This document shows, piece by piece, positions 1 to 64,000 of a DNA stretch of 64,000 bases. Positions within the stretch are counted from its first letter, which is position 1, and each line of letters opens with the position of its first letter. The position numbers and the translations under genes were made by a program. The notes under the pieces were generated by a model. The model saw nothing but the letters and a program-made list of their open reading frames with translations. It ran no database searches and was not told the DNA's origin. Origin of the DNA: an uncultured Anaerolineaceae bacterium (GTDB lineage Bacteria; Chloroflexota; Limnocylindria; Limnocylindrales; CSP1-4); NCBI GenBank assembly GCA_964425305.1, contig CAYRMQ010000003.1, forward strand, positions 2,162 to 66,161, in the 5' to 3' direction.

Positions 1-159
1 AGCTGCCGGACGGCGTGGCGCTGCGCAGCCTGGGCGAGCACCGCCTGCGCGGGTTGCCTCACGCCATCGAGTTGCTCCAGGTCCTGGCCACCGGGCTCGA
101 CCGTGACGGGCCGGCGCTTCGCCCGACGTGAGCTGCGCCTGACGTAAGAGGGAAGGAAT

Positions 160-236
160 TGGTCGGGGCGGCCGGATTTGAACCGGCGACCCCAGCGTCC
201 CGAACGCTGTGCGCTACCAGGCTGCGCCACGCCCCG
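160..236 (-). tRNA. tRNA-Pro (anticodon CGG)
   Basis: Reverse complement folds as a canonical cloverleaf: acceptor CGGGGCG/CGCCCCG, D-arm GCGC-AGCCTGGTA-GCGC, anticodon stem CAGCG/CGCTG with loop TTCGGGA (anticodon CGG), T-arm GCCGG-TTCAAAT-CCGGC, discriminator A and encoded CCA. The plus-strand ORF 159..428 ([11 protein letters not shown]...) is a translation artefact of the tRNA. Confidence 0.85.
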
Positions 237-286
237 ACCGAGGATGCCGCGCTGTACGCGGCGGCAAACAAGTATAACGTCGCGGC

Positions 287-1357
287 TCAGTCGACCCTCG
301 TAACGCGAGCCCGCTCGACCTCGTCGACGTGCCGGACACCGAGCAGCGCCATGTCGCCGCGCAGCTCGCCGGCTATGATCTCCAGCGCCCGCGACACGCC
401 CTGCTCGCCGGCGGCTGCCAGCGCGTAGCCGAAGGGACGGCCGATGAAGACGCCGCGCGCGCCGAGCGCCAGCGCGGTCAGCACGTCGACGCCGCGCCGC
501 ACCCCGCCGTCGACGTAGACCTCGGCCCGGCCGTCGACCGCGTCGACGGTCTCGGCCAGCACTTCGGCCGTCGCCGGCGTGCGGTCGAGCTGGCGCCCGC
601 CGTGGTTCGAGACCCATACGCCGGCCGCGCCGTGCTCGATGGCAAGCGCCGCGTCCTCCGGCGAGAGGACGCCCTTGACGACCAGCGGCAGGTCGCTCAG
701 CCGGCGCAGCCACTCGAGATCGCTCCACGACAGCGAGGCGTCGTTGAGCCCGCCGATGACGACGGTCAGCAGGCCGCGGTCGGCGGCTTGGGGCAGCTCG
801 AAGTTGCCGTAGGCCTGCGGGTACGGCAGCCGGTTGCGCACGTCCCGTTCGCGCCGGCCGGCGACCGGGAAGTCGACCGTCACGACGATGGCGCCGTAGC
901 CGGCCGCCGCCGCTCGCCGGACCAGCTCTTCCGAGCGTCGCCGTTGGCGATGGACGTACAGCTGGAACCAGCGCGGGCCGCGCCCCGCCTCGTCGGCCGC
1001 CTGAGCCACCTCCTCGAGGGCGCGGCTGGACATCGTCGAGAGGCAGAAGACGACGCCGGCGCGTGCCGCCGCCCGTGCGCTGGCCAGCTCGGCATCGGGG
1101 TGGGCCAGGTGCTGGAAGGCCATCGGCGCGACACCGACGGGCAGGCGCACGTCGCTGCCCAGCAAACGCGCCGCCGTATCGACCGCCGAGACGTCGACGA
1201 GCACCCGCGGCCGCAGGCGCCAGCGGCGCCAGCCGCGGTCGTTGTCGGCGAGCGTCTCCTCGTCGCCGGCGCCGCCGGCGACGTAGTCGAAGTGGGCCGG
1301 CTCAATGCGCGCGCGGGCGAGCGCCTCGAAGTCGGCCAGCTTGACGGCAGAGTCCAC
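287..1357 (-). CDS. FMN-dependent alpha-hydroxy-acid dehydrogenase/oxidase (L-lactate dehydrogenase / glycolate oxidase family)
   Basis: 356-aa ORF with family-typical TIM-barrel motifs (…SNHGGRQLD…, …[10 protein letters not shown]…, …[10 protein letters not shown]…); GTG start. Confidence 0.85.
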
Positions 1358-1742
1358 GCCGAGAGCCTAGCAGCGCCGGAACCGCGGGCCCGACACGCCG
1401 GCGCGCGACGGTCAGGCGAAGGCCGCTCTCGGGCGTGATCGTCTCGCCCGGCGCGCCGACTTCGACGCCGAGGATCGTGTATGCGTCTGGCTGGGTCCTC
1501 ACTTCTCCCCTCCAGTGGATCTGGCAGGGCCCTGCCGGAGCAGCCATGCAGGGCCACGGAGCGCGACGGAGCGGCGGTGGCGGAGCGGCGGTCGGCGAAG
1601 GCGGTGCGCCAGCATCCGGACGCGTCGGCTGCCCGGCACCCAGCCCCTCGCTGCGAGCCGGCGGCTTCCGCCGCCCGGGGTCTAGCGCGCCGACAGCCGG
1701 CGGTGGCGGCGCTGGCGCACGGTCGGTCGCCCGCACGCCGTC

Positions 1743-1803
1743 GGCGTCAGGCCGGCGTCAAGCCGGCGTCAGGCCGGCGTCAGGTCGGCGTCAGGTCGGC
1801 GTC
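1743..1803. repeat. 11-nt tandem repeat (GGCGTCAGGCC-like, about 5.5 units) spanning the stop codon of the MFS gene
   Basis: Directly visible: ggcgtcaggcc ggcgtcaagcc ggcgtcaggcc ggcgtcaggtc ggcgtcaggtc ggcgtc. The minus-strand stop tca at 1791..1793 sits inside unit 5. Confidence 0.55.
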
Positions 1804-3041
1804 GCTCGCGGCCGGATGGGCAGGACGACGAGCGCGGCGACGACGTAGGCGGCGGCCATCAGCGCGAAGGTCAGCGGCAGTCCGGCCGGCTCGCCCAGAG
1901 CGTCGATGACCGAGCCATACAGCGCGACCCACAGCGAGCCGACGCCGAAGGCGAGGGTGAAGTAGGCCGCGAAGGAGGTGTCGCGCAGCTCCGGGCGCGC
2001 GATGTCCGAGAGCAGCGCCTGCAGCTGCGGGCTCTCGACGAAGTTGAAGACGCTCAGCAGCACGATCGCCAGCCACAGCGCCGGCACGTTTGAGCCGGCC
2101 ATGACGAACGCGGCCAGCGCCGCCGCGCCGGCCAGGTAGGCGCCGACGATGACGGGCTTGCGACCGATGCGGTCGGAGACCCAGCCGGCGACGACGGGGC
2201 CGGGCACGCTGCCCACCACGAGGACGGTGTACATTAGTGCGACCGTGCCGACGTCGAGGCCGACGACCACGCTTAGGTAGAGCGGCACGAAGATGTTGAG
2301 GATGCCCAGCCCGCGCCCGCCGCCGCCGATCATCGCCGAGGCGTAGACCAGCAGCAGGTTCCGGTCGCGCAGGATCGCGGCGAAGGCCGAGCGGACGTTG
2401 CCGTAGGCGCGAGCGGCGGCGCGGTCGGCGCCGGTTTCGCGGACCAGCGCCCAGATGGCCAGCGCGATAAGGATCGCCGGCACGCCGAAGAGCACGACCG
2501 TCCAGCGCCAACCCACGCCGGCGATCAGCCACGCTCCGATGAGCGGCACCGCGACGGTGCCCAGGTTGCCGCCGGCGATGTGGGCCGAGATGGCGAAGCC
2601 GCGGCGATGGACCGGGAACTGCTCGGCCAGCAGCCCGTTGCCGACCGGGTGCTGCGGGGAGCCGCCGATGCGCGAGACGACGTTGGCCAGCGAGAAGGCG
2701 CCGAAGCCCCCGGCCAGCGCCTGGGCGGCCATGCCACCGCCGAAGACGATGCCGCCGACGGCGAGGATCGAGCGCCGGCTGAACCAGCGCGTCAGCACGC
2801 TGTAGGCCAGCTGGAACATGCCCGACAGGACGTTGCCGGCCGCAGCCAGGAAGGCGATCGCCGCCGCGCCGATGCCGAACTCGGTCATGATCGCCAGGTA
2901 GACCAGCGGCAGCACCGCCGCCTGGGCGTGGTTGACAGCGTGCGCGGCGCTGAGCAGGAAGAGCGTGCGCGTGGGCCGGACGACGACGTCTGCGGATGTC
3001 GCTGCGGACGAGCGTGATCTGAGCGGGATGGCGAGGCGCAT
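1791..3041 (-). CDS. MFS transporter
   Basis: Multi-TM, glycine-rich MFS-like sequence (…GGGMAAQALAGGFGAFSLANVVSRIGG…, …DRIGRKPVIVGAYL…). The ORF-track version 1791..3578 carries an implausible non-membrane N-terminal extension, so I use the in-frame ATG at 3041 that precedes the first TM. Divergent from the SDR gene at 3099. Confidence 0.75.
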   Translation of the reverse strand: MRLAIPLRSRSSAATSADVVVRPTRTLFLLSAAHAVNHAQAAVLPLVYLAIMTEFGIGAAAIAFLAAAGNVLSGMFQLAYSVLTRWFSRRSILAVGGIVFGGGMAAQALAGGFGAFSLANVVSRIGGSPQHPVGNGLLAEQFPVHRRGFAISAHIAGGNLGTVAVPLIGAWLIAGVGWRWTVVLFGVPAILIALAIWALVRETGADRAAARAYGNVRSAFAAILRDRNLLLVYASAMIGGGGRGLGILNIFVPLYLSVVVGLDVGTVALMYTVLVVGSVPGPVVAGWVSDRIGRKPVIVGAYLAGAAALAAFVMAGSNVPALWLAIVLLSVFNFVESPQLQALLSDIARPELRDTSFAAYFTLAFGVGSLWVALYGSVIDALGEPAGLPLTFALMAAAYVVAALVVLPIRPRATPT

Positions 3042-3098
3042 GGACTCGCGGCAGCGTAGCAGCGTCGGCCGCGCGGGCAGGCCGACGCCGGTAATACC

Positions 3099-3968
3099 AT
3101 GCCGCGCATGACGGAGGAAGGAAACGTGAACGAGACGACCACGGACAGCCGCGAGCGGTGGGCCCTCATCCTTGGCGCAAGCAGCGGCTTCGGCGCCGCC
3201 GCGGCCCGCGCGCTGGCCCGTGTCGGCTACCCCATCATCGGCGTCCATCTCGACCTGCGCGCGACGAGGGCGCAGGCCGAGGCCGTCCGCGACGAGATCG
3301 CGGCAACCGGCGTGCCGGTCGTCTTCCACAACGTCAACGCCGCCGACGAGGAGAAGCGGCGCCAGGTCGTCGAGGCGACGAAGGCGCTGTTCGAGGAGCG
3401 CCGCGCGGCCGGCGCCGAGCCGTTCGTCGCCGTCTTCCTGCACTCGCTCGCCTTCGGCACGACGCTCTCCTACATCACGACCGATCCGGAGGAGCGCGAG
3501 GTCAGCCAGAAGCAGCTCGAGATGACGGCCGACGTGATGGCCCACTCGATGGTCTACTGGGTGCACGACCTGTTTCACGCCGGGCTGCTGGCCAACGGCA
3601 GCCGGCTCTTCGCGATGACCAGCGAGGGCGCCGTGCGCGTGGTCCCGACCTATGGCCCGGTCAGCGCGGCGAAGGCGGCGCTCGAGTCACACTGCCGCCA
3701 GCTCGCCCTCGAGCTGATGCCCCACGGCATCACCGTCAACGCCATCCGTGCCGGCGTCACAGACACGCCAGCGCTGCGCCGCATCCCCGGCCACCAGGGC
3801 CTGATCGACGCGGCCACCTCGCGCAATCCCGCCGGTCGGATGACGCGGCCCGAGGACGTCGGCGAGGCGCTCGTCGCGCTCGCCTCGCCGCGGTTGTACT
3901 GGATGACCGGCAACACCATCGGCGTCGACGGCGGCGAGATGATGGGCGCGCGCCGGCCGGAGGACTAG
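3099..3968 (+). CDS. SDR-family NAD(P)-dependent oxidoreductase (enoyl-reductase-like)
   Basis: N-terminal Rossmann motif GASSGFGAAAA and catalytic YGPVSAAKAAL (YxxxK); 289 aa. Confidence 0.8.
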   Translation: MPRMTEEGNVNETTTDSRERWALILGASSGFGAAAARALARVGYPIIGVHLDLRATRAQAEAVRDEIAATGVPVVFHNVNAADEEKRRQVVEATKALFEERRAAGAEPFVAVFLHSLAFGTTLSYITTDPEEREVSQKQLEMTADVMAHSMVYWVHDLFHAGLLANGSRLFAMTSEGAVRVVPTYGPVSAAKAALESHCRQLALELMPHGITVNAIRAGVTDTPALRRIPGHQGLIDAATSRNPAGRMTRPEDVGEALVALASPRLYWMTGNTIGVDGGEMMGARRPED

Positions 3969-4032
3969 AGAGGCGCCTCCCCGCCCGCCGGAGAAGGTGC
4001 CGCGGGGGCCGCCATGTGCCGGGCGCTTCTGG

Positions 4033-4192
4033 TTGGCGGGTGCCGGGTGCCCCTTCGTTGGCGGGTGCCGGGTGCCCCTTCGTTGCTGGGTGTCGGGGCG
4101 CCTCTTCGTCCGGCGGGGTCGGGCCGCCTCTCGTCCGGCGGGTGTCGGGCCGCCTCTCGTTGCTGGGTGTCGGGGCGCCTCTCGTTGCTGTC
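4033..4192. repeat. Imperfect tandem array of six 25-26 bp units (consensus about TTGGCGGGTGCCGGGTGCCCCTTCG) in the SDR/hydrolase intergenic region
   Basis: Units at about 4033, 4058, 4083, 4109, 4134 and 4160 plus a partial seventh; the first two are identical and later ones diverge. ORFs 3997..4281 and 4014..4982 merely translate the repeats. Confidence 0.6.
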
Positions 4193-4367
4193 AAAAGCGC
4201 CGAGACGGGCACACGAGGACCGGAGATTGCCCGCTCAGACCGTGCCTTTGCCCTCGCATGTGCGCTCCGTTGCACATCTGAGGGTAGGGTGGCCCGGGTT
4301 GGCGGTCGTGATGTGCCCGTGGACGCACTTCTGGCGGGAATTGCCGGTGGCGCGAGCGAGGTCTGGG

Positions 4368-4967
4368 CTACTGCTCCAGCCGCCCGGCGAAGTCGCGCAG
4401 CACCTCGACGTAGCGGCGCAGCGCGTCGAGCGACCTCGAGGCGTCACCCGGATAGGCGAGCGAATGGTCGGCGCCGTCGATCTCGAGCACCTCGCCGTGC
4501 GCGACCGAGCGCGCCACGTCGCTGTCCCACGCCGGGTCCGCGCTGCCGCCGACGAGCAGCGCGGGCATCGCCGAACGGCGGATGGCCTCGACGACGGCTG
4601 CTGCGGCCGGCCAGCGCCGGACGTTGATCAGCGGCGTGAGCCAGATGGCGGGCAGGCCACGCTCGGCGGCCAGCGGCGCGGCGAGGCTGGAGATCGACTT
4701 GCCGACGATCAGCGGACGGGTGCCCTTGCCCAGGTAGTCGAGCGCGGCGAGCGCGCGCTGCTCGACCCACGTCCGCGGTTCGGCGCCGCCGCCAAACGAG
4801 TCGCGCACAGCGACTACCGAGCGGCCGCTCGCGTTGAGGACGTCGCGCGTGAACCACAGCAGCGGCCCCTCGACCGGATAGCCGGCGCCGGGCAGCAGGA
4901 CGGCCGTGGCGGCACCGCTGCCCTCGAAGAAGTAGGCCGGGCAGATGCCCAGGTCAACCTGCTCCAT
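4368..4967 (-). CDS. alpha/beta-hydrolase fold protein (dienelactone-hydrolase-like)
   Basis: 199 aa with nucleophile-elbow-like GKSIS and a C-terminal Asp/His region. Confidence 0.65.
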   Translation of the reverse strand: MEQVDLGICPAYFFEGSGAATAVLLPGAGYPVEGPLLWFTRDVLNASGRSVVAVRDSFGGGAEPRTWVEQRALAALDYLGKGTRPLIVGKSISSLAAPLAAERGLPAIWLTPLINVRRWPAAAAVVEAIRRSAMPALLVGGSADPAWDSDVARSVAHGEVLEIDGADHSLAYPGDASRSLDALRRYVEVLRDFAGRLEQ

Positions 4968-4982
4968 CGCCCACGACGGTAG

Positions 4983-7592
4983 CTATGGCGTCAAGCTCAG
5001 GCTGTACCAGCGCGCGGCCTCGACCGCCTCGCGCGTGAACGGCAGCGGCAGCGGCGCGTTGCCCAGCCAGCGCTCGATGAGGTCCTCGTAGTGAGCGTCG
5101 AAGGGCAGCCCGGACTGGCCGGTGGCATGCAGGATCGTCGCGCCGTCGAGGTCGCTCATCTCGATGACCAATCGGTAGGACGGGTGGCTGGTGGCGGCGA
5201 AGACCCGGCGCAGGTCTGCCGGGCCATCGTCGGCGGCGGGGTACTCGCGGGTGATCGGCCCGCAGATCTTGTTGACGATCGTGCACGAGCCGGGTGCCGC
5301 GAACGGGCCGCGGTTGAAGATTGCCTCCAGCGGACCGATACCCGAGCGACCGAAGGTCTCCTCGGTGAGCGTCACGGTGTGGATCCGCCCCCAGCTCCAG
5401 TTGGGCGGGTCGCCGAGCGTGTGGCGCAGGTCGGCGCCCGCCTCGTCGAGGGCGCGCGCGATGATCGCGTCACGGTCCTCGCGCACGGCCGTCGTCGTGT
5501 CGTCCCACCAGCCGTTGTCGGGTTGGGCGAGCAGGCGGACGACTGCCTCGTGCGACGGCTCGCTGCCGACGTACCATCGGATGAGAGTTCCCGGGCCATC
5601 CCGCTCGGCCAGCTCGTCGTCGAAAACGCCGCGCAGCAGCCGGTAGGTGAAGGACTCGTAGGCGGCACAGCCGATGGAGGCCACGCCGCAGCGCAGGTCG
5701 GTCCGCCAGTCGCGGATGCGGTCGCGGACGAGACGACCGTCGGCCGTCTCGGGCGACGCGCCGGCGACCGCCTCGATGACCGGGCGCGCGCGGGTCAGCG
5801 CGACGTCGGCCTGCATCGTCCGCAGTTCGTCGGCCGTCACCGGCGCAAGCTGCTCGAGCAGCTCGAGGGCACGCTCGGCGCGGTAACCCGGGTCCCAGTC
5901 GCGGCCGAGGTGATGCCCGTAGCCGGCGTCGGTGGGCGCGTTGTTGGCCGTCACGATGAGGCCGCTGGGCGGGTCGAGGACAGACGGCAGCTCGTCGAAG
6001 GCGACCCAGCCGGTCCAGTCATGGCTGCCGTCCTCACCGGGTGAGGGCACCGACCCGTCGCCCGCCGCGCGCAGCGGGATCCGGCCGGGGACCTGCAGGC
6101 CGATGTGGCCGTCGACGTCGGCGTAGAGGAACGCCTGCGAGGGCGCCACGAAGTCGCGCAGGGCGTTGCGGAACTCGGTCCAGTTGGCGGCTCGGTTGAC
6201 GCCAAGCACGGCGTCGAAGGTCCGGTCGGGCTCCATGATCGACGGCCAGGCGAGGGCGTAGGCGTGGCCGGCGCGGCCGAGTCCCTCGCCGCCGGCATCC
6301 CGCTCGCGCAGCTCGCCGGCGACGTCGCTGAGCAGCGGCCCGTGCACGCTGCGCCGGATGGTGACCGTCTCCTCCTCACCGCCGGCGATACGGATGGTTT
6401 CGTCGCGCACGTCGAACGGAACGCTGCGACCACGGTGGAGGTAGTGGCCGGCGCGCCGCGGGTCGAGCGTCTCCTCGAACAGGTCCTGAACGTCCGGGCC
6501 GAGGTTGGTCAGGCCCCAAGCGATGCGTGCGTTGTGCCCGAGGACGATGCCCGGCACGCCGGGGAAGCCGGCGCCGACCACGTCGTACGGACACTCGCGG
6601 CCGACCGGCTCGCAGTGCAGGCCGACGAGGTACCAGAGAGATGGGATCGACATGCCGAGATGCGGATCGTTGGCCAGCAGCGCAGCCCCCGTCGCCGACC
6701 GCGCCGGCGCCACCGCCCAGCCGTTCGACCCGAGCCCCGCCGCGTCGAGGCCTGCCCCGGCGGCGGGATCGAGCCGCGCCAGCAGCCGCTCGTTCAGCTC
6801 GAGCAGCGGAAGGAGCGCATCGCCGCCTGTGGCGGCCGGCGGCGACGCTCGCCGGCCGGGCGCCGGCCGCGCCAGCTCGCTCGTGCCCACGATGATCGGT
6901 CGCCCCGCATCGTAGTCGGGCAGCAGCTCGGCGATGGCCGCCTCGGACAGGCCGCGCTCGGCCAGCGCCGAGCGGAACACCTCCGCGCTCCACGTCCCGC
7001 CGAGCGACCAGGCCATGACCTTGACCCAGGTGAGGCTGTCGACGGCCGTCCACGGCTCGGGCCGGTAGCCGGCGAGGCCGCCGCCGGCGCCGAGCAGGCC
7101 GGCGACGACGAACTGCAGCGGCAGGTCGCCGTGCTGGTCCAGCCAGGCGTTGACCCCCTCGGCGTATGCCTCGAGGGCGAGGCGGGCAGGAGGTGACATG
7201 GCCGACACGTCGGCCTCGGCGGCAGGGCGCCAGCCGAGGGTGCGGATGAAGCGGTCCGTCTCGACCTCGCTGGCGCCGAAGATCTCGGCCAAACGGCCGG
7301 CCCCGACGCGGCGCCAGACCTCCATCTGCCACATCCGCTCGCTGGCGTGGACGTAGCCCTGGGCGGCGAACAGGTCACGCGCGGAGGCGGCGTAGACGTG
7401 CGCCACGCCGGCCGAGTCGCGCATCACCGTCACCTCGGCGGCGAGGCCTGGCAGGCGCACCGTGCCGTCGCGCTCCGGGAAGCTGCGCACGATGATCCAG
7501 CCGAGCAGCCCGCCGCCTACCAGTGCCGCGATCAAGAGCACGATCAGCGCGGTGCTGAGCAGGCTCTGTAGCGCACCGAACAGCCGGCTCAC
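4983..7592 (-). CDS. penicillin-acylase family Ntn-hydrolase (penicillin amidase / acyl-homoserine-lactone acylase-like), N-terminal TM/signal
   Basis: 869 aa. The autoproteolytic beta-subunit N-terminus GLGSNGWAV (Ser-Asn-x-Trp) and family-typical spacing are present; N-terminal hydrophobic segment. Confidence 0.85.
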   Translation of the reverse strand: MSRLFGALQSLLSTALIVLLIAALVGGGLLGWIIVRSFPERDGTVRLPGLAAEVTVMRDSAGVAHVYAASARDLFAAQGYVHASERMWQMEVWRRVGAGRLAEIFGASEVETDRFIRTLGWRPAAEADVSAMSPPARLALEAYAEGVNAWLDQHGDLPLQFVVAGLLGAGGGLAGYRPEPWTAVDSLTWVKVMAWSLGGTWSAEVFRSALAERGLSEAAIAELLPDYDAGRPIIVGTSELARPAPGRRASPPAATGGDALLPLLELNERLLARLDPAAGAGLDAAGLGSNGWAVAPARSATGAALLANDPHLGMSIPSLWYLVGLHCEPVGRECPYDVVGAGFPGVPGIVLGHNARIAWGLTNLGPDVQDLFEETLDPRRAGHYLHRGRSVPFDVRDETIRIAGGEEETVTIRRSVHGPLLSDVAGELRERDAGGEGLGRAGHAYALAWPSIMEPDRTFDAVLGVNRAANWTEFRNALRDFVAPSQAFLYADVDGHIGLQVPGRIPLRAAGDGSVPSPGEDGSHDWTGWVAFDELPSVLDPPSGLIVTANNAPTDAGYGHHLGRDWDPGYRAERALELLEQLAPVTADELRTMQADVALTRARPVIEAVAGASPETADGRLVRDRIRDWRTDLRCGVASIGCAAYESFTYRLLRGVFDDELAERDGPGTLIRWYVGSEPSHEAVVRLLAQPDNGWWDDTTTAVREDRDAIIARALDEAGADLRHTLGDPPNWSWGRIHTVTLTEETFGRSGIGPLEAIFNRGPFAAPGSCTIVNKICGPITREYPAADDGPADLRRVFAATSHPSYRLVIEMSDLDGATILHATGQSGLPFDAHYEDLIERWLGNAPLPLPFTREAVEAARWYSLSLTP

Positions 7593-8167
7593 GCGACCGC
7601 GTCCGGGTAGCGGAAGCAGCCGGGCAGGTGGTCGTCGACGAGCCCGACGGTCTGCATGAAGGCGTAGACGATCGTCGAGCCGACGAAGCTGAAGCCACGC
7701 CGGCGGAGGTCATGCGACAGCGCGTCCGAGACGGGCGTCCTTGCCGGCACATCGGCCAGCGTCGTGCCTGCCGGCAGCGGCGTCGCCGCCGGCACGCGGG
7801 CGGCCAAATAGCCGCTGAACGATCCGTCGGCCGCGATCAGCCCGAGGAGAGCGCGCGCGTTGCCGATCGTGGCGTCGATCTTGGCCCGGTTGCGGACGAT
7901 GCCGGCGTCGGCCAGCAGGCGCGCCCGGTCGGCGTCGTCGAAGGCGGCGACCGCGGCCGGGTCGAAGTCGCGGAAGGCGCGCCCGAAGTTGTCGCGCTTG
8001 CGCAGGATGGTCAGCCAGGCAAGGCCGGCCTGGAAGCCCTCCAGCGCCAGCATCTCGAAGAGCTGCCGGTCGTCGTCGACGGGGACGCCCCACTCGGCGT
8101 CGTGGTACGCCGCCAGCAACGGGTCACCGTTTGCCCACGAGCAGCGCGGCCGATCCGCCACGGTCAC
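7589..8167 (-). CDS. tag: DNA-3-methyladenine glycosylase I
   Basis: Tag domain motifs (…AYHDAEWGVP…, …LEGFQAGLAWLTIL…). The ORF-track N-terminal extension (7589..8452) would overlap glnA, so I use the in-frame GTG at 8167; overlaps the acylase start by 4 nt. Confidence 0.8.
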   Translation of the reverse strand: MTVADRPRCSWANGDPLLAAYHDAEWGVPVDDDRQLFEMLALEGFQAGLAWLTILRKRDNFGRAFRDFDPAAVAAFDDADRARLLADAGIVRNRAKIDATIGNARALLGLIAADGSFSGYLAARVPAATPLPAGTTLADVPARTPVSDALSHDLRRRGFSFVGSTIVYAFMQTVGLVDDHLPGCFRYPDAVA

Positions 8168-8243
8168 GGCGGTGAAGATACAGAAACGAAGGGCGGCCGG
8201 CGAGCCGGCCGCCCATTCGAGTTCCCTTCGTACCGCGTAGGGA

Positions 8244-9632
8244 TCAGAACGCCTCGAGGTAGCGCTCCACCTCCCACGTCGTGACCTGCGTGCGGTACTC
8301 GTCCCACTCCTGCCGCTTGGCCTCGATGAAGTGCGACAGGACGTGGTCGCCGAGCGCCTCGCCGATGACCTCGTCGCGCTCGAGCTCGTCGATCGCCTCG
8401 CCGAGCGTGCCGGGCAGCTCGCGGATGCCGCGCTCGCGGATGCGGTCGGCATCCATCGCGTAGAGGCTCTCCTCCACCGGCTCCTCCAGCGTCAGGCCCT
8501 TCTCGACGCCGTCGAGGCCGGCGGCGAGCATCGCCGCGAAGGCGAGGTAGGTGTTCGACGAGGGATCCGGGCAGCGCACCTCGATACGCGTCGCCTCGAT
8601 GCTGCGCCCGGGCGAGGCCTTCGGCACGCGGATCAACGCCGAGCGGTTGGTCCGGCCCCACGTCAGGTAGGTCGGGGCCTCGTAGCCCGGCACCAGCCGC
8701 TTGTAGCTGTTTACCAGCGGCGCCAGCACGGCGATCATGCCACGGGCGTGGGCGAGGATGCCGGCCATGTAGCTGCGCGCCAGGTCGGAGAGGCCGTACT
8801 GGTTCGTCTCGTCGGCGAAGGCGTTGCGCTCCTCGGCGATCGAGAAGAGGCTCTGGTGGGTATGCATGCCCGAGCCGTTGATGCCGAAAATCGGCTTGGG
8901 CATGAACGTGGCGTACAGCCCATGCAGCTGGGCGATCGCCTTCAGCGTGAACTTGAAGGTGATCGCGTTGTCGGCCGTGCGCAATCCGTCGGCGTACTGG
9001 AAGTCGATCTCGTGCTGGCCCGGCGCGACCTCGTGGTGGGCGGCCTCGACGCGGATGCCGAACGACTCGAGGGCGTTGACCATGTCCTGGCGCACTTCCT
9101 GCGCCAGGTCAGTCGAGAAGTCGAAGTAGCCGGCCTGGTCGTGGGGCAGCGGCTGGATTTCGCCGTCGGCCGTCCGCCGGAAGAGGAAGAACTCCAGCTC
9201 GGGGCCGGTGTTCCAGACGTAGCCCAGCTTGCGTGCGCGCTCCATCTGGCGCTTAAGCACGAAGCGCGGGTCGCCCGGGAAGGGCTCACCCTTCGGCGTG
9301 TAGACGTCGCAGATGACGCGGGCCGTGCCGCGGCTGCCCAGCGGGCCCCCGCCAAGGTTGCCGTGGCCGGGCTGCCACGGGATTTCGGCGAAGGTGTCCA
9401 TGTCCGGCTTCAGGTACTGGTCGCTCTCGGCGATGCGCGTGAAGCCCTCGACCGAGCTGCCGTCGAACCACGTGCCGTGCTCGACCGAATCGGCGAGCTG
9501 GTGAAGCGGGATGGTGACGCTCTTGACGGACCCGATGATGTCGGTGAACTGGAGCTGGACGAAGCGGATGTTGTGCTCCTTGGCCGCCTCGATCTTCTCC
9601 AGGGCGCTCTTCTCGCCGAGCTCCATGACCAT
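8244..9632 (-). CDS. glnA: glutamine synthetase type I
   Basis: Full-length GSI homology including …KPIFGINGSGMHTHQS… and …NSYKRLVPGYEAP…. The start is taken at the ATG preceded by GGAGGAAG (MVMELGEK…). Confidence 0.9.
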   Translation of the reverse strand: MVMELGEKSALEKIEAAKEHNIRFVQLQFTDIIGSVKSVTIPLHQLADSVEHGTWFDGSSVEGFTRIAESDQYLKPDMDTFAEIPWQPGHGNLGGGPLGSRGTARVICDVYTPKGEPFPGDPRFVLKRQMERARKLGYVWNTGPELEFFLFRRTADGEIQPLPHDQAGYFDFSTDLAQEVRQDMVNALESFGIRVEAAHHEVAPGQHEIDFQYADGLRTADNAITFKFTLKAIAQLHGLYATFMPKPIFGINGSGMHTHQSLFSIAEERNAFADETNQYGLSDLARSYMAGILAHARGMIAVLAPLVNSYKRLVPGYEAPTYLTWGRTNRSALIRVPKASPGRSIEATRIEVRCPDPSSNTYLAFAAMLAAGLDGVEKGLTLEEPVEESLYAMDADRIRERGIRELPGTLGEAIDELERDEVIGEALGDHVLSHFIEAKRQEWDEYRTQVTTWEVERYLEAF

Positions 9633-9699
9633 TGGCTGCTTCCTCCGTGCGTGCGCGCCGGGCTCCCTCATTTTGGGCCTGGCGCACGACGAATGGAGT

Positions 9700-11268
9700 C
9701 TAGCCGCTGCCGGCGGCTACGGGCCGGCCTGTATCAGCGGATTCTCGTGACGCATCCTGTGCGTTTTGCACCAATCTCACCGCCAGCGAGAGGCTGAAGC
9801 GGAGGCCTGGGTCGGCCAGCCGCCAGCCGGTCAGCTGCTCGATGCGTCCGACGCGATAGGTCAGCGTGTTGCGGTGGATGCCGAGCGCGGCGGCAGCCTC
9901 CGCCAGCCCGGGGTGGTCGAGCACGGCGCGCAGCGTGGCAAGCAGGCGCTCGTCGCGCCGGGCACGCCCGCTGAGCAGCGGCGCGAGCAGCGTGCGCGCG
10001 TGGCGCAGCCCCTCGGGCAGTGCCTGGACGCTGCCCATCAACCTGTACGCCGCGGCCAGCTCGGCACGCCCGACGATGACCCCGACGCCGGTGGCAAGCA
10101 GCTCGCGTTCGGCGGCCGGCAAGGCCTCGATGGCCTCGAGCGTGAGGCGCGCCTGCGCCTCCAGCGCCGCGCGCTCGGCCGCTTCGCCGAACGGGCGCGA
10201 GATGGCGACCGGCCGCTCGAGCCGGCGCGCCAGGCGAACCGCCATGGCGTACCCGTCGGGATCGTCGGCACCGGGCGCGATGACCATGCGCAGCTCGAGG
10301 CTCGACGCGTCCCCGCGCAACATCAGCCTGTTCGGCGCCTCGGAGCGCTGCAGCTCCTGGCGCAGCCGCGCGCGCTGCTCGAAGGTCGTCGGCCGCGCCT
10401 CGTCGAGCTGGCGCGCGACGACGAGGACCCACGGGGGGCCCGCCGCCGGCAGGCGCTCGGTCATGCCCGGCTGAGAGGTCACGGCGCCGCCGCGCGTCAG
10501 CTCCAGCGCAAGCAGGCCCGTCGCGCGGCGGCCGGCGAGGGTGTCGAGCTCGCTCGCCGGCGCGCTGCCCAGCAGCACCAATGCCGGCGGCGGCTGGGCG
10601 GCACGCGCCTGCGCGTCGGCACTCAGCGGCAGCGGCAGGCGCAGCACTGCGCCGCGGCGGCGCTGGAGGTACTCGGTCACGAGGTGCGCGTCGGCGGCGG
10701 CGTCGGGCGGGGCGTGGACGGCCAGGATCTCGCCGCCGGCGGCCTCGATCGCCACCGGCCGGCCGAGGAAGCGCCCGATCGTCGCCGCCAGGCCACCCAT
10801 GCCGACCCCGGCCAGCGCGCCGCGCTCGAGCTCACTCTCGAGCTCGGCGACCCGCCGCTCGAGCTCCGCCTGGCCGGTCACGATGTAGCCGATCGCCGAG
10901 CGCTCGAGCGCGACGACGTCGCCCTGCCCGAGCAGGAAGCCGGCCAGCCCGCGGGCGGCAGCGCGCTCCAGCATCTGGCGCGCCTCGGCCGAGCCGGCGG
11001 GTGCCTGGCCGACGAGCAGGACGCCGCAGCCGGCCGCCCCGGCGACGGCCTCGACGATGCTCACCGGCTCGACGCCCAGCGCGCGCAGCTGCTCTAGCGT
11101 CTGCTGCTGGACGATGGCCAGGTCCTCGGCCTCGAGCGCGTCGAACGCCGGCACACGCGCCTTCAAAACGCGCACCCACGCCACCGGTCGGTCGAGCGCC
11201 TGCCCCACACCGGCGAACGGGCGCGCCTGCGGGAAGACCGAGCGCCACAGCTCGCGCAGGCTGGGCAT
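9700..11268 (-). CDS. PucR-family transcriptional regulator
   Basis: C-terminal PucR HTH (…LGIHRNTLTYRVGRIEQLTGW…) with a long N-terminal sensor-like region. Confidence 0.8.
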   Translation of the reverse strand: MPSLRELWRSVFPQARPFAGVGQALDRPVAWVRVLKARVPAFDALEAEDLAIVQQQTLEQLRALGVEPVSIVEAVAGAAGCGVLLVGQAPAGSAEARQMLERAAARGLAGFLLGQGDVVALERSAIGYIVTGQAELERRVAELESELERGALAGVGMGGLAATIGRFLGRPVAIEAAGGEILAVHAPPDAAADAHLVTEYLQRRRGAVLRLPLPLSADAQARAAQPPPALVLLGSAPASELDTLAGRRATGLLALELTRGGAVTSQPGMTERLPAAGPPWVLVVARQLDEARPTTFEQRARLRQELQRSEAPNRLMLRGDASSLELRMVIAPGADDPDGYAMAVRLARRLERPVAISRPFGEAAERAALEAQARLTLEAIEALPAAERELLATGVGVIVGRAELAAAYRLMGSVQALPEGLRHARTLLAPLLSGRARRDERLLATLRAVLDHPGLAEAAAALGIHRNTLTYRVGRIEQLTGWRLADPGLRFSLSLAVRLVQNAQDASRESADTGRPVAAGSG

Positions 11269-11274
11269 CGTCGC

Positions 11275-12750
11275 TCAGGCCGCCGCCGGCCGGCGCTCGG
11301 GGCGCCGGCCAAGGCGCGCCGACAGCTCGTCGAGCAGCTGATCGAACTCGCGTTCGACGTTGACGTAGCGCTCGGCCGTCATGGCCAGCTCGAGCCGCTC
11401 GCCGGCGAGTCGCGCCCACACCCGCCGGCGCGGGAAGTAGAAGGTCAGGACGAGGCCGCTGATCAGGCTCAGGTAGGCCAGCCAGATGAGCCCCTGGCCG
11501 GGGTCACGCTTGATGACCATGCCGGTGTAGGCGCCGGCGCGCTGCCAGCTGATGGAGTAGCCGGCGGTCGCCGCCGGTTCGGTCGTCGCGCCCACCCCCA
11601 GTCCGTGGATGAAGACGATCGCCGCCTGCTCCGGGTCGTCGGTGGCGGCCAGGCCGGTCAGCGCCAGCAGCGGGATGCCCTCGGCGGTGCGGTCCATGAC
11701 GAGCAGCAGTCCGAGGCTGCTGCCCGGGATTGTCAGGAAGCCCTGTGGCAGGCCGCCCAGCTCACCGGCGAGCAGCACCGGGCCCTCCCACACCAGGCGA
11801 CCGGCCGGATCGTGGACGCGCAGCTCGGCGGCCGGCCCGAAGGTGTTCTGGTGGAAGACGAAGCCGTTGACCTCGAGCGGGTCGTTGACACGGATCGTCT
11901 TGCGTGCGATCTGCTCGCCGTTCTGGTAGACGGCGAGGTCGGTCCGGAAGTCGATGAAGGTGCCGTCGGGACGGGTGGGTGCCTCGAAGCTGATGTTCTT
12001 GACGAGCAGGTTGTCGGGCGTGCCGACGGCCTGCACCGGCGCCGTCTGGCCCTCGCCGACGAAGACGACCGTCTCGTAGCCCCAGCCGGCAGTGACGGCG
12101 CCGCCGGCCAGGAACAGGATCAGCCCGAGGTGGGTCAGCAGCGTCGCCATCTTGAAGTACTGGTTCTTGTCGCCGTAGACGTGACTGACCGCTGAGGACT
12201 CGGGCGTCCGGCGCAGGCGGAAGCGGCGACCGCCGAGCACTGCCGCCAGCTCGTCGGCAGCGCCCGCGTCGATGCCGGCGAAGCGTGCGCGCTCGGGCAG
12301 GCCGAGGTCGTAGAAGGCCGGCGCCTGGACCGCCTTGACGTGGTGCACCCCGCGCCACAGTCGCGGTGTGCGGTCGAGCGTGCAGACGACGATACTGACG
12401 ACGAGGAGCAGCAGCAGGAAGACGAACCACGGCGCCGAGAAGACGCGGAAGAAGCCGGCGCGCTCGAAGAGGTCGACCATCTGCGGCCCGACGTTGAGCC
12501 CCAGCAGCGTCACCGAGTCATAGATGCGGTGCATCTCGGCCATCTCGGTGGCGTACGTCTGCGGGTCGTTGAGCGCGACCGCCGGCAGCTGCCGGACGAC
12601 CGTGCCGATCAGGCCGGCGATCGCCAGCAGGCTGATCTGGAGGACGGCGAAGCGGACGCTGGTCAGCGTCCGCCAGGCCAGCCAGCCGAGACGGGCGAGC
12701 GGATTGAGCGGTGCCGCCGCGAGGCGGCGACCAAAGGTCAGAGTGGCTAT
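11275..12750 (-). CDS. resB: cytochrome c biogenesis protein ResB/Ccs1 (CcsB); start codon unresolved
   Basis: The ORF 11275..12543 matches ResB from the conserved …VFSAPWF… region onward. In-frame translation upstream of the ATG at 12543 continues with the ResB N-terminus (…RLGWLAWRTLTSVRFAVLQISLLAIAGLIGTVVRQLP…) with no intervening stop. There is no ATG/GTG/TTG in that stretch; candidates are ATA 12750 or CTG 12741. No ccsA/resC neighbour. Confidence 0.75.
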   Translation of the reverse strand: MATLTFGRRLAAAPLNPLARLGWLAWRTLTSVRFAVLQISLLAIAGLIGTVVRQLPAVALNDPQTYATEMAEMHRIYDSVTLLGLNVGPQMVDLFERAGFFRVFSAPWFVFLLLLLVVSIVVCTLDRTPRLWRGVHHVKAVQAPAFYDLGLPERARFAGIDAGAADELAAVLGGRRFRLRRTPESSAVSHVYGDKNQYFKMATLLTHLGLILFLAGGAVTAGWGYETVVFVGEGQTAPVQAVGTPDNLLVKNISFEAPTRPDGTFIDFRTDLAVYQNGEQIARKTIRVNDPLEVNGFVFHQNTFGPAAELRVHDPAGRLVWEGPVLLAGELGGLPQGFLTIPGSSLGLLLVMDRTAEGIPLLALTGLAATDDPEQAAIVFIHGLGVGATTEPAATAGYSISWQRAGAYTGMVIKRDPGQGLIWLAYLSLISGLVLTFYFPRRRVWARLAGERLELAMTAERYVNVEREFDQLLDELSARLGRRPERRPAAA

Positions 12751-12760
12751 GTCCGGATCC

Positions 12761-14008
12761 CTAGGCGCGCTGTCCGAGCTTCTGCGCCGGCGGCGGCGCC
12801 AGCGCTGCCTGCGCCGCGGTCAGCCCGACGTCGAAGTCGGCGATGAGGTCTTCCGTGTCCTCCAGCCCGACTGAGACGCGCACCAGGCCCGGCCGGATTC
12901 CGGCCTCGGCCAGCTGCTGGTCGTCGAGCTGGCGGTGCGTCGTCGAGGGCGGGTGGACGCAGATCGTGCGGATGCTGCCCAGCGACGCCGTCAGTTCGGG
13001 CACGCTGAGGCCATCGATGAACGCCGCCGCCGCGCGCCGGTCGCCGAGGTCGAAGGCGAGCATGCCGCCGCCGAGGCTCAGCTGGCGCTGGGCGACGGCG
13101 AACTGGGGGTGGCTGGCCAGCCCCGGGTAATAGACCGCGCGCACACCGGCCCCGGCTTCGAGGTGGCGCGCCAGCGCCAGCGCGCTGCGCGCGTGCTGCT
13201 CCATCCGGACGTGCAGCGTGGCCATGCCGCGCAGCACCAGGAAGGCCGGCAGCGGGCCGAGCGTGGCGCCGGTGTCGATCTGCGTGCGCCGGATGGCGGC
13301 GACCCGCTCGCGCTCGCCGACGACGGCGCCGGCCAGCGCATCCGAGTGTCCGCCCAGCCACTTGGTGCACGACTCGACGACGAGGTCGGCGCCGAGCTCG
13401 ATCGGGCGGCAGATGTAGGGCGAGGCGAAGGTGTTGTCGACGACGACGGTCACGCCGCGGCGATGGGCCAGCTCGGCGAGAGCCGCGATGTCGGCGACGA
13501 CGATCGTCGGGTTGGCAATCGTCTCGAGGTAGAGCACGCGCGTGCGCGGCCCGATGGCGCGCGCGACGGCGTCGAGGTCGGTGACGTCGACGAACGTCGT
13601 GCGGATGCCCAGCCGGCGCAGCACGCCGTCGAGCAACGCATGAGTCGAGCCGTAGACCGCGCGCGTGCCAACGACCTCGTCGCCGCTCGCGAGCAGCGTC
13701 ACGAGCGTTGCATGTATGGCGGCCATGCCCGAGGCGAAGGCGTAGCCCGCCTCGGCGCCCTCGAGCTCAGCCAGCGCGCCGGCCAGCGCCGACGCCGTCG
13801 GGTTGTCGAGTCGGCTGTAGCTGTAGCCCGGCTGGCGATCGGAGAGGATGTCACCCAGCTCGTCGGCAGAGCGCGAGTTGAAGGTGACCGCCTGGTAGAT
13901 CGGCACCGCGCCGGGCTCCTGCTCTACTCGCGGCGTGCGCCTGACGGCGCGCAGCGCTCGCGTGCCGAAGCCAAGCCCCGGCCGCCGCTCGTCAGTCATC
14001 GGGCGCAT
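12761..14008 (-). CDS. PLP-dependent Cys/Met-metabolism enzyme (cystathionine gamma-synthase / O-acylhomoserine sulfhydrylase family)
   Basis: PLP-lysine motif …VVESCTKWLGGHSD… and family-wide conservation; start taken at internal ATG (MRPMTDERRP…), alternative ATG at 13999. Confidence 0.85.
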   Translation of the reverse strand: MRPMTDERRPGLGFGTRALRAVRRTPRVEQEPGAVPIYQAVTFNSRSADELGDILSDRQPGYSYSRLDNPTASALAGALAELEGAEAGYAFASGMAAIHATLVTLLASGDEVVGTRAVYGSTHALLDGVLRRLGIRTTFVDVTDLDAVARAIGPRTRVLYLETIANPTIVVADIAALAELAHRRGVTVVVDNTFASPYICRPIELGADLVVESCTKWLGGHSDALAGAVVGERERVAAIRRTQIDTGATLGPLPAFLVLRGMATLHVRMEQHARSALALARHLEAGAGVRAVYYPGLASHPQFAVAQRQLSLGGGMLAFDLGDRRAAAAFIDGLSVPELTASLGSIRTICVHPPSTTHRQLDDQQLAEAGIRPGLVRVSVGLEDTEDLIADFDVGLTAAQAALAPPPAQKLGQRA

Positions 14009-14094
14009 GCTACACCGGGTGCCCGGCAACGGCCGGCGCGGCATTGTGCAGGATGCACGATCTATCCGGGCGGCCCGCAGGCGGCCTCTCTGTG

Positions 14095-15369
14095 TCAGTC
14101 GGGTGGCTGCTCCCACGGCGCCGGCGGCTGCTCATCCGGCCGCGGACCGCGCGCCTGGTCCTCCTGGCGCAGGAAGTGGACGAGCTGGTTCTTGCCGCGG
14201 CGCTTGGCCTCGAACATCGCCAGATCGACGCGGCGCATCAGCTCCGCGCTCGTCCGCCCGTCGTCGGGGAAGCTGACCAGGCCGATCGACACCGACGTCT
14301 GCAGCATGTCGCCGTTCTCGCGCAGGGCCAGCCGCGCGATGTCGTAGCGCAGCTTCTCGCCCACACGCTTGGCGCCCTGGAGGTCGGTGTCGGGCAGCAC
14401 GACGACGAACTCGTCGCCGCCGAAGCGGGCGGCGAAGTCGCTCGCCCGGACGCCGCCACGGATGGCGTCGGCCGCCGCCCGCAGCAGGCGGTCGCCGGCC
14501 TCGTGGCCGTAGCGGTCGTTGGCCGCCTTCAGCCCGTCGATGTCGAGCATGAGCAGGCTGAACGGCCGGCCGGTGCGCTGGGCGCGGACGATCTCACGCT
14601 CGATCGCGGCGTCGAAGTAGCCGCGCGTATGGAGCCCGGTCAGGGCGTCGAAGCGCGACAGGCGCAGCGCCGATTCGCGCGCCCGGCGCTGCTCGCGGCC
14701 GATGACCGCGGCCACGTACGAGACGAGCGCGAGAGCGATCAGGTTGAAGCCGACGACACCCAGCTCCGGCTGGCCGATGGGCGGCACCCCCGGCGCGATC
14801 GCAACTGCCACCAGGTAGGCCGCGCTCGACAGCAGCGCGAGGGAGAACGGGACGATGCCCTCGGCCCACAGCGAAGCACCGGCAAGCAGCAGCAGGTAAC
14901 CGAAGAAGAACGGGCTCTGATAACCGCCGCTGAGCACGATCAGCAGCGACACGAAGACGATCGCGGCGACGGCCTCCACCGGATAGCGCAGGCGGCCCAG
15001 CACCGACAAGGGCAGGATGTCCTGGCCGATGACGATCAGGAACGCGCCCATCGCCAGCACGACGTAGGTCAGCGGCTGCTCGGCGAGCCCCGTGATCGTG
15101 ACGACGAAGAGCGCGGACCCGATGAACGAGTAGCTGACGACCCGCACGACGCGCTCGTAGAACCACGGCGACAGCACCGTGCCCTCGTACAGCTCGGACA
15201 GGCGCAGCGGGCCGTTGGCGCCGGTCGGCGGCTGGCCGGTGCCGGCGCCGTTGGGCAGCAGCAGGCCGTTGCGCCGTGCCGCCAGGCGCGGTAGGGCCAG
15301 CGCCGCGAACAGCAGCAGGTTGGCCCCCACGACTAGCGCCAGGAGAACTGCAAGGTGATCGATACGCAC
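14095..15369 (-). CDS. membrane-bound GGDEF-domain diguanylate cyclase
   Basis: About 6 TM helices followed by a canonical GGDEF domain (…RFGGDEFVVVL…, …SVSIGLVSF…). GTG start at 15369 chosen just before TM1; the ORF-track start 15492 would overlap the divergent Lrp gene. Confidence 0.8.
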   Translation of the reverse strand: MRIDHLAVLLALVVGANLLLFAALALPRLAARRNGLLLPNGAGTGQPPTGANGPLRLSELYEGTVLSPWFYERVVRVVSYSFIGSALFVVTITGLAEQPLTYVVLAMGAFLIVIGQDILPLSVLGRLRYPVEAVAAIVFVSLLIVLSGGYQSPFFFGYLLLLAGASLWAEGIVPFSLALLSSAAYLVAVAIAPGVPPIGQPELGVVGFNLIALALVSYVAAVIGREQRRARESALRLSRFDALTGLHTRGYFDAAIEREIVRAQRTGRPFSLLMLDIDGLKAANDRYGHEAGDRLLRAAADAIRGGVRASDFAARFGGDEFVVVLPDTDLQGAKRVGEKLRYDIARLALRENGDMLQTSVSIGLVSFPDDGRTSAELMRRVDLAMFEAKRRGKNQLVHFLRQEDQARGPRPDEQPPAPWEQPPD

Positions 15370-15472
15370 TTTCGGTGGAAGGGGCCGCCCGAAATGGGCG
15401 GCGGATGAGTGACATAGACCCCACCAGTGAACCGATGGTACTAGCCCGATCCGGGATCGGTACCACCTCCAG

Positions 15473-16012
15473 ATGGTTAGTGTCGACCGCATGCAACGGC
15501 CCCCCAGACGCCAGGCCGCCCGCGCCGACGAGCGCCTTTCCGAGCTCGACCGGCAGATAGTCCTGCGCCTGCAGGCCGACGGACGGCGGCCCTACACGCA
15601 GATCGCCACCGAGCTCGGCCTGAGCGAGGCCGCCGTGCGTGCACGCGCAAACAGGCTGATGAGCGAGGGAGTCCTCCAGATCGTGGCCATCCCCGACCCG
15701 CAACGGATGGGCTACGGTCTGATGGCCGTCATCGGCATCAACTGCGACGCCGCCCGCCTGCTCGACGTGGCAGAGGCTGTCTCAGCTCTGCCGGAGGCCG
15801 TCAGAGTTGTGGTGACTGCGGGCACCTTCGACCTGCTCGTCGAGGCCGCCTGCGAGGATCACGACGCGCTGCTCGAGCTGATGACGCGGCGGCTGGGCTC
15901 GATCGAGGGCGTTCAGGGCATGCACACCTTCGTCTACCTGCGCGTCGTCAAGCAGGCCCACCAGTGGGCCGCGCCGGGCGACCTCAGGCGCGCGGGCGGG
16001 CGGCGCGGATGA
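15473..16012 (+). CDS. Lrp/AsnC-family transcriptional regulator
   Basis: HTH (…RPYTQIATELGLSEAAVRARANRL…) plus a RAM/ACT-like C-terminal domain; alternative in-frame ATG at 15491. Divergent from the GGDEF gene. Confidence 0.8.
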   Translation: MVSVDRMQRPPRRQAARADERLSELDRQIVLRLQADGRRPYTQIATELGLSEAAVRARANRLMSEGVLQIVAIPDPQRMGYGLMAVIGINCDAARLLDVAEAVSALPEAVRVVVTAGTFDLLVEAACEDHDALLELMTRRLGSIEGVQGMHTFVYLRVVKQAHQWAAPGDLRRAGGRRG

Positions 16013-16799
16013 TGACGCTGTGCATGCCCGGCACGACCTCGTGCGTCGGCGTCAGGAGCACGCCGGTCAGGCCGGCGGCGGTAAGGCCCGCCTCGTACTC
16101 GGCGAACGAGAGCGCGCCGGCGATGCAGCCGGCGTAGGAGCCGCGGCGGGTACGTTCGGCGGCGCTGAGCGCATCGTCGGCGACGATGTCGGTGATGCCG
16201 ATCCGGCCGCCGGGACGGAGCACGCGCGCGATCTCGCCGAAGACGGCCTGCTTGTCGGCGGCCCGGTGGATGACGCAGTTGCTGATGACGACGTCGACCG
16301 ACTCCGCCGGCAGCGGGATCGATTCGATCTGCCCCTTGACGAAGTCGACGTTGGTGAGCCCGGCCTCGACGGCATTCGCGCGCGCGAGGGCGAGCATCTC
16401 GTCGGTCATGTCGAGGCCGATGGCGCGACCGCTGGGCCCGACGCGCCGCGCCGACAGCAATACGTCGATGCCGCCGCCCGAGCCGAGGTCGAGTACGACT
16501 TCGCCGGCATTCAGCTCGGCGACGGCGGTCGGGTTGCCGCAGCCGAGGGAGGCCATCACGGCGGCATCGGGCAGCTCGGCGCGCTGGACGGCATCGTACA
16601 GCCCGGCGCCGATGGCGGCCGAGCCGCAGCAGCTCGTGCTCTCGCTCGCAGGGAGCTGTGCGCCGGCATTGGTGGCGGGCGCGCAGCAGGCGGTCGCCTC
16701 GGTGGTGCAGCAAGCTGCGCTGTCGGTGCTGCCATCGAGGACGCGCAAGGCGGCGTCGGCGTAGTGACGCCGAACGGTTTCGTGGACGGACGAGGCCAT
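15984..16799 (-). CDS. arsM: arsenite S-adenosylmethionine methyltransferase (ArsM/Cyt19-like)
   Basis: SAM-MTase core (…VLDLGSGGGIDV…) preceded by a Cys-rich segment (…SAACCTTEATACCAP…) typical of ArsM. Start at ATG 16799 with AAAGGAAG Shine-Dalgarno; the ORF-track N-terminal extension is rejected. Confidence 0.8.
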   Translation of the reverse strand: MASSVHETVRRHYADAALRVLDGSTDSAACCTTEATACCAPATNAGAQLPASESTSCCGSAAIGAGLYDAVQRAELPDAAVMASLGCGNPTAVAELNAGEVVLDLGSGGGIDVLLSARRVGPSGRAIGLDMTDEMLALARANAVEAGLTNVDFVKGQIESIPLPAESVDVVISNCVIHRAADKQAVFGEIARVLRPGGRIGITDIVADDALSAAERTRRGSYAGCIAGALSFAEYEAGLTAAGLTGVLLTPTHEVVPGMHSVIIRAARPRA

Positions 16800-16843
16800 A
16801 GTGCTTCCTTTCATTCCGAGCCAGATCCACTGTATTGGCGGTG

Positions 16844-16861
16844 TATTGACCATTGTCAATA
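16844..16861. promoter_or_regulatory. candidate ArsR operator: perfect inverted repeat TATTGAC-catt-GTCAATA in the arsM/arsR divergent intergenic region
   Basis: Seen directly; it lies in the only AT-rich stretch between the arsM start (16799) and the arsR start (16871/16889). ArsR/SmtB repressors bind dyad-symmetric operators overlapping their promoters. Confidence 0.4.
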
Positions 16862-16870
16862 TAGACGGCG

Positions 16871-17221
16871 GTGAATATACTCGGTTCCATGACTCGCGGC
16901 AAGGACCCCGACGCACGCCTGCTGCAGGCCGCCGCCGACCCTATCCGGCTGCGCATCCTGCGCCAGCTGGCCGACCTCGGGTCAGTCTGCGCCTGCGACA
17001 TCGCCGCCGGACAGGCCGTCACCCAGCCGACGGTCTCGCACCACCTGCGCGTGCTGCGCGAGGCGGGCTGGATCAGCGGCGAGCGTCGTGGAACGTGGAT
17101 CTGGTACTCGCTGCGGCCGGAGGCCGCCGAGCGGCTGCGCGACATCGCCGATGCGCTGAGCCCGGCCGGTGGCCCCCAGCCGCGGCTGCCGCGGCTGCGC
17201 GTCGTCCAGCCGAGCGCCTAG
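16871..17221 (+). CDS. arsR: ArsR/SmtB-family metalloregulatory repressor
   Basis: wHTH with the metal-site-like ELCVCDL variant …SVCACDIAAG… and …TVSHHLRVLREAGWI…; alternative start ATG 16889. Confidence 0.8.
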   Translation: MNILGSMTRGKDPDARLLQAAADPIRLRILRQLADLGSVCACDIAAGQAVTQPTVSHHLRVLREAGWISGERRGTWIWYSLRPEAAERLRDIADALSPAGGPQPRLPRLRVVQPSA

Positions 17222-17225
17222 CGGA

Positions 17226-18524
17226 TTACTTCGCCGGGAAGATCGACGGGAAGCGGTCCTCGTGCCCGCCGGCCAGCTCGGCCGCAGCGGCCGCGTCGAG
17301 CGCCTCGAGCAGCTGCCGGGTGCCGCCCATGCCGAACTTGTACTGCTCGTAGTAGGCGCGCATGCCGTTCCAGAAGGCAGTCGCGCCGACGCGCTTGCGG
17401 TAGTCGTCCAGGTAGTTGCCGCCCTGCACGTAGATGACCTCGAAGTAGCACTTCGCGCCGTAGTCGTAGAGGCTGCCGTCGAGGCGGTCCTGCGCGCACT
17501 TGGATCCGCGCCTGGCCGACAGCAGGTTGCGCGCCAGGAAGTCGGCCGGCGCCTCGTCGGCGTATGGCTCCGCCGCCTGGTCGCTGCCGATGATCGCGTA
17601 GAACCACATGTGTGCCGTCTCATGGGCGACCAGGTAGGGAATGTTGCCCTTCTTCGTCGAGCCCGGGATCCAGATCAGACCGGGGGATTCCATGCCCGTC
17701 CCGCCCTCGGTCTGTGAGATCGAGAAGTGCGGGTACGGGTACGGGCCAACCTTGTTGCTGAAGCGCTTGAGCGAGCGCTTGGCCCACTTCATCGTCCGAG
17801 TCACCGGCAGCGTCGTGTAGTAGAGGCGAATCCTGATGCCGTTCTGCGTGCCCTTGGCGATCTTGTAGCGCGGGCTGGCGGAGAAGTTGAAGTCGCGGAC
17901 GTCGCGCGCCAGGAACGTCTGGGTCAGTCCGTCGACGCCGGTCCGCTTGCCGGTCGTCGCATAGGTCAGCTTTCTGTCGCTGGTGACGGCGACGCGCACC
18001 TCGGAGCTAACGCCGGTGACGAAGGGATCGCCGAAGTTCGGTCGCTTGAACTTCACGCCTCGACTCAGCCAGGGGATCCAGCGGTAGGCGGTGACCACCT
18101 TGTTGAGCTTGGCGAACATCCAGTTCTTGTCCTTGCTGTTGGTGCGGAATGTCGCCGCGTAGGCGATCGTCACGGCCGCCTCGCTTTCCGGCTCGAGCGG
18201 GACGGGCAGCGCCAGGATCAGCGTCTGCCCCGACTTCGCGGTCTCGGCCGGCACGTCGTCGACGAGCACCTGCTCCAGCACGAAGCTGCCGATCTTGACG
18301 GGCAGCGCGTTGAAGATGAGCGCGTCGACCGCCTCGGCGGTGCCGTTGCGCACGAAGGCGGTGCTGCGCACGCGGAGCGTGCCCGGCTTGAAGCCGAGCT
18401 CGGCGGTCACGTCATAGCGTGCCGACAGGCCGATGCTGCTCGCCGCCGCCGCGGGCCGTGGAAAGGCGCCGCCGGTCAGCACGACAGCCGCGGCGAGGAG
18501 GGGAGCGACGAGGCGCAGCCTCAT
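17226..18524 (-). CDS. secreted zinc metallopeptidase (M1-like; HExxH …LVAHETAHMWFY…)
   Basis: Signal-peptide-like N-terminus MRLRLVAPLLAAAVVLTGGAFPRPAAAA, HEXXH plus a downstream Glu region. Lys/Asn/Tyr-rich with visibly lower GC than neighbours. Confidence 0.75.
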   Translation of the reverse strand: MRLRLVAPLLAAAVVLTGGAFPRPAAAASSIGLSARYDVTAELGFKPGTLRVRSTAFVRNGTAEAVDALIFNALPVKIGSFVLEQVLVDDVPAETAKSGQTLILALPVPLEPESEAAVTIAYAATFRTNSKDKNWMFAKLNKVVTAYRWIPWLSRGVKFKRPNFGDPFVTGVSSEVRVAVTSDRKLTYATTGKRTGVDGLTQTFLARDVRDFNFSASPRYKIAKGTQNGIRIRLYYTTLPVTRTMKWAKRSLKRFSNKVGPYPYPHFSISQTEGGTGMESPGLIWIPGSTKKGNIPYLVAHETAHMWFYAIIGSDQAAEPYADEAPADFLARNLLSARRGSKCAQDRLDGSLYDYGAKCYFEVIYVQGGNYLDDYRKRVGATAFWNGMRAYYEQYKFGMGGTRQLLEALDAAAAAELAGGHEDRFPSIFPAK

Positions 18525-18662
18525 GGGCACGCGGTCGAGTTCGGCGAGCAGTGGGCGACCCTCTAGCCTGTGTCTGCCGGGAACCCCCTGAGCAAAGCGC
18601 ATCGAGCAGGCCGCTGCCAAGGCGCGGTCGAGTACCGCGGGCAGGCGTACCTTCTTCCCACG

Positions 18663-20963
18663 TCAGCCGGATCTGCCGTACGCCCTGGCCGTCCCATCGG
18701 CCGACGGCGAGCGCCGGCCGCGCGTGTCGGCCGCCTCCTCGGTGAAGTGCGGCAAGGCGAAGCCGAACTCGGCGCCGCCCTCCGCTCGCTGCCGCGCCCA
18801 GACGCGTCCGCTCATCGCGCCGACCAGACCCTTGCACACGAACAGTCCGATGCCGGCGCCCTGTGGCGTGCGCGTGCCTGGCGATCGGTAGTAGAGCGTG
18901 AACAGCTTGTCGGCCTCGTCGGGCCGGATGCCGGGGCCGTCGTCGACGACCCGGAACTGGACCTCGTCGCGGCCACTGCGGACCTCGACGTCGACCGTCG
19001 CCTTCGCGCCTGCGTACTTGGCCGCGTTGGAGAGCAGGTTGCGCACGATCAGCGTCAGGTACTCCTCGTCGGCGGCGACGAGCGGCAGGCCGTCGGCAAT
19101 CGACAGGTTGATCGTCATCTCCGGCCACAGCGGGCGCTCGCGGGCGACGACGTCGGTGAGCAGCGGCTTGACGGTCACCGGCCGCGGCTCGAAGAACTTG
19201 GCGCCGCGTTCGACGCGCGCCAGCACGAGCAGGTTCTCGATGATTTGCTGCAGCCGTTCCGACTCGGCGGCGATACCGCCGAGCAGCTCGAGGCGATCCT
19301 CGGCGGCCATCCGCCCGTCGCGTTTGAGCAGCAGCTGCGTGCCGCCGTAGATGGCCGTGATGGGTGTGCGCAGCTCGTGCGAGAGGATGCCCAGGAAGTG
19401 ATCGCGCAGCAGGCTCGCCTCGTGGCGCCAGGAGGCATCGGAGACGACGGCCAGCTCGTACGGCCGGCCCTCCAGCTGGAACGGCGTCAGCGCCACGTCC
19501 GCCGGGAAGGCCGCGCCGTCGAGCCGGTAGCCCGTCGCCTCGAGCCGGCGCGTCCCGTCCTCGCTGGACCCTTCGCCGGCCAGCGGTGCGTCGAGCTGGA
19601 TCAGCTCGTTGAGCGCCATGCCGTGCAGGCGGCCGGCGGTGCCGCCGAACAGCTCGGCCGTCGGGACCGTCGCCCACACCACCGTGCCCTCGGCGTCGGC
19701 GGCCAGTACCGCGTTGGGATGAGCCTGCAGCAGCGCGCGGAAACGGGTCTCGCTGGCGCGCACGGCGGCTGCCGCCTCGAGCTCCCGCCGCGCGTCGGCG
19801 AGCTGAACGATCGCCTCCTCGCGCTCCACCGCGCGGTAGGTCATCAGCCCCAGAAGCCCGAGCACCTCGAGGTCGTCCTCGACGAACAGCGGCCTGCCCT
19901 CCAGCTGCGTGGCCAGCGTCGCACGCAGCCTGCCGCCGGTGGCGATCGGTACGCGCGCGTTCGTCAACCGCCGCCGGCTCGGGGCCGCCCGGGTCGGCTC
20001 GTCGGTCGGCGCCTGCTCGGTCGGCGCCTGCTCGGTCGGCGCCTGCTCGGCCGCCGCCTGCTCGGCCGACGCCTGCTCGGCCTCCGCCAGCATGCCGCCC
20101 GAGGCATCGGTGATCGTCACCTTGCGCACGCCAAGGAGCCCCCGCGCGGTCTCGGCGAGGTTGCGCCACAGCAGCTCTGGCTCCGCGCCGGCGCTCGCGG
20201 TCACGAGATCACGCGCCAGGTCAAACGCCACCGCCCGATGGCCGGCCGTGCGCAGCCAGCCGGGTGGCACGAACGCGCCGAGGTAGCCAATCCCGGCGAG
20301 CAGGGCGGTGGTGCGCGCGATGAACAGGACCGACGGGTCCTGCTCGCCGCCCAGTGTTGCCGCGGCGCCGACTGCGGCGACCAGGATCGCGGCACCGAAC
20401 AGCCCGGTCGAAACGCCGGCCAGCGCCAGCCGGATACGCGCGATCCCGTAGCGGCGCTGGCTCTCACCGAGGAGGAGCATGGCGGCGGCGCCCTCGGCGA
20501 CGATGAAGTAGCCGCCGACGTAGAGGAGCGCCGGCACCGTCCGCTCAGGCGGCAGCAGGATGGCTGCCGCGGCGCTGACGAAGCCGATGGCCGCGAGCAT
20601 GAGCACCCAGCGGGCGATGGGCATGATCAGGCTGATGAGGACGAAGATCAGCACCGGCTGCGACAGCAGCAGCAGGATGGCCAGCGGCTGCAGGGCGTCG
20701 GCGATTCCGGGCGCAAAGCCGTCGACGACCGAGATCGCGAAGATCGCGGCGGTCGTGGCGAAGACGCCGACGACGGCCAGCTCGACGGTGCCCGGCCGGC
20801 GCACGTAGCGCCAGATCGCCGCCGCGAAGACCGCGAAGAAGGCAAGCTGAAGGAGAGAGTTGACGACGTTCACGCGCCCCCTGCCGTGTGGCCGGTCTGC
20901 ATCGGCGCTGCACAGATTGCCGCCGGCCGGACAGCCAGCGGCTTTGCCGGCCATTATGGCCAC
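18663..20963 (-). CDS. membrane sensor histidine kinase (multi-TM N-terminus, low-complexity linker, PAS, HisKA, HATPase_c)
   Basis: H-box …[15 protein letters not shown]… and N/G boxes (…LLSNAAKYA…, …DDGPGI…, …GAGIGLFV…). Possible alternative GTG start at 20873 just before TM1. No cognate response regulator adjacent. Confidence 0.8.
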
Positions 20964-21005
20964 GCTCCGCGGCGGCTCAGGCCGGCGGGAGGTTACAGAC
21001 CTCTT

Positions 21006-22199
21006 TCATTCTGGCGATCGGGCGCCGAGGGCACCGCCTCGTGCGCGTGCCAGGCCGGCCGGCACGAAGTACCAGCACGCCGCGGCGAGGCAAGCCGCGA
21101 CGGCGACGAGCAGCCACAGGCTCAGATCGAAAGTGCCTGTCGCGTCGCGCACGAGCCCGAGCAGCCACGGCCCGACCGAGGCCATCACGTACCCGCCGAA
21201 GAGCATGATCGCCGCCAGTCCGCCGGCGTCGCGGGCGCGGCCGGCGAAGTGAACGGGCAGCGTCAGCGCCAGCGGGAAGACGGCGCCAAGGCCGATGCCG
21301 AGCAGGATGACCCACGCGACGGCCAGCTCGGGCGCGACGGCGATGCCGAACAGACCGACGAGGGACGCGACTGCCGAGGCCAGCAACTGCTCGCGGCGCG
21401 ATCCGCGCCGCTCGGCCAGCGCCGGCGTGCCGAACGTGGCCACCAGGCTGACGCCGTTCATGAGCGCCAGCAGCAGGCCGGCGTCGACCGCGTTCCAGCC
21501 GCGCTCGACGTAGGCGGTCGGCAGCCATGAGTTGGCAGCGTAGAACAGGATCGACTGAGCCCCGAAGAGCAGCGCCAGGGCCCACGCCCGGCGCCGCCCC
21601 CAGGGCAGGCGCGGCGGCACTTCGGCATCCGCGTTCGTCGCGCCGGGCAGCCCGGTCGGCCGCGCCGGCCGCGCCGGCCGCTCGAGGAGGATCCAAGCGA
21701 CGAGCGAGCCAGCGGCGGCCGCGGCGAACACGGCCAACGGCCAGCGCCAGTCCTGACCCGGGCCGGCGAGCGGGACGGCCAGCGCGGCGGCGACCGTCGC
21801 GCCGAGGACGATGCCGCCCGCATGCGCGCCGGTTACCAGTGCCGCCCGGCCCGGCTGGCGGTGGCGCACGAGTATCGGCACGAGCGGGCCGGTGACGGCG
21901 ATGCCGACGCCCACACCGAGGGTCAGCACGAGGATCGTCGACGCGTCCGGCGCCGCGGCGCGCAGCAGGCCGAAGACGACGATGGCGGCGACGCCGGCAG
22001 CTATCCCGCGCTCTGCTCCGATCAGGCGGGAAAGCCACGGGCCGGCGAGCGCGAAGATGCCCATGCACAGCACAGGAATCGTCGCCAGCAGGCCGGCGAC
22101 GGCGTGGCTGATCGCGAGTTCGACCTGGATCTGCGGTATCAGCGGACCGATGGCGACGAGCTGCGGACGCAGCGCAAGCGAGACGACGAACAGCGCCAC
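21006..22199 (-). CDS. MFS transporter (CynX/NimT-like)
   Basis: 12-TM pattern with N-terminus …[15 protein letters not shown]…. The overlapping 455-aa ORF 20977..22344 in another frame is Arg-rich noise. Confidence 0.75.
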
Positions 22200-22390
22200 C
22201 GCCGTGCGGGCGAGGCTTGGCGTCGTCGCTGGGTCTCGGCTGACGGCGCACCTCCACGCTCGGTCTTGGGGTCACGGGCCGGCGGCCCGGCGGCTGGGGC
22301 GGGAGCGCATCGTACCCGCCCTCAAGGGCTGAGGCTGATCCCACGGAGTGACGCGCCGCCCGCCTATCGCGGCCGGCCTATCTTTGAGCG

Positions 22391-23194
22391 GTGGACGAGG
22401 ACCTGCGGCGCCGGCTGGCCGCCTCTGGCTACGACATGGCCGGCTTCGCCGCGCGTTACGACGCCGCCCGACCACGGCCGCCGGCGCTGTTGCGGGACAT
22501 GTTGCCGGCGCTGGCCGGAGTCGCCAGCCCGCGACTCGTCGTGGACCTCGGCAGCGGCACCGGCCTCTCGACGCGCTACTGGTCGGACGCCGCCGACGAG
22601 GTGGTCGGAGTCGAGCCCAATCACGCCATGTGCACCTGGGCGGAGGCGGCAACCGAGGCTGCGAACGTCCGCTACATTCAAGCGCCGGCCGAGAAGACCG
22701 GGCTTCCCGCCAGCTGCGCCGACATCGTCACCGCCGCCCAGTCGCTGCAGTGGCTGGACCCGGAGCGGGCCTTCCCGGAGATCGGGCGCATCCTGCGTCC
22801 GGGCGGCGTCTTCTGTGCCTACGAGTACTTCACCCTCCAGACGCCGCTGTGGGAGCCCGAGGCAGCCTGGCGAAAGGTGCGCGACGCCGTCGGCCGCCGG
22901 CGCGCCGAGCTGGGCCTCGACGCCGAGTTGCGGCTGTGGCCGACCGGCATCGCACCGCTGAAGGCGAGCAGCGTGTTCCGCGACGTGCGTGAGCTGGCGC
23001 TGCACAGCCTCGAGCAGGGCGACGGCGAGCGGCTGCTCGGCTGGGCACTCAGCGAGGGCAGCCTGCAGACATTGCTGGCGGCAGGGATCAGCGAGAAGGA
23101 GGTCGGGCTCGAGGAGCTGCGCCGGGCCGTCGCAGGGCTGCGCGAGCCGGTCGACTGGTGGATCGGCTACAGCGCCTGGATCGGGCGGCGCTGA
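22391..23194 (+). CDS. class I SAM-dependent methyltransferase
   Basis: Motif I …LVVDLGSGTGLST…, motif post-I and …ILRPGGVF…; GTG start. Confidence 0.75.
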   Translation: MDEDLRRRLAASGYDMAGFAARYDAARPRPPALLRDMLPALAGVASPRLVVDLGSGTGLSTRYWSDAADEVVGVEPNHAMCTWAEAATEAANVRYIQAPAEKTGLPASCADIVTAAQSLQWLDPERAFPEIGRILRPGGVFCAYEYFTLQTPLWEPEAAWRKVRDAVGRRRAELGLDAELRLWPTGIAPLKASSVFRDVRELALHSLEQGDGERLLGWALSEGSLQTLLAAGISEKEVGLEELRRAVAGLREPVDWWIGYSAWIGRR

Positions 23195-23213
23195 TGGTCG
23201 GGGCGGCGGGATT
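23195..23213. repeat. 19-nt direct repeat of the tRNA-Pro(TGG) 3' end (TGGTCGGGGCGGCGGGATT), immediately after the methyltransferase stop
   Basis: Identical to 23699..23717 (acceptor/T-stem/CCA end of the tRNA); the two copies bracket 485 bp. Confidence 0.6.
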
Positions 23214-23435
23214 AACTCGGTAGGAAGAGGATCCTCCATCCGCCTACGTCGCGAGCGCCGTCAGCCGGCCGCGCTGCCGGCTTGGTGTGGGCCATTCCCA
23301 CCAGAGCGACGTGAACTGACCGATCGATTCGACCGAGTCAGCGTTCCGGCGCGAGATGTGGCCATAGCCCACAACCAAATCTCATTTGGGTGCCGACGAG
23401 CCGCGGTTGGCAGTCACTCGCCGCCGTCGGCGGTG

Positions 23436-23545
23436 ATTTGCGGCCGGCTGGTGGGCAGTTTCCACACCCGGCCACCAGCGCCGCCACCCGATCGGTAGCG
23501 CGGGTCATCTGCGGCCGGTTGGTGGGTAGTTTCCACACCCGGCCA
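23436..23545. repeat. two 39-bp direct repeats (ATTTGCGGCCGGCTGGTGGGCAGTTTCCACACCCGGCCA and ATCTGCGGCCGGTTGGTGGGTAGTTTCCACACCCGGCCA), each with an internal GGCCGG…CCGGCC hairpin, separated by 32 nt
   Basis: Seen directly at 23436..23474 and 23507..23545 (4 mismatches); ORFs 22989..23498 and 23390..23593 just translate them. Confidence 0.6.
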
Positions 23546-23698
23546 GCGCGGAAGAGTAGGACGGGTCGTCGAGCTCGAGGTCCGGCGGAATAAAGGGCCA
23601 CAGCTGCCCTGCCGGGCCACAGCCTGCCGCCCGCCGAACCAGGGCCAACCCGCATCGGTCCAACTAGGCGAACGACTCCCACCGAGATAAAGCAGGGG

Positions 23699-23774
23699 TG
23701 GTCGGGGCGGCGGGATTTGAACCCGCGACCTCGTGCTCCCAAAGCACGTGCGCTAGCCACTGCGCCACGCCCCG
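23699..23774 (-). tRNA. tRNA-Pro (anticodon TGG)
   Basis: Cloverleaf on the reverse complement: acceptor CGGGGCG/CGCCCCG, D-arm GCGC-AGTGGCTA-GCGC, anticodon stem CGTGC/GCACG with loop TTTGGGA (anticodon UGG), T-arm GCGGG-TTCAAAT-CCCGC, discriminator A, CCA encoded. The plus ORF 23698..23907 is an artefact. Confidence 0.85.
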
Positions 23775-23994
23775 TACGACCATCATACCCGGCGCCAGCG
23801 GCCCCACGCGACGAGGCCGAGAATCCCGACGAAAGTGTGGCGCCGACTGGTGCGATCAGGGCATGACCGGACCTTGGCCGCGGCCTAGGATGGGCTTCAC
23901 GTCGTAGCCGGCCTGTCACCCGGCGCGACGGTGGTGCAGGTACCGCCCAAGGGCCGGCACCGCGTCCGGGATCGGCAACCGAGGGAGGGGGCCC

Positions 23995-24984
23995 ATGCCC
24001 ACGGCAGGCGCCAGCGTGCGCCGCTACCGTCCGCGCCTGCCCGCGCGTCCGCGCTCACCGGTACGGCTGCGCGCGATCGCAGGCGTTGTCCTGTTGCCGG
24101 CGGTGATCTATGCGTCGGGAGCAACGTCGCCGGTCATCGACCAACCGGTCTGGATCGGCCAGGCCGAGGCAGCGGTGGAGGTCCTCGAGGATGCCGGCGA
24201 AGTCTTCGTCGGCGCCGGCGACATCGCCTACTGCAACCACGACGGCCAGGACAGGACGGCCGCCCTGCTCGACGAGATCGAGGGCACGGTCTTCACCATC
24301 GGCGACAACTCGCAGAACGAGGGCACGCACCAGCAGTTCCGCGACTGCTACGACCCGAGCTGGGGCCGCCACAAGTGGCGCACGCGGCCGGCGATCGGCA
24401 ACCACGACCGGCTGACGCCCGACGGCGCCGGCTACTTCGACTACTTCGGCGAGGCGGCCGGGCCGTGGGGTCGGGGCTACTACTCCTACGACCTGGGCGA
24501 GTGGCACATCGTCGTGCTCGACAGCAACTGCGAGATCGTCAGCTGTGAGGCGGGCTCGGAGCAGGAGCGCTGGCTGCGCCGCGACCTCGCCGAGAACGCG
24601 ACCCGCTGCACGCTGGCGATCTGGCACCACCCCCTCTTCAACTCGGGCGAGGTGGGCAACCACCCGCAGGTGCGCCACCTGTGGATCGAGCTCGCCGAAG
24701 CGGGCGCCGACGTCGTGCTGACCGGCCATGATCACCACTACGAGCGCTTCGCGCGGCAGGACGTCGACGGTCGGCCCGACCCGACGGGCATGCGCCAGTT
24801 CATCGTCGGCACGGGCGGCGCCTTCTTCCACCGACCAGCCGCGCGCCAGCCGAACAGCGAGGTCTACCGAGTCGGCACGCTGGGCGTGCTGAAGATGGAG
24901 CTGTGGCCGACGAGCTACACGTGGGAGTTCATCGCCGTCCCGGGCGATCCCTTCACCGACCGCGGGCGCGAGGACTGCGTCTAG
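23995..24984 (+). CDS. secreted calcineurin-like metallophosphoesterase (purple-acid-phosphatase-like)
   Basis: Signal-like N-terminus; metal-ligand motifs …GAGDIAYC…, …GDNSQNEG…, …AIGNHD…, …GHDHHYER…; strong GAGGGAGGGGG Shine-Dalgarno. Confidence 0.8.
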   Translation: MPTAGASVRRYRPRLPARPRSPVRLRAIAGVVLLPAVIYASGATSPVIDQPVWIGQAEAAVEVLEDAGEVFVGAGDIAYCNHDGQDRTAALLDEIEGTVFTIGDNSQNEGTHQQFRDCYDPSWGRHKWRTRPAIGNHDRLTPDGAGYFDYFGEAAGPWGRGYYSYDLGEWHIVVLDSNCEIVSCEAGSEQERWLRRDLAENATRCTLAIWHHPLFNSGEVGNHPQVRHLWIELAEAGADVVLTGHDHHYERFARQDVDGRPDPTGMRQFIVGTGGAFFHRPAARQPNSEVYRVGTLGVLKMELWPTSYTWEFIAVPGDPFTDRGREDCV

Positions 24985-24996
24985 GCTGGCCGGCCG

Positions 24997-25932
24997 TTGC
25001 GCGGCTATGCTGCCGGCGTGCGCATCGGCATCACCATCCCCGTCGCCGAGGATGAGGACTACCGGGCAAAGCCGTTCAGTGACCTGCGCCAGCTGGCGCT
25101 GACGGCCGAGGCCGCCGGCCTGGATTCGATCTGGGCCGCCGATCACCTGCTCTACCAGCCGGGGTTCGACCGCCCGCGCGGCTTCTGGGAGTCGTGGACG
25201 CTGCTGTCGGCGCTGGCCGAGGCGACCCAGCGCGTCGAGCTGGGCCATCTCGTCGCCTGCGTGCCCTTCCGTAACGCGGGCCTGACCGCGTACATGGCCA
25301 ACACGATCGACGAGATCAGCGACGGACGGTTCGTGCTGGGCCTGGGCTCGGGCTGGCACGAGCCGGAGTTCCGCGCCTTTGGCTTCGAGTTCGACCGCCG
25401 CGTCAGCTACTACGCGGAGTCGCTGGCGGTCATCGTGGCGCTGCTGCGCGGCGAGGCGGTCGCCTTCTCGGGCGAGCTCGTCGAGGGGCACGCGACGCTG
25501 AGTCCGCGCGGGCCGCGGCCCGACGGCCCACCGATCCTGACCGCTTCCAGGGGGCCGCGGATGCACCTGCTGTCGGCGCAGTACGCCAATCGCTGGAACA
25601 CGGCCTGGTACGGCCTGCCGGCGCAGCCCTTCTGGGAGCGACGCGATGGCCTTCACGCTGCCTGTGCGGAGGCCGGCCGCGACCCGGCCGAGATCGAGGT
25701 CAACATCGGACTGAGCGTCGTCGACGCAGCGGAGATTGACGACATGGACGCCAGCCGCGTGCTGGTCGCCGAACCGACAGCCATCTCCGACGGCCTCGCC
25801 GCGTGGCGCGAGCAGGGCGTCGCCGAGGTGATGTGCAATCTCCGCCCGGCCACTCCGGAGATGGTCGAGCGCGTCGCCCGCGCGGCCGAGACACTGCGCG
25901 CGGGAGCCCCGGCTGCGGCGACCGACTTTTAG
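24997..25932 (+). CDS. LLM-class (luciferase-like) flavin/F420-dependent oxidoreductase
   Basis: …IWAADHLL…, …GRFVLGLGSGWHEPEF… typical of the LLM family; TTG start in the track, alternative GTG at 25018 (VRIGITIP…). Confidence 0.75.
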   Translation: MRGYAAGVRIGITIPVAEDEDYRAKPFSDLRQLALTAEAAGLDSIWAADHLLYQPGFDRPRGFWESWTLLSALAEATQRVELGHLVACVPFRNAGLTAYMANTIDEISDGRFVLGLGSGWHEPEFRAFGFEFDRRVSYYAESLAVIVALLRGEAVAFSGELVEGHATLSPRGPRPDGPPILTASRGPRMHLLSAQYANRWNTAWYGLPAQPFWERRDGLHAACAEAGRDPAEIEVNIGLSVVDAAEIDDMDASRVLVAEPTAISDGLAAWREQGVAEVMCNLRPATPEMVERVARAAETLRAGAPAAATDF

Positions 25933-25976
25933 AGAGTCTTGAGAATCGTTGAAGCCAGCCGGCCTAGCCTGCCGGC

Positions 25977-28900
25977 ATGTTCCTCGACAGCGTCCGCGGG
26001 CCAAGGCCAGGGCTCCAGGCGGTTGAACCACCGGCGTATGCTCGCGGGGTGCAGATCGGCGTGTTGGGGACGCTCGAAGCGCACACCGACGGCGTCTCTG
26101 TTCGGTTAGGGGGGCCGAAACAGCGGACGGTCCTGGCAATCCTGGTTGCCGAGGGGGGACGGTCGGTTCCGATCGACCGTCTCGTCGATCTCGTTTGGGG
26201 CGAGGAGCCGCCGACGGGCGCCAGGAGCACGCTTCACACCTACATCTCGAATCTGCGTGCCGCGCTTGGCGACGTCGTCGTGCGCGACGGCGGTGGCTAT
26301 CGCCTCGACCTGCCGCGGGAGGCAGTCGACGCGTTTCGCTTCGAGGACGACGTTGCGCGCGCCAGGGAGACAAGAGATTCGCAGCCACTGGAGGCGGCTC
26401 AGCGGTTGCGGGAGGCGCTGAAGTTGTGGCGGGGTCGGCCGTATGCCGACGTGTCCGACTCGCCTTTCCTGGAGCAGGAGGCCCGGCGCCTGGAGGAGCT
26501 GCGCTTGACGGCCATCGAGAACCGCGTCGACGCCGAGCTGGCGCTGGGCAACCACGCCGAGCTGGTCGGTGAGCTCGAGGTGCTCACGGCCGAGAATCCT
26601 CTGCGCGAGCACCTGCGCGCGGCGCACATGCTGGCGCTGTACCGTGCGGGTCGCCAGGCGGAGGCGCTTCGCGCCTACCATAAGACGCGCACGCTGCTGG
26701 CCGAGGAGCTGGGCATCGATCCCTCGCCCGCCCTGCAGGAGCTCGAGGGCAAGATCCTGCGCCAGGACCACTCGCTCGACCTGGAGAGCGAGCCTCGCGT
26801 CGAGACGCTCGTCTTCCTGCTGTCCGACATCGAGGACTCAACCGTCCTGTGGGAACTGCACCAGCGCGAGATGGGTCCTGCCGTGGCGCTGTACGACGCG
26901 ATCGTCAGCGAGGCGGTCGAGGGAGCTGGCGGACGAGTGGTCAAGCGCGTGGGCGACGGCCTCGACGCCGTGTTCTCTGACGCGGGCGGCGCGGTGGTCG
27001 CCGCGCGTGAGGCGCAGCGGGCGCTGCAACGGGGGACCTGGGGCGAAACGGGTCCGCTCAAGGCTCGCATGGCGATCGATGTCGGCGAAGTAGAGGCGCG
27101 AGGAGGTGGATACTTCGGCCCTGTCCTCAATCGCTGCGGTCGGATCCTGGCCTCCGGTCACGGCGGGCAGATCCTTCTCTCGGCCGAGGCGCATGCCGCG
27201 CTGTCGGGCGCGCAGGCGGGCTGGCAGGTCCGCGCACTGGGCGAGTTCCGCTTCAAGGGCCTGGGCCGTCCGCAACGCGTCTTCCAGCTACTGGTTGACG
27301 ACCTGCCGACGGAGTTTCCCGAGCTGCGCATCGACCGACTGCCGGCGACGGCCAGGATCAGCGTCGAGCGAGCCGTGCGGGGCTACGAGCTGCGCGAGCA
27401 GGTGGGAGGGGGAGACTTCGGCGTCGTTTACCGCGCCTACCAGCCGGCGGTCGGCCGCGAGGTGGCGGTCAAGGTCATTCGGCCCGAGTTCGTCAATCAG
27501 CCCTCCTTCGTGCGCCGCTTCGAGAGCGAAGCGCAGATGGTGGCCCAGCTCGAGCACCCCCACATCGTGGCGCTCTACGACTACTGGCGGGATCCCGATG
27601 GCGCTTACCTTGTCATGCGCTGGCTGCGCGGGGGCGCGCTGAGTGACGCGCTCGATCGCGGACCCTGGCACCTCGAGCCGGCTTCACGGCTGCTGGCGCA
27701 GGTCGGCTCGGCTCTCGCCTACGCCCATCGCCAGGGGATCGTGCATCGCGACCTCAAGCCGGGCAACGTGCTGCTCGACGAGGAGGGCAACGCCTACCTG
27801 TCGGACTTCGGCGTGGCGGCGCGCCTGGTCGACGCATCCGAGTCGGGTCGGCCGGTCTCCTCGTCGCCCGCCTATGTGACACCCGAGGAGCTGCGGGGCG
27901 AGCCGCTGCGCGCGCCGTCGGACATCTTCGCGCTGGGGCTGCTTACGTTCGAGTTGCTCTCTGGTCGCCGCCCACCGATGGACCGCTCCCTCCCCTCGCT
28001 CAGGCGGCTGCGACCAGAGCTGCCCGAAGGAATCGACGAGATCATCGCTCGCGCGACGGCCGATCAACCGGCGGCCCGCTACTCAACGGTGGACGGGTTC
28101 CTGGCAGCGTTCCTCGACGTGCTGGGCCAGGCTCCGGTGGCCGAGGAAGCCGGCTTCACGCCAACACGCAACCCGTACAAGGGGCTGCAGGCCTTCAGCG
28201 AGTTCGACGAGCAGGACTTCCATGGTCGGCAGGGGTTGATCGAGGAGCTGACCGAAGCGCTCAAGAAGCACCGTTTCCTGGCCGTCGTGGGGCCCTCGGG
28301 CATCGGCAAGTCATCTGTCGTGCGCGCTGGGCTGGTGCCGGCGCTACGCGCCGGCGCGTTGCCCGGATCCCGTGATTGGCTGGTAACCGACATGTTCCCC
28401 GGCTCCTATCCCTTCGAGGAGCTGGAGGCCGCGTTGCTGCGCATAGCCGTCGAGCGCCCGGTGGGCATGACCGAGGATCTGGCTCGGGACGAACGCGGCA
28501 TCCTGCGCGTCAGCAAGCGCATCCTGCCGACCAGCGCGCAGGCGATGCTCGTCATCGACCAGTTCGAGGAGCTGTTCACGCTGACCTCCGACGAGGAGAC
28601 GCGCCGGCTTTTCCTCGATGCGCTCGCCACACTGGTCACCGACCCGCGTTCCAGGATGCGCGTGGTCATCACCCTGCGCGCTGACTTCTTCGACCGTCCC
28701 CTGCGCTACCGAGCCTTCGGGGACCTGCTGCGTGACAGGATGGTAGCCGTCACCGCGCCCGGCGAAGGAGAGCTGACTGCCGCCATCGTCAGGCCGGCGG
28801 AGGCCGTTGGCGTGCGCTTCGAGGCCGGTCTCGTCGACCGCATCATCACTGACGTCAGTAGTCAGCCGGGCGCACTGCCGCTGCTGCAGTATGCGCTGAC

Positions 28901-31900
28901 CGAGCTCTTTGCCTCGCGCACCTCCGACCTGCTGACCGTTCACGGCTACCAGGCTTCGGGGCGCGTGCTGGGCGCGCTTGGACGACGGGCTGAGGAGCTC
29001 TACGAGTCGCTCGATGAGGATGGCCGAGAGGCCGCTCGGCAGGTGTTCCTGCGCCTGGTGGCAGTCAGCGAGGTGGGCGAGGACACGCGCCGGCGCGTCC
29101 GCCACCAGGAGCTCGACGCGCTGGGAGTGGATGCGCTGACTCTCGACGAGGTGCTGCGCCGATACGGCGAGTACCGGCTGCTGACCTTCGATCGCGACCC
29201 GCTGACCCGCGGGCCCACGGTGGAAGTGGCCCACGAGGCGCTGCTGACCGAGTGGCATCGGCTGCGCGACTGGATCGCCGAGCGGCGTGAGGACCTGCTG
29301 CTCCAGAGACGCCTGGCCGATGCCCTTGGCGAGTGGGAGCAGGCCGGCCGGGATGCCTCATACCTGCTGAGCGGCGGGCGGCTGCAGCAGTTCGCCGCCT
29401 GGGCGGACGGCACCGACCTTGCCTTGACCACCCAAGAGCGCGAGTACCTGCACGACAGCGAGGCTGCCGAGGCAGAGCGCAGGCGCCTCCAGCGGCGCCG
29501 GCGGCGAGCCATCATGGCCGGCTTCGGCGCAGCCGCAGCCCTGTCGCTGGTCCTCGCTGCGGTCGCATATCTCAACGAACGCCAAGCGCTGCACAACGAG
29601 CAGCTGGCGCACGCTCGAGAGCTGGCCGCAGCGGCGATCAGCGTCCGCGACACCGATCCTGAACTGAGCATCCTCCTGTCGATCGCGGCGCACGAGGCGG
29701 CGCCCGACGGCGAGGCGCCGCCGCGCGAAGTCGTGTCAGTCCTCCACCAGACGGTCCGCTCCAGCCGGATGCTTGTCAGCCGGCCGTGGGAGGCTGACTT
29801 CGGGCTCAGCTGGTCGCCACTGGGCGGCTCGTTGAGTCCTGACGGGACGCTGGTCGCCGCCAGCGGCTGGTCCGACACTCTGCAGGTGTGGGACGCAGCC
29901 ACCGGCGAGGTGCGCTGGGAGCTGCGGGACGATGAGAGCGGCGGCTGGTTCTGGTGGCCCCAGTTCAGCCCGGACGGCTCAAGGCTGGTGGTGGCCTTCA
30001 GCCGCTACTGGGAAGAAGGCCGCCGAGTCGACGGCGGCCTGGCCGCCGGCATCTACTTCTTCCACTCGCGCAACGGGGAGTTGTTGGACATGCTGCCGCC
30101 GCCGACGGAATGCGACTGGGTTGGAATGGCGGGACCTAATGCACTCAGCCTCGACGGCAACCACCTGATCCGCCTGGTCGATCGAGGCGGCGAAGACCCC
30201 GAGACGGGGTGTTACTCCTACGAAGGGCCTGAGAACAACCCCCTGGCGACGCGGGAACTCGAGGTAGTCGATATCCGTACGCTCGAAGTCGTCTATCGCA
30301 CCGACGTGACCTACCCGTACGGCGAGAACCGCGGCCATGGGCAGGCGGGCGTGGACATCGCCGGCAACCGGCTGATCGTGGGAGACCTGTCCGGTGATCA
30401 TGGAACGACGCGCATGATCGACCTCGTCGACGGCAGCGTGCTCTGGGAAAGGGCGGCTGTCGGCGGCTTTCTCAGTCCCGATGGCTCGGTGGCGGCGCTG
30501 GCCGGCGGCGGCGCAGCCCAGCGGCGTATCGAGCTCGTCGATCCTGCGACGGGCGACCTACTGGGCGAGCTGGTTGGCCACAGAGCGCATACCGACGCCG
30601 TGGTCTTCAGCCGCGACGGCCGGCTCGCCTACTCGGCAGGCATGGACGGGACGGCTCGGGTGTGGGACGTGGCCACTGGCGAGAACCTGCTGACCCTCGG
30701 TGGTGACAAGCAAGGCTTGATATCTCTGTCGCCGGACGAAAGTGGCGCGAGATTGGCCACATTCGGGTTCGACGGCAACACCCGGATGTGGGACCTGACC
30801 GCGCAGCCCCTGACCGAGGTGGGGACCGCGATCGATCTGCGCCCCGCGCAGGTCGCCCTAAGGGGCATCATGGCAAGCGGTGGTCTGGCGACTGTCGCCG
30901 GTTTCCTTGGAGAATGCCCCGACCAGGAAGGGTTCTCCATCGTCTTCAATGCCGAGACCGGCACGACCATGCGACGCTTCACCGACTCGGCCGGCCAGAT
31001 GGAGGCGTTGCTACCCGACGGTACGGGCGTCCTCCACCAGCTGCTTGTGCTGTACGGGCCGGAGATCAGCTGCGCCGACGAGATCCTTGGCCCGCTCGTC
31101 ATCCGCGATCTGACGAGCGGCGAGACACGCATCGAGCTGGAGGGCTGGTGCGAGTGGGCGGATCCCGGCGACTGCGCCTCCCCGCCTGAAGTGCCGTACG
31201 CCGACTTCGTAAACGCACTGGCCGTGTCCGATGACGGGAGAATTGCCGTCGCCGGTGGCCCCAGCGGTGCGGCGTCGATCTGGGACGTGCACGAAGGCTC
31301 CCTGCACGGGACGATAGGACCATTCCAGGGTGAGGGGTGGATCCAGGGCGTCGCCGTCCACCCGGACGGGAGAACCGCGGTCGTAACCAGCTCTGAGGCC
31401 CTTTACATCGTGGACCTCGACAGTGCGCTGAACATACGGCAGGAGCTGCGGAGTCACCACGGCTTCGTCGCCTTCAATCCCGGTGGATCACTGCTCGCCG
31501 TTGGCGAACCCCGCCTGACGATGTACCGAACCGAGGATTGGGAGGTCATGTGGGAGGTGGATGCTCACGATGGCGGGGTTCCCCACCTCGGCTTCAGCCC
31601 GGACGGGACTGCCCTCGTGACCACCGGCCCGGACGGCTTCGTGCGCCTGTGGAGCGCGACTGACGGCAACCTGCTGCAGGTCGTTCCACTGGGCGACGAT
31701 TGGGCCAAGGCGGTGGCCTTCGTCAACGAGCGGCACGTGCTCATAGGTACGTCCAATGGCCTGGTGGTCGGCCTCACCTTCGACGTCGACGAGCTCGTCG
31801 AGATCGGCCGCTCCCGGGTGACTCGTTCGCTGACCGATCAGGAGTGCCGGACGTACCTGCGCATCGACGAGTGCCCGTCAGACATGGAGACGACCGCGTC

Positions 31901-31907
31901 TCAGTAG
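25977..31907 (+). CDS. 1976-aa multidomain signalling protein: SARP wHTH+BTAD / class III nucleotide cyclase / Ser-Thr protein kinase / STAND P-loop NTPase / single TM helix / WD40 beta-propeller
   Basis: Single uninterrupted ORF. Approximate domain coordinates: SARP 26049..26771 (…YRLDLPREAVDAFRFEDDV…, BTAD …ELRLTAIENRVDAELALGNHAELVGELE…); cyclase 26799..27311 (FLLSDIEDST, KRVGDG, GPVLNRCGRI); kinase 27378..28136 (GGGDFGVVY, VAVK, HRDLKPGNVLL, DFG); NTPase 28164..28976 (NPYKGLQAFSEFDEQDFHGRQ, Walker A GPSGIGKSS, Walker B MLVIDQFEE); TM 29508..29573 (AIMAGFGAAAALSLVLAAVAYL); WD40-like repeats 29769..31904. Confidence 0.85.
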   Translation: MFLDSVRGPRPGLQAVEPPAYARGVQIGVLGTLEAHTDGVSVRLGGPKQRTVLAILVAEGGRSVPIDRLVDLVWGEEPPTGARSTLHTYISNLRAALGDVVVRDGGGYRLDLPREAVDAFRFEDDVARARETRDSQPLEAAQRLREALKLWRGRPYADVSDSPFLEQEARRLEELRLTAIENRVDAELALGNHAELVGELEVLTAENPLREHLRAAHMLALYRAGRQAEALRAYHKTRTLLAEELGIDPSPALQELEGKILRQDHSLDLESEPRVETLVFLLSDIEDSTVLWELHQREMGPAVALYDAIVSEAVEGAGGRVVKRVGDGLDAVFSDAGGAVVAAREAQRALQRGTWGETGPLKARMAIDVGEVEARGGGYFGPVLNRCGRILASGHGGQILLSAEAHAALSGAQAGWQVRALGEFRFKGLGRPQRVFQLLVDDLPTEFPELRIDRLPATARISVERAVRGYELREQVGGGDFGVVYRAYQPAVGREVAVKVIRPEFVNQPSFVRRFESEAQMVAQLEHPHIVALYDYWRDPDGAYLVMRWLRGGALSDALDRGPWHLEPASRLLAQVGSALAYAHRQGIVHRDLKPGNVLLDEEGNAYLSDFGVAARLVDASESGRPVSSSPAYVTPEELRGEPLRAPSDIFALGLLTFELLSGRRPPMDRSLPSLRRLRPELPEGIDEIIARATADQPAARYSTVDGFLAAFLDVLGQAPVAEEAGFTPTRNPYKGLQAFSEFDEQDFHGRQGLIEELTEALKKHRFLAVVGPSGIGKSSVVRAGLVPALRAGALPGSRDWLVTDMFPGSYPFEELEAALLRIAVERPVGMTEDLARDERGILRVSKRILPTSAQAMLVIDQFEELFTLTSDEETRRLFLDALATLVTDPRSRMRVVITLRADFFDRPLRYRAFGDLLRDRMVAVTAPGEGELTAAIVRPAEAVGVRFEAGLVDRIITDVSSQPGALPLLQYALTELFASRTSDLLTVHGYQASGRVLGALGRRAEELYESLDEDGREAARQVFLRLVAVSEVGEDTRRRVRHQELDALGVDALTLDEVLRRYGEYRLLTFDRDPLTRGPTVEVAHEALLTEWHRLRDWIAERREDLLLQRRLADALGEWEQAGRDASYLLSGGRLQQFAAWADGTDLALTTQEREYLHDSEAAEAERRRLQRRRRRAIMAGFGAAAALSLVLAAVAYLNERQALHNEQLAHARELAAAAISVRDTDPELSILLSIAAHEAAPDGEAPPREVVSVLHQTVRSSRMLVSRPWEADFGLSWSPLGGSLSPDGTLVAASGWSDTLQVWDAATGEVRWELRDDESGGWFWWPQFSPDGSRLVVAFSRYWEEGRRVDGGLAAGIYFFHSRNGELLDMLPPPTECDWVGMAGPNALSLDGNHLIRLVDRGGEDPETGCYSYEGPENNPLATRELEVVDIRTLEVVYRTDVTYPYGENRGHGQAGVDIAGNRLIVGDLSGDHGTTRMIDLVDGSVLWERAAVGGFLSPDGSVAALAGGGAAQRRIELVDPATGDLLGELVGHRAHTDAVVFSRDGRLAYSAGMDGTARVWDVATGENLLTLGGDKQGLISLSPDESGARLATFGFDGNTRMWDLTAQPLTEVGTAIDLRPAQVALRGIMASGGLATVAGFLGECPDQEGFSIVFNAETGTTMRRFTDSAGQMEALLPDGTGVLHQLLVLYGPEISCADEILGPLVIRDLTSGETRIELEGWCEWADPGDCASPPEVPYADFVNALAVSDDGRIAVAGGPSGAASIWDVHEGSLHGTIGPFQGEGWIQGVAVHPDGRTAVVTSSEALYIVDLDSALNIRQELRSHHGFVAFNPGGSLLAVGEPRLTMYRTEDWEVMWEVDAHDGGVPHLGFSPDGTALVTTGPDGFVRLWSATDGNLLQVVPLGDDWAKAVAFVNERHVLIGTSNGLVVGLTFDVDELVEIGRSRVTRSLTDQECRTYLRIDECPSDMETTASQ

Positions 31908-32524
31908 CCGCGTTCTCGTAGCCGGTCACCCATCACCCGGGCGGCTTGCGCGCGGTGCGAGATGGCGTTCTTCTCGGCGGCACTCAGCTGACCCACCGTT
32001 CGGCCGCCCATCGGCTCGTCGGCCGGCTCGAAGACGGGGTCATAGCCGAAGCCGCCGGTGCCCCGCGGCTCTAGCGCGATGCGCCCCTCGAAGACACCGT
32101 TGGTCTGGGTCAGCCGCGGCTCTTCATCCTCGCCCGGCTCGGCGAGGACCAGCACGCAGCGGTAACGCGCCGTCCGCTCGGCCGGCGGCACTCCGTCCAT
32201 CTCGCGCAGCAGCAGGGCATTGTTCTCCGCATCGGTCGCCGTCGCGCTGGCGTAGCGGCGGGTGTGCACGCCGGGCCGGCCGTCGAGCGCGTCGACCTCC
32301 AGGCCCGAGTCGTCGGCCAGCGTCGGCAGGCCGGATTGTCGGGCGTAATGAAGTGCCTTGGCCGTGGCGTTCTGCTCGAATGTCTCGCCGTCCTCGGTCG
32401 CGTCGTCGGCCAGCCCGGCGTCGGCCAGCGAGACGACCTCCGTCCGCGGCAGGTCGAGCAGCGCGCGCAGCTCATCCAGCTTGTGCTGTGAACCGGTGGC
32501 GATCAGCAGACGACGGCCGCTCAC
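31901..32524 (-). CDS. rdgB: non-canonical purine NTP pyrophosphatase (dITP/XTP pyrophosphatase, Ham1/RdgB)
   Basis: …[14 protein letters not shown]…, …FGYDPVF…, …[14 protein letters not shown]…; GTG start overlaps the rph stop (GTGA). The 403-aa ORF 31901..33112 is a mis-extended version. Confidence 0.85.
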
Positions 32525-33246
32525 TCGTTGCCGAGTACCGTCCGCTGCATCGAGAACAGCTGCTGCAGCCCGCCGTCCGCCAGCTCGAGCAGGCTGTCCA
32601 TCGACGCCCGGTCGAAGGGCTTGCCCTCGGCCGTCCCCTGGACCTCGACATACGTCCCGCGGTCCGTGCCGACGACGTTGAAGTCGACCTCCGCCCGCGA
32701 GTCCTCGGAGTAGTCGAGGTCGAGCAGCGGCACGCCGTCGACGACGCCGACGCTGACGGCCGCGATCTGGCCGTCGAGGGCGCCCTCGGCGCCGATCTTG
32801 CGCAGCGCCAGCGCCAGCGCGATGTAGCCGCCGGTGATCGAGGCCGTGCGCGTGCCGCCGTCCGCCTGCAGGACATCGCAGTCGACGGTCACCGTCCGCT
32901 CGCCGAGCTTGGCGGTGTCGACCACGCCGCGCAGCGCCCGCCCGATGAGCCGCTGGATCTCCATCGTTCGCCCGCCCTGGCGGCCCTTGACGACCTCGCG
33001 CTGGGTTCTCTCCGAGGTGGCGCGGGGCAGCATGTTGTACTCGGCCGTCACCCAGCCGACGCCCTTGCCGCGCAGGTGCGGCGGGATGCGGTCCTCGATC
33101 GTCGCCGCGCACAGCACGCGTGTGTCACCCATCTCGATCGTGCACGAGCCCTCGGCCCACTTCTGGACGTCGAGCGCGAAACGAACCGGCCGCAGCTGGC
33201 GCGGTGAGCGCCCGTCGGTGCGGAAGCGGCCGCCCGCGATGCTCAC
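32521..33246 (-). CDS. rph: ribonuclease PH
   Basis: …[13 protein letters not shown]…, …[12 protein letters not shown]…, …[19 protein letters not shown]…; 241 aa from an in-frame GTG. The ORF-track version 32521..33993 carries a non-homologous Arg-rich extension. Confidence 0.85.
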
Positions 33247-34394
33247 CGCCGGCTTCCCGCCTTGGCTTCCTGCCACAGCTCGTCGAGCTCGTCGGCGCTC
33301 ATCGCGCTGAGGCTGCGATCGCGCTCGGCGGCGACTCGCTCGACGTGCGCGAAGCGGGCGGCGAACTTGGCGCTGGCCGAGCGCAGGGCGCCCTCGGCAT
33401 CGATGCCCAGCTTGCGGGCGAGGTTGACGACGACCAGCAGCAGGTCGCCGAATTCCTCGCGGCGGGTCGACTCGTCGCGGGCGCCGACGACCTCGCGCGC
33501 CTCCTCGGCGATCTTGTCGAGCACGCCCTCGACCGACGGCCAGTCGTAGCCGAGCGACGCCGCGCGCTGCTGGATCTCCTGCGCGTAGGCCAGCGCAGGC
33601 AGCGAGCGCGACAGCCCGGCGAACGCCTCGGCAACCTGTTCGCCTTCTGCGCCGGCTCGCTGGGGCATACCTCCGGCGGCAGCCCGCTCGCCGGCCTTGA
33701 TGTGCTCCCAGTTGCGGATGACGTCGGCCGCCGACTCGGCGACGACGTCGCCGAAGACGTGCGGGTGGCGCCGCACGATCTTGGTCATCACGTTGCGCTG
33801 GACGTCGGCGAGGTCGAAGACACCCGCCTCGGCGCCGTACTGCGCATGGAGCACGACCTGCAGCAGCAGGTCGCCCAGCTCCTCGGCAAGCTCGGGAGTC
33901 GAGCCATTCTCGAGCGCGTCGTAGACCTCGTACGCCTCCTCCAGTAGGAACGGCCGCAGCGACAGGTGGTCCTGCTCGCGGTCCCACGGGCAACCGTCAG
34001 CCGCGCGCAGGCGGGCGACGAGCCAGGGCAGGCCGTGCGGGCTGGCGACGTTCAACTCGCCGGTCAGCGCGGGCACGTAGCGCGGCCCTTCCTCGAGCGT
34101 CACCGCGTTCGCCTCGCCGACGGTCGTGTCCGGCGTGCCGCCCAGGCCGTGCAGCGGATGGGCGGCCGGGTACAGCGCGCGCAACATCGCTGCCGGATCG
34201 CCCCCACGAGCGTGGCGGCCGGGCAGCACCGGCGGGCCGCCGTCGCTCGCCGGCGGCTCCTCGGCCGGCAGCAGCAGCAGCGGCATACCCGGGTCGAACG
34301 GCCGGCGCGGCAGGGCCGCCGGCGACACGATCTGGAGGCCGTCGGCCGCGCGCACGCGGTGGCGTTGGTAAAGCTCGTCGAGCAGCGCCTGCAT
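33243..34394 (-). CDS. mazG: MazG-family nucleoside triphosphate pyrophosphohydrolase with about 150-aa N-terminal extra domain
   Basis: Tandem MazG EExxE motifs (…LLEEAYEV…, …[10 protein letters not shown]…, …[11 protein letters not shown]…); 4-nt overlap with rph. Confidence 0.8.
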
Positions 34395-34441
34395 GCGCTC
34401 AGCCTACACGCGCGCCGCGATCGCGAGGGTCGCGGCTGCGT

Positions 34442-36337
34442 TCATGGCTGCTCGTCGGTCGAGAAGTCCTCCTCGGCGCCCGGGTCGAACTCGACACCCG
34501 GATCGCCCTCGACGTCGGGCTCGAACTCTTCGTCGAACTCGTCGCCGAAGTCGCCGAAGTCGTCGAACGGGTCGAGGCCCGGGTCGTCGCCCTCGATGTC
34601 GTCCGTCCGCGTGATCACGCGGTTGCGCTCGGCCTCATCCTTGCGCGGGGCGTACCAGCGCTCGAAGGCGTTCTGGCGGACGTCGGTCACCTGGTCGGCA
34701 TCGAGGGGACGCTCGGCCCGCTCGAGGGCCTTGAAGAAGTAGTGCCCGTCGCCCAGCTCGATCGCCTCGCTGACCTCGCCGGCACGCAGGTCGAAGATCT
34801 GGCCGACGATGACCGGGTTGAGCATCTCGCGCGTGAACCAGCCGAGCTCGCCGCCCTCCTCGCTGGCCTCGCCGTCGGAGTACACGCGAGCCAGCTCGGC
34901 GAAGTCGGCGCCCGGCTCCTCGAGCGCCTGCTGCACGCGCTCGAGGCGCTGCCGCGCCGATTCGCGCCGCTCGTGGAAGAGCAACACGTAGTAGGCGGCG
35001 TCGGCGCGCACCGGCCCGATCAGCGTGGCGGGCGCGTGGTCACCCTCGAACAGAGCCTCGCCGACGGCCTCGGGCAGCAGGTCGCGCGACGTGAAGTCGA
35101 CCTCGCCGCCGTCCTCGCCCGAAACAGGCGAATCGCTCTCCTCGAGAGCGATCTCGGAGAAGCGCTCGAGCAGCTCGTCGGTGTCGGTTATGGCGCGCAG
35201 CTCGGCCATCGTCGCCTCGGCCTCGGTACGGGCCGTCTCCCACGCCGGGTCGTCCTCGGGCAGCTCCGGCGCCTCGGTGACGTCGTCGTTGGGGGCGTAG
35301 ACGATCTCGCTGTAGCGGATCTCGCCCTCTTCCTGCCCGTCGCCGGTATCGCCGCTGCCCTCGATGAAGATGTGGGCCAGCCGGACCTGGTCGACGCTCG
35401 CGCCCATCGCGTCGGCGAGGACCTGGTCACGCAGCCTGTCGGCGGCGATCTCGTAGCGCGCGAACTCGCGGTAGCGCTCGTCGGACACGTCGCGCAGCAG
35501 CGTGCTGCGCAGGCCCGGCTCCTCCTGCCGTGGCCGGATCTCGATGACGCGACCGATGCGGTAGGTTCCGTCACTGCCCGCCATCACGCGTGTGGTGCCG
35601 CCCTCGGGCAGGCTGAACAGCTCGTCGATCCAGACGTCGTCCTCCGGCGCGAGGCGGCTGATGACGCCCAGGTCGCCGCCCTGCTCGGCGCTGTCGTCGG
35701 TGCTGTACTCGCGCGCCACCGCGGCGAAGTCGCGGCCCGCCTCGAGCTCGGCGAGGGCCTGCTCGGCGCGCTCGCGCGCGGCCCGCCGCTCGAGCAGCGT
35801 CGGACCCTCGACCTCGTTCGCCGCCTCCGGCTCGACGAGGATCGCGGCAATGTGGCGCCGCTCGAGCGTGGAAACCTCGTCGGCCAGCCTGGCCTCTACT
35901 TCCTCGTCGCTGACGGCGATGCCCATCTCGGCGGCAAGCTGCGACTGGAAGATGATGTCGATCAGGCCTTCGATGCTGGCGATGCCGATCTCGTTGCGCT
36001 GGTTCTGGAGCTCGGTCCGGCGCTGCTCGGCGCGGATGGGATCGAGCTCGCCGTCGATGACGGCCGGCGTCAGGCGGCTGAACTCGATCTCGATGCGATT
36101 GCGCAGCAACGCCGCTCGCTCGCGGACCATCTGCGGCCCGATCTCGACGTCGCCGACGCGGGCGAGCGAGCGGACGTTCTCGTTGTAGTAGGCGAGCCCG
36201 ACGGCCGCCAACAGGAACAGGACGAGCAGCGCGATCAGCCCGACGAAGAGGGCCGTCACGATGAACTGCTGGCGGTCCTCACTGTGCACGAAAGTCCTGC
36301 GGCGCGGGCGCGCCATCCGGCGCTGGCGAAGTGTCAT
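34442..36337 (-). CDS. membrane-anchored parvulin/SurA-type peptidyl-prolyl isomerase (PpiC-domain protein) with acidic C-terminal tail
   Basis: N-terminal TM (…FIVTALFVGLIALLVLFLLAAVGLAYY…), PpiC-like segments (…GGDLGVISR…, …GGELGWFTREMLNPVIVGQIF…), and a C-terminal 60 aa rich in Asp/Glu/Phe. Confidence 0.7.
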   Translation of the reverse strand: MTLRQRRMARPRRRTFVHSEDRQQFIVTALFVGLIALLVLFLLAAVGLAYYNENVRSLARVGDVEIGPQMVRERAALLRNRIEIEFSRLTPAVIDGELDPIRAEQRRTELQNQRNEIGIASIEGLIDIIFQSQLAAEMGIAVSDEEVEARLADEVSTLERRHIAAILVEPEAANEVEGPTLLERRAARERAEQALAELEAGRDFAAVAREYSTDDSAEQGGDLGVISRLAPEDDVWIDELFSLPEGGTTRVMAGSDGTYRIGRVIEIRPRQEEPGLRSTLLRDVSDERYREFARYEIAADRLRDQVLADAMGASVDQVRLAHIFIEGSGDTGDGQEEGEIRYSEIVYAPNDDVTEAPELPEDDPAWETARTEAEATMAELRAITDTDELLERFSEIALEESDSPVSGEDGGEVDFTSRDLLPEAVGEALFEGDHAPATLIGPVRADAAYYVLLFHERRESARQRLERVQQALEEPGADFAELARVYSDGEASEEGGELGWFTREMLNPVIVGQIFDLRAGEVSEAIELGDGHYFFKALERAERPLDADQVTDVRQNAFERWYAPRKDEAERNRVITRTDDIEGDDPGLDPFDDFGDFGDEFDEEFEPDVEGDPGVEFDPGAEEDFSTDEQP

Positions 36338-36475
36338 GCGTTAGAGGGTTGCTCGCTGTGGGAGATGCTCACCGTGCGCTACGGCTGACCGCGCGCGGCG
36401 AATCACCGAGAGGTGACGGAGAGCCACATCCTAGCGCAAACCGGCCGACCAGCCCGCCGGGCGCCGGCGCCGGCG

Positions 36476-36889
36476 CTAGCGGCGCCGCAGGCGCGGACGG
36501 AGCAGCGACAGAACGACGCCGGCTGCCGCACCGAGGGCAGCCGCGGCGCGCCAGTCGACGACCGGCCGCACGTCGCCCGTCGACGAGCGCGCGATGAGCA
36601 TGAAGACGCTCGCTCCGGGCTCGACGATGGCGCGCCTGGCGACGACGGCGAAGGCGCTGGCGCCGTCCTCGAGGCGCAGGTCATCGGTGCGCGCGAGAGC
36701 CACGCCGCCCTGCGCGACGCTGAGCTCCTTGGTCCTGACGCGACCGGCCCCACCCTGCTGGATGGAGACTCTGGTCGCCTCGATCGAGCCCGCGCCGCCC
36801 TGGCTGATCTCGACTCGCTCGGCCCTGACGTGGTCGGGGGTCTGATCGGTGACGCCGTTGCCGGCGGCGGTCGTTTCGGGTGTGCTCAT
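36476..36889 (-). CDS. small (137 aa) beta-repeat protein (bactofilin-like repeats xRVxIxQGGAG) with C-terminal TM anchor
   Basis: ATG preceded by AGGAGG; three to four about 15-aa repeats (ERVEISQGGAGSIEAT / RVSIQQGGAGRVRTK / ELSVAQGGVALARTD …) then a hydrophobic C-terminus …AAAALGAAAGVVLSLLRPRLRRR. The 465-aa ORF 36476..37873 is a mis-extension. Confidence 0.55.
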   Translation of the reverse strand: MSTPETTAAGNGVTDQTPDHVRAERVEISQGGAGSIEATRVSIQQGGAGRVRTKELSVAQGGVALARTDDLRLEDGASAFAVVARRAIVEPGASVFMLIARSSTGDVRPVVDWRAAAALGAAAGVVLSLLRPRLRRR

Positions 36890-36975
36890 GGGGCGCGCCT
36901 CCTGGCGGTCGATGCGTGCGGATCGTGTCGGCCGATCGGCTCGATCTTCGGATCCTCTGGCTGGGCGCGCCCAGC

Positions 36976-38313
36976 CTAGCGTTCTGCCGGCGAACGTGCT
37001 TCGGAGGCTGCGGCGGCATAGACCTCGCGCGTCTCGCGGGCGACGTCGCGCCACGTCCGCGCCGGGCGCTCCGCCCGCTGGCGCGCATGGCGGCGCAGCT
37101 GCTCGGCAAGCGACCCGCCGCCCCACAGCGTGGCGATGGCCGCCGCCAGCCGCGCCGGGTCGCGCGGCTCGACGACGATGCCGGCACTGCCCACGATCTC
37201 GGGCAGGGCCCCCGCTCGCGACGCGATGACGGGCACGCCGAGGGCGAGCGCCTCGAGCGCGGGCAGGCCGGTCGCCTCGGAAAGGCTGGGATAGACCATG
37301 CCCAGCGCACCGCCGACCAGCGCCGCTCGGTCGGCACGGACAAGGCTCGGCGTGACGCGCAGCAGCTCGCCGGCGGCGCTGCGCGCGACGGCACGCTGGA
37401 GGGCCGGCTGCTCCTCGGGCGTGTCGTCGTGGGCGGCCAGGACGACCAGCGGCGGCGACTCCTCCTCGGCCCGGCGCCGGGTGGAGCTGCGCCGGCCGCG
37501 GCTCCGAGCCGGCGCCTGCTCCGAGACGCGGGCAGCCTCGTCGCGCAACCGCCGCAGGGCAGCGAACAGTGTCGCCATGTCGCGCCGCGCGTCGTACCGT
37601 CCCGAGAAAACGAGATAGCGCTCCGGCAGGACCAGCCGGCGGCGGACGGCTGCCAGCCGCTTCTCGTCGCGGCCCGCCGCCACGAACTCGTCGTCGACGG
37701 CAAGCCCCACGACCGCGATCCGCTCGCGTGGCAGGTGCAGCCGTCGGCGGGCGCTCTCGGCGGTGGCGCGCGAGCAGACGATGACCCGCGCCGCGTCGTG
37801 CAGCACACGCGCGCGCAGCCGGTGGCCGAAGCGTGCCGCGGCGCTGGCGGCGTAGATGTGCGGCAGCTCCCACGGCGCCAGGTCGAGCAGCGTAGCGACG
37901 ACGGGATGCTGCGAGGCGAGCGGGACCGCGCCGCCGGCCGTGTGATAGACGGTCCCGGCAGCGCCGGCGTCGTGCGCGCCGCGGCTGGCGCCCAACTCGG
38001 CGCCGCGCAGGATGAACGAATCGAGCGTCAGGCCGGCCGAGCGGAAGAGGCGGCTGGTCGGCGGCAGGACGCGCCGCCCGGCGATGGGCAGCCCGCGCTC
38101 CTCCAGCTGGCGGGTGGGGTCGTCGCGCAGCGCGCGCGTCAGGACGATGAACGACTCGCCGGCCAGCGGCTCATCGGCGTAGGCGGCCAGCAGGTGGCCG
38201 AGGTACTCACCGGTGATCGGCGTGCGCTCAGGCTCCTGCAGCGGCCGCACATCGATGACGACGCGAGTGCCGGGGACCTTGCGCCGCCGCCGGCTGGCGA
38301 CCAGGCGGGCCAT
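36976..38313 (-). CDS. glycosyltransferase family 4 (GT-B, retaining)
   Basis: 445 aa from the ATG at 38313, with the GT4 C-terminal signature …EATGLPALEALALGVPVIASRAGALPEIVG…. The 693-aa ORF 36976..39057 is an out-of-register extension. Confidence 0.8.
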   Translation of the reverse strand: MARLVASRRRRKVPGTRVVIDVRPLQEPERTPITGEYLGHLLAAYADEPLAGESFIVLTRALRDDPTRQLEERGLPIAGRRVLPPTSRLFRSAGLTLDSFILRGAELGASRGAHDAGAAGTVYHTAGGAVPLASQHPVVATLLDLAPWELPHIYAASAAARFGHRLRARVLHDAARVIVCSRATAESARRRLHLPRERIAVVGLAVDDEFVAAGRDEKRLAAVRRRLVLPERYLVFSGRYDARRDMATLFAALRRLRDEAARVSEQAPARSRGRRSSTRRRAEEESPPLVVLAAHDDTPEEQPALQRAVARSAAGELLRVTPSLVRADRAALVGGALGMVYPSLSEATGLPALEALALGVPVIASRAGALPEIVGSAGIVVEPRDPARLAAAIATLWGGGSLAEQLRRHARQRAERPARTWRDVARETREVYAAAASEARSPAER

Positions 38314-39119
38314 CAGGCCGACCGCGGATGGCGCCCGCGGAACTGCTCCCAGCGCAGGCGAAGGACGACGAGGAGGGCCTCGGCGATGATCCGCCGCGAC
38401 ATCTTGCTGACCCCCACGCGGCGGTCCTCGAAGACGATCGGCACCTCCACGATGCGCGCCCCGCGACGGCTGGCGAGATACGTCGTCTCGATCTGGAAGA
38501 CGTAGCCGCCGGAGTGCAGCTGCGACCAGGGCAGGCCCTCGAGCGCGCTGCGCCGCCAGGCCTTGAAGCCACCGGTCAGGTCGTGCGCCGGCAGGCCGAG
38601 CACCAGACGTGCAAAGAGCGATCCGCCGCGCGATACCACTCGCCTGAGCAGGCCCCAGTTGCGCGTGCCGCCGCCGGCGACGTAGCGCGAGCCGATGACC
38701 ATGTCGGCGCCCTCCGCGCGCGGCTGCCCCGGCCCGCCCTCGAGGGCGCCCAGCAACGCGGGCAGGCGGGCCGGTTCGTGCGACCAGTCGGCGTCCATCT
38801 GCACGACGCGTTCGGCGCCGCCGTCGAGCGCGTGGCGGAGGCCGGCGACGTAGGCACGACCGAGACCCTGCTTGCCGGGGCGGTGCAAAACGCGCACGTC
38901 CGGGTTGGCGGAGGCCAGCTCGTCGGCGAGGCGGCCGGTTCCGTCGGGCGAGGCGTCGTCGACGACGAGCAGCGTCGCGCCGGGCAGCTGGCTGAGGATC
39001 GCTGGCGCGATCTGGGGCAGGTTGTCGGCTTCGTTGTAGGTCGGCAGTACGACCCACGTCTCAGCGTACGCTCGGGCGGCGCTGCGCCTGGGACGCCGGC
39101 GCGTCGGCTTGCTGGTCAC
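38313..39119 (-). CDS. GT2 polyprenol-phosphate mannosyltransferase (Ppm1/dolichol-phosphate-mannose-synthase-like)
   Basis: …VVLPTYNEADNL…, …LLVVDDASPDGT…, …VVQMDADWSH…, …GGFKAWRR…; stop/start overlap TGATG with the GT4 gene. Confidence 0.8.
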   Translation of the reverse strand: MTSKPTRRRPRRSAARAYAETWVVLPTYNEADNLPQIAPAILSQLPGATLLVVDDASPDGTGRLADELASANPDVRVLHRPGKQGLGRAYVAGLRHALDGGAERVVQMDADWSHEPARLPALLGALEGGPGQPRAEGADMVIGSRYVAGGGTRNWGLLRRVVSRGGSLFARLVLGLPAHDLTGGFKAWRRSALEGLPWSQLHSGGYVFQIETTYLASRRGARIVEVPIVFEDRRVGVSKMSRRIIAEALLVVLRLRWEQFRGRHPRSA

Positions 39120-39167
39120 GATCAGTCAGTCTAGCGACCGGCGAGCGGGCCCAGAGCGCGCAACAGG

Positions 39168-39198
39168 GAAGCGCCCGGCGTGTCCTGCCGGGCGCTTC
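39168..39198. terminator. GC-rich hairpin (12-bp perfect stem GAAGCGCCCGGC / GCCGGGCGCTTC, 7-nt loop) 27 nt downstream of the peptidase stop
   Basis: Seen directly; no U-tract, which is common for high-GC genomes. Confidence 0.4.
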
Positions 39199-39224
39199 GC
39201 GTAGTCGGTCACTCTGTCAATCGA

Positions 39225-40796
39225 TCACAGGGCGCCCTTGATGGCATGGCCCTTGACGATCTCGCTGAACGTGCTCTTGTTGCCGGCCCCGTCGACGGCG
39301 CGGACCTTGTACTTGTACGTGCCCGCCTTCGGCCGATCGACGAACCTGGTCACGTCGGTGACGGCCGCGACGCGCTTTCCGTTGCGGAAGATGACGTACT
39401 TGATCTGGCCCGCCCGGTCGTCGGTGCTGGCGTCCCACGTCAGCCTGACGCGGCGGTAGCCGAGCGACTCGGTGGCGAGGCCGGTCGGGGTCGAGGGTGC
39501 CCAGGTGTCGGGGTTGAACGAGGCGCTGACCGTGCCCTTGACGGCGTGGCCCTTGACGATGGCGCTGAACGGGCTCTTGTTGCCGGCCGCGTCGACGGCG
39601 CGGACCTTGTAGTTGTAGGTGCCCGCCTTCGGCCGGTCGACGTACCTGGTCACGTCGGTCACCGTCGCGATGCGCTTGCCGTTGCGGAAGATGCGGTAGC
39701 GGATCGAGCCGGCGCGGTCGTCGGTGCTCGCCGTCCAGGTCAGCCTGACGCGGCGGTAGCCGAGCGCCCCGGTCGTCACGTCGGTCGGCACCGACGGCGC
39801 GATCGTGTCGGCTGCGGAGCTGTCGCCGCTGGGCGGCGAGCTCGTCGGCTCGCCGTTGCGGAAGTCGGCCGCGCTCATCGCCAGCGTGCCGCTGACGGCG
39901 CGCTCGAAGCCGCTCTTGGCCGACGGGTCGAGGTAGTTCCTGGTGCCCGGCGTCCGGTCGGAGTTGAGGATACGCGCGTCCCAGCCGACGAAGCCTGCGC
40001 CCTCGAAGATCTGGCGCATCGTCTGGTCGGTCGTCATCAGCTGCTCGAGCACGCTGCCGACCGACTGCGAGGTGTAGGCGAAGACGGCACCGGCGCCGAC
40101 GAACAGGAAACCAGCGGCGAAGTTGTCGACGCGCTGGTGGGCAACATCCCACGTCGGGATCTCCATGAAGCTCTCGCCGTTGCCCGCCGCGTAGCACAGG
40201 TGGTTGAGCAGGACGACGGCATTCGAGGCGAGGACGATGTTGTTGCGGATCTTGTTGGCGCCGTAGTACTCGACGTTGTTCTTACCCGCGCCCTCGTACG
40301 GGTTCAGGCCGAAGCCGTTCTTGGTCTTCTCCTGGAAGGGGCCATATGGGCTCGGCCAGCCGTTGCCGTGGCCGTAGTAGGCGACGAGGTTGGCGCCCTG
40401 GATGTTGGCCAGCACGTTCTGCCACGTCGCCTTCGGGTGGAAGACGCGGCGGACGTCCATGCCGTACGACTCGGCAAGCTGCGCGAGCGCCTCCCCGCGC
40501 TGGAGATGACCGGCGGTCAGGTCGTGCGTCGGCCCGACGATGATCACCGCCTTGAGCGCCGCCAGGGCGTCACTGCCCGGTTCCTGATCGGACGTGGCGA
40601 CGAGCGCGGCGCGCGTCGAGGGAGCGAATTCGGCCAGCCCAGTGAAGAGAAAGACGAGGATGAGTCCGAGAACGACTGCGGCGGCGCCACGTGAGGCGCG
40701 CGGAAGCGCGCGGGCGGCGGCTGACACGACTGGCACTGGCCCTCCCTTCCGGTAGTTGCTGGGGCACGCCGGAAGACGTACCAACTGGGTTTCCAA
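39225..40796 (-). CDS. secreted caspase-like (Cys-His dyad) cysteine peptidase with two C-terminal FN3 domains
   Basis: Signal/TM segment; putative dyad …YYGHGNGW… and …LNHLCYAAGNG…; two about 99-aa repeats (…YRRVRLTW[T/D]ASTDDRAG…NGKR[I/V]A[T/A]VTDVTR[Y/F]VDRPKAGTY[N/K]YKVRAVD…). TTG start in the track; start uncertain. Confidence 0.7.
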   Translation of the reverse strand: METQLVRLPACPSNYRKGGPVPVVSAAARALPRASRGAAAVVLGLILVFLFTGLAEFAPSTRAALVATSDQEPGSDALAALKAVIIVGPTHDLTAGHLQRGEALAQLAESYGMDVRRVFHPKATWQNVLANIQGANLVAYYGHGNGWPSPYGPFQEKTKNGFGLNPYEGAGKNNVEYYGANKIRNNIVLASNAVVLLNHLCYAAGNGESFMEIPTWDVAHQRVDNFAAGFLFVGAGAVFAYTSQSVGSVLEQLMTTDQTMRQIFEGAGFVGWDARILNSDRTPGTRNYLDPSAKSGFERAVSGTLAMSAADFRNGEPTSSPPSGDSSAADTIAPSVPTDVTTGALGYRRVRLTWTASTDDRAGSIRYRIFRNGKRIATVTDVTRYVDRPKAGTYNYKVRAVDAAGNKSPFSAIVKGHAVKGTVSASFNPDTWAPSTPTGLATESLGYRRVRLTWDASTDDRAGQIKYVIFRNGKRVAAVTDVTRFVDRPKAGTYKYKVRAVDGAGNKSTFSEIVKGHAIKGAL

Positions 40797-41006
40797 GGCT
40801 CGGCCAGCCGGCGCTCATGGCCAATACCGAGATGGTCCCGCGCGGTACTGGGTCATTGGTCGCTCGCGCTCGGCGCCGGCATGTTGGTTGGCGGGCGGCT
40901 GTGGGCAGTCGGGTGCGCTGGACGGTACTGCGGCCGGCGGTACTGGCCGCCGCTGGTAGGCGAGTACCGGGTGCGCGGTGGCACCGCTGAAGTTACCCTG
41001 CGCCCG

Positions 41007-41477
41007 ATGACGCACGATCGCTTCGACGGACGCGTTGACGGCGGACCCGACGACAGCCCCGGGCCCTCCCTCGAGGGCAGCCTGCGCTGGCTGGCGATCG
41101 GCGCGGGCGTGCTCGTCGTGGCCGTCCTTGCCGGCCTCGCCACCGCCTACATCGTGGCCACGCTGCGCGCCGCCCCGCCGCCGCAGTCGGTGCTGGTCAC
41201 GCCATCGCCCATCCCCAGCCCGACGGCGCAGCCCACCCCGCCCGCGGCGCAGTCGCCGAGCCCGCCGGCCAGCCCGTCGGCCAGTCCATCGATCGAGCTC
41301 TCGCCGTCACCTGACGCAACCCCGCTCGTCCACATCGTCCAGCGCGGGGAGTCGATCAGCCTGATCGCCGCCGAGTACGGCACGACGGCACAGGCGATCA
41401 TCGAGCTCAACCAGCTGCGGAACCCGAACGTGATCTATGTCGGGCAGCGGCTGCTCATACCGCCGCCCTCGCCCTGA
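41007..41477 (+). CDS. LysM-domain membrane protein with Pro/Ser-rich linker
   Basis: TM …LAIGAGVLVVAVLAGLATAYIV…, linker …SPIPSPTAQPTPPAAQSPSPPASPSASPS…, C-terminal LysM …HIVQRGESISLIAAEYGTTAQAIIELNQLRNPNVIYVGQRLLIP…. Start taken at the internal ATG. Confidence 0.7.
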   Translation: MTHDRFDGRVDGGPDDSPGPSLEGSLRWLAIGAGVLVVAVLAGLATAYIVATLRAAPPPQSVLVTPSPIPSPTAQPTPPAAQSPSPPASPSASPSIELSPSPDATPLVHIVQRGESISLIAAEYGTTAQAIIELNQLRNPNVIYVGQRLLIPPPSP

Positions 41478-41487
41478 GACAGGCGAC

Positions 41488-41509
41488 GGCCCCGCCAATC
41501 GGCGGGGCC
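41488..41509. terminator. hairpin GGCCCCGCC-aatc-GGCGGGGCC between convergent LysM and GlsB genes (candidate bidirectional terminator)
   Basis: 9-bp perfect stem with 4-nt loop, followed by GATTTG on the plus strand. Confidence 0.45.
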
Positions 41510-41532
41510 GCTCGGATTTGAGGCGCCCGGCT

Positions 41533-41814
41533 TCAGACCGCCGATCGGCGCCCCATCAGCAGGCCGGCGATCCAGACGACGACCACCGCGCCGATGACGG
41601 CGACGATGATCGACAGCAGGTTGATCTCGCCCGCTTCGGCGCCGCCGGTGGGGATGCCCAGGGCGCTGACGATGAAGCCGCCGACGAGTGCGCCGACGAT
41701 ACCCAGGACGATCGTGCCGATGACGCCCAGCCCATGGCCACCGACGATCAGGCCGGCGAGCCAGCCCGCGATCGCCCCGAGGACGATCCAGGCGATGAGA
41801 TCGATAATCGACAT
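41533..41814 (-). CDS. GlsB/YeaQ/YmgE-family stress-response membrane protein
   Basis: 93 aa from the ATG with GGGAGAG Shine-Dalgarno; glycine-zipper TM pattern …WIVLGAIAGWLAGLIVGGHGLGVIGTIVLGIVGALVGGFI…. Confidence 0.75.
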   Translation of the reverse strand: MSIIDLIAWIVLGAIAGWLAGLIVGGHGLGVIGTIVLGIVGALVGGFIVSALGIPTGGAEAGEINLLSIIVAVIGAVVVVWIAGLLMGRRSAV

Positions 41815-42002
41815 GTTCGTACTCTCCCGCTCTCGCTGTCTCCGCGCATGGGTCGCATGCGCGGCCAAGTGTGGGTAGCCGAGCCGGCAGCCGTCGCCAG
41901 CGCCGGGCCGGTGGTGCTTACAGATGCGTCTAAGCGGGCCTGGCCCACGAGCCGCGCGACTCGCGTCCAACCATGCGCCGCATGGCTTCGGCGGCCGGAT
42001 GG

Positions 42003-42881
42003 TTAAGGCGCCGGTATGGGGGTCACCTCCGGCTCGATCGGCATGCCACCCTCGTAGTCGGTGATCACGAGCACGTACTCGAGGCGGTCGAGGCCGGCCG
42101 CCGGCTGGAGCAGGGCCACCTGCAGCACCTGGTTGGGCGGGCGCTGGACGTCGACGATCGTGCCGATCAGGAGGCCCCTGGGGAAGGGCGAGCGAATGCC
42201 CTCGCCGAGATCGATGCCGGCGGTGACGACGCTCTCGCCCAGCTCGATCTCGTCGGTGGCGAGAATGCGCTCCATCAGCAGCGGCCGCTCGAGCTGGCCG
42301 CGCACCTCGCCCGTGGCGCGGCTGCCCTCGGTCAGGCCGACGACGGTCATGCGCGTGTCGCTGATCAGCAGGACGCGGCTGAACGACGGCCCGATCTCGA
42401 CGACCTGGCCGACGAGCGCGCCGCCGCCGGCGATCACCGGCGCGCCCTCGATGATGCCGTGGTCTGAGCCACGATCGATCGTGATGCCGCGCTCGCCGAG
42501 CGACGACACACGGCTGATCACCTCCGCCGCCACCGTCTTGTGCTCGAGCGCCGAGCGCACCTCGAGCAGCGCCGTCAACTGCTCGTTCTGGATGCGCAGC
42601 GTCTCGAGGTGACGGTTCGTCGCCTCCAGCTCCTGCAGGCGCAGCTCCAGCTGGGCGTTCAGCTCGCGCAGGCGCTGGATCTCGGCGATCGTGGCGAAGA
42701 ACGAGTTGACCTGCTGGGCGGCGCCGCGCATGCCGTCCTGGATCGGGGCCAGCGCGAAGCCGACGCCGCGGCGCAGCTCGAGCAGCGGCGCCGAGCTGCT
42801 GAAGGCCAGCAGCAGCAGGCTGACGGTGACGAGCGCGACGTAGGCGATGCCCAACCGGCGCGCCCTGGTCGTCGTCAACAT
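42003..42881 (-). CDS. mreC: rod-shape-determining protein MreC
   Basis: N-terminal TM, coiled-coil (…LRELNAQLELRLQELEATNRHLETLRIQNEQL…) and a C-terminal MreC beta-domain; directly downstream of mreB. Confidence 0.85.
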   Translation of the reverse strand: MLTTTRARRLGIAYVALVTVSLLLLAFSSSAPLLELRRGVGFALAPIQDGMRGAAQQVNSFFATIAEIQRLRELNAQLELRLQELEATNRHLETLRIQNEQLTALLEVRSALEHKTVAAEVISRVSSLGERGITIDRGSDHGIIEGAPVIAGGGALVGQVVEIGPSFSRVLLISDTRMTVVGLTEGSRATGEVRGQLERPLLMERILATDEIELGESVVTAGIDLGEGIRSPFPRGLLIGTIVDVQRPPNQVLQVALLQPAAGLDRLEYVLVITDYEGGMPIEPEVTPIPAP

Positions 42882-42937
42882 GCTCTACCCCTCTGGCCCC
42901 AGGCCTCCCGCGGCCGCGCTCATGCTCGATGCCGACT

Positions 42938-43990
42938 CTAGCGCGGAGTGCGCTGGTAGGTCTCCGCGACCAGGGTGCGCTCCATCGCGTCGAGCTCCTC
43001 GAGCGCCTTGCCCGTGCCGCGCGCGACGCACGTCAGCGGATCGTCGGCGACGTGAACGGGCATCTGCGTCGCCTCCGATACGCGCCGGTCGAGGCCCTGC
43101 AGCAATGCCCCGCCGCCGGCCAGCACGATGCCCTGGTCCATGATGTCGGCGACCAGCTCGGGGGGCGTCTCCTCGATCGTGTCCTTGATCGTGTCGACGA
43201 TCTGCTGGACCGAGCCCTCGATCGACTCGCGCACCTGCTCGGCGGTGATCTCGACGGTCCGCGGCAGGCCGGTCAGCAGGTCACGCCCGCGCAGCATCAC
43301 GCGCTGCTCGTCCCACTCGCCGGGGTAGGCCGACCCGACGGCGATCTTGATGTCCTCGGCCGTCCGCTCACCGATGAGCAGGTTGTACTCGCGCCGGCCG
43401 AAGGCAATGATGTCCTGGTCCATCTCGTCGCCGCCGATGCGGATGCTGCGCGAAACGACGATGCCGCCGAGGCTGATGACGGCGACCTCCGTCGTGCCGC
43501 CGCCGATGTCGACGATCAGGCTGCCCGTCGGCTCGGCGACAGGCAGGCCGGCTCCGATCGCCGCCGCCATGGGCTCTTCGATCAGCCGCGCCCAGCGGGC
43601 GCCGGCGTTGAGCGCGGCGTCGCGGACGGCGCGCTTCTCGACCTCGGTCACGCCCGAGGGGATGCCGAGCAGCATCCGTGGCCGGGGGATCAGGCCGACG
43701 CGGTCGTGAACGCGGTGAACGAAGTACTTGATCATCTGCTCGGTCACGTCGAAGTCGCTGATCACGCCGTCGCGCAGCGGGCGGACGGCGATGATGCTCG
43801 CCGGCGTGCGCCCGAGCATCCGCTTTGCCTCGGCGCCGATGGCCAGCACGCGCTTGCTGCGCGCCTCGATGGCGACGACGCTGGGCTCGCTGATGACGAT
43901 GCCTCGGTCGCGGACGTGGACGAGCGTGTTGGCCGTGCCGAGATCGATGCCGATGTCGCGGGAGAAGAGGCCTAGGAACGCGTCGAGCAT
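42938..43990 (-). CDS. mreB: rod-shape-determining actin homolog MreB
   Basis: …DIGIDLGTANTLV…, …LIVDIGGGTTEVAVISLGG…, …GIVLAGGGALLQGLD…; start at the internal ATG (MLDAFLGLFSRD…). Confidence 0.9.
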   Translation of the reverse strand: MLDAFLGLFSRDIGIDLGTANTLVHVRDRGIVISEPSVVAIEARSKRVLAIGAEAKRMLGRTPASIIAVRPLRDGVISDFDVTEQMIKYFVHRVHDRVGLIPRPRMLLGIPSGVTEVEKRAVRDAALNAGARWARLIEEPMAAAIGAGLPVAEPTGSLIVDIGGGTTEVAVISLGGIVVSRSIRIGGDEMDQDIIAFGRREYNLLIGERTAEDIKIAVGSAYPGEWDEQRVMLRGRDLLTGLPRTVEITAEQVRESIEGSVQQIVDTIKDTIEETPPELVADIMDQGIVLAGGGALLQGLDRRVSEATQMPVHVADDPLTCVARGTGKALEELDAMERTLVAETYQRTPR

Positions 43991-44109
43991 CGGCGGGGAT
44001 GTTCCTCCAGAGACGGCGGCCACGGACGATCTGGGCAACGCGGGCGGAGCGGCCCGCGGAGGCGGTCCGCAGTATACCCGCGGGCCGGGCCAAGCCGCGG
44101 CCGGAGGCG

Positions 44110-44838
44110 TCAGCGGCGAGTAGCGTGCCGGTCGAAGACGACGCCGCGGTCGCGCAGGCTGACGTGGGCGTCGCCGGCGAGGACGACGTGATCGAGCAGC
44201 GCGATGTCGAGCAGGCGCCCGGCGGCGACTGCCTCGGCCGTCAGGTGCAGGTCGTCCGGGCTCGGCTCGGGATCGCCGCTCGGATGGTTGTGCACGACGA
44301 TGATGCCGCTGGCGTGGGCGCGGACGGCGTCGCGGAAGAGCTCGGCGACGCGGACGAGCGCCGTCGAGACGTTGCCGACGTAGACCGTCGACTGGCGCAG
44401 CACGACGTTGCGCGTGTTGAGCAGCAGGACGCGCAGCTCCTCGCGCTCGAGATGGGCCATTTGCGGCGCGAGGCGGTCGGCGACGTCGCGCGGCGAGCGG
44501 ACCGTCCAGCGGCCGGCCGGGCTCTCGGCAATCGAGCGGCGGCCGAGCTCGAAGGCGGCCAGCAGCTGCGCGGCGCGCGCCGTGCCGACCCCCGGCGTGC
44601 GCGCCAGCTCGCGCAGGTCAGCATGCGACAGTTGCGCCACGCCACCGTGGCGGGCGAGGACCTCGCTCGCCACCTCCAGCGCCGAGGCACCCGGGCGGCC
44701 CGTGTCCCACAGCACCGACAGCAGCTCGGGCGCGCTGAGCGGCGCTGCACCGAACGCGGCGAGCCGCTCACGCGGGCGCTCGGCGACGGGCAGCTCGCGC
44801 ACGCCGCGCTCAGCAGGAGGTCGATCGGAGTCGCTCAT
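44110..44838 (-). CDS. radC: RadC-family JAB-domain protein
   Basis: JAMM motif …ASGIIVVHNHPSGDPEPSPDD… plus an N-terminal HhH region; start at the internal ATG (MSDSDRPP…). Confidence 0.8.
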   Translation of the reverse strand: MSDSDRPPAERGVRELPVAERPRERLAAFGAAPLSAPELLSVLWDTGRPGASALEVASEVLARHGGVAQLSHADLRELARTPGVGTARAAQLLAAFELGRRSIAESPAGRWTVRSPRDVADRLAPQMAHLEREELRVLLLNTRNVVLRQSTVYVGNVSTALVRVAELFRDAVRAHASGIIVVHNHPSGDPEPSPDDLHLTAEAVAAGRLLDIALLDHVVLAGDAHVSLRDRGVVFDRHATRR

Positions 44839-44993
44839 TGGCGCGTCCCGTGGGTCAGATGCGGTGTGGGGTGCCCCCGAGAGCCGGACCACGGAGCCCG
44901 CCGATTTCCCCGCGGTCCGGATCCGGGAGCGGGCGCATCCTAGCCGGCGCCGCTTCACCGCCGCTTTGCTGCGGCTCGCCGGCCGCTCATCGG

Positions 44994-45881
44994 TCAGTTG
45001 ATCTGGCTGACCGGGCCGATCGGTTGGGCCAGCACGAGCAGCACGACGAGGATGCCGTTGTACGTGATGTGGCCGGCGGTGGCGGCGATCAGGCCACGCT
45101 GCAGGTAGAGCCAGCCGAGAACGAAGCCGAGCGGCAGGATGACGACCAGCGTGACGGCCGCCTGGCGCAGGCCCTCGCCGAAGGTAGTCGCCTCGATGTT
45201 GACGATATGGATGACGGCGAAGAAGACCGAGCTGCGAATGAGCGCCGCCCGCGCTCCCAGATCGCGCAGCCAGGCGGTCAGCGCGAAGCCACGGAAGAAG
45301 AGCTCCTCGCCGATCGGCACGAGGACCGCCATCGCCAGCATCACCGCCAGCAGCTCAAAGGTCGTCTCGGGCAGGGGCACGACGTCCGGCGGCCTGACGT
45401 CGAGGAGCGCCCCCACCAACGTGCCGCCGATGAGCGCGGCGAAGGTGACCGGCACCATGGCCCCGACGCTGAAGGCGCTGTCGCTCAGGACGCGCCCGAT
45501 GCCGACGCTCGGCAGTCCCATGTCGGGCAGGCTCAGGGCACCCGCCCGGACTACGAAGATCCAGATCACGATCAGGTAGCCAAGGGTCTGGACGCCGATG
45601 CCGGCCAGGAACGTGACGGGGTCGTCGATGCCCTCGACGCCGAATGCCAGCAAGCCGACGGTGGCGAGGTTGATCAGCGCGAACCACAAGCCGAAGACGA
45701 TCAGCGGTGCAGGTCCGCGGTATGCCTGCGCCGGCCGCGTCCGGCGCGCCAGCAGCTGGTAACCGGCCGCCGCCGCCAGACCGACGGTCAGCAGCCCGAG
45801 CCCGATGACGAGGAGAAGGCCGCGTGCGCCGGTCTCGGCCAGGCTGGCCACGAACAGGAGCGCAATCGCGATGCCGCTCAC
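44994..45881 (-). CDS. CPBP-family intramembrane glutamic endopeptidase (CAAX protease)
   Basis: …PIGEELFFRGF… and …FAVIHIV… motifs in a multi-TM protein. Start uncertain: the track ORF reaches 46292 but would overlap the upstream gene, so an in-frame GTG at 45881 is used. Confidence 0.65.
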   Translation of the reverse strand: MSGIAIALLFVASLAETGARGLLLVIGLGLLTVGLAAAAGYQLLARRTRPAQAYRGPAPLIVFGLWFALINLATVGLLAFGVEGIDDPVTFLAGIGVQTLGYLIVIWIFVVRAGALSLPDMGLPSVGIGRVLSDSAFSVGAMVPVTFAALIGGTLVGALLDVRPPDVVPLPETTFELLAVMLAMAVLVPIGEELFFRGFALTAWLRDLGARAALIRSSVFFAVIHIVNIEATTFGEGLRQAAVTLVVILPLGFVLGWLYLQRGLIAATAGHITYNGILVVLLVLAQPIGPVSQIN

Positions 45882-46036
45882 CAGCCACGCCGCCAGGTAC
45901 AGACCGGGCCCGGGCCGGTTGTCGAGCGAGAAGACGGAGGTGCCGGGCGGGCCTACACCGTGATCTGCCTCGGCGGGCGCCGGCGGCTCGCTGCCGTGTG
46001 AGCCGACGGGCCCGTCAGCCGGGGGTCGGTCGCCGC

Positions 46037-46699
46037 TCAGCGGTCGCCCGTGGCAGGCTGAGTACGCGGCTCCGCGCGCGGCTCCGTGGCGCGGCTGTCG
46101 AGCGAGCCGGGCGAGATCGCGGCCGAGCTGGGTGTCTCCGCCGGAAGGGCGCCACCCTCGGGCGCGCGCAGCGGCCTGCCGGCCGGCGGCGGGACGGCCA
46201 CCTCCTGCAGCAGCTCGGGACGCTCGAAGTCTTTGCCGCACCACGCGCACAGGCTCCAGTCGAGCTCGACCAGCCGGCTGCAGTTGGGGCACACCCGGCG
46301 CAGGCGGTTGCGGCAGGTGGGGCAGATGATCCAGTCCTCGTGAACCTGCCGCGAACAGTTCGCGCAGTGTGGCTGGGACTCGATCTCGACCATCATCGCC
46401 TCTTCGGCGAGTGCCCGCTCGTTGGCCTCGGCGACGGTCTCGGGCGGGCGGACGATGCGGTAGACGATGATGCCGAACGGGAACAGCAGCGGCGTGAACA
46501 GGATGATCAGGGCCGCCGCCAGGTAGGGCGCGACCGGATTGGTGGTGCGCGCCTGCAGGTCACGGTAGGCCCAGTAGGCGCTCGCCGCCCACAGCAGCAC
46601 TGCGTAGATCGCGATCGCCTGGATGGCCAGCCGGACGATGGGGGTGTCGAAGAAGCGGCCCACCTCGGTGGCGAGCGTCTGGAGCAGCTGGTCAAACAT
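46037..46699 (-). CDS. membrane protein with two C-terminal zinc-ribbons
   Basis: Two TM helices then CANCSRQVHEDWIICPTCRN and CPNCSRLVELDWSLCAWCGKDF (CxxC…CxxC pairs). Confidence 0.55.
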   Translation of the reverse strand: MFDQLLQTLATEVGRFFDTPIVRLAIQAIAIYAVLLWAASAYWAYRDLQARTTNPVAPYLAAALIILFTPLLFPFGIIVYRIVRPPETVAEANERALAEEAMMVEIESQPHCANCSRQVHEDWIICPTCRNRLRRVCPNCSRLVELDWSLCAWCGKDFERPELLQEVAVPPPAGRPLRAPEGGALPAETPSSAAISPGSLDSRATEPRAEPRTQPATGDR

Positions 46700-46803
46700 T
46701 CACGGTGAGCCTCAGGTGAGGGCCGTCCCGAGCGCTGTCCCGGCCGAGCACGACCCCAGCGGCAAGGAGGCCGAGTCTAGCAGCCCGATCCGGCTCGGGC
46801 TGC

Positions 46804-47838
46804 TCAGCGCAACCCGTCCGTGCTCCACATCGCGGCCCGCAGGGCAGACACGAAGCCGCTCACTAGCATTGCCATCGTCCACATCGCGGCGAGCGCCAGC
46901 GTCACGATCGCCAGCTCGGCCATCGCATCGGCATCACTGGTTCCAGCGGCCGGTCCGAGGAATACGCCGCGCACCGACTGCCACACTGCCGACAGGCCCC
47001 ACGCGAGCGGCGCCAGGACGGCGACCGACGACAGCCAGACGGCGACCAGCGTGGCCAGCGTGCTGCCCGGCCGGCGCAGGGGACGCATGATCGCGGCGCC
47101 GATCGCCAGGGGGACCGCCGCCATAGTGCCGAGGATGCCGCGCGGCGGCGGCGCCGTCGCCAGCCCGTAGGCACGCACCAGCAACCGCCGGCCGGCCAGC
47201 GACGAGAGCATTTCGACGAGGACCAGCGCGGCGATGAGCAGGAAGAGAGGCTCGCGCACACCGCCCAGCACGCGGGTGTAGATCGTGCCGCCGAGGCTGG
47301 GCCGGACGATCTCCTGGTACGCCACCGCGATCACGGCATTGGCCAGCGGGATGGCGGCGACGATCAGAACGGCGAGCGCAAGGAGTTGGACGGCGAACAG
47401 GCCCCCGACCACCAGCCGCCGCTCGCCTGGGGCAAGCCGCCGCGGAAGCCGGCCACGGCGCTGCTCGTCGGTATCGGGGTGAGTCACAACTCGTTCGAAG
47501 GACGCCAGCTCGAGGGACGCCAGAACGGCGAGGATGGTGAGCAGCGCGATCACGCCGATGACGGCCGCCACGCCGAGCAGTGCCACGAATCCGGGCGCCA
47601 GGCCGGTCGAGCCGAGGTTCGTCCCGAGCAGCATGCGTATCTCGACCGGCGTCGGCAGGACGACGATCGAGGCGAGCAGCAGGACGACTCCGCCACGCAG
47701 CGCGAAGGCAAGCGCGCCGAGGACCCACAGCGACGGCTGGCTGACCACTACCGACAGGGCGCCGGCCACGCCCGCGCGCCAGCCGGCACCTGCGGCAGTG
47801 CGCAGACCGGGAGCAACCAGAATGCGTGATGGGCCCAC
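46804..47838 (-). CDS. integral membrane protein, function unknown
   Basis: The coherent hydrophobic reading frame occupies only the C-terminal two-thirds of track ORF 46804..48270 (the remainder is Arg-rich); start guessed at the GTG at 47838 preceded by TACAAT. Confidence 0.45.
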   Translation of the reverse strand: MGPSRILVAPGLRTAAGAGWRAGVAGALSVVVSQPSLWVLGALAFALRGGVVLLLASIVVLPTPVEIRMLLGTNLGSTGLAPGFVALLGVAAVIGVIALLTILAVLASLELASFERVVTHPDTDEQRRGRLPRRLAPGERRLVVGGLFAVQLLALAVLIVAAIPLANAVIAVAYQEIVRPSLGGTIYTRVLGGVREPLFLLIAALVLVEMLSSLAGRRLLVRAYGLATAPPPRGILGTMAAVPLAIGAAIMRPLRRPGSTLATLVAVWLSSVAVLAPLAWGLSAVWQSVRGVFLGPAAGTSDADAMAELAIVTLALAAMWTMAMLVSGFVSALRAAMWSTDGLR

Positions 47839-47927
47839 TGACCATCGATTGTAACGTCGTTGTAATGACGGCGCCGCCGGGCGCTTCGTACCTGCAGCGG
47901 CGTCCGATTCGGATGGCCGCGGCAACG

Positions 47928-48401
47928 TCAGCCGGGACGGCTCACCGCCTCGACCGCCGCGGCGAAGCCGCGCAGCAGCTCGCGCGCCAGCTCGTTGTCG
48001 CGCAGGACCGACGCGCGCACGGGATCCCACTTGACGGCGACCATGCACAGCAGCGGGCGCTGCCACGGGCGTGCCTCGTCCTCGGCCGGTGGCATGCGCA
48101 GTCGGATCAGCTGTCGACCGGCCTCTTCGGCGATCAGCCCCGACAGGGCTCCGGCCAGGCGCGGACCGATGGCCTGCAGCGGCTGGCCCGGCGGCGGGCC
48201 GGCGGCCGGCGCAACCTCGATCGCCTCGACGACGCCCTCGTCGTCGGCCAGCCAGAGGTGCGTCAGCCACCAGCCGTCGTCGGTCACGCTCGGCTTCGAC
48301 AGCCCGGCGCGCAGGCTTCGATTGTCGCGCGTCGTGCCGTGGCGGAGGACCCCCTCCTCACGCACGAACGAGGGTCCCGGCGCGGGCAGGCGGGAGGTCA
48401 C
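47928..48401 (-). CDS. hypothetical protein (157 aa) translationally coupled to guaA
   Basis: Protein-like frame (…[29 protein letters not shown]…[33 protein letters not shown]…) hidden in the tail of spurious ORF 47928..49559; GTG start overlaps the guaA TGA (GTGA). Confidence 0.4.
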
Positions 48402-49933
48402 TCCCACTCGATGGTGGCGGGCGGCTTGCTGCTGATGTCGTAGACGACGCGGTTGACGCCGGGCACCTCGTTGACGATGCGGCTGCTGATCGTGGCCAGC
48501 ACCTCGTAGGGCAGCTTGGCCCAGTCGGCGGTCATGCCGTCCTCGCTGGTCACCGCCCGGATGGCGACGACGTTGGCATAGGTGCGCCCGTCGCCCATCA
48601 CCCCGACCGAGCGGACCGGCGTCAGGATGGCGAACGACTGCCACAGGCTGCGATAAAGGCCGGCCGCCTTGATCTCGTCGATGACGATCCAGTCGGCCTC
48701 GCGCAGCGTCTCGAGGCGCTCGGTGGTGACCTCGCCGATGATGCGGATGGCCAGCCCGGGGCCCGGGAAGGGCTGGCGCAGGACCATGCTTTCGGGCAGG
48801 CCCAGCTCCATGCCCACCGCGCGGACCTCGTCCTTGAACAGGTGGCGCAGCGGCTCGATCAGCTGGAAGCGCAGGTCGGCCGGCAGGCCGCCGACGTTGT
48901 GGTGGGTCTTGATCTTCTGGGCGGCCTTCGTCTCGGGCGTCGTCGATTCGATGACGTCGGGATAGAGAGTGCCCTGCGTCAGGAAGTCGATGGGCCCGAT
49001 CTTGCTCGCCTCCTCCTCGAAGACGCGGATGAACTCGTCGCCGATGATGCGCCGCTTCTCCTCCGGGTCCTCCACGCCGGCCAGCCGGGCCAGGAAACGC
49101 TCGCGCGCGTCGACCATCACCAGCCTCATGCCCAGGTTCTGCTCGAAGGTCTGGCGCAGCAGCTCCGATTCGCGCTTGCGCATCAGGCCGTGGTCGACGT
49201 AGATGCACGTCAGCTGGTCGCCGACGGCACGGTGGACGAGGGTCGCCGCCACGGCCGAGTCGACACCGCCCGACAGCGCGCAGATGACGTGGCCGTCGTC
49301 GACCCGTTGCCGGATCTCGGCGACGGTCGACTCGATGAAACCGGCCGGCGTCCACGTCGGGCGCGCGCCACAGATCTCGATGACGAAGTTGCGCAGGATG
49401 TCGCGCCCGGCGGGCGTGTGGATCACCTCGGGGTGGAACTGGATGCCGTAGAGGCGGCGCTCGCCGTCGGCCAGACCGGCGTAGGGCGTCGAGTCGGTCT
49501 GGGCCAGCGGCTGGAAGCCGGGCGGCGGCGTGACGATCGAGTCGCCGTGGCTCATCCACACCGGCTGGTCCGTGGCCAGCCCGCGGAAGAGGCCGTTGTC
49601 GGTCGTTATCGTGACCGTCGCCGGGCCGTACTCGCGCTTGCTCGCCGGAACGACGTCGCCGCCCAGCTGGTGGGCCATCAGCTGCAGCCCGTAACAGATG
49701 CCGAGGATGGGGATGCCGGAGTGCCAGATCCGCGGATCGGGCTTGGGCGCGCCCTCCTCATAGACGCTCGCCGGCCCGCCCGAGAGGATGACCGCCTTCG
49801 GCGCGCGGCGGATGAGCTCATCCCACGGCGTGTCGAAGGGCAGCAGCTCGGAGTAGACGTTGAGCTCGCGCACGCGGCGCGCGATCAGCTGGGCGGTCTG
49901 GCTGCCGAAGTCGAGGACGACGACGGTGTCCGG
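48398..49933 (-). CDS. guaA: GMP synthase (glutamine-hydrolysing); start codon unresolved
   Basis: Full GATase and ATP-PPase homology (…GICYGLQLM…, …[12 protein letters not shown]…, C-terminal …KPPATIEWE). The track ORF starts at GTG 49873 (MRELNVY), but the conserved N-terminal strand …[21 protein letters not shown]… is encoded in-frame upstream (to about 49933) with no ATG/GTG/TTG. Confidence 0.85.
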
Positions 49934-50145
49934 CGCTGCCGCAGCCTCTCTCGGCGGGCGCTCGGGGGCGGGCGCGTCGAGCGCGACCTCGAGGTAGGCC
50001 TCGACCTCGGCGTCGTCCGGCGCGAGGACGCGATGGCCGGCGTTGGCCGGCTCGCCATGGACGGTCTTGCCGCGCTCGCCTTGCCTGCCGCGCTTCGCTT
50101 GTCGGTCGATCGATGCTCTCCCCTGTGCCAGGCGCTGGCCCGAGT

Positions 50146-51297
50146 CTAGCCGAGCGGGCGCTCGCGGGAGATCTCGCGCAGCGCGTCGTGGGGCAGGGCG
50201 TGGGCGGTGATGCCGTCACGCCCGACCATCGTCTCGGCGGCGACCAGCGCGTTGACGATCGCCTCCTCTGTCGATTCGATGGCCGCCCAGAAGAGCTCGC
50301 TCAGGACGGCATCGCCGACGGTCCGCACGTCCTTCAGCGGCGCGGGGTCCTCGGCTCGTAGCCCGTTACCCGTGGCGAAGGCGAGAAAGATGTCGCCGCT
50401 GCTGCGCTCGCCGGCGCCGCCGGCGCGCGCGATGCCCAGCCCGGCGCGCTCCGCCAGCGCCCGGCACTGGTGCGGGAGCAGCGGCGCGTCCGTGGCGAGG
50501 ACGACGATGATCGAGCCGCTACCCGGATCGAGAGGCGGGGCCTGGCTGCCCGGCAGCGCAGTCGCCTGGTCGTACGGCGAGGCGATCGTCTGGCGCGACA
50601 GCAGCCGGCCCACCGGCACGCCGGCGATCGTCAGCCGCTCTCGGCGCCCGTAGTTTGCCTGCACGAGGGCACCCACGATGTAGCCGCCGGCGGCGGCCGA
50701 CGCGACACGCGAGGCGCTGCCGATGCCGCCCTTGAACTCGTGGCAGGCCATGCCCGTGCCGCCGCCGACGTTGCCCTCCTCGACCGTCCCGTCACGGGCC
50801 CCGTCGAGCGCGGCGAAGACGTGCTCGGCACGGACGTGCTGGCCGTTGATGTCGTTGAGCAGCCCGTCCCACGTCTCGCCGACGACGGGCAGCGACCAGT
50901 AGTCCTCGCCGGCCTTCCGTCGCCGCGTCTCGTACGCCACGACGGCGTCACGCACCACACCGACGCTGTGCGTGTTGGTGATCGCCACCGGCGTCGTCAG
51001 CAGGCCCGACTCGCGCACCCACTCGAGGCCGGTCATCTCGCCGTTGCCGTTGAGCGTGTGCGTGCCGGCAAAGCAGGCGTCACCGGGCTCGCCGGGCGGC
51101 ATCACGACGGTCACGCCGGTGCGCACCGGGCCGTGGCCGACACGCAGCGGCCCCTCACCCTCGATCAGCGTCGTGTGCCCGACGCGCACGCCGGCGACAT
51201 CGGTGATCGCGTTGTGCGGACCGGCCGGCAACTGGCCGATGACGATGCCCAGGTCGCGGGCGCGCGGGCGCCGGTCGTTCGACATCGGCGCGAGCAT
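50146..51297 (-). CDS. DmpA/OAT-family peptidase (S58, L-aminopeptidase / D-Ala-esterase-like)
   Basis: …GVRVGHTT…, …[10 protein letters not shown]…, …[21 protein letters not shown]… typical of the P1/S58 family. Confidence 0.8.
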
Positions 51298-51313
51298 ACG
51301 ACGCCCGGCCGGG

Positions 51314-52519
51314 CTATTCCTCGGTCGCCGCGGCGACGATGTGATGCAGGTACAGCGTCAGCTCCCACAGGTCGGGCACGTCGGCGAGGCCCAGGCCATC
51401 CTGCCCCGGCTGGGCGTGGCCGAAGCGCCCGAAGCGCGTGAAGCGTCCGACCTGCTGCGGGTCGAGCGCGTCGTTGAGCGCGACCGCATGCGAGATCGGG
51501 ATCGCGTCGTCGCCCACGCCGTGCATCGTGAACACGACCGCCTGGATGCCCTCGACGAAGGCCAGCGGCGAGATCGCGGCCAGCTGCCTGCGCAGGTTCG
51601 GCGAGGCGCCGGCCAGTGCTGCCTCGGCCACAGCGCGTGAGGGGGCCGTGAACAGCCGGTAGACGGCCAGCGCGTCGCCGTTGAACATCTGCTCGATCGC
51701 CGGATCCGGACCGGCCGGCGGATCGGGCTCGCGGAGCACGGGCTCCAGCTGCTCGCGCAGGGCGTGGCGCGCGGCCGGGGACTGGATGCGCTCGAGCAGC
51801 AGGTCAAGCACGCGCTGGCGGATGATCGGCTCGGGTTGCCAGGGCAGTACTTCGCCCTCCAGCTCCATCGTGCGCGTGGCGATGTCGACGAGCAGCATTT
51901 CGGCGGCGGCGTAGCCGCCGAAGTTGCTGACGTAGCGCAGGTCGGCGGCGATGCGCGGGTCGGCGGCGGCGATGAGGGCGACGCTGGCGCCGGCGGAGAA
52001 ACCGATCAGGCCGATGCGCGTGCGGTCGACCTCCGGCCGCTGGGCGAGCACCAGGAAGGCATCGGCCAGGTGCGCCGGCTCGTCGGGCTCGATCCGGTCG
52101 GCACGCAGCGTCGACGAGTCCTGCACGCCGACGACGACGCCGAGGCGGCTGATGCCCTCGGCGACGCGGATGACGTCGGGGTGGTCTATCGGCTGCGGCG
52201 CGACTCCGAGCACGAGCACCGCGCCGGGCAGCAAACCATCGGGTCGCGCGCCGGCCGGCACGTAGACGTCCATGCGGTCGGGCGGCGAGCCGTAGCTCGT
52301 CGTGTGGCGCTGTGGCCGGTCGGTGATCGCGGCCAGCGGCCGCAGCGGCAGCTCGACCAGCTCGGGCAGCAGCAGGGCGGCGCGGGTCGCGGTCTGGACG
52401 GGCGGCACGAACAGCAGGCCCAGGACGTAGGCGAGCACGATGACACCGACGACCAGCAGCAGCCGGCCGACGCAGCCGCGGCCCCTGGGCTTCGGTGCGG
52501 GGGCAGTCACGCCCGTCAT
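51314..52519 (-). CDS. membrane-anchored alpha/beta hydrolase
   Basis: N-terminal TM; nucleophile elbow …LIGFSAGASVALIAA…; C-terminal His region. Confidence 0.7.
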   Translation of the reverse strand: MTGVTAPAPKPRGRGCVGRLLLVVGVIVLAYVLGLLFVPPVQTATRAALLLPELVELPLRPLAAITDRPQRHTTSYGSPPDRMDVYVPAGARPDGLLPGAVLVLGVAPQPIDHPDVIRVAEGISRLGVVVGVQDSSTLRADRIEPDEPAHLADAFLVLAQRPEVDRTRIGLIGFSAGASVALIAAADPRIAADLRYVSNFGGYAAAEMLLVDIATRTMELEGEVLPWQPEPIIRQRVLDLLLERIQSPAARHALREQLEPVLREPDPPAGPDPAIEQMFNGDALAVYRLFTAPSRAVAEAALAGASPNLRRQLAAISPLAFVEGIQAVVFTMHGVGDDAIPISHAVALNDALDPQQVGRFTRFGRFGHAQPGQDGLGLADVPDLWELTLYLHHIVAAATEE

Positions 52520-52568
52520 TGTCGCCGGGCGGTCGCGGGCCGCTCAGCCGGCACTGGGCAGCGGCCGT

Positions 52569-53054
52569 TCAGCCGGGCTCGAAGGAGCAGATGCGCCAGC
52601 CCTCGTCCTCGCGCTCGAGGATCGCCTGTGCCTGCCGCCCGTGCTGATCGAGGCGGTAGTAGATCGCCACGCGTCCGCCCGGACGCGGGTAGGGAAACGG
52701 GTCGATCTCACGGCCGAATCCGGGCCGACCGCCGCCCAACGGCTCGGCCGGGTCGGGCAGCCGACCCTCGCGCATGCCTGTGCACAGGAACCGGCGCGCT
52801 CGCTCAGTGTCGTTCCTCTCGTGGGCATCGAGGTACTCCTGAACGACCTCGTCCGGCTGGCGCAGGAAGCGGTCGTAGATCGGCTCGAGCGCGCCGGCGA
52901 CGGCCATGCCCGCTGCTGCCACGCCGGCGAGCAGCAGGATCAACAACGCGCAGCCGAGGAGCCCGCAACCGCGCGGCGCGCGGCCATCGTCGGCGGTCGC
53001 GTCGTCGACGTACTCGTCCTCGACGTCCCGCTCGTCTAGACGGGGGTCAGCCAT
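52569..53054 (-). CDS. hypothetical membrane-anchored protein (acidic N-terminus, one TM)
   Basis: ATG ORF with TM …LLGCALLILLLAGVAAAGMAVAGAL…; no recognisable domain. Confidence 0.5.
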   Translation of the reverse strand: MADPRLDERDVEDEYVDDATADDGRAPRGCGLLGCALLILLLAGVAAAGMAVAGALEPIYDRFLRQPDEVVQEYLDAHERNDTERARRFLCTGMREGRLPDPAEPLGGGRPGFGREIDPFPYPRPGGRVAIYYRLDQHGRQAQAILEREDEGWRICSFEPG

Positions 53055-53445
53055 CTGTTGGCAGGCCAGCCGATGGATCGGGCCGCAGGCGGAAGACGGG
53101 CCCGCGTCCCAGGCGTTCGGCGGGGGTGCCGTACTTGAGGATCAGTGCGGTCAGGCCGCGACCGCGCTCGGCGTCGTCGACCGGTTCGGCGACGTGGGCG
53201 GCCGAGCGCTCGCCGATCGTGACCCTGCATCGCGCGTCCGCCCGCAGGTTGAGCGCCCAGTCGGCCTGCTCGCTGCCGGCCGCCACGACGAGCGTTCCGT
53301 CGGGCTCCTCGACGAAGCCGACCGCCGCGGTCACCAGCCGCCCGCTGATCCGCCCGCGCGTCTCGAGCAGCGCGACCTTGCCCCACTCGGCGAGCTGCTC
53401 GCCGATCGAGCGCTCGTCGGTCAGCGCGAGCCGCCTCGCTGCCAC
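53047..53445 (-). CDS. F420H2-dependent reductase, nitroreductase-family deazaflavin-dependent oxidoreductase (DDN/DUF385-like)
   Basis: Coherent frame in the tail of spurious ORF 53047..54384: …KVALLETRGRISGRLVTAAVGFVEEPDGTLVVAAGSEQADWALNLRADARCRVTIG… matches the DDN-family core. GTG start at 53445 overlaps the end of the guaB3-like gene (alternative CTG at 53424). Confidence 0.6.
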   Translation of the reverse strand: MAARRLALTDERSIGEQLAEWGKVALLETRGRISGRLVTAAVGFVEEPDGTLVVAAGSEQADWALNLRADARCRVTIGERSAAHVAEPVDDAERGRGLTALILKYGTPAERLGRGPVFRLRPDPSAGLPTDG

Positions 53446-54620
53446 GACTTGCCCTCGACGGCGACCGCCGGCGCGTAGACCATCTCGACCTGCTGCATGG
53501 CGCGGATGTCGCGCGCGCCGAGCGCCGCCATCGACTGGCGCAGCGCGCCGACCAGGTTCTGCGTGCCGTCGGTGACGTCGGCCGGGCCGAGCAAAATCTT
53601 CTCGAGCGAGCCAACCGTCCCGACGCGGATACGCGTTCCGCGCGGCAGCGTCGGCGAGGGCGCGGCCATGCCCCAGTTGGTGCCTCTGCCCGGCGCTTCC
53701 GCCGCGCGCGCCAGCGGCGAGCCGAGCATCAGCACGTCGGCGCCGGCGGCAATCGCCTTGGCCAGCTCGCCGCCGCGGCGCATGCCGCCGTCGGCGACGA
53801 CCGGCACGTAGTGGCCGGTCCGGTCGTAATACTCGTCGCGCGCCGCCGCCACGTCGGAGACGGCCGTCACCTGCGGCACGCCGACGCCGAGGACGTCGCG
53901 CGTGGTGCACGCCGCGCCCGGCCCGACGCCGACGAAGACGGCCGCCGCGCCCTGCTCCATCAGACCCAGCGCGGCGTCGTACGAGGTGGTGTTGCCGACG
54001 GCGACGGGGATCGGCATGAAGCGCGTGAACTCGGCCAGCGACAGCGGCTCGTAGCCGGCGGCGAGATGGCGCGCGCTCGAAACCTGCGACTGGACGAGGA
54101 ACGCGTCGGCCCCATGCTCGGCGCAGAACGGACCGAGGCGGCGGGCACTCGCCGGCGTCGCGGCGACGACCGCCGGCGAGCCACAGACATGGATCTCGTC
54201 GATGCGGCGGGCGATCAGCTCCTCGGAGATGGGCGCCGAGTAGGCGTCGGCCAGCGCGTCGTGGACGGTGCCGTCGTCGACGCTGGCGATGCGCTCCAGA
54301 ACGGCCGCCGGATCGTCGTAGCGCGTCTGCAGGCCCTCCAGGTTGAGGACGCCCAACCCGCCGAGGCCGGCGAGCGACCCGCACAAGGCAGGATCGACGA
54401 CGGCGTCCATCGCCGCCGCCAGGATCGGGATGCCCAGGCGCAGGCCACAGAACTCGACGCTGACGTCGACGTCGGCCGGCTCGATCGTCTCGACGCCGGG
54501 CGCCAGGGAAACGTCGTCGAAGCCGTAGGTCTGGCGCAGGGAGTCGGCCTTGGCGGGCCGCCGGCGCGCACGATCCCGGCCGTACGTCTCCGCGGCGGGT
54601 GTGGCGCTACCGGACGGCAC
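53421..54620 (-). CDS. IMP-dehydrogenase-family protein lacking CBS pair (GuaB3-like)
   Basis: …YGFDDVSLAPG…, …VGVGPGAACTTR…, …VVADGGMRRGGELAKAIAAGADVLMLGS… (IMPDH/GMPR TIM-barrel); GTG start. Confidence 0.85.
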   Translation of the reverse strand: MPSGSATPAAETYGRDRARRRPAKADSLRQTYGFDDVSLAPGVETIEPADVDVSVEFCGLRLGIPILAAAMDAVVDPALCGSLAGLGGLGVLNLEGLQTRYDDPAAVLERIASVDDGTVHDALADAYSAPISEELIARRIDEIHVCGSPAVVAATPASARRLGPFCAEHGADAFLVQSQVSSARHLAAGYEPLSLAEFTRFMPIPVAVGNTTSYDAALGLMEQGAAAVFVGVGPGAACTTRDVLGVGVPQVTAVSDVAAARDEYYDRTGHYVPVVADGGMRRGGELAKAIAAGADVLMLGSPLARAAEAPGRGTNWGMAAPSPTLPRGTRIRVGTVGSLEKILLGPADVTDGTQNLVGALRQSMAALGARDIRAMQQVEMVYAPAVAVEGKSWQRGGSR

Positions 54621-54676
54621 GTTCGATCAGATCCTCCGATCCAGCGGCTGAACTGCCAGAGGGGCAGTATAGCCAC

Positions 54677-55681
54677 GTGCCAGGGCGAGTCGCCGAGACC
54701 CTCGTCGGCATCGCCGACATCCGCGCCGCCGCCGAACGCCTGCGCGGGGTCGCCGTCCGCACGCCGCTGCTGCGGCTGCCGGTACAGGGCGAGCTGCACG
54801 TCTATGTCAAGCCCGAGAACCTCCAGCCGACGGGCGCCTTCAAGCTGCGTGGCGCATACAACGCCATCGCGCAGCTGACGCCCGAGCAGCGGCGCCGCGG
54901 CGTGGTGACCCACTCCAGCGGTAACCACGGCCAGGCCGTCGCGTACGTCGCCCGGCTGTTCGGCATACGCGCCGCCATCGTCATGCCCGAGAACGCTCCG
55001 AACATCAAGGTCGAGCGCGTGCGCAGCTTCGGCGGCGAGGTCGTCTTTGTCGAGCCGTCGGGCGAGGCGCGCCGGCAGCGCGCCGAGCAGCTCACCGCCG
55101 ACGAGGGCCTGGAGCTGATCCCGGCGGCCAACGACCCGCGGGTGATCGCCGGGCAGGGCACAGTCGGGCTCGAGATCGTCGAGCAGCTCGACGAGCTGGG
55201 CGATCACGGTCCGGCGAGGCTCACCGTGGTCGTGCCCATCGGCCAGGGCGGGCTGGCCGGCGGCGTCGGGGCGGCGGTCAAGGCGCTGCGCCCGGACGCG
55301 CGGGTCGTCGGCGTCGAGCCGGCACTGGCCGCCGACGCGCGGGACTCGCTCGCTCGGGGCGAGATCGTCGCCTGGCCGACGGCGCAGACCTACCGCACGC
55401 TGGCCGACGGCCTGCGCATGGAATCGGTGACCCCCATCCCCTTCGCCCACCTGGCGCGCTTCGTCGACGAGGTCGTGACCGTCGAGGAGGACGAGATAGG
55501 GCAGGCCGTCGCACGCGCCGCGCGCGACCTGCGGCTCGTCGCCGAGCCGTCCGGCGCGGTGACGCTCGCGGCGCTGGCACGCCTCGCCGACGGTGACGGG
55601 ACCGTCGTGACCGTGCTGAGCGGCGGCAACGTGGACGGTGAGCTCTACGTTGACTTGATGCGCCGGTATCATCGGCCGTGA
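54677..55681 (+). CDS. PLP-dependent threonine/serine dehydratase (fold-type II)
   Basis: PLP-lysine motif …QPTGAFKLRGAYN… and …HSSGNHGQAVA…; track start GTG 54599 overlaps the divergent guaB3-like start, so the in-frame GTG at 54677 (VPGRVAETLVGIADIRAAAERL…) is preferred. Confidence 0.8.
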   Translation: MPGRVAETLVGIADIRAAAERLRGVAVRTPLLRLPVQGELHVYVKPENLQPTGAFKLRGAYNAIAQLTPEQRRRGVVTHSSGNHGQAVAYVARLFGIRAAIVMPENAPNIKVERVRSFGGEVVFVEPSGEARRQRAEQLTADEGLELIPAANDPRVIAGQGTVGLEIVEQLDELGDHGPARLTVVVPIGQGGLAGGVGAAVKALRPDARVVGVEPALAADARDSLARGEIVAWPTAQTYRTLADGLRMESVTPIPFAHLARFVDEVVTVEEDEIGQAVARAARDLRLVAEPSGAVTLAALARLADGDGTVVTVLSGGNVDGELYVDLMRRYHRP

Positions 55682-56703
55682 TGGAACGCCGCGCCGGCCA
55701 CGTCACGCTCCTCGAGGCGGCGCGTACCGTTGCCCGCGGCGGCGAGCTCGACGCCAAGCTGGATGCCCTCGCCGAGCACGTTCGCTCAGCCGGCGGCGCC
55801 TCGGCGGCGCTGATCTACCTGCTCGACCCCGTCGCCGGCGTGCTGCTGCCCGCCGCCCAGGCCGGCCTCGACGCGAGCGCGCTCCTCGCGAGCGAAGCGA
55901 TCAAGGTCGACGATGCCGACGACCTCGCCGCGCGCGCCGTACGCGAGCGCCGGTCCGCCGCCTCGAGCGAGGGCGGGTCGTCGAAGGTGATCGAGCGCTT
56001 CGGTCTCGGCGGGCAGAGCCTTCTCGCGCTGCCGCTGGTGGCCGCCGACGAAACGGGCGGCGAGGACGTCGAAGGCGCGCTGCTGACCGCCCACGCGGAA
56101 GGTCCGCCCGACGGAACGGGCACGGAGGACACACTCACCGCGCTGGCCGACCTGTGCGCCGTCGCCATCCGCAACGCCCGCCTGCAGAACGCGCTGGTCG
56201 AGCGCGCCGAGTGGATGGATCGCCTGGCCAGCACAGACAACCTGACGGGCCTGGCCAACCGCACCACGCTGCTGCGCATGCTCGAGCTCGAGATCGCCCG
56301 CGCGCGGCGGCAGGCGAGCGAGCTCAGCCTGGTCGTCTTCGACATCGACGGCTTCGCCGCGCTCAACGAGCGTGCCGGCGCAGCGGTCGGTGACGACGTC
56401 CTGCGCCTGGTGGCGGCCACGCTGGCCGATCACGTGCGGCTGGTCGATACCGTCGGCCGGCTCGGGCCCGACGAGTTCGGGCTGATCGCACCTGGCGGCG
56501 GCGGCGCCATCGTCGCCCGCCGTGTGCAGGACGCGGCGGCACGCATCGAGGCCGGCGGGGAGCCGGTCAGCCTGAGCGCCGGGGCAGTGCTCCTCGGCGA
56601 CGGCGAGCAGGGCGCGGACGAGCTGCTGTCGGCGGCCCAGGCGGCGCTCGCCGACGCCAAGCGCCGCGGCCGCGGCGAGCTCGTGGGAGTCCCCGGCGCC
56701 TAG
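55681..56703 (+). CDS. GAF-domain protein with degenerate GGDEF domain (GPDEF)
   Basis: N-terminal GAF-like region, then GGDEF-fold motifs …TDNLTGLANR…, …LVVFDIDGF… but the A-site reads RLGPDEFG. ATG overlaps the upstream stop (ATGA). Confidence 0.75.
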   Translation: MERRAGHVTLLEAARTVARGGELDAKLDALAEHVRSAGGASAALIYLLDPVAGVLLPAAQAGLDASALLASEAIKVDDADDLAARAVRERRSAASSEGGSSKVIERFGLGGQSLLALPLVAADETGGEDVEGALLTAHAEGPPDGTGTEDTLTALADLCAVAIRNARLQNALVERAEWMDRLASTDNLTGLANRTTLLRMLELEIARARRQASELSLVVFDIDGFAALNERAGAAVGDDVLRLVAATLADHVRLVDTVGRLGPDEFGLIAPGGGGAIVARRVQDAAARIEAGGEPVSLSAGAVLLGDGEQGADELLSAAQAALADAKRRGRGELVGVPGA

Positions 56704-57347
56704 CGACGAGCCGGCACAAGCAGGTCGGTGACTGCTTCCCACGCAGCGGCCGCGACCGCCGACGGCTCACTCGACGCCTCGATCACCCGCCAGCGGGCGG
56801 GCTCTGCCGCGGCGAGTGCAAGGTAGCCCTCGCGGACGCGACGGTGGAACTCGACGTCGTGACGTTCGTGTTGCTCAAAGCGGGTCAGGCCGGCAGCCGG
56901 ACCACCGACGCGGCGCGCCAGGCCGGTCTCGACGGGCACGTCGAAGAGCAGCGTCCGATCGGGCGATAGGCCGCCGGTCGCGACCTCGGCCAGCCGGCGC
57001 AGGTGCTCGAGCGGCGCCCCGCTGCCGTAGCCCTGGTAGGCGAGCGTCGAGTCGGCGTAGCGATCGCAGATGACCCATGCGCCGCGCTCGAGAGCCGGAG
57101 CGATGAGCTCGACCACCAGCTGGCGGCGAGCGGCGTTGAATAGGGCTGCCTCGGACAGCGGATCGCGATCCGCGCCTGTTCCGTGGAGCAGCAGCTGACG
57201 GATCTGCTCGCCGAGCTGGGTCCCGCCCGGCTCACGCGTCAGGACGACCTCCACGCCGGCGCCCCGTAGCCGCTCGGCGAGCGCCTCGGCCTGGCTGCTC
57301 TTGCCCGCGCCGTCCGGTCCTTCGAGCGTGATGAGGCGGCCTCTCAA
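56700..57347 (-). CDS. tmk: thymidylate kinase
   Basis: P-loop …ITLEGPDGAGKSSQ…, …LTREPGGT…, DRY-like …CDRYADSTLAYQG…. Confidence 0.85.
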   Translation of the reverse strand: MRGRLITLEGPDGAGKSSQAEALAERLRGAGVEVVLTREPGGTQLGEQIRQLLLHGTGADRDPLSEAALFNAARRQLVVELIAPALERGAWVICDRYADSTLAYQGYGSGAPLEHLRRLAEVATGGLSPDRTLLFDVPVETGLARRVGGPAAGLTRFEQHERHDVEFHRRVREGYLALAAAEPARWRVIEASSEPSAVAAAAWEAVTDLLVPARR

Positions 57348-57354
57348 CGGAGCC

Positions 57355-59454
57355 TCAGTGCCACGCCTTAGCGCTGTCGGGATAGAGCCGGACGCGCCGG
57401 TGGGGCTCGCGCCCGCGCGAGCGCGAGACGAGATTGGCGCGCTCAGCCATCTGGTGCTGCAGCCGGCGGATATAGGCGTTCTGCGGCGACAGCTCGACGG
57501 GCTTCGCCTCCTGCTGGACCAGCCCGATCGCCTCCTCGACCTCGCGCAGCGCTGCGTCGCGCGGGTCGACCTCGAGCGCGAACATCGAGGTCAGGCTCGC
57601 CTCGACCTGCATCAGCGTGTTGGATTTGAGGACGAAGATGGGCAGGCCGCGTTCCTCTGCTTCGCGCAGGGCGGGTGCCTTCTGCTTGAAGTAGTTGCGC
57701 AACGTGATGATCGCGTCGGCTTCCTCCACGTCGCGCACGATGGTCACCGGCAGCTGCAATTCGCGGACGGCCTGCTCGAGGCGCTTGCGGCTGACGCCGA
57801 AGCCGAGCACGTGCAGCGGCTGGAGGATGGTGCCGCCCTCGGCCGGCAACGGGGCCGGGCTGTGCTCGCCGGCAAGCTCCTCATCGTCTGGGCCGACCTC
57901 GAACTCGAGCAGGCGCGCCGCCTCCTGGCGCGTCCGCTCGTCGGGCGACTCACCGGCGGGTACGTTGACCGGCGCCAGGCCCTCGTCGGCGCGCATCGCG
58001 TCGAGCGCACGAGTCGCCGATTCGCGCCACTCGCGCTGGCGCTCGAACTCGCGCACGTCGCGTGCGCGGGGCTCGGGCGGCGGAGCGCTGCCGCGCTCGA
58101 GCGGCCCACGGTCGGCAATCTCACCCGCCTGGAAGATTGGCTGGACGCCCGGCTGCCACTCACCGCTCGGGCCTAATTCACCCTCCCATGAGGGCGAGCC
58201 GCCGCCCGATGCCGAGCGCGTGCCGCCGCGGCCACGCCGCCAGCCGCCGCTGGCTCCCGGTCGGTAGCCCGGCCGGTAGCCGCGCTCGCCTTCCGGTCCG
58301 CCCGCGCCGCGCCGGCCGTCCGGCCGCCAGCCCGGCTCGACGCGCCAGCCACTCCCCGGCGTGCCGGCAACCAGCCCGCCGAAGCGCTCGCCGGGCATCT
58401 GCGTCTGCGGACCGGGCCGGGGGCGCGCCTGGGTGCGGTGGACGCCGGCCTCATCGCGCCAGCGCATCTCGGGCGCGATGGGGTCGCCGCGCAGCAGCGC
58501 GTCGACGGTTTCGGCGACGTCGGCGTGGACCATCACCCGGTCGCGCGACTGGATCTCGACCACGACGTCGAACGTCGGCGGTGCCTTGCGCTCGAGGACG
58601 CTCTTCTGGGTCCGTCGCCGGCGCGCCTCCTCGTCGCCGAGGGTCACGCTCTGGATGCCGCCGATCAGGTCCGCCAGCGTCGGGTTGACCATCAGATTGT
58701 CGAGGTTGTTGCCGTGGGCCGTCCCGATCAACTGCACGCCGCGCTCGGCGATCGTGCGCGCGGCGGCCGCCTCCAGCTCGGTCCCGATCTCGTCGATGAC
58801 GATGACCTCCGGCATGTGATTCTCGACGGCCTCGATCATCACCGCGTGCTGGAGCTCGGGCGTGCGCACCTGCATCCGCCGGGCGCGGCCGATGCCGGGG
58901 TGCGGGATGTCGCCGTCGCCGGCGATCTCGTTCGACGTGTCGACGACGACGACGCGCTTGTCGAGCTCGTCGGCCAGCACGCGCGCCGCCTCGCGCAGCA
59001 TCGTCGTCTTGCCGATGCCGGGCCGGCCCATGATCAGCACGGACCTGCCCGACTCGACCAGGTCCTCGACGATCTCGATCGTGCCGAAGACGGCCCGCCC
59101 GATACGCGCCGTCAGCCCGACGATCTTGCCGCTGCGGTTGCGGATGGCGCTGATGCGGTGCAACGTGCGCTCGATGCCGGCGCGGTTGTCCTCGCCGAAC
59201 GAGCCGATGTGGTCGATGACGTACTGGATGTCCTCCGCGCTGACCTCGCGCTCGAGCAGGACCTGCTCGCCGCCGCCGCCGAAGCGGGCCTCCGGCCGCC
59301 GGCCGAGGTCCATGATGACCTCGATCAGCTCGCGCTCGGGCGGCAGCTGATGCAGGCGTTCGACGATCTCCGGCGGCAGCGCCACGAGCAGCGCGTCGAT
59401 GTCGTCCGGGCCGTCGATGAGGTGGGCGGTATGGGTGCGGTTGTGGTCGTTCAT
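57355..59454 (-). CDS. AAA ATPase (SpoIIIAA/Ycf45-like) with Gly/Arg-rich low-complexity linker and C-terminal R3H-like nucleic-acid-binding domain
   Basis: Walker A …[13 protein letters not shown]…, Walker B …[10 protein letters not shown]…; linker …[37 protein letters not shown]…; C-terminal …[46 protein letters not shown]…. Confidence 0.75.
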
Positions 59455-60551
59455 CGGCTGGCGGCAGGCACGAGCGCCGGCTCGGCGACGCGCACCTGTG
59501 TCTCCTTCATCAGCAGGGATACGCTGGCGACCGTCTCGAAGCCCTGCTCCTCGAGACGGCGGTCGAGAGGCGATTCGTACGTCCTGACGGCGCTGACGAC
59601 GCCGCGCTCGGGGCGCTGGGCGCGCGCGCCGCGGTCCGCCCGTCGGGCGCCGCTGCGTTCGGCAATGATGCCCATCCCGTAACGAATGAGCTGGCTCGGG
59701 TCATGCTCTGGACGGGTCAGGACGCGGATGTAGTGCGGCTGGTCCTCCTTCGACACGCCGACCTGGACGAAGGCGAGGACGTGCGGGTCCTGCTCCGGCC
59801 CGACGTACTGCAGGTAGGCCTCGATGTCGGCGAAGCGCAGGATCGGCGTCAGCGCCGAGCGCGGGATGCGCCAGTGGCTGCCCTGCCGCTCCCAATCATG
59901 CAGCCGGTACGCCTCGAGGCGGCTGACCGGCGCCGGTGTCGCGGCCCGGTACAGCCGGTGCAGCGGCAGCGCGTCGAGTGGCACCGCCGGGCGGATGCCC
60001 GCGGCGTTCGCCTCGCCGCGTTCCATCGGGCGAGGCAGTTCCCGGTCGGGCGGGCGGTACAGAATGCGCTCCTCGCCGTAACGCGCGAAGCCGGCCTGCA
60101 TGAACAGCTCGACGTTGCCGCCGCGGTCGGCGCAGGCGACATGGAAGCGGACGGCGCCGCGCCGGCTGCCGTCGCGCAGCAGGTGCTGGACGAGGCGGAA
60201 GCGGATGTCGCCGGCCTCGCCGTTGTCGACCGCGTCGAGTTCGACGATCGTCCACTCGTCGCGCGGGCTCTCGCGCTCGACGCGGGCCAGCCCGGCCAGC
60301 CGCCCGCGGTCCTCGTAGACGTACAGCTGGTCGTGCGGCTGGAAGGCGCCGAGGGGCAGCCGGAAGAGGCTGAAGAAGCTGATCTGGCTGCTGCTGACGG
60401 GCAAGCCCAGCGAGCGCACGCGGGCGTCGGAGTTACCGTTCTCGTTGGCGTGCGAGAGCCGCGACAGCTCGCCCACCGCCGCCAGGTCGGTCAGGCGGGC
60501 CGATCGGACGCGGCCCGCGCGCTGGCTCGGTGGGCGGACGGCTGCCTTCAC
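59451..60551 (-). CDS. GNAT-family N-acetyltransferase (two-lobed)
   Basis: Coherent 366-aa frame from a GTG overlapping the pdxT stop (GTGA); GNAT-like …[37 protein letters not shown]…. The Arg-rich first 156 aa of track ORF 59451..61019 are rejected. Confidence 0.65.
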
Positions 60552-61228
60552 TGCCTCTCCGCCGTCTGCCGTCTGACCGGGTGGCGCCGGCGGCCCGAGC
60601 CCTCGGCCGGCTCGGCGTACTCGGCGGCCATCGTCGCCACCAGCCGGTGGAAGCGCGTCTCGCCGGCGAGCTCGGGATGGAAGGCCGTGGCGATGACCGC
60701 GCCGCGCCTGACCGCGACCACCCGGCCGTCCTCGAGCTGGGCCAGGACGTCGACGTCGGGGCTGACGCGCTCGACGACCGGCGCCCGGATGAAGACGCCG
60801 TGGACCGGCGTGTCGCCGAGGAGCGGCACGTCGAGATCGGCCTCGAAGCTGTCCAGCTGGCGGCCGAAGGCGTTGCGCCTGACCGCAATGTCGAGCAGCG
60901 GCAGCACCGGTGGGTCGCCGTCGGTGATCTCGCGCGCCAGGACGATCATGCCGGCGCAGGTGCCGAAGAGTGGCGCGCCGGCAGCGGCCATGTCGAGAAT
61001 CGGTTGGCGCAGGCCCCAACGCTCGATCAGCTTGCGCATGGTCGTGCTCTCACCGCCGGGAATGACCAGGCCGGCAACGCCCTCGAGGTCCTGCGGCAGG
61101 CGCACCGGGACGGCCTCCACGCCGAGGCCGCGCAGCACGTCGAGGTGCTCCTGGTAGGCGCCCTGCAGCGCGAGCACGCCGATGCGCACCGGTCGCGAGG
61201 TAGTGGTGGCGGTAGTCGTCACGGCCAA
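60548..61228 (-). CDS. pdxT: pyridoxal 5'-phosphate synthase glutaminase subunit
   Basis: …VRIGVLALQGAYQEHL…, …LVIPGGESTTM…, catalytic …GTCAGMIVLA…, …HPEL…; about 30-aa C-terminal extension. Confidence 0.85.
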   Translation of the reverse strand: MAVTTTATTTSRPVRIGVLALQGAYQEHLDVLRGLGVEAVPVRLPQDLEGVAGLVIPGGESTTMRKLIERWGLRQPILDMAAAGAPLFGTCAGMIVLAREITDGDPPVLPLLDIAVRRNAFGRQLDSFEADLDVPLLGDTPVHGVFIRAPVVERVSPDVDVLAQLEDGRVVAVRRGAVIATAFHPELAGETRFHRLVATMAAEYAEPAEGSGRRRHPVRRQTAERQ

Positions 61229-61244
61229 TCTCCCTGGCCCCTGC

Positions 61245-62132
<888 letters not shown>

Positions 62133-62292
62133 GCTGCCTCTTGGAACCTCAACTTGCGAGTGGGCTCACGCACCCGCCGGCCGGCCCCGGGATCCTCGCC
62201 CGTTCGAGCCAGCGGGCGCGCGCCTCGGCCACGATTATCGCACGCATCGGTCCGGTCCCAGCCGGGGGAGAGCCTTCAGCGACGGGCGAGCG

Positions 62293-62523
62293 TCAGCCGG
62301 CGAACCAGCCGACCTCGATGCCGTCCAGCTCGAGCCGGTCGATCCGCCAGCGTTCGAGCGCCGCCTCGTCGCCGACCTCGCACTCGACGTCCTCGAGCAG
62401 CAGGCTCGCCTGCCCGATGGGCATGAACGGCTCGCCCTCGGCCGCCGGCTCGACGCCGATCTCGACGTGGCCCGCGCGGGCGCTCAGCTCGTGCTCGAGG
62501 AGCTGCCGGTCGGGCATCAGCAC
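62293..62523 (-). CDS. hypothetical small protein (76 aa)
   Basis: GTG ORF in a locally lower-GC patch; acidic and compositionally protein-like, but no recognisable motif. Confidence 0.3.
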   Translation of the reverse strand: MLMPDRQLLEHELSARAGHVEIGVEPAAEGEPFMPIGQASLLLEDVECEVGDEAALERWRIDRLELDGIEVGWFAG

Positions 62524-62953
62524 GTCCGTGCAGAAGCCGTCGGAGAGGTGCTCGCCGAACTGCAGCCGGATGGTGACTCACTCGTCGGGCAGGTCGGCCG
62601 ACGCGCGGAGGCCACCGTCCGCCTGCGCCCGGCTGGCGGCCTCCGGCCAGCAGATACGACGGCGACGTTGTTGCCGGCGCTCGCCGCGTACAGAAGGGCG
62701 TCGCCGCAGCCGCCGGCGCGCGGCAAGTCGGCCCGGCCGAGCACGTACTCGGCGGTCGCCGGCTGGCACGCCGGCAGAAGCGGCAGGACAGCCAGCACGA
62801 GTGCCGCGCGCAGTTAGGACATCTCCTTGCTGACACGGAGCGATTGTTCCGCGCGCAGGCTGTCCGGGCGTCCGCTTGGCAGCACCGCCAAGATTGAGCA
62901 ACTCGCGGCGCGACGGGCTCATACACCATGGAAGCGCCGCGAAGGAGGTCCTC

Positions 62954-63508
62954 ATGGACCCCAACCTCATCGATCGCACCAGGCAGGGCGACAAGGAAGC
63001 GTTCACCGCGCTCGTCCTCAGGCTGGGCGATCGGCTCTACTCGGTCGCATATCGGATCCTGCGCGACGCGGGTCGGGCGGAGGATGCGGTCCAGCACACC
63101 TTCCTGACCGCGTGGCGGGAGCTGCCCAGGCTGCGCGACGATAGTCGAGTGGAAGCGTGGCTCTACAAGCTCCTCGTGCACGCGTGCTATGCCGACATCC
63201 GGCAGACCCGGCGCTGGCAACCCGGCCTGCGGCTCGTCTCGGACGAAGATCCGGACCCCACGAGCGTTGACACGCAGCTGAGCGTCGAGCGGCGTGACGA
63301 GCTCGAGCGAGCGTTCCGGAGGCTGTCGGGCGAGCAGCGCGCAGTCCTCGTGCTGTACCACTACCTCGGCCTCTCCGGAGCGGAGATCGCCGACGTGCTG
63401 GGCCTGTCGCCCGGCACGGTCCGGTCACGCCTCCACTACGCCCGCCAGTCGATGCGGGCCGCCATCGAGGCCGACTCACGACCCGTCGCGACCGGAGGCA
63501 TGGCATGA
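62954..63508 (+). CDS. ECF (sigma-70 group 4) RNA polymerase sigma factor
   Basis: Region 2 …VQHTFLTAWRELPRL… and region 4 HTH …RAVLVLYHYLGLSGAEIADVLGLSPGTVRSRLHYAR…; start at the internal ATG (MDPNLIDRTRQGDKEAF…). Confidence 0.8.
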   Translation: MDPNLIDRTRQGDKEAFTALVLRLGDRLYSVAYRILRDAGRAEDAVQHTFLTAWRELPRLRDDSRVEAWLYKLLVHACYADIRQTRRWQPGLRLVSDEDPDPTSVDTQLSVERRDELERAFRRLSGEQRAVLVLYHYLGLSGAEIADVLGLSPGTVRSRLHYARQSMRAAIEADSRPVATGGMA

Positions 63509-64000
63509 CCCGTCGGCTCGACCTCGACCGAACCCTCGAGGACTGGCTCAACCAAGGCCCCAGCCAACTGCCCGACCGCGCCATCGACGGCATCGTCCGT
63601 CAACTCGACGAAGCCAAGCAGCGGAGGCGGCTCTGGCCTCCGAGGAGAGACTTCATGAATCGCATGTTCCTGTCCCTCGGCGGGGTCGGCGCAGCGGTGT
63701 TCGCGGCTGCCATCGCCTTCGCCTTCCTATTCGGCAGCCCCACCCCGCCCCCGGCGGAATCGCCGGCGTCTCCGGCGGGCACGCCGGCCCCACCGGCGAG
63801 CGTCAGTCCCGGCAGCTCGAGCCCAACGGCAAGTCCCGAGCCGGCCGCCTGGATCGTCGGCTCTGGCGGCGCCGAAGGCGACCGCTGGGTGGCCACGGCA
63901 GAGCGGCGTCCCGATGAGCTCTGCATCGCGGTGGAGTTCAACGACAGGAGCGAAGAAGGCGTCTGCATGACCATGGACGAGGTCGAGCACCAGATCGGCG
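63505..64000 (+). CDS. putative anti-sigma factor / membrane protein cotranscribed with the ECF sigma (partial, runs off the window end)
   Basis: ATG overlaps the sigma stop (ATGA). Short cytoplasmic N-terminus (MTRRLDLDRTLEDWLNQGP…), one TM (…MFLSLGGVGAAVFAAAIAFAFLF…), then a Pro/Ser-rich extracytoplasmic region; no stop before position 64000. Confidence 0.55.
   Translation, partial: MTRRLDLDRTLEDWLNQGPSQLPDRAIDGIVRQLDEAKQRRRLWPPRRDFMNRMFLSLGGVGAAVFAAAIAFAFLFGSPTPPPAESPASPAGTPAPPASVSPGSSSPTASPEPAAWIVGSGGAEGDRWVATAERRPDELCIAVEFNDRSEEGVCMTMDEVEHQIG

Follow-up and report, generated by a model that had tools for sequence, protein, structure and literature searches.

The 64,000-nt stretch of DNA analyzed here (hereafter, the window), from an uncultured Anaerolineaceae bacterium, encodes an intact tRNA-Pro(TGG), which is separated from the end of a convergent methyltransferase gene by a gene-less segment (hereafter, the islet) and by a second copy of the tRNA 3′ end (Table 1). 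The methyltransferase and the metallophosphoesterase that flank these features are chromosomal genes, and the methyltransferase retains a full-length C-terminus when aligned with seven homologues. To describe the surroundings, we checked about 35 long open reading frames (ORFs) of the window, among them the gene candidates with high GC3 that lie up to about 23 kb left and about 17 kb right of the islet. These encode only ordinary chromosomal functions (e.g., MFS transporter, histidine kinase, glutamine synthetase, ResB, penicillin amidase, GMP synthase, MreC, metallophosphoesterase, and luciferase-like monooxygenase), together with a 1976-aa BTAD-kinase-STAND-WD40 protein. Among them we detected no gene for an integrase, excisionase, transposase, or relaxase and none of phage origin.

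Table 1 Features of the tRNA-Pro(TGG) locus, in window coordinates.
Feature	Position	Strand	Basis or remark
SAM-dependent methyltransferase, chromosomal flank	22391..23194	+	Pfam Methyltransf_11, E 4e-20
Distal, displaced 19-nt copy, attR-like	23195..23213	-	Exact match; adjoins methyltransferase stop codon
Gene-less islet between the 19-mer copies, 485 bp	23214..23698	.	Composition; profile and homology searches
Third repeat copy, inverted	23267..23304	-	74% identical to copy 1; loop AATGGC
Fourth related dyad, TGTGG-N7-CCACA	23357..23373	.	Inverted-pair search
Direct repeat copy 1, 43 nt, core GGTGGG-CAGTTT-CCACACC	23432..23474	+	Repeat search, fold
Direct repeat copy 2, 43 nt, core GGTGGG-TAGTTT-CCACACC	23503..23545	+	91% identical to copy 1
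GGGCCACAGC direct-repeat pair, 19 nt apart	23595..23623	+	Near tRNA-proximal islet end
Proximal 19-nt identity block, true tRNA 3′ end	23699..23717	-	Exact match
tRNA-Pro(TGG), intact, CCA encoded	23699..23774	-	ARAGORN; Rfam RF00005, 71 bits
Metallophosphoesterase, divergent from tRNA, chromosomal flank	23995..24984	+	Pfam; exact protein on record

The last 19 bases of tRNA-Pro(TGG), written as plus-strand letters, are TGGTCGGGGCGGCGGGATT. A sequence search of the 64-kb window located this 19-mer exactly at 23195–23213 and again at 23699–23717, as an earlier note on this DNA had claimed. The second of these is the true tRNA 3′ end, because ARAGORN and Rfam both call an intact tRNA-Pro(TGG) at 23699–23774. 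Within the tRNA, the 19-nt block takes in 3 nt at the end of the T-loop, the 3′ strands of both the T-stem and the acceptor stem, the discriminator, and CCA. The methyltransferase stop codon (TGA) occupies 23192–23194 and the distal 19-mer begins on the very next base, so that, relative to the minus-strand tRNA, it is downstream, past the 3′ end, and in the same orientation. Based on base composition (0.36^14 x 0.14^5 x 128,000 positions), about 4e-6 exact matches are expected per window, and shuffles gave an expectation of 0.05 matches with three or fewer mismatches in the whole window. The sole other near-match is the 3′ end of tRNA-Pro(CGG) (160–236, one mismatch). The duplication is real and far beyond chance; the chance match that the earlier note had named as a possible objection is set aside by the ~4e-6 expectation against the match seen.

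We also considered whether the distal 19-mer might be a chance match after all, or might serve in the 3′ UTR of the methyltransferase as an antisense or primer-binding-like site for tRNA-Pro; we regard either as extremely improbable. The plus-strand 19-mer begins with TGG and could pair with the tRNA 3′ end at every base, a combination that formally resembles a retroviral primer-binding site. Among the matches to the 19-mer listed from other genomes, two alphaproteobacterial stretches (L061 and L077) carry a 19–20-mer inside apparent coding sequence and look like chance, showing that isolated chance or convergent cases exist across 596 Gb. However, the chance expectation for the window is the low figure given above, and only 485 bp separate the match from its own tRNA, in the island configuration. 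Any attR fragment will, moreover, always read as antisense to the tRNA when taken from the other strand. Among the ORFs checked, none nearby encodes a reverse transcriptase or a related protein.

Identity between the two 19-mer copies ends sharply at both sides, with local alignment of the flanks scoring below the shuffle mean. This bears on the idea that a second, tandem tRNA-Pro gene decayed in place, leaving the distal 19-mer as its last piece without any mobile element. A parallel exists in a Rhodanobacteraceae MAG (L039), where an orphan 19–20-mer lies 172 nt downstream of tRNA-Pro(GGG) and the orphan stretch also retains the tRNA 5′ motif GGCGTAGCG, thereby resembling a degenerate whole tRNA. 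In the window, by contrast, the 80 bases past the distal 19-mer do not resemble the remaining 57 nt of the tRNA (P = 0.58–0.72, anchored alignments compared to random window segments), and the Infernal tRNA model found no partial tRNA beside the distal 19-mer even at E<=10. Moreover, 19 of 19 perfect bases beside an unrecognisable remainder are not expected from neutral decay. Residual tRNA similarity of the kind present in L039 was thus not found beside the distal 19-mer, and we consider decay in place of a tandem tRNA gene to be unlikely.

One feature of the distal edge hints at a longer original block. When 2 nt are skipped after the distal 19-mer, the sequence continues with AACTCG, a common tRNA-Pro T-arm variant (cgAACTCGcg), for which the empirical P of ~0.01 is post hoc, the statistic having been picked once the data had been seen. 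The distal block may thus once have run through the T-arm, with an original length of about 27 nt, and may now carry a 2-nt deletion in its T-loop part. Such a deletion, if real, would make the distal site a dead attR.

The segment between the two copies spans 23214–23698, and the length of 485 bp given for it previously is correct. Its GC content (~0.64–0.70) is slightly below that of the flanking genes (~0.72–0.73). Of 19 six-frame islet pieces of >=30 aa, the 10 that were longest and most islet-internal were scanned, and these yielded no credible Pfam or PHROG match, even at E<=10, and no detectable remnant of an integrase pseudogene. The products of ten candidate islet ORFs were all absent from a collection of 15 billion proteins that includes the contig's own public annotation. 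Thus, the description of the islet as gene-free holds as far as it is testable. Known structured RNAs were rejected as well, given that no Rfam covariance model other than tRNA reached its gathering score in the islet (best extra matches E >=0.1, far short of threshold). Neither a sigma-70-like promoter nor an intrinsic terminator with a U-tract was found in the islet, and the latter was likewise rejected as an explanation. Compared to shuffles, the fold of the whole islet was somewhat better on the minus strand (z -4.1) than on the plus strand (z -1.9).

Although gene-less, the islet is rich in short repeats. The earlier note had described paired 39-bp repeats containing hairpins; both the pair and its capacity to form hairpins were borne out, but the repeats measure 43 nt rather than 39. 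Each may fold into a hairpin with a bulge, whose stability is modest (z -1.2 to -2.7) and unremarkable for DNA of 70% GC. The inverted third copy and the fourth related dyad are additions to that description. In the third copy, both stem arms are kept (CTGGTGGG … CCACACC) and the core GGTGGG-N6-CCACACC is exact, with a different loop. Motifs of this type are enriched in the islet: 4 of the 12 GTGG-N5-8-CCAC sites of the window fall inside it (Poisson P ~3e-6), and CCACA occurs five times compared to an expectation of 0.37. The only two copies of GGGCCACAGC in the window lie near the tRNA, at 23595 and 23614; this pair could represent putative short protein-binding sites.

The repeats were searched for more widely. 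No other copy was found in the rest of the 64-kb window or in 2.1 Mb of fetched loci, the strict hairpin pattern had no match in the JGI metagenomes, and the exact core pattern had none in the IMG/VR viral contigs, where a looser core pattern had two matches, about the chance level. Two known repeat-bearing structures were rejected. A CRISPR mini-array does not fit the presence of only two direct copies (91% identical, period 71) together with an inverted third copy, and no cas domain was found among the ORFs checked. A MITE does not fit the islet ends, which show only weak complementarity (CTCGGTAGGAAG vs CTCGGTGGGAG) at unequal distances from the ends and below the repeat-search threshold; no further copy was found in the window or elsewhere searched, and the flanking repeat is the 19-nt tRNA end rather than a target-site duplication.

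Based on these properties, we lean towards reading the 19-nt duplicate as the attL/attR footprint of a tyrosine-integrase element at tRNA-Pro(TGG) that is now a gene-less remnant resembling a cis-mobilizable element (CIME). An att-type footprint of site-specific integration, as had been proposed, is supported by the chance level of the match, the geometry of the two copies, their sharp edges, the lack of any trace of a second tRNA, and the length of the block. Both forms that the earlier note had suggested for the segment, a decayed remnant and a small non-autonomous element targeting this tRNA, are compatible with such a footprint. The element, either an actinomycete-type integrative element or a prophage, would have inserted into tRNA-Pro(TGG) by a crossover between the T-loop and the 3′ end of the gene. 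Its own copy of the tRNA 3′ end would have rebuilt the gene at 23699–23717 (attL side), and the original 3′ end would have been displaced to 23195–23213, beside its former downstream neighbor, the methyltransferase stop codon. A subsequent deletion may have removed every gene of the element, the integrase among them, so that 485 bp of its non-coding DNA are left between cores that look intact. The dyads (GGTGGG-N6-CCACACC in three copies, one related dyad, and GGGCCACAGC in two copies) are probably leftover putative protein-binding sites of an attachment or regulatory region and, lying between two convergent genes, would be able to fold into hairpins as well.

Under this scheme, the empty site would read …GGCGGCGCTGA-TGGTCGGGGCGGCGGGATT-TGAACCCGCGACC… (…GCGCTGA-TGGTCGGGGCGGCGGGATT-TGAACCC…). 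The ancestral tRNA 3′ end would accordingly have stood 0 nt from the convergent stop codon, a tight arrangement that speaks against an integration scar; however, tRNA-Pro(CGG) in the same window likewise has a convergent ORF, which ends ~30 nt from it.

To place the locus among relatives, homologues of the flanking genes and of the islet were compared. The best non-self match of the methyltransferase is 70% identical, and the contigs of six methyltransferase homologues (among the loci L003, L004, L127, and L128–L132) have different neighbors and are not syntenic with the window; ARAGORN found no tRNA in L003 and L004. Similarly, none of 80 metagenome loci with metallophosphoesterase relatives (45–58% identical) has a tRNA-Pro near that gene. 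The nearest relatives of the flanking proteins are therefore only 45–70% identical and none keeps a tRNA beside the gene, which suggests that the lineage is isolated in the databases. No related genome examined shows an empty or an occupied site, and this weighs against the interpretation as a scar. Searches with the islet itself (blastn) returned no match in PLSDB plasmids, GenBank phages, or the fetched loci. An islet homologue beside an integrase was found in none of the collections searched (plasmids, phages, viral contigs, JGI metagenomes, and fetched loci), which is a further point against that interpretation.

Independent assemblies support part of the locus. The Logan assemblies of two runs (SRR12687320 and SRR12687321) reproduce its left side through the distal 19-mer and the first 92 nt of the islet, and both stop exactly at 23305, bordering the inverted repeat copy. 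Right-side Logan contigs begin at 23726, inside the tRNA. Independent support thus covers 23195–23305 and 23726 onward, whereas the interior (23306–23725) is known from the MAG assembly alone, which also counts against an integration scar. SNP-level strain variants are present in these samples. The identical break at 23305 hints at strain-level variation, with a structural variant possibly starting at 23306.

Two further alternatives draw on this break. In one, which we consider unlikely, the islet belongs to a larger element that varies between strains, or results from an assembly shortcut: a larger island or other sequence may lie between the tRNA and the distal 19-mer in the actual population, and the MAG contig would represent one collapsed path. 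The retrieved Logan contigs reach 23305 on the left and resume at 23726 on the right, the left break falls at the same base in two runs, and SNP-level strain diversity is present, all of which fits such a case. However, the break at 23726 is accounted for by other species that share the anticodon-arm 30-mer but differ at 23725, and the window itself is one continuous assembled path. In addition, no exact stretch of >=31 nt is common to the internal repeats, which therefore would not collapse the assembly graph.

In the other, the islet is a still-mobile, gene-less mini-element consisting of intact attL and attR and an array of putative binding sites for a recombinase or accessory proteins; its movement, in trans or by accretion, would depend on an integrase from another part of the genome or from an incoming element. 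This is rather unlikely, albeit with several observations in its favor: both 19-nt cores are perfectly identical, the dyad and direct motifs of the islet are well above background, and helper-dependent movement is known for CIME-type elements (PMC5704250). Moreover, the break of two assemblies exactly at 23305, beside a motif copy and with strain variants present, is compatible with a presence/absence or structural polymorphism. On the other hand, no second copy of the islet was found in the 64-kb window, the 2.1 Mb of fetched loci, the JGI metagenomes, or the viral contigs, and no integrase among the window ORFs checked. The distal site may also carry the 2-nt deletion in its T-loop part, and the contig break at 23305 has other possible causes. 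The more specific version, in which a living islet of two att cores and a dyad-site array is moved in trans and is polymorphic among co-occurring strains, with 23305 marking a structural variant, is improbable. If the islet were excised or varied between strains, it would be among the smallest integrase-dependent passengers known, and a mobile islet would offer a compact natural substrate for determining the cis requirements of an integrase of the T-loop/3′-end class.

Returning to the preferred reading of an integration scar, we compared the locus to known systems. The Islander approach maps the ends of islands by an intact tRNA and a downstream, co-oriented 3′ fragment (PMC4383910). As in Islander islands, both the intact target tRNA and the co-oriented downstream 3′ fragment are present in the window, but the tyrosine integrase that Islander looks for inside the interval was not found in the ten six-frame islet pieces scanned. 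In a survey of Klebsiella tDNA islands, the repeats were 15–221 bp long (mode 20–25 bp) and often began in the T-loop; the 19-nt block, which runs from the T-loop to CCA, is short yet within the normal range of tDNA islands. Furthermore, tRNA-Pro is a documented target in actinomycetes, with pSAM2 and a 43-bp repeat at the Pro-tRNA of S. coelicolor as examples (PMC2440964). The window locus shares with pSAM2-type elements the tRNA-Pro target and an identity block that runs to the CCA end. It differs from actinomycete integrative elements in having no replication, transfer, or regulation modules, and in block length (19 nt vs 43–58 nt in the actinomycete Pro-tRNA examples).

The attP of mycobacteriophage Ms6 contains a 26-bp core in the T-arm of tRNA-Ala (PMC1762012). 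Like the window block, this core spans the T-arm to the 3′ end and stops before the variable region; unlike it, the window block begins inside the T-loop (3 of 7 nt) and does not include the 5′ strand of the T-stem, unless the reading with a 2-nt gap is correct. The closest structural analogue is the CIME, in which att sites are retained while the integration and transfer genes have been lost (PMC5704250). The islet resembles a CIME in its two identical 19-nt cores (putative attL/attR) with no integrase, excisionase, or transfer genes between them. It differs in being only 485 bp long with zero genes, in that its descent from an ICE, IME, or prophage would have to be inferred, and possibly in the 2-nt deletion of its distal site.

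A gene-less integration scar is a common kind of genomic fossil, and this locus is probably a new instance. It has little import beyond annotation, for which it would identify tRNA-Pro(TGG) as a site of past integration in a high-GC lineage that is poorly sampled. What it would illustrate is the shrinkage of an integrated element to 485 gene-less bases with both att cores still perfect.

The same 19-mer was examined in other genomes and viruses. It is a widely conserved, pan-bacterial tRNA-Pro 3′ end: among the matches listed, which come from >=120 genome stretches of many phyla, 106 of 122 occurrences lie within a tRNA-Pro and 16 lie outside any tRNA call. Most of these 16 orphans are displaced fragments. 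In 65 stretches of viral contigs, 35 of 67 matches were not inside a tRNA call, including a few that are cut by stretch ends. Among the matches listed, 46 orphans had enough flanking sequence for the identity block to be measured: 30 blocks were 45–50 nt long and extended to the anticodon loop, five were 25–28 nt long (T-loop class), and the only other 19-nt block was that of the apparent tRNA pseudogene in L039. That clean comparators in this set have blocks of 25–28 or ~45–50 nt is an observation that runs against the scar interpretation. The comparator nearest in form is a betaproteobacterial MAG (L084), in which a 1.8-kb islet extends from tRNA-Pro(GGG) to a copy of the 19-mer and contains a 428-aa tyrosine integrase as its only gene. 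Both loci thus consist of a short islet between a tRNA-Pro and a copy of the same 19-mer, but L084 has kept its integrase, and the identity block of L084, with 37 nt of exact match, extends as far as the anticodon-stem region. By analogy with L084, a decay series from a full island, through an integrase-only stage, to an islet in which nothing is left is plausible.

Two Logan contigs from different sequencing runs (L001 and L002) share an exact end point at 23305, and this end, at 23305/23306, coincides with the edge of the inverted copy of the islet's 43-nt repeat. None of the independent assemblies recovered the islet interior (23306–23725). Either structural variation between strains or a property of the assembly graph could explain the common stop. 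Besides the repeats, the gene-less islet between the two 19-mer copies contains a perfect palindrome and, deeper inside, a separate strong hairpin (see the table of features), neither of which is followed by a U-tract. The islet ends are weakly complementary (CTCGGTAGGAAG vs CTCGGTGGGAG on the other strand; 23214–23228 vs 23675–23698), and in the fold predicted for the entire islet it is their pairing that closes the structure; however, these stretches are unequally spaced from their 19-mers and the pairing is statistically not notable.

Fragments of tRNA-Pro were found in other genomes. In the betaproteobacterial stretch L084, the 3′ fragment of tRNA-Pro(GGG) is an exact match over 37 nt, and the sole content of the intervening islet is a 428-aa tyrosine integrase (Arm-DNA-bind_3, Phage_int_M, Phage_integrase), i.e., this is a minimal, integrase-only island. 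In the Rhodanobacteraceae stretch L039, the tRNA's 5′ motif GGCGTAGCG and its 3′-terminal 20 nt are both retained around a degenerate middle; the stretch resembles a tandem tRNA-Pro gene that has decayed into a pseudogene and whose T-loop is shortened.

The 19-mer also occurs outside tRNA-Pro. In viral contigs (IMG/VR), tRNA-Leu(CAG) genes and one tRNA-Ile(TAT) have it as their 3′ end, and L219 and L271 each carry two such tRNA-Leu(CAG) genes, spaced 912 nt; the acceptor/T-arm sequence is thus common to phage-borne tRNAs of other identities. The two alphaproteobacterial stretches containing the 19–20-mer resemble coding sequence and have no tRNA in their vicinity, showing that isolated, non-att occurrences of the 19-mer exist at the 596 Gb scale.

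The window encodes a second tRNA-Pro (CGG). A convergent ORF (window 1–159 region) appears to stop roughly 30 nt short of this tRNA's 3′ end, and therefore convergent genes packed tightly against tRNA 3′ ends seem to be normal in this genome. Because the downstream side of this tRNA continues beyond the window edge, an island may lie there. Lastly, the gene encoding a giant multidomain protein has a GC3 under 0.85, a value that neighbouring genes reach, and was therefore left out by the gene filter (GC3 cut-off 0.85); the genome may have acquired it more recently.

Coordinates of features in the window and in the comparison stretches
Feature	Location	Position	Details
tRNA-Pro (CGG)	window	160–236	19-mer present with one mismatch
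Perfect 10-bp palindrome	window	23227–23236	GAGGATCCTC; 14 nt into islet
Strong hairpin	window	23316–23341	CTGACCGATCGATTCGACCGAGTCAG
1976-aa protein gene	window (+)	25977–31907	Trans_reg_C, BTAD, Ser/Thr kinase, nSTAND1 NTPase, WD40 repeats
tRNA-like stretch	L039, MAG DASSOQ010000029.1	7483–7749	172 nt downstream of tRNA-Pro(GGG)
1.8-kb islet	L084, MAG CAWGRF010000030.1	1573–3489	between tRNA-Pro(GGG) and its 3′ fragment
19–20-mer	L061 (Alphaproteobacteria)	4283–4301	conserved GC-rich stretch
19–20-mer	L077 (Alphaproteobacteria)	7305–7323	conserved GC-rich stretch
Non-Pro tRNAs ending in 19-mer	L218–L220, L223, L225, L231, L235, L248, L271, L274 (IMG/VR contigs); L273

Follow-up and report, generated by a model that had tools for sequence, protein, structure and literature searches.

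A putative transmembrane receptor joining SARP, cyclase, kinase and nSTAND1 modules to a double propeller, with a SARP-type promoter ahead of its gene

Do so many signalling modules really belong to a single protein, and if so, what might that protein do? The question is raised by positions 25977..31907 of the 64-kb stretch of DNA analysed here (the window), which hold one ORF of 1976 aa plus stop, with an ATG start, on the + strand, as are all features described below. An earlier note, made from the letters alone, had read it as a single polypeptide and had proposed HMM annotation, an architecture search across genomes and a test for chimerism. The ORF stands: taken in blocks of 150 codons, its in-frame third-position GC stays within 0.78–0.90 and the frame is never broken, and it has full-length homologues. 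That separate genes were joined by chimeric assembly or by a frameshift error is a possibility close to nil. Apart from relatives that lie in pieces in some long-read MAGs, nothing was found in its favour; against it, all 1976 codons show an even codon bias in a single frame, 16 intact ORFs occur among the genomic loci retrieved, and the modules co-occur end to end in assemblies of independent origin and source. Because more than 120 independent 90%-identity clusters (NCBI, JGI, ENA and Logan assemblies) cover 91–99% of the protein, at 47–57% identity, the chimera reading is refuted; these clusters and the uniform codon bias together rule it out.

The clusters carry the full fusion and come nearly all from uncultured soil Actinomycetota, and when clusters are drawn at 50% identity, no fewer than 65 of the 150 best representatives have a length of 1770–2110 aa. 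We found the family in 32 representative genomes, MAGs of Gaiellales, Thermoleophilia, Acidimicrobiia and other Actinomycetota; a cultured carrier is Micromonospora sp. MS34. The architecture is a widespread conserved family, which existing automatic annotations call either “BTAD domain-containing putative transcriptional regulator” or “nSTAND1 domain-containing NTPase”. The earlier note had not recognised the architecture as described, and our literature search likewise yielded no paper on the SARP-cyclase-kinase-nSTAND1-TM-propeller combination; SARP reviews name only small, medium, large and SARP-LAL classes (PMC10972967; bioRxiv 10.64898/2026.09.02.748808).

The note had also named the modules and their order (SARP with BTAD, class III cyclase, Ser/Thr kinase, STAND NTPase, TM helix, WD40), and its interpretation of the ORF is supported: Pfam, NCBIfam, structure comparison and hydropathy agree with it throughout, the HMM run matching each named domain except the cyclase, which fell just under the Pfam cut-off and was confirmed otherwise. 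The N-terminus holds an OmpR-type winged-helix DNA-binding domain (26049..26312; aa 25–112), in which Pfam Trans_reg_C matches aa 46–110 at 33.4 bits against a cut-off of 26.2 and the recognition helix is ARSTLHTYISNLR. It is followed by a BTAD, or bacterial transcriptional activation domain (26325..26759; aa 117–261, 155 bits in Pfam). Residues 10–267 match the AfsR structures 8hvr and 8k60 and are homologous to AfsR 12–269 (E = 1e-53); the SARP part is also homologous to EmbR (structure 2fez; E = 4e-46).

A class III nucleotidyl cyclase catalytic domain comes next (26796..27302; aa 274–442). The domain of the window protein alone scores 20.5 bits, slightly below the Pfam cut-off of 21.9, but the family profile for aa 262–462 matches adenylyl cyclase structures (GRESAG4.1, E = 1e-22; M. 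avium Ma1120, E = 4e-22), and the AlphaFold model (pLDDT 89.7) superposes on Ma1120 with a TM-score of 0.94 (normalised to Ma1120) and an rmsd of 1.2 Å; by profile and predicted structure the assignment is confirmed. Catalytic fold and residues are common with the class III adenylyl cyclases Ma1120, Rv1900c and GRESAG4, to which the domain is 32% identical at most. It retains D284 and D327 (metal), K323, N385, R389 and K427, and the metal Asp pair, the Asn/Arg transition-state pair and the Lys residues are kept in 42–47 of 47 sequences. Whereas those cyclases have a Lys/Asp pair, however, the window copy has K323/G378, with Gly where 42 of 47 relatives carry the adenine-specifying Asp, and its cyclase output is therefore uncertain. 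The Hanks-type Ser/Thr protein kinase domain (27381..28151; aa 469–725) is matched by Pfam Pkinase at 158 bits over aa 470–668 and, over a longer span (aa 470–725), by a PknB-type NCBIfam model at 213 bits. Its key residues are K499, E516, H590-R591-D592, N597 and D610-F611-G612, and the catalytic residues are conserved in an alignment of 47 homologues.

The NTPase (28173..29357; aa 733–1127) matches nSTAND1 (PF20703) at 399 bits over profile positions 1–378 of 379. All the motifs that the earlier note had quoted are present and invariant in the 47 homologues: NPYKGL..F..GR (aa 732–751), the Walker A GPSGIGKSS (aa 772–780, with K778) and the hhhhDQFEE Walker B, which includes VIDQFEE at aa 859–865 (D861/E864/E865). 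The VAHEAL motif of nSTAND1 (H1086-E1087) is invariant among homologues too. No solved relative of this segment was found in the structure search. The note's link between this STAND type and conflict systems also holds, in that nSTAND1 is a clade named by Kaur et al. 2021 and defined in predicted counter-invader or conflict systems, where N-terminal effectors include S/T/Y kinases (PMC8195603).

A single transmembrane helix (29505..29573; aa 1177–1199) has a Kyte-Doolittle value of 2.2 and is preceded by the cluster RRRLQRRRRR. In all 47 homologues a helix of 19–23 residues is found (Kyte-Doolittle 2.1–2.9, mean 2.5), with a net charge of +6 on its N side versus +1 on its C side; the segment is 46% identical in sequence, yet its hydrophobicity is conserved. 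Beyond it, the AlphaFold model of the C-terminal 777 residues (pLDDT 81.9, pTM 0.80) has a three-helix juxtamembrane segment, predicted to be extracytoplasmic (29574..29762; aa 1200–1262; model residues 2–24, 29–42 and 51–62), a tandem WD40-type β-propeller region (29769..31778; aa 1265–1934) and a helical C-terminal tail that is conserved (31785..31904; aa 1937–1976). For the propeller region Pfam gives WD40 at 86.5 bits over four stretches, plus many β-propeller models; its 56 predicted strands make about 14 blades, most simply read as two seven-bladed propellers, and Foldseek matches the model to tandem WD40 propellers, Apaf-1 and Aip1. The window protein has one Cys in its first 1159 residues versus eight in its last 762, and the number in the C-terminal part is even in 46 of 47 homologues. 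Pairs lie at 1379/1412, 1647/1699 and 1725/1733 in the propeller region and, near-invariant, at C1957/C1966 in the tail (motif TRSLTxxECRxYLxxxxCP; present in 43 and 47 sequences). Columns 1379 and 1412 occur together in 20 of 20 cases, and C1733 (38 sequences) pairs with either of two alternative columns (20 + 18 sequences). Hydropathy, the positive-inside charge pattern and the Cys statistics most likely place the propellers outside the cytoplasm; that the sensor region is only 25% identical among homologues, versus 63–70% for the cytoplasmic modules, agrees with this.

Directly ahead of the ORF lies a putative SARP-dependent leaderless promoter (25930..25976), recognised by reading the sequence, pattern scanning and family comparison. 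TAGAGAG (25930), TGAGAAT (25940) and TGAAGCC (25950) are direct repeats that recur every 10 nt; after 8 nt comes a −10 box, TAGCCT (25965–25970), and after another 6 nt the ATG. The 64 kb hold a single match to TKRAR-N5-TKRAR-N11-TANNNT, and none of 100 shuffles has one. This copy is degenerate: it has three repeats, its period is 10 nt where 11 nt is canonical, and TGAGA/TGAAG stand in for TGGAG. The family element, TGGAGNN-N4-TGGAGNN-N8-TANNNT, has a pair of heptamers at an 11-nt period, separated by 8 nt from the −10, with a leaderless ATG after it; it was found 31 times in 1.12 Mb versus 0.02 expected. In 27 of 32 family loci it lies upstream in the same orientation, before either the family gene or a small secreted-protein gene preceding it; in the 14 loci where it directly precedes the ATG, the gap from the −10 is 6–7 nt in 13 and 11 nt in the remaining one. 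A blind metagenome scan with the DNA element alone returned 46 contigs, and of the 18 boxes whose contig continues for over 1.5 kb, 14 are followed by this SARP gene within 2.5 kb. Promoter element and gene are reciprocally associated. As read from its sequence, the family element matches the published rule for SARP promoters (PMC10936776), by which direct repeats recur every 11 bp and the 3′ one lies 8 bp from the −10. STLQTYV as recognition helix is paired with TGGAGCG heptamers, and STLHTYI with TGGAGAA heptamers and the TTGAGAA of the window; this covariation spans only a few independent lineages, and phylogeny confounds it.

Each known system that we compared resembles part of this design. 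AfsR of Streptomyces coelicolor, a “large SARP” (SARP-NB-ARC(NOD)-TPR), likewise sets a SARP beneath a STAND-type NTPase and its repeat sensor, and in its target promoters, as in the family element, 8 bp separate the direct repeats from the −10; ATP binding relieves the inhibition that its NOD and TPR domains impose on the SARP domain, which binds DNA as a side-by-side dimer (PMC10936776). The window protein is about twice as long, with cyclase and kinase inserted between SARP and NTPase, nSTAND1 instead of NB-ARC, and WD40 past a TM helix instead of TPR; AfsR is also tied to a Ser/Thr kinase, AfsK, whereas here the kinase is in cis. In PknH-EmbR (Mycobacterium) and AfsK-AfsR, a cytoplasmic Hanks kinase with a TM helix and an extracellular sensor acts on a SARP regulator, and AfsK has C-terminal β-propeller-type repeats; there, however, kinase and SARP are two proteins, with neither a cyclase nor a STAND NTPase between kinase and membrane. 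Soluble SARP-cyclase-AAA_16-TPR proteins of about 1170 aa (e.g. P0201, P0230), related to the “SARP-LAL” class (PimR, SanG, FilR), are a sister architecture that has the contiguous SARP-cyclase didomain in common with the window protein but a MalT-type ATPase-TPR module instead of kinase, nSTAND1, TM helix and propeller.

The nSTAND1 conflict proteins (Kaur, Burroughs, Iyer and Aravind 2021) have the same NTPase clade, also between an N-terminal enzymatic domain and C-terminal repeats, but the window protein differs in its TM helix between sensor and NTPase, its N-terminal transcription activator and the absence of a defence island. Apaf-1, among the best Foldseek matches to the C-terminal model, also places tandem WD40 propellers after a STAND NTPase, in its case an NB-ARC; the protein is cytosolic, carries a CARD effector and lacks TM helix, DNA-binding, cyclase and kinase domains. 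ToxR and CadC exert one-component transmembrane gene control through a cytoplasmic OmpR-type winged helix, one TM helix and an extracytoplasmic sensor; the tethering is alike, but their DNA-binding domain lies near the membrane, without enzymatic or NTPase modules. The Esr pathway of Actinomycetota runs from a surface WD40-class propeller sensor through a Ser/Thr kinase to transcriptional remodelling and secreted outputs (PMC13622651), but it is a multi-protein pathway (MoxR, vWA, FHA, separate kinases) without STAND, SARP or cyclase, and its whole proteins are not homologous to the window protein.

Building on the domain identities, catalytic residues, sequence signals of topology, and promoter element with its reciprocal gene association, we favor, at a probability of about 0.5, a single-pass transmembrane receptor that would hold a whole signalling pathway in one polypeptide, with autoregulated transcription and possible cNMP and phospho outputs; we infer its ligand, oligomerisation, enzyme activities, DNA binding and order of events. 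About 1176 N-terminal residues (SARP activator, class III cyclase, Ser/Thr kinase and nSTAND1 NTPase) would be cytoplasmic, and the C-terminal 777 residues, a three-helix stalk and a disulfide-containing double propeller of ~14 blades, would form the ligand sensor outside. Ligand on the propellers would be relayed via the TM helix to the STAND module, which would exchange nucleotide and oligomerise as other STAND/NLR switches do, so that the N-terminal modules of adjacent protomers meet; the literature yielded no characterised precedent for a STAND switch worked across a membrane. In the leaderless promoter of the gene itself, direct repeats take the place of the −35; neighbouring SARP domains would occupy these repeats next to one another and draw in RNA polymerase, giving positive autoregulation; in many relatives, the promoter would also drive the small secreted protein encoded between it and the receptor gene. 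The cyclase domains, as obligate dimers, would form active sites once brought together, and the kinase domains would trans-phosphorylate, fusing the AfsK-to-AfsR and PknH-to-EmbR logic in cis. Counting against this reading, no conserved partner or target genes are visible within the 64-kb window, nSTAND1 was defined in predicted conflict systems, and a sensor that evolves fast would suit an arms race too.

Were the hydrophobic segment not membrane-spanning, the protein would be a soluble cytosolic, Apaf-1-like STAND with WD40 sensors, in keeping with the Foldseek alignment to the Apaf-1 tandem propellers and with the cytosolic location of all STAND proteins so far characterised, to our knowledge. 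We consider this very unlikely, given a hydrophobic stretch kept in every homologue despite its sequence divergence, the strong positive-inside bias and co-varying paired Cys restricted to the C-terminal side. It is unlikely that the cyclase, and possibly the kinase, is chiefly a structural dimerisation or regulatory module, at least in the window copy, leaving SARP-dependent transcription as the sole real output. G378 and the sub-threshold Pfam score point that way, as does inheritance of the SARP-cyclase pair as one unit across two different architectures, which fits a role in pairing SARP domains, since these bind DNA as dimers. Pseudo-enzymes, however, usually lose their metal-binding, transition-state and Lys residues, whereas the window protein keeps every catalytic residue bar the specificity Asp, the family keeps them nearly throughout, and those of the kinase are conserved as well.

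An NLR-like conflict protein for immunity or cell suicide, in which WD40 senses an invader, kinase and cyclase arrest or kill the cell and SARP raises a transcriptional alarm, is the remaining alternative, and we judge it improbable. It would draw on the counter-invader systems with S/T/Y kinase effectors in which nSTAND1 was named (PMC8195603), on the use by Actinomycetota of a surface WD40 sensor against epibionts (PMC13622651), and on a sensor that evolves much faster than the cytoplasmic modules (25% versus 63–70% identity), as would suit an arms race; the gene also lacks syntenic context, varies in copy number (two in some MAGs) and has a GC3 of 0.83, below the 0.86–0.96 of its neighbors. 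Yet those neighbors (rdgB, rph, mazG, a luciferase-like oxidoreductase, a metallophosphoesterase) make the context housekeeping, not a defence island, and PADLOC matches only the generic kinase domain. The membrane separates sensor from NTPase, so intracellular phage proteins would be out of the sensor's reach; the conserved element promotes the gene itself and small secreted proteins, not a toxin; and kinase, cyclase and SARP are untypical death effectors.

The propeller topology, the SARP-type promoter and the soluble sister architecture are three points beyond the earlier note. With a SARP-type promoter ahead of the gene, the DNA-binding output becomes concrete, and because one protein joins all these modules and the relatives' own promoters carry a typical SARP site, the protein looks like a whole signalling pathway.

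The open reading frame at 25977..31907 (+) begins with ATG and runs for 1976 codons, exactly where the earlier note had placed the gene. Its in-frame GC3 is 0.78-0.90 in each 150-codon block, and because it stays high in all of them there is no sign of a frameshift or gene join. Searching NCBI, JGI, ENA and Logan assemblies with the whole protein brought up over 120 clusters (1850-2000 residues) that match 91-99% of the query end to end at 47-57% identity; these matches and the uniform GC3 in a single frame answer the concern, raised in the same note, that the ORF might be an assembly chimera. Pfam and NCBIfam annotation agrees with the modules that had been named by motif inspection (SARP, cyclase, kinase, STAND and WD40), with the cyclase requiring a profile and a structural model: Trans_reg_C at aa 46-110 (Pfam, 33.4 bits against a cut-off of 26.2), BTAD at aa 117-261 (Pfam, 155 bits), a match to the AfsR N-terminus at aa 12-271 (Pfam/NCBIfam search, 210 bits), Pkinase at aa 470-668 (Pfam/NCBIfam, 158 bits; 470-725 with the PknB model), nSTAND1 (Pfam PF20703) at aa 733-1127 (399 bits, covering profile positions 1-378 of 379), and WD40 in four stretches (Pfam, 86.5 bits, plus many beta-propeller models). 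The NTPase motifs quoted earlier are likewise present: NPYKGL...GR at 732-751, GPSGIGKSS at 772-780 and DQFEE at 861-865. The gene has a GC3 of 0.83 and a GC content of 0.67-0.70, lower than those of the flanking genes (GC3 0.86-0.96, GC 0.71-0.75), which is compatible with lower expression or acquisition from another lineage.

At the N-terminus, an OmpR-type winged helix is followed by a BTAD, the arrangement that defines SARPs, with good matches to both AfsR (E=1e-53) and EmbR (E=4e-46). The match to AfsR, an AfsR-type large SARP, ends at aa 267: whereas AfsR continues into an NB-ARC-clade NOD and ends in a TPR sensor, the window protein has an nSTAND1 NTPase and a C-terminal WD40 beta-propeller. 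Kinases and SARPs are known as the pairs AfsK-AfsR and PknH-EmbR, and the fused kinase and SARP of the window protein mirror these two-protein arrangements.

The window sequence scores 20.5 bits against Guanylate_cyc, below the Pfam cut-off of 21.9, whereas the relatives tested pass (28.6-37.1 bits). A profile built from the same segment (aa 262-462) of 19 family members and run against the PDB matched solved class III adenylyl cyclases, best among them T. brucei GRESAG4.1 (E=1e-22) and, over the whole domain, M. avium Ma1120 (E=4e-22), with weaker matches to Rv1900c (E=5e-10) and CyaB (E=2e-7). The AlphaFold model of the segment (pLDDT 89.7) has Ma1120 chains as its best structural matches, with a TM-score of 0.94 (normalised to Ma1120), an rmsd of 1.2 Å and 32% identity. 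At the level of sequence profile and predicted structure, a class III nucleotidyl cyclase fold is confirmed for aa 274-442, and cyclic-nucleotide synthesis is possible. When the window protein was aligned with 47 full-length relatives, the residues of the established class III motifs proved to be kept: D284 and D327, the metal-binding aspartates, in 44; N385 and R389, the transition-state pair, in 46 and 47; and K323 and K427, the phosphate-binding lysines, in 42 and 44. The window protein carries all of these. Seven residues before the catalytic Asn, at position 378, it has Gly (codon 27108-27110) where 42 of the 47 relatives have Asp (GGGYFG vs. GGDYFG in the family), a Gly common to just two of the 47. 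Of the Lys/Asp pair that specifies the substrate of adenylyl cyclases, K323 is thus present and the adenine-specifying Asp is replaced by G378, a substitution that may alter or relax the nucleotide specificity or lower the activity.

The other two predicted enzymes look catalytically competent, judging from their residues. The window protein has the catalytic Lys, αC Glu, HRD Asp, Asn and DFG of a Hanks-type kinase: K499, E516, H590, D592, N597, D610 and F611 are kept in 41-47 of the 47 relatives, and the DFG glycine, G612, is also present. The HRD arginine is replaced by Gly in 18 relatives. The nSTAND1 domain is full length, and its Walker A lysine (K778) and Walker B residues (D861, E864 and E865) are invariant among the 47; by sequence, the NTPase segment has no solved homologue in the PDB beyond the P-loop. 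Near the end of the domain, a VAHEAL motif (aa 1083-1088, nt 29223-29240, including H1086-E1087) is also invariant, and by analogy it may be the counterpart of the MHD or His-Asp activation switch recently described in AfsR.

Beyond the NTPase, a hydrophobic stretch (aa 1177-1199, Kyte-Doolittle 2.2) follows the sequence RRRLQRRRRR in the window protein, and a transmembrane-type helix is found in 47/47 relatives (mean 2.5) despite 46% sequence identity. Across the family, the residues within 12 positions of this helix have a net charge of +6 N-terminal to it and +1 C-terminal to it. Of the Cys in the window protein, a single one falls within the first 1159 residues and eight fall within the last 762. 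The number of C-terminal Cys is even in 46 of the 47 relatives; columns 1379 and 1412 co-occur in 20/20 sequences, C1733 (38 sequences) is paired with either of two nearby Cys columns (20 and 18 sequences), and Cys 1957 and 1966 are present in 43 and 47 sequences, while those on the cytoplasmic side are unpaired singles. Taken together, the conserved helix, the charge bias and the Cys pairing indicate a predicted N-in/C-out topology with disulfide-bonded, extracytoplasmic propellers. In the AlphaFold model of aa 1200-1976 (pLDDT 81.9, pTM 0.80), three helices are followed by 56 strands, enough for about 14 blades, and by two terminal helices; the model matches tandem WD40 propellers, Apaf-1 and Aip1. 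Sequence identity within the family is just 25% in this region, against 63-70% in the cytoplasmic modules. Internal DNA repeats, a feature of the WD40 regions of fungal HET-type NLRs, were not found in the WD40-coding region. In canonical STAND/NLR proteins the sensor repeats share a compartment with the NTPase, whereas here a conserved helix, predicted to span the membrane, lies between them. The order of cytoplasmic kinase, single transmembrane helix and extracytoplasmic sensor would be that of the receptor kinases PknB, PknD and PknH, provided that the predicted topology holds, but unlike in those proteins, an NTPase of ~450 residues separates the kinase from the helix.

A search for the architecture in other genomes, as the earlier note had proposed, found that the full fusion recurs across many relatives and that the SARP-cyclase pair also occurs in other architectures. 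Named sources of the relatives are Micromonospora sp. MS34 and MAGs of Acidimicrobiia, Thermoleophilia and Gaiellaceae, and the database names are automatic only ("BTAD domain-containing putative transcriptional regulator", "nSTAND1 domain-containing NTPase"). With one genome scanned per species, the family cyclase segment turned up in 32 genomes, nearly all from uncultured Actinomycetota and some with two copies. When aa 1-465 were used as the query in an exhaustive search, SARP and cyclase were contiguous in each of the top 150 cluster representatives (50% identity); about 65 of these 150 are 1770-2110 aa long and have the full architecture. A second group of ~1150-1320 aa includes soluble SARP-cyclase-AAA_16/22-TPR(MalT) proteins (P0201 and P0230, ~1170 aa), close to the SARP-LAL class of the SARP literature, and at least one truncated copy of the full architecture (P0148, 1323 aa). 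Because the SARP-cyclase didomain is contiguous throughout and joined to two different STAND-type back ends, we regard it as an evolutionary unit. One further homologue, P0212 (1535 aa), has the form SARP-cyclase-SARP-AAA_16. In eight long-read MAG loci (L004, L005, L007, L009, L010, L012, L031 and L032) the homologue is broken up over at least two ORFs, which could reflect sequencing frameshifts or pseudogenes. L026 (~2500-6200) and L007 (~3850) have, upstream of the main copy, a second region resembling the giant protein, which suggests tandem paralogues in some genomes.

Alignment of the upstream regions of the family loci exposed a box of the form TGGAGNN-N4-TGGAGNN-N8-TANNNT (consensus TGGAGCGTTTCTGGAGCG-N8-TACGGT). 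The 1.12 Mb of fetched sequence contains 31 copies, where base composition predicts 0.02. In 27 of the 32 family loci a copy is found upstream, on the coding strand; of the five loci without a canonical box, three lack upstream sequence and two, from Acidimicrobiia, have a TTGATNN variant. Its geometry (7+4+7+8+TANNNT), in which the repeats stand one helical turn apart, is exactly that of the SARP promoter rule given in PMC10936776, which calls for direct repeats with an 11- or 22-bp period and a 3′ repeat 8 bp from the -10. In 14 loci the box stands immediately before the gene, with a gap from -10 to ATG of 6-7 nt in 13 and 11 nt in one. This short gap indicates that the transcript of the family gene would be leaderless, and it supports ATG 25977 as the true start. 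A canonical box is also present in the second-closest relative of the window protein. When metagenomes were scanned with nothing but the DNA element as query, 46 contigs emerged; 18 of the boxes had over 1.5 kb of sequence after them, and 14 of these 18 were followed by a family SARP gene within 2.5 kb on the same strand. The recognition helix STLQTYV is found with TGGAGCG boxes and STLHTYI with TGGAGAA and with the window's TTGAGAA, a correspondence drawn from few independent lineages. We propose the SARP domain as the putative binder and activator of the box.

At 25930-25970 the window carries its own version of the element, TAGAGAG-tct-TGAGAAT-cgt-TGAAGCC-agccggcc-TAGCCT, after which come gccggc and the ATG. 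This version keeps the 8-nt spacing, the -10 and a 6-nt gap to the ATG but departs from the family in having three repeats, a 10-nt period and weaker heptamers. A loose pattern describing it has one match in the 64 kb and none in 100 shuffles, and the window holds no other box. It is probably a degenerate autoregulatory site. A scan for a generic sigma-70 promoter found none; the likely signal is the SARP-type element, which has no -35. The matches from a terminator scan all lie inside the ORF, at chance level.

Where the box lies away from the receptor gene, it precedes a gene for a small signal-peptide protein, usually located between box and receptor gene (fetched loci L002 at 8531, L007 at 8628, L010 at 8560, L012 at 8400, L016 at 8517, L017 at 4177 and L032 at 8428; metagenome loci L037-L082). 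Among these secreted proteins are three or more unrelated families, each of 150-180 aa, as well as a BNR-repeat protein and one with a beta-lactamase fold. Neither Pfam nor a PDB sequence search gave a match for the 150-180-aa families, two of which (A and B) have in common the motif (G/S)TGxFAGAxGSG, also seen as GGTGxFAGAxGSG, with a faint likeness to dirigent proteins (E~1). The box-linked proteins may act as ligand, co-receptor or output, and the 64-kb window has no gene for any of them. In Micromonospora sp. MS34 (L019), the only cultured carrier, three boxes flank the receptor gene. Of those at 8774 and 15216, one precedes a gene for a 104-aa secreted protein upstream, and one follows the receptor gene and precedes that for a 518-aa secreted BNR/Asp-box repeat protein. 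This locus is a ready-made experimental system.

It is possible that the window protein belongs to a conflict system, as proposed for nSTAND1 proteins (Kaur et al., 2021; PMC8195603), and its NTPase is indeed a full-length nSTAND1 domain. A counter-invader system would be recognised by a defence context and a death-type effector or effector-associated domain. Instead, the neighbours are of a housekeeping kind: genes for a metallophosphoesterase and a luciferase-like oxidoreductase lie upstream in the same orientation, and rdgB, rph, mazG and a PpiC-type isomerase gene lie downstream in convergent orientation. None of nine window neighbours had a tblastn match in 33 related loci, clustering of flanking ORFs among the loci revealed no conserved partner (the largest non-self clusters were antisense shadows of the gene itself), and PADLOC returned generic kinase models only. 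The locus is neither a defence island nor a biosynthetic cluster. Besides this gene context, the conflict reading is disfavoured by the membrane predicted to lie between sensor and switch, and by an apparent output that consists of a promoter serving both the gene itself and secreted-protein genes.

We also considered an origin of the gene in a tRNA island. A tRNA-Pro(tgg) gene (23699-23774, (-)) lies 2.2 kb upstream, but our gene is on its 5′ side, and the tRNA end has a single repeat, on the opposite side, where it delimits a 504-nt remnant, so we rejected this origin. That repeat is an exact 19-nt copy of the tRNA 3′ end (TGGTCGGGGCGGCGGGATT), found at 23195-23213 and 23699-23717, 504 nt apart. 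Between the two copies there is a 43-nt direct repeat at 23432 and 23503 (91% identical) and no ORF with coding-type codon bias; the arrangement looks like an att-type remnant of an integrated element. At the window's edge (12-179, (+)), tblastn weakly matches a part of two relatives that includes the linker and the beginning of the kinase (38% over 68 aa, E=6e-4); the match may be fortuitous or mark the border of another kinase-type gene.

The facts most likely fit a transmembrane pathway contained in one polypeptide, for which we infer the ligand, the enzyme activities and all dynamic steps. The extracytoplasmic double propeller would sense a ligand, and the STAND NTPase on the inner face of the membrane would act as a nucleotide-dependent oligomerisation switch. 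The induced proximity would then activate the three N-terminal modules, each of which needs a partner: SARP domains would pair side by side on DNA as a dimer, class III cyclase active sites would arise only at the dimer interface, and Hanks kinase domains would trans-phosphorylate. Two precedents support parts of this scheme. According to PMC10936776, the SARP domain of AfsR is held inhibited by its NOD and TPR and is freed by ATP binding, and in Actinomycetota a surface WD40 sensor leads to Ser/Thr kinase signalling and transcription (PMC13622651). The most far-reaching form of this reading, to which we assign a probability of about 0.45, somewhat short of even, is of a transmembrane NLR-like receptor, a STAND switch with its repeat sensor outside the cell, in which a single polypeptide would connect a ligand outside the cell with the polypeptide's own promoter, with cyclic nucleotides and phosphorylation as side outputs and, in many relatives, an autoregulated operon with a small secreted protein that may be ligand, co-receptor or output.

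Each module and each pairwise link is already known; the combination appears to be new. The earlier note did not recognise it as a described architecture, and we found no description of SARP-cyclase-kinase-STAND-WD40 in the open-access text of the SARP classifications (PMC10972967; bioRxiv 10.64898/2026.09.02.748808), the nSTAND1 papers or the 2026 prokaryotic STAND survey. Nor does the same literature describe a STAND switch apparently worked across a membrane together with a self-targeting SARP box.

If this reading is correct, principles of receptor kinases, NLRs and one-component regulators would come together in one receptor. The usual view is that STAND/NLR switches are sensors located in the cytosol and that SARPs are soluble proteins that regulate antibiotic genes at the pathway level; here both would work as parts of a membrane receptor, with the kinase-to-SARP link hard-wired in cis and a cyclase added. 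The system is suited to asking whether proximity in a STAND oligomer drives three outputs at once, and Micromonospora sp. MS34, as a cultured carrier, offers an entry point to the family. The relevance extends to bacterial signalling, NLR evolution and actinomycete regulation. The proteins would make up a so far unstudied family of signalling proteins in soil Actinomycetota whose DNA target can be predicted, and the conserved box would be a testable readout for what these uncultured organisms sense outside the cell.

Follow-up and report, generated by a model that had tools for sequence, protein, structure and literature searches.

Catalysis by class III nucleotide cyclases requires dimerization, with the active sites being formed by a head-to-tail dimer, and a short arm of about 7 residues is characteristic of class IIIc (PMC4626032). 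One class IIIc adenylyl cyclase with solved structures is Ma1120 from Mycobacterium avium (PDB 4WP9 and 5D0E), a small stand-alone enzyme. Among the residue pairs that select the base, the adenylyl-specific pair consists of Lys and Asp or Thr. According to PMC4215837, the guanylyl-specific pair starts with Glu, followed by Cys, Ser, Thr, His, Ala, or Gly. The fusion of a STAND NTPase to a class III cyclase homology domain (CHD) with a mostly intact site is a known theme in Actinobacteria. In Rv0386, Rv1358, and Rv2488c of Mycobacterium tuberculosis, a class IIIc CHD is combined with a STAND/MalT-type ATPase, TPRs, and a LuxR HTH (bioRxiv 10.1101/2024.03.06.583649), while AfsR and related SARP-STAND regulators of Streptomyces have a wHTH and a BTAD at the N terminus, ahead of a STAND NTPase and repeats. 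The nSTAND1 clade of NTPases is known from conflict systems described by Kaur, Burroughs, Iyer, and Aravind (eLife 2021, PMC8195603), in which N-terminal effector or signaling domains, such as a kinase and sometimes a cNMP cyclase, accompany C-terminal repeats. A literature search for a SARP/STAND-cyclase or BTAD-cyclase-WD40-kinase fusion returned nothing relevant. Here we describe a protein that is encoded in a stretch of 64,000 nucleotides (the window) from an uncultured Anaerolineaceae bacterium.

RESULTS

Domain organization of the 1,976-aa protein

The reading frame and its modules are as follows.

25977..31907, + strand: single open reading frame of 1,976 aa that carries the finding (ORF list, translation, Pfam and NCBIfam scans)
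26112..26759, + strand: SARP module, with winged-helix Trans_reg_C at aa 46-110 (Pfam, 33 bits) and BTAD at aa 117-261 (Pfam, 155 bits)
26799..27311, + strand: class IIIc-type CHD, aa 275-445 (PDB phmmer and profile searches, AF2 model, Foldseek, reference alignment)
27303..27341, + strand: conserved post-CHD linker motif LPxxFP(P/E)LRIDR (alignments)
27384..28151, + strand: Hanks-type Ser/Thr kinase (Pfam Pkinase, 158 bits; NCBIfam, aa 470-725)
28173..29357, + strand: nSTAND1 NTPase (Pfam PF20703, 399 bits, 378/379 profile positions)
29508..29573, + strand: single predicted transmembrane helix, aa 1178-1199, preceded by an Arg-rich stretch (hydropathy scan)
30507..31766, + strand: WD40 beta-propeller region (Pfam WD40 and beta-propeller matches)

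According to the Pfam and NCBIfam scans, the order from the N to the C terminus is thus SARP (wHTH plus BTAD), CHD, Ser/Thr kinase, nSTAND1 NTPase, one transmembrane helix, and WD40 propellers. The NCBIfam AfsR model covers aa 12 to 271, and AfsR chains in the PDB were matched by the BTAD in a profile search. A motif scan found the kinase motifs VAVK, HRDLK, DFG, and TPE intact, and in the NTPase, a Walker A (GPSGIGKS) and a Walker B (MLVIDQ) motif accompany the PF20703 match. The transmembrane helix is kept in 7 orthologues. The WD40 region contains 8 Cys residues, compared with 1 in aa 1 to 1177, and is probably extracytoplasmic. An exact-sequence look-up with the whole 1,976-aa protein found no identical entry on record.

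The CHD has the fold of a class III cyclase

An earlier note on this DNA, made from the sequence alone, had read a functional, probably adenylyl, cyclase domain from three motifs within positions 26799 to 27311. All three, FLLSDIEDST (aa 280-289; 26814-26843), VVKRVGDG (aa 321-328; 26937-26960), and GPVLNRCGRI (aa 381-390; 27117-27146), do lie there, in frame 1 of the + strand and within one uninterrupted reading frame. We judged the identity of the domain by sequence and profile searches against the PDB together with a structure model and not by Pfam or NCBIfam alone. In a phmmer search of the PDB, Ma1120 was matched with an E value of 1.2e-14 and about 32% identity, and trypanosomal GRESAG4.1, Rv1900c, and CyaB were also found. 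With a family profile, the E value for Ma1120 was 4.8e-42, and >40 further class III cyclase chains were matched, including Rv1264, CyaC, Cya2, Rv1625c, and sGC. The AlphaFold2 model of the CHD (pLDDT 94.5, pTM 0.90) shows the beta-alpha-beta-beta-alpha-beta cyclase fold, and the top 50 Foldseek matches to it in the PDB were all class III cyclases; Ma1120 was matched with an E value of 2.8e-14, a TM score of 0.92 to 0.94, and an rmsd of 1.1 to 2.0 Å.

That the motifs are chance matches in a region that is not a cyclase domain could be argued from Pfam, as PF00211 scores 20.2 bits on the CHD against a gathering cutoff of 21.9, matching only aa ~388 to 441. However, the E values of 1e-14 to 5e-42 against solved cyclases, the Foldseek TM score of 0.92, and the 12,458 library representatives found at an E value of ≤1e-10 make this explanation so improbable as to be negligible, and we regard it as refuted by the PDB phmmer and profile searches, the AF2 model, and Foldseek. 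Since more distant relatives reach 28 to 49 bits with PF00211, above the cutoff, the subthreshold score reflects the sensitivity of the model and is not evidence against homology. It does mean that the domain is easily missed in routine annotation: PF00211 was missing among the top matches of a whole-protein Pfam scan. Toward identifying the domain, NCBIfam offered no more than a weak match to LipJ. As judged from sequence and the predicted structure, aa 275 to 445 are a genuine class III cyclase fold. The dimerization arm between G370 and position 378 is 7 residues long (EVEARGG), compared with 14 in Rv1625c, which places the domain in class IIIc. The linker that follows the domain is shared with relatives of about 1,000 aa that consist of CHD, NB-ARC, and TPRs, with F447 being conserved in 96% and P448 in 90%.

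Five of six canonical active-site residues are kept

For the residue alignment, the references were verified against the PDB and each was anchored at one residue. This alignment returns the residue numbers published for Ma1120, Rv1625c, and mammalian AC2, and those of Ma1120 are confirmed in PMC4215837. The positions of interest are as follows.

26826..26828, + strand: D284, first metal-binding Asp, in SDIEDST (reference alignment)
26943..26957, + strand: K323-R-V-G-D327, adenine-selecting Lys and second metal-binding Asp (reference alignment)
27108..27110, + strand: G378, codon GGA, at the adenine-selecting Asp position (reference alignment)
27129..27143, + strand: N385-R-C-G-R389, transition-state Asn and Arg (reference alignment)
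27255..27257, + strand: K427 in FRFKGLG, at the position of AC2 K1065, which binds the gamma-phosphate (alignment)

The metal-binding Asp residues that had been assigned to FLLSDIEDST and VVKRVGDG are indeed both present, as D284 (Rv1625c D256) and D327 (Rv1625c D300; Ma1120 D105). The Lys four residues before the second Asp, proposed as an adenine-specifying position, is K323 (Rv1625c K296, Ma1120 K101, and AC2 K938). Likewise, the Asn/Arg pair read from GPVLNRCGRI corresponds, with the spacing of four residues, to N385 (Rv1625c N372 and AC2 N1025) and R389 (Rv1625c R376, Ma1120 R168, and AC2 R1029). The alignment with characterized class III cyclases, which the earlier note had named as a check, thus places the Asp, Lys, Asn, and Arg residues at canonical positions and contradicts none of these assignments. 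Across 82 related loci, the six canonical positions are 94 to 100% conserved: among the loci covering the respective position, Asp is found at 284 in 80/80, Lys at 323 in 77/81, Asp at 327 in 81/81, Asn at 385 in 77/82, and Arg at 389 in 82/82. Position 427 is Lys in 61 relatives and Arg in 18.

Of the six canonical residues, five are retained in the window protein, the exception being the second base-selecting residue, G378 (Rv1625c D365, Ma1120 D157, and AC2 D1018). The earlier note had covered the other five and missed this purine-specifying position. In the 82 related loci, it is occupied by Asp in 79, Glu in 2, and His in 1, so that Gly is private to the window protein; the closest relative, P0104 (79% identical), also has Asp. 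Among the best 145 library representatives, Gly occurs once more, in a natural Lys/Gly pair in P0209. A sequencing error was rejected as an explanation, as GGA differs by two bases from the GAC or GAT of the relatives.

The Lys/Gly combination conforms neither to the adenylyl-specific pair, with Gly378 replacing Asp, nor to the guanylyl-specific pair, as the first position is Lys323 and not Glu. A direct precedent is the Ma1120 D157G variant, which has the same pair and remains an ATP-selective adenylyl cyclase (PMC4215837). Its Vmax is about 3-fold lower than that of the wild type (55 versus 166 nmol/min/mg), while Km for ATP is 40 versus 174 μM and kcat/Km is 1.98 × 10^6 versus 1.25 × 10^6; the efficiency with GTP falls about 18-fold, with a 16-fold-higher Km for GTP (PMC4215837). 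This makes adenylyl activity of the window CHD still likely, and by analogy the effect of G378 on function is probably mild. An active cyclase with an altered or relaxed substrate range, accepting GTP, purines of both kinds, or, like Pycsar, pyrimidine NTPs, is an improbable alternative. The guanylyl cyclase Cya2 naturally has Gly at this position, in a Glu/Gly pair (PMC4215837), and noncanonical pairs can be dual specific, as with the Gln/Asn pair of a mycobacterial LuxR-type cyclase (bioRxiv 10.1101/2024.03.06.583649). However, Lys323 occupies the first specificity position, and the same exchange made Ma1120 more selective for ATP.

Conservation and catalytic decay among relatives

The best relatives of the protein come from soil MAGs of Actinomycetes, Thermoleophilia, and Acidimicrobiia, with 58 to 68% identity. 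Between orthologues, the CHD is 57 to 70% identical, on par with the SARP, kinase, and NTPase modules, and the WD40 part is 25 to 36% identical. Fragmentary matches from the first search were considered as another architecture and rejected, as they represent frameshifted gene calls in metagenome assemblies. Locus L070 encodes SARP, CHD, and NB-ARC, an intermediate architecture.

The complete D/K/D/D/N/R signature is found in 14 of 21 representatives of the giant architecture. In the other 7, the site is eroded by loss of a metal-binding Asp, the Lys, or the Asn, with the CHD itself being kept; these proteins with full architecture and noncanonical sites are P0110 (E/N/G), P0131, P0223, P0181, P0120, P0167, and P0152. 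The giant-architecture family thus tolerates catalytic decay, and catalysis is dispensable in some lineages, so that, within this family, kept residues say less about activity than the earlier note had assumed. The window CHD itself differs at 7 of 51 family-conserved positions, which is toward the high end of the range in the family. H306Y was rejected as a second private substitution: Tyr is also present in P0104, making it a clade trait.

These observations bear on a rather unlikely reading, in which the CHD is attenuated or dead here and serves mainly as a dimerization or spacer module between SARP and kinase, Gly378 being an early step of decay. It would fit with a Gly that is private among 82 loci where P0104 retains Asp, with the 7/51 deviations, with the seven relatives that keep all modules around a noncanonical site, and with a GC3 (0.83 for the frame at 25977 to 31907) below that of the neighboring genes. 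It is at odds with the intact metal-binding Asp residues, Lys, Asn, Arg, and phosphate-binding Lys; with the very confident AF2 model; and with the only ~3-fold Vmax cost of the Asp-to-Gly exchange in Ma1120, the closest solved homologue, where kcat/Km for ATP was not lowered. The proposal of a functional, probably adenylyl, cyclase therefore holds in part: the five named residues are canonical and D157G provides a precedent, but the sixth residue is Gly, and with 7/21 eroded sites residue conservation argues less strongly for activity. We consider the CHD to be probably an adenylyl cyclase with reduced turnover, judging from its sequence and the Ma1120 analogy.

Genomic neighborhood

The neighboring genes encode an LLM oxidoreductase, a Metallophos protein, Ham1, and MazG, and the surroundings are housekeeping genes (glutamine synthetase, MreB/MreC, GMP synthase, and IMPDH). 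The upstream Metallophos protein scores 18 bits with the CpdA model, for which the cutoff is 225. No cNMP-binding domain was found in the 31 proteins scanned within the window, and no synteny with orthologous loci and no conserved partner gene, either cNMP receptor or phosphodiesterase, was found. PADLOC reported a PycC match (15 bits; E value of 0.0023) and otherwise generic kinase matches. The PycC match could be taken as a hint of the altered substrate range considered above, but 15 bits reflects generic class III similarity, and a cNMP-activated effector gene, which accompanies a PycC-type cyclase in Pycsar, is not adjacent in this housekeeping locus. A Pycsar system or defense island was therefore rejected.

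DISCUSSION

The reading that we favor, with some reservation, is that a STAND receptor spanning the membrane once carries a genuine class IIIc CHD on its cytoplasmic side and that this domain is still an adenylyl cyclase, dependent on dimerization and gated by the STAND module. Like all class III CHDs, it would be active only as a head-to-tail dimer, in which the metal-binding pair D284/D327 would lie opposite K323, G378, N385, and R389 contributed by the partner chain. The proximity that this requires would most likely come from NTP-dependent oligomerization of nSTAND1, with the WD40 sensor as the trigger, upon which cAMP synthesis, trans-phosphorylation by the kinase, and DNA binding by the SARP module would be switched on jointly.

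As to whether the cyclase is active, the 94 to 100% conservation of the six positions, the D/K/D/D/N/R signature in 14/21 representatives, the conservation of the CHD on a level with the SARP, kinase, and NTPase modules, the kinetics of Ma1120 D157G, the intact kinase and NTPase motifs, and the natural Lys/Gly pair of P0209 speak for it; Gly378, the 7/51 deviations, the 7/21 eroded relatives, the subthreshold PF00211 score, and the lack of a cNMP-binding domain nearby speak against it.

If the CHD is active, the protein would be a cell surface sensor coupled to cAMP, phosphorylation, and transcription in one chain and a compact model of how STAND oligomerization gates dimer-dependent enzymes. 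The natural Asp-to-Gly exchange offers a ready test of the weight of the adenine-selecting residue beyond the Ma1120 mutants made in the laboratory. For annotation, it is of note that the CHD of this family falls just under the Pfam threshold and is prone to being overlooked.

A broader proposal, which we put forward tentatively and regard as possible though doubtful, is that this protein, together with some 20 or more clusters of orthologues from soil Actinomycetota, forms a hitherto undescribed class of STAND receptors, each a single chain with a transmembrane segment. Here, an extracytoplasmic, disulfide-bonded, and fast-evolving WD40 sensor would drive NTPase oligomerization, which would switch on SARP activation, Ser/Thr phosphorylation, and cAMP synthesis together, with cAMP being tuned by the natural Lys/Gly pair.

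Among the known systems, PycC of Pycsar shares the class III cyclase fold, but next to the window CHD there is no effector that depends on a cNMP, and Lys323 points to a purine as substrate. The nSTAND1 conflict systems share the NTPase clade and the arrangement of N-terminal signaling domains and C-terminal repeats; in contrast, the protein described here is encoded in a housekeeping region of the chromosome, where EAD, caspase, or TIR partners and conserved neighbors are absent, and the outputs are regulatory (SARP, kinase, and cyclase) rather than toxic effectors. AfsR resembles the N-terminal part and the NTPase-plus-repeat layout but is without cyclase, kinase, and transmembrane segment and has an NB-ARC with TPRs. 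For the CHD itself, Ma1120 is the best match in both sequence and structure: both are minimal CHDs that are about 165 residues long and have a short arm, and the Lys, both metal-binding Asp residues, the Arg, and the phosphate-binding Lys align, while Ma1120 has Asp157 where the window protein has Gly378 and Ala164 where it has the canonical Asn385, and is not embedded in a multidomain protein of 1,976 aa.

The window protein also resembles the Rv0386 type, whose layout is that of most relatives of the window CHD (about 1,000 aa, with CHD, NB-ARC/AAA_16, and TPRs). In both, a single chain unites all four component types: a class IIIc CHD, an NTPase of the STAND type, a sensor made of repeats, and a DNA-binding domain. 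However, the DNA-binding domain is an N-terminal SARP module instead of a LuxR HTH at the C terminus, a Ser/Thr kinase lies between the CHD and an NTPase of the nSTAND1 clade, a transmembrane helix and WD40 propellers take the place of the TPRs, and the specificity pair is Lys/Gly compared with Gln/Asn in the mycobacterial enzyme (bioRxiv 10.1101/2024.03.06.583649). With the order and types of components changed and a kinase and a transmembrane helix added, the window protein represents a variant architecture of this STAND-coupled cyclase regulator.

Results

Host protein and its modules

The 171-residue segment encoded by nucleotides 26799-27311 is free of stops in frame 1 of the + strand (stops are present on the reverse strand) and corresponds to amino acids 275 to 445 of a single 1,976-residue ORF, in a window of high GC content (about 0.67 to 0.75). 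The three motifs that the earlier note had assigned to it, FLLSDIEDST (beginning at residue 280), VVKRVGDG (residue 321), and GPVLNRCGRI (residue 381), all lie in this frame of the one ORF. The cyclase homology domain (CHD) occupies the interval between the BTAD and kinase modules, as follows.

Modules of the host protein
25977-31907, + strand: host ORF
Residues 46-110: Trans_reg_C (Pfam), forming the SARP module with BTAD, with AfsR model (NCBIfam) matches
Residues 117-261: BTAD (Pfam)
Residues 275-445 (26799-27311): CHD
Residues 470-725: Hanks-type Ser/Thr kinase, with motifs VAVK, HRDLK, DFG, and TPE
Residues 733-1127: nSTAND1 NTPase (Pfam, 399 bits), Walker A GPSGIGKS
Residues 1178-1199 (29508-29573): single hydrophobic (predicted transmembrane) helix preceded by an Arg-rich stretch
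Residues ~1511-1930: WD40 propellers (Pfam)

The transmembrane helix is kept in all 7 orthologues examined. The host protein has a single Cys in residues 1 to 1177 versus eight in the C-terminal 777 residues (1200 to 1976), and C-terminal Cys numbers are even in orthologues too. Taken together, the helix and the Cys distribution suggest that the WD40 propellers (29574-31904) are probably located outside the cytoplasm and disulfide bonded, which would be unusual for a STAND sensor region. The GC3 value of the ORF is 0.83, compared with 0.89 to 0.96 in most neighboring genes; a difference in codon usage or a relaxation of selection may account for this.

Class assignment

The Pfam model PF00211 scored 20.2 bits on the CHD, below its cutoff of 21.9. 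The best PDB match by phmmer was Ma1120 of Mycobacterium avium (E value of 1.2e-14), followed by trypanosomal GRESAG4.1/4.3, 3MR7, Rv1900c, and CyaB, and a domain-family profile matched Ma1120 with an E value of 4.8e-42, as well as Rv1264, CyaC, Cya2, Rv1625c, photoactivated cyclases, and guanylyl cyclases. An AlphaFold2 model built from 88 sequences (pLDDT, 94.5; pTM, 0.90) has the expected order of strands and helices, and the top 50 Foldseek matches in the PDB are class III cyclases only, with Ma1120 at a TM score of 0.92 to 0.94 and an rmsd of 1.1 to 2.0 Å. The segment therefore belongs to the class III cyclase domains. The arm from G370 to position 378 comprises 7 residues, compared with 14 in Rv1625c, and since a 7-residue arm is the class IIIc criterion of Linder (PMC4626032), the CHD is assigned to class IIIc.

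Active-site residues

The CHD was aligned with 80 relatives and with Rv1625c (PDB-printed sequence, identical to 4P2M across the catalytic domain, with two differing residues in the N-terminal flank), AC2-C2 (identical to 1CUL_B), and Ma1120 (sequence as given in the phmmer PDB match). One residue per reference served as an anchor, and the remaining published numbers were recovered by alignment. These are D256, K296, D300, D365, N372, and R376 in Rv1625c and K938, D1018, N1025, and R1029 in AC2. For Ma1120, the recovered numbers K101, D157, A164, A167, and R168 agree with those in PMC4215837.

Active-site correspondence
D284, metal Asp 1: Rv1625c D256
K323, adenine-selecting Lys: Rv1625c K296, Ma1120 K101, AC2 K938
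D327, metal Asp 2: Rv1625c D300
N385, transition-state Asn: Rv1625c N372, AC2 N1025
R389, transition-state Arg: Rv1625c R376, Ma1120 R168, AC2 R1029
K427, gamma-phosphate Lys: AC2 K1065

Every residue named in the earlier note, that is, the metal Asp residues of the first two motifs (D284 and D327), the adenine-specifying Lys preceding the second Asp (K323), and the Asn/Arg pair of the third motif (N385 and R389), is thus at its canonical position. Overlooked there was the sixth canonical residue, the adenine-selecting Asp (Rv1625c D365, Ma1120 D157, and AC2 D1018), which is replaced by Gly378 within GGGYFG.

Public genomes and metagenomes supplied 82 related loci, of which 79 carry Asp at this position, 2 carry Glu, and 1 carries His; Gly occurs in the window only. 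The codon is GGA rather than the GAC or GAT of relatives, and with two base differences, a single-base error is ruled out as its origin. When 1.84 billion representatives were searched exhaustively, 28,947 relatives were obtained at an E value of ≤1e-3. The closest, P0104 (1,885 amino acids, same architecture, 79% identical in the CHD), has Asp at position 378, and hence Gly378 is private to the window protein. P0104 also has Tyr306, so that H306Y is a clade trait and not a private substitution. Among the best 145 representatives, a Lys/Gly pair recurs naturally only in P0209, and a Lys/Ala pair is present only in P0187.

Conservation and decay in the family

Short matches in the first protein search came from metagenome assemblies in which frameshifts had split the giant gene into separate calls, and this search therefore gave only fragments of ≤330 amino acids. 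Loci L001 and L002 (ENA ERZ25039555 and ERZ25039531) each have their orthologue of the giant gene broken up into several short calls in shifted frames, apparently through frameshift errors in assembly. A collinear SARP-CHD-kinase-nSTAND1(-WD40) arrangement was found in 15/82 loci, all from metagenome-assembled genomes of Actinomycetes, Thermoleophilia, and Acidimicrobiia; five full-length orthologues were confirmed by Pfam.

Identity between orthologues
CHD: 57-70%
SARP: 50-70%
Kinase: 51-76%
NTPase: 55-69%
WD40 part (window 29664-31904 versus L001, L005, L007-L009, L056, and L060): 25-36%

Judged by these identities, a fast-evolving putative sensor is mounted on a conserved signaling core.

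The D/K/D/D/N/R signature is complete in 14 of the 21 representatives longer than 1,500 amino acids and incomplete in 7. In P0110, Glu, Asn, and Gly stand in for metal Asp 1, the Lys, and metal Asp 2, respectively, P0131 has Lys replaced by Gly and Asp by Arg, and P0223, P0181, P0120, P0167, and P0152 deviate as well. Pfam searches of the first four of these proteins showed that BTAD-kinase-nSTAND1-WD40 is kept, the one exception being P0131, which lacks BTAD and whose N terminus looks truncated. Catalytic erosion is thus tolerated; the CHD seems to be kept even where catalysis is probably lost, and it probably also has a structural (dimerizing) role. A sister subfamily of ~280 amino acids (P0028-P0095), with PF20223 followed by a CHD, has a consistently noncanonical signature, with the specificity Lys replaced by Asp, the specificity Asp by Gly, and the Asn often by His.

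Genomic surroundings

The giant gene sits in housekeeping surroundings. Upstream are genes for an F420-type LLM oxidoreductase, a Metallophos protein, a methyltransferase, and an MFS transporter, downstream are Ham1, MazG, and PPIase, and further away are glutamine synthetase, MreB/MreC, RadC, GMP synthase, and IMPDH. No synteny of these neighbors with orthologous loci was found.

Other genes in the window
14095-15492, - strand: GGDEF diguanylate cyclase protein, 465 amino acids
18663-20963, - strand: histidine kinase, 766 amino acids
23995-24984, + strand: Metallophos (calcineurin-like phosphoesterase) gene, two genes upstream of the giant ORF and on the same strand
31901-33112, - strand: 403-residue ORF with a Ham1 (ITPase) domain restricted to residues 202-394

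The N-terminal ~200 residues of the Ham1 ORF have no Pfam match and represent either an overextended start or a fused domain. The Metallophos protein matched the CpdA cAMP phosphodiesterase model faintly (18 bits; cutoff, 225), and its gene is not syntenic in orthologous loci. A cNMP-binding domain was absent from all 31 proteins scanned in the window. PADLOC gave only generic kinase matches and a 15-bit PycC match, leaving a Pycsar-like defense reading unsupported. In L002, an orthologous metagenome locus, a Response_reg+Guanylate_cyc gene (13104-13985) and a GAF/GAF histidine kinase hybrid (13924-16643) come after the giant gene, an arrangement not seen in the window.

Discussion

The best available evidence that Gly378 would not abolish the enzyme comes from the Ma1120 D157G single mutant, which has the exact Lys/Gly pair. 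At pH 8, its Vmax was 55 nmol cAMP/min/mg, versus 166 for the wild type, with a Km for ATP of 40 versus 174 µM and kcat/Km values of 1.98 versus 1.25 × 10^6 for ATP and 0.006 versus 0.11 × 10^6 for GTP (PMC4215837). A Lys/Gly enzyme is hence slower yet still ATP selective. Ma1120 is the closest solved homologue and is without the canonical Asn (A164) that the window protein has (N385). Adenylyl cyclase activity is therefore, with moderate confidence, the most likely function of the CHD. The proposal of a functional, probably adenylyl, cyclase in the earlier note holds as far as the residues named there are concerned, but has to be tempered by the missing sixth residue and by the catalytic decay in the family. 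That decay, together with the deviation of the window protein at 7/51 family-conserved CHD positions (in the upper tail), keeps alive the rather unlikely alternative of an attenuated or structural domain, against which the activity of D157G can be set.

Class III cyclases depend on dimerization for catalysis (PMC4626032). The active site of a homodimer would be shared, with D284 and D327 contributed by one chain and K323, G378, N385, and R389 by its partner. The SARP, CHD, and kinase modules, all N-terminal to the STAND NTPase, would be proximity dependent. In the most economical model, a signal sensed by the WD40 part would lead to NTP-dependent oligomerization of the nSTAND1 module and, with this, to the joint switching on of cAMP synthesis, trans-phosphorylation, and DNA binding.

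The definition of nSTAND1 comes from conflict-system proteins with N-terminal effectors, kinases among them, and cNMP cyclase effectors have been reported for related iSTAND2 systems (PMC8195603). The majority of the remaining relatives are ~1,000-residue CHD+NB-ARC/AAA_16+TPR proteins of the Rv0386/Rv2488c type, a STAND-coupled class IIIc cyclase type (bioRxiv 10.1101/2024.03.06.583649), and share the post-CHD linker motif LPxxFPPLR with the window protein; one related locus, L070, has a SARP+CHD+NB-ARC layout. No description of the six-module transmembrane architecture was found in the literature searched, and it is this architecture that is the more interesting aspect, more so than the cyclase domain, which joins the known class of STAND-coupled class IIIc cyclases.
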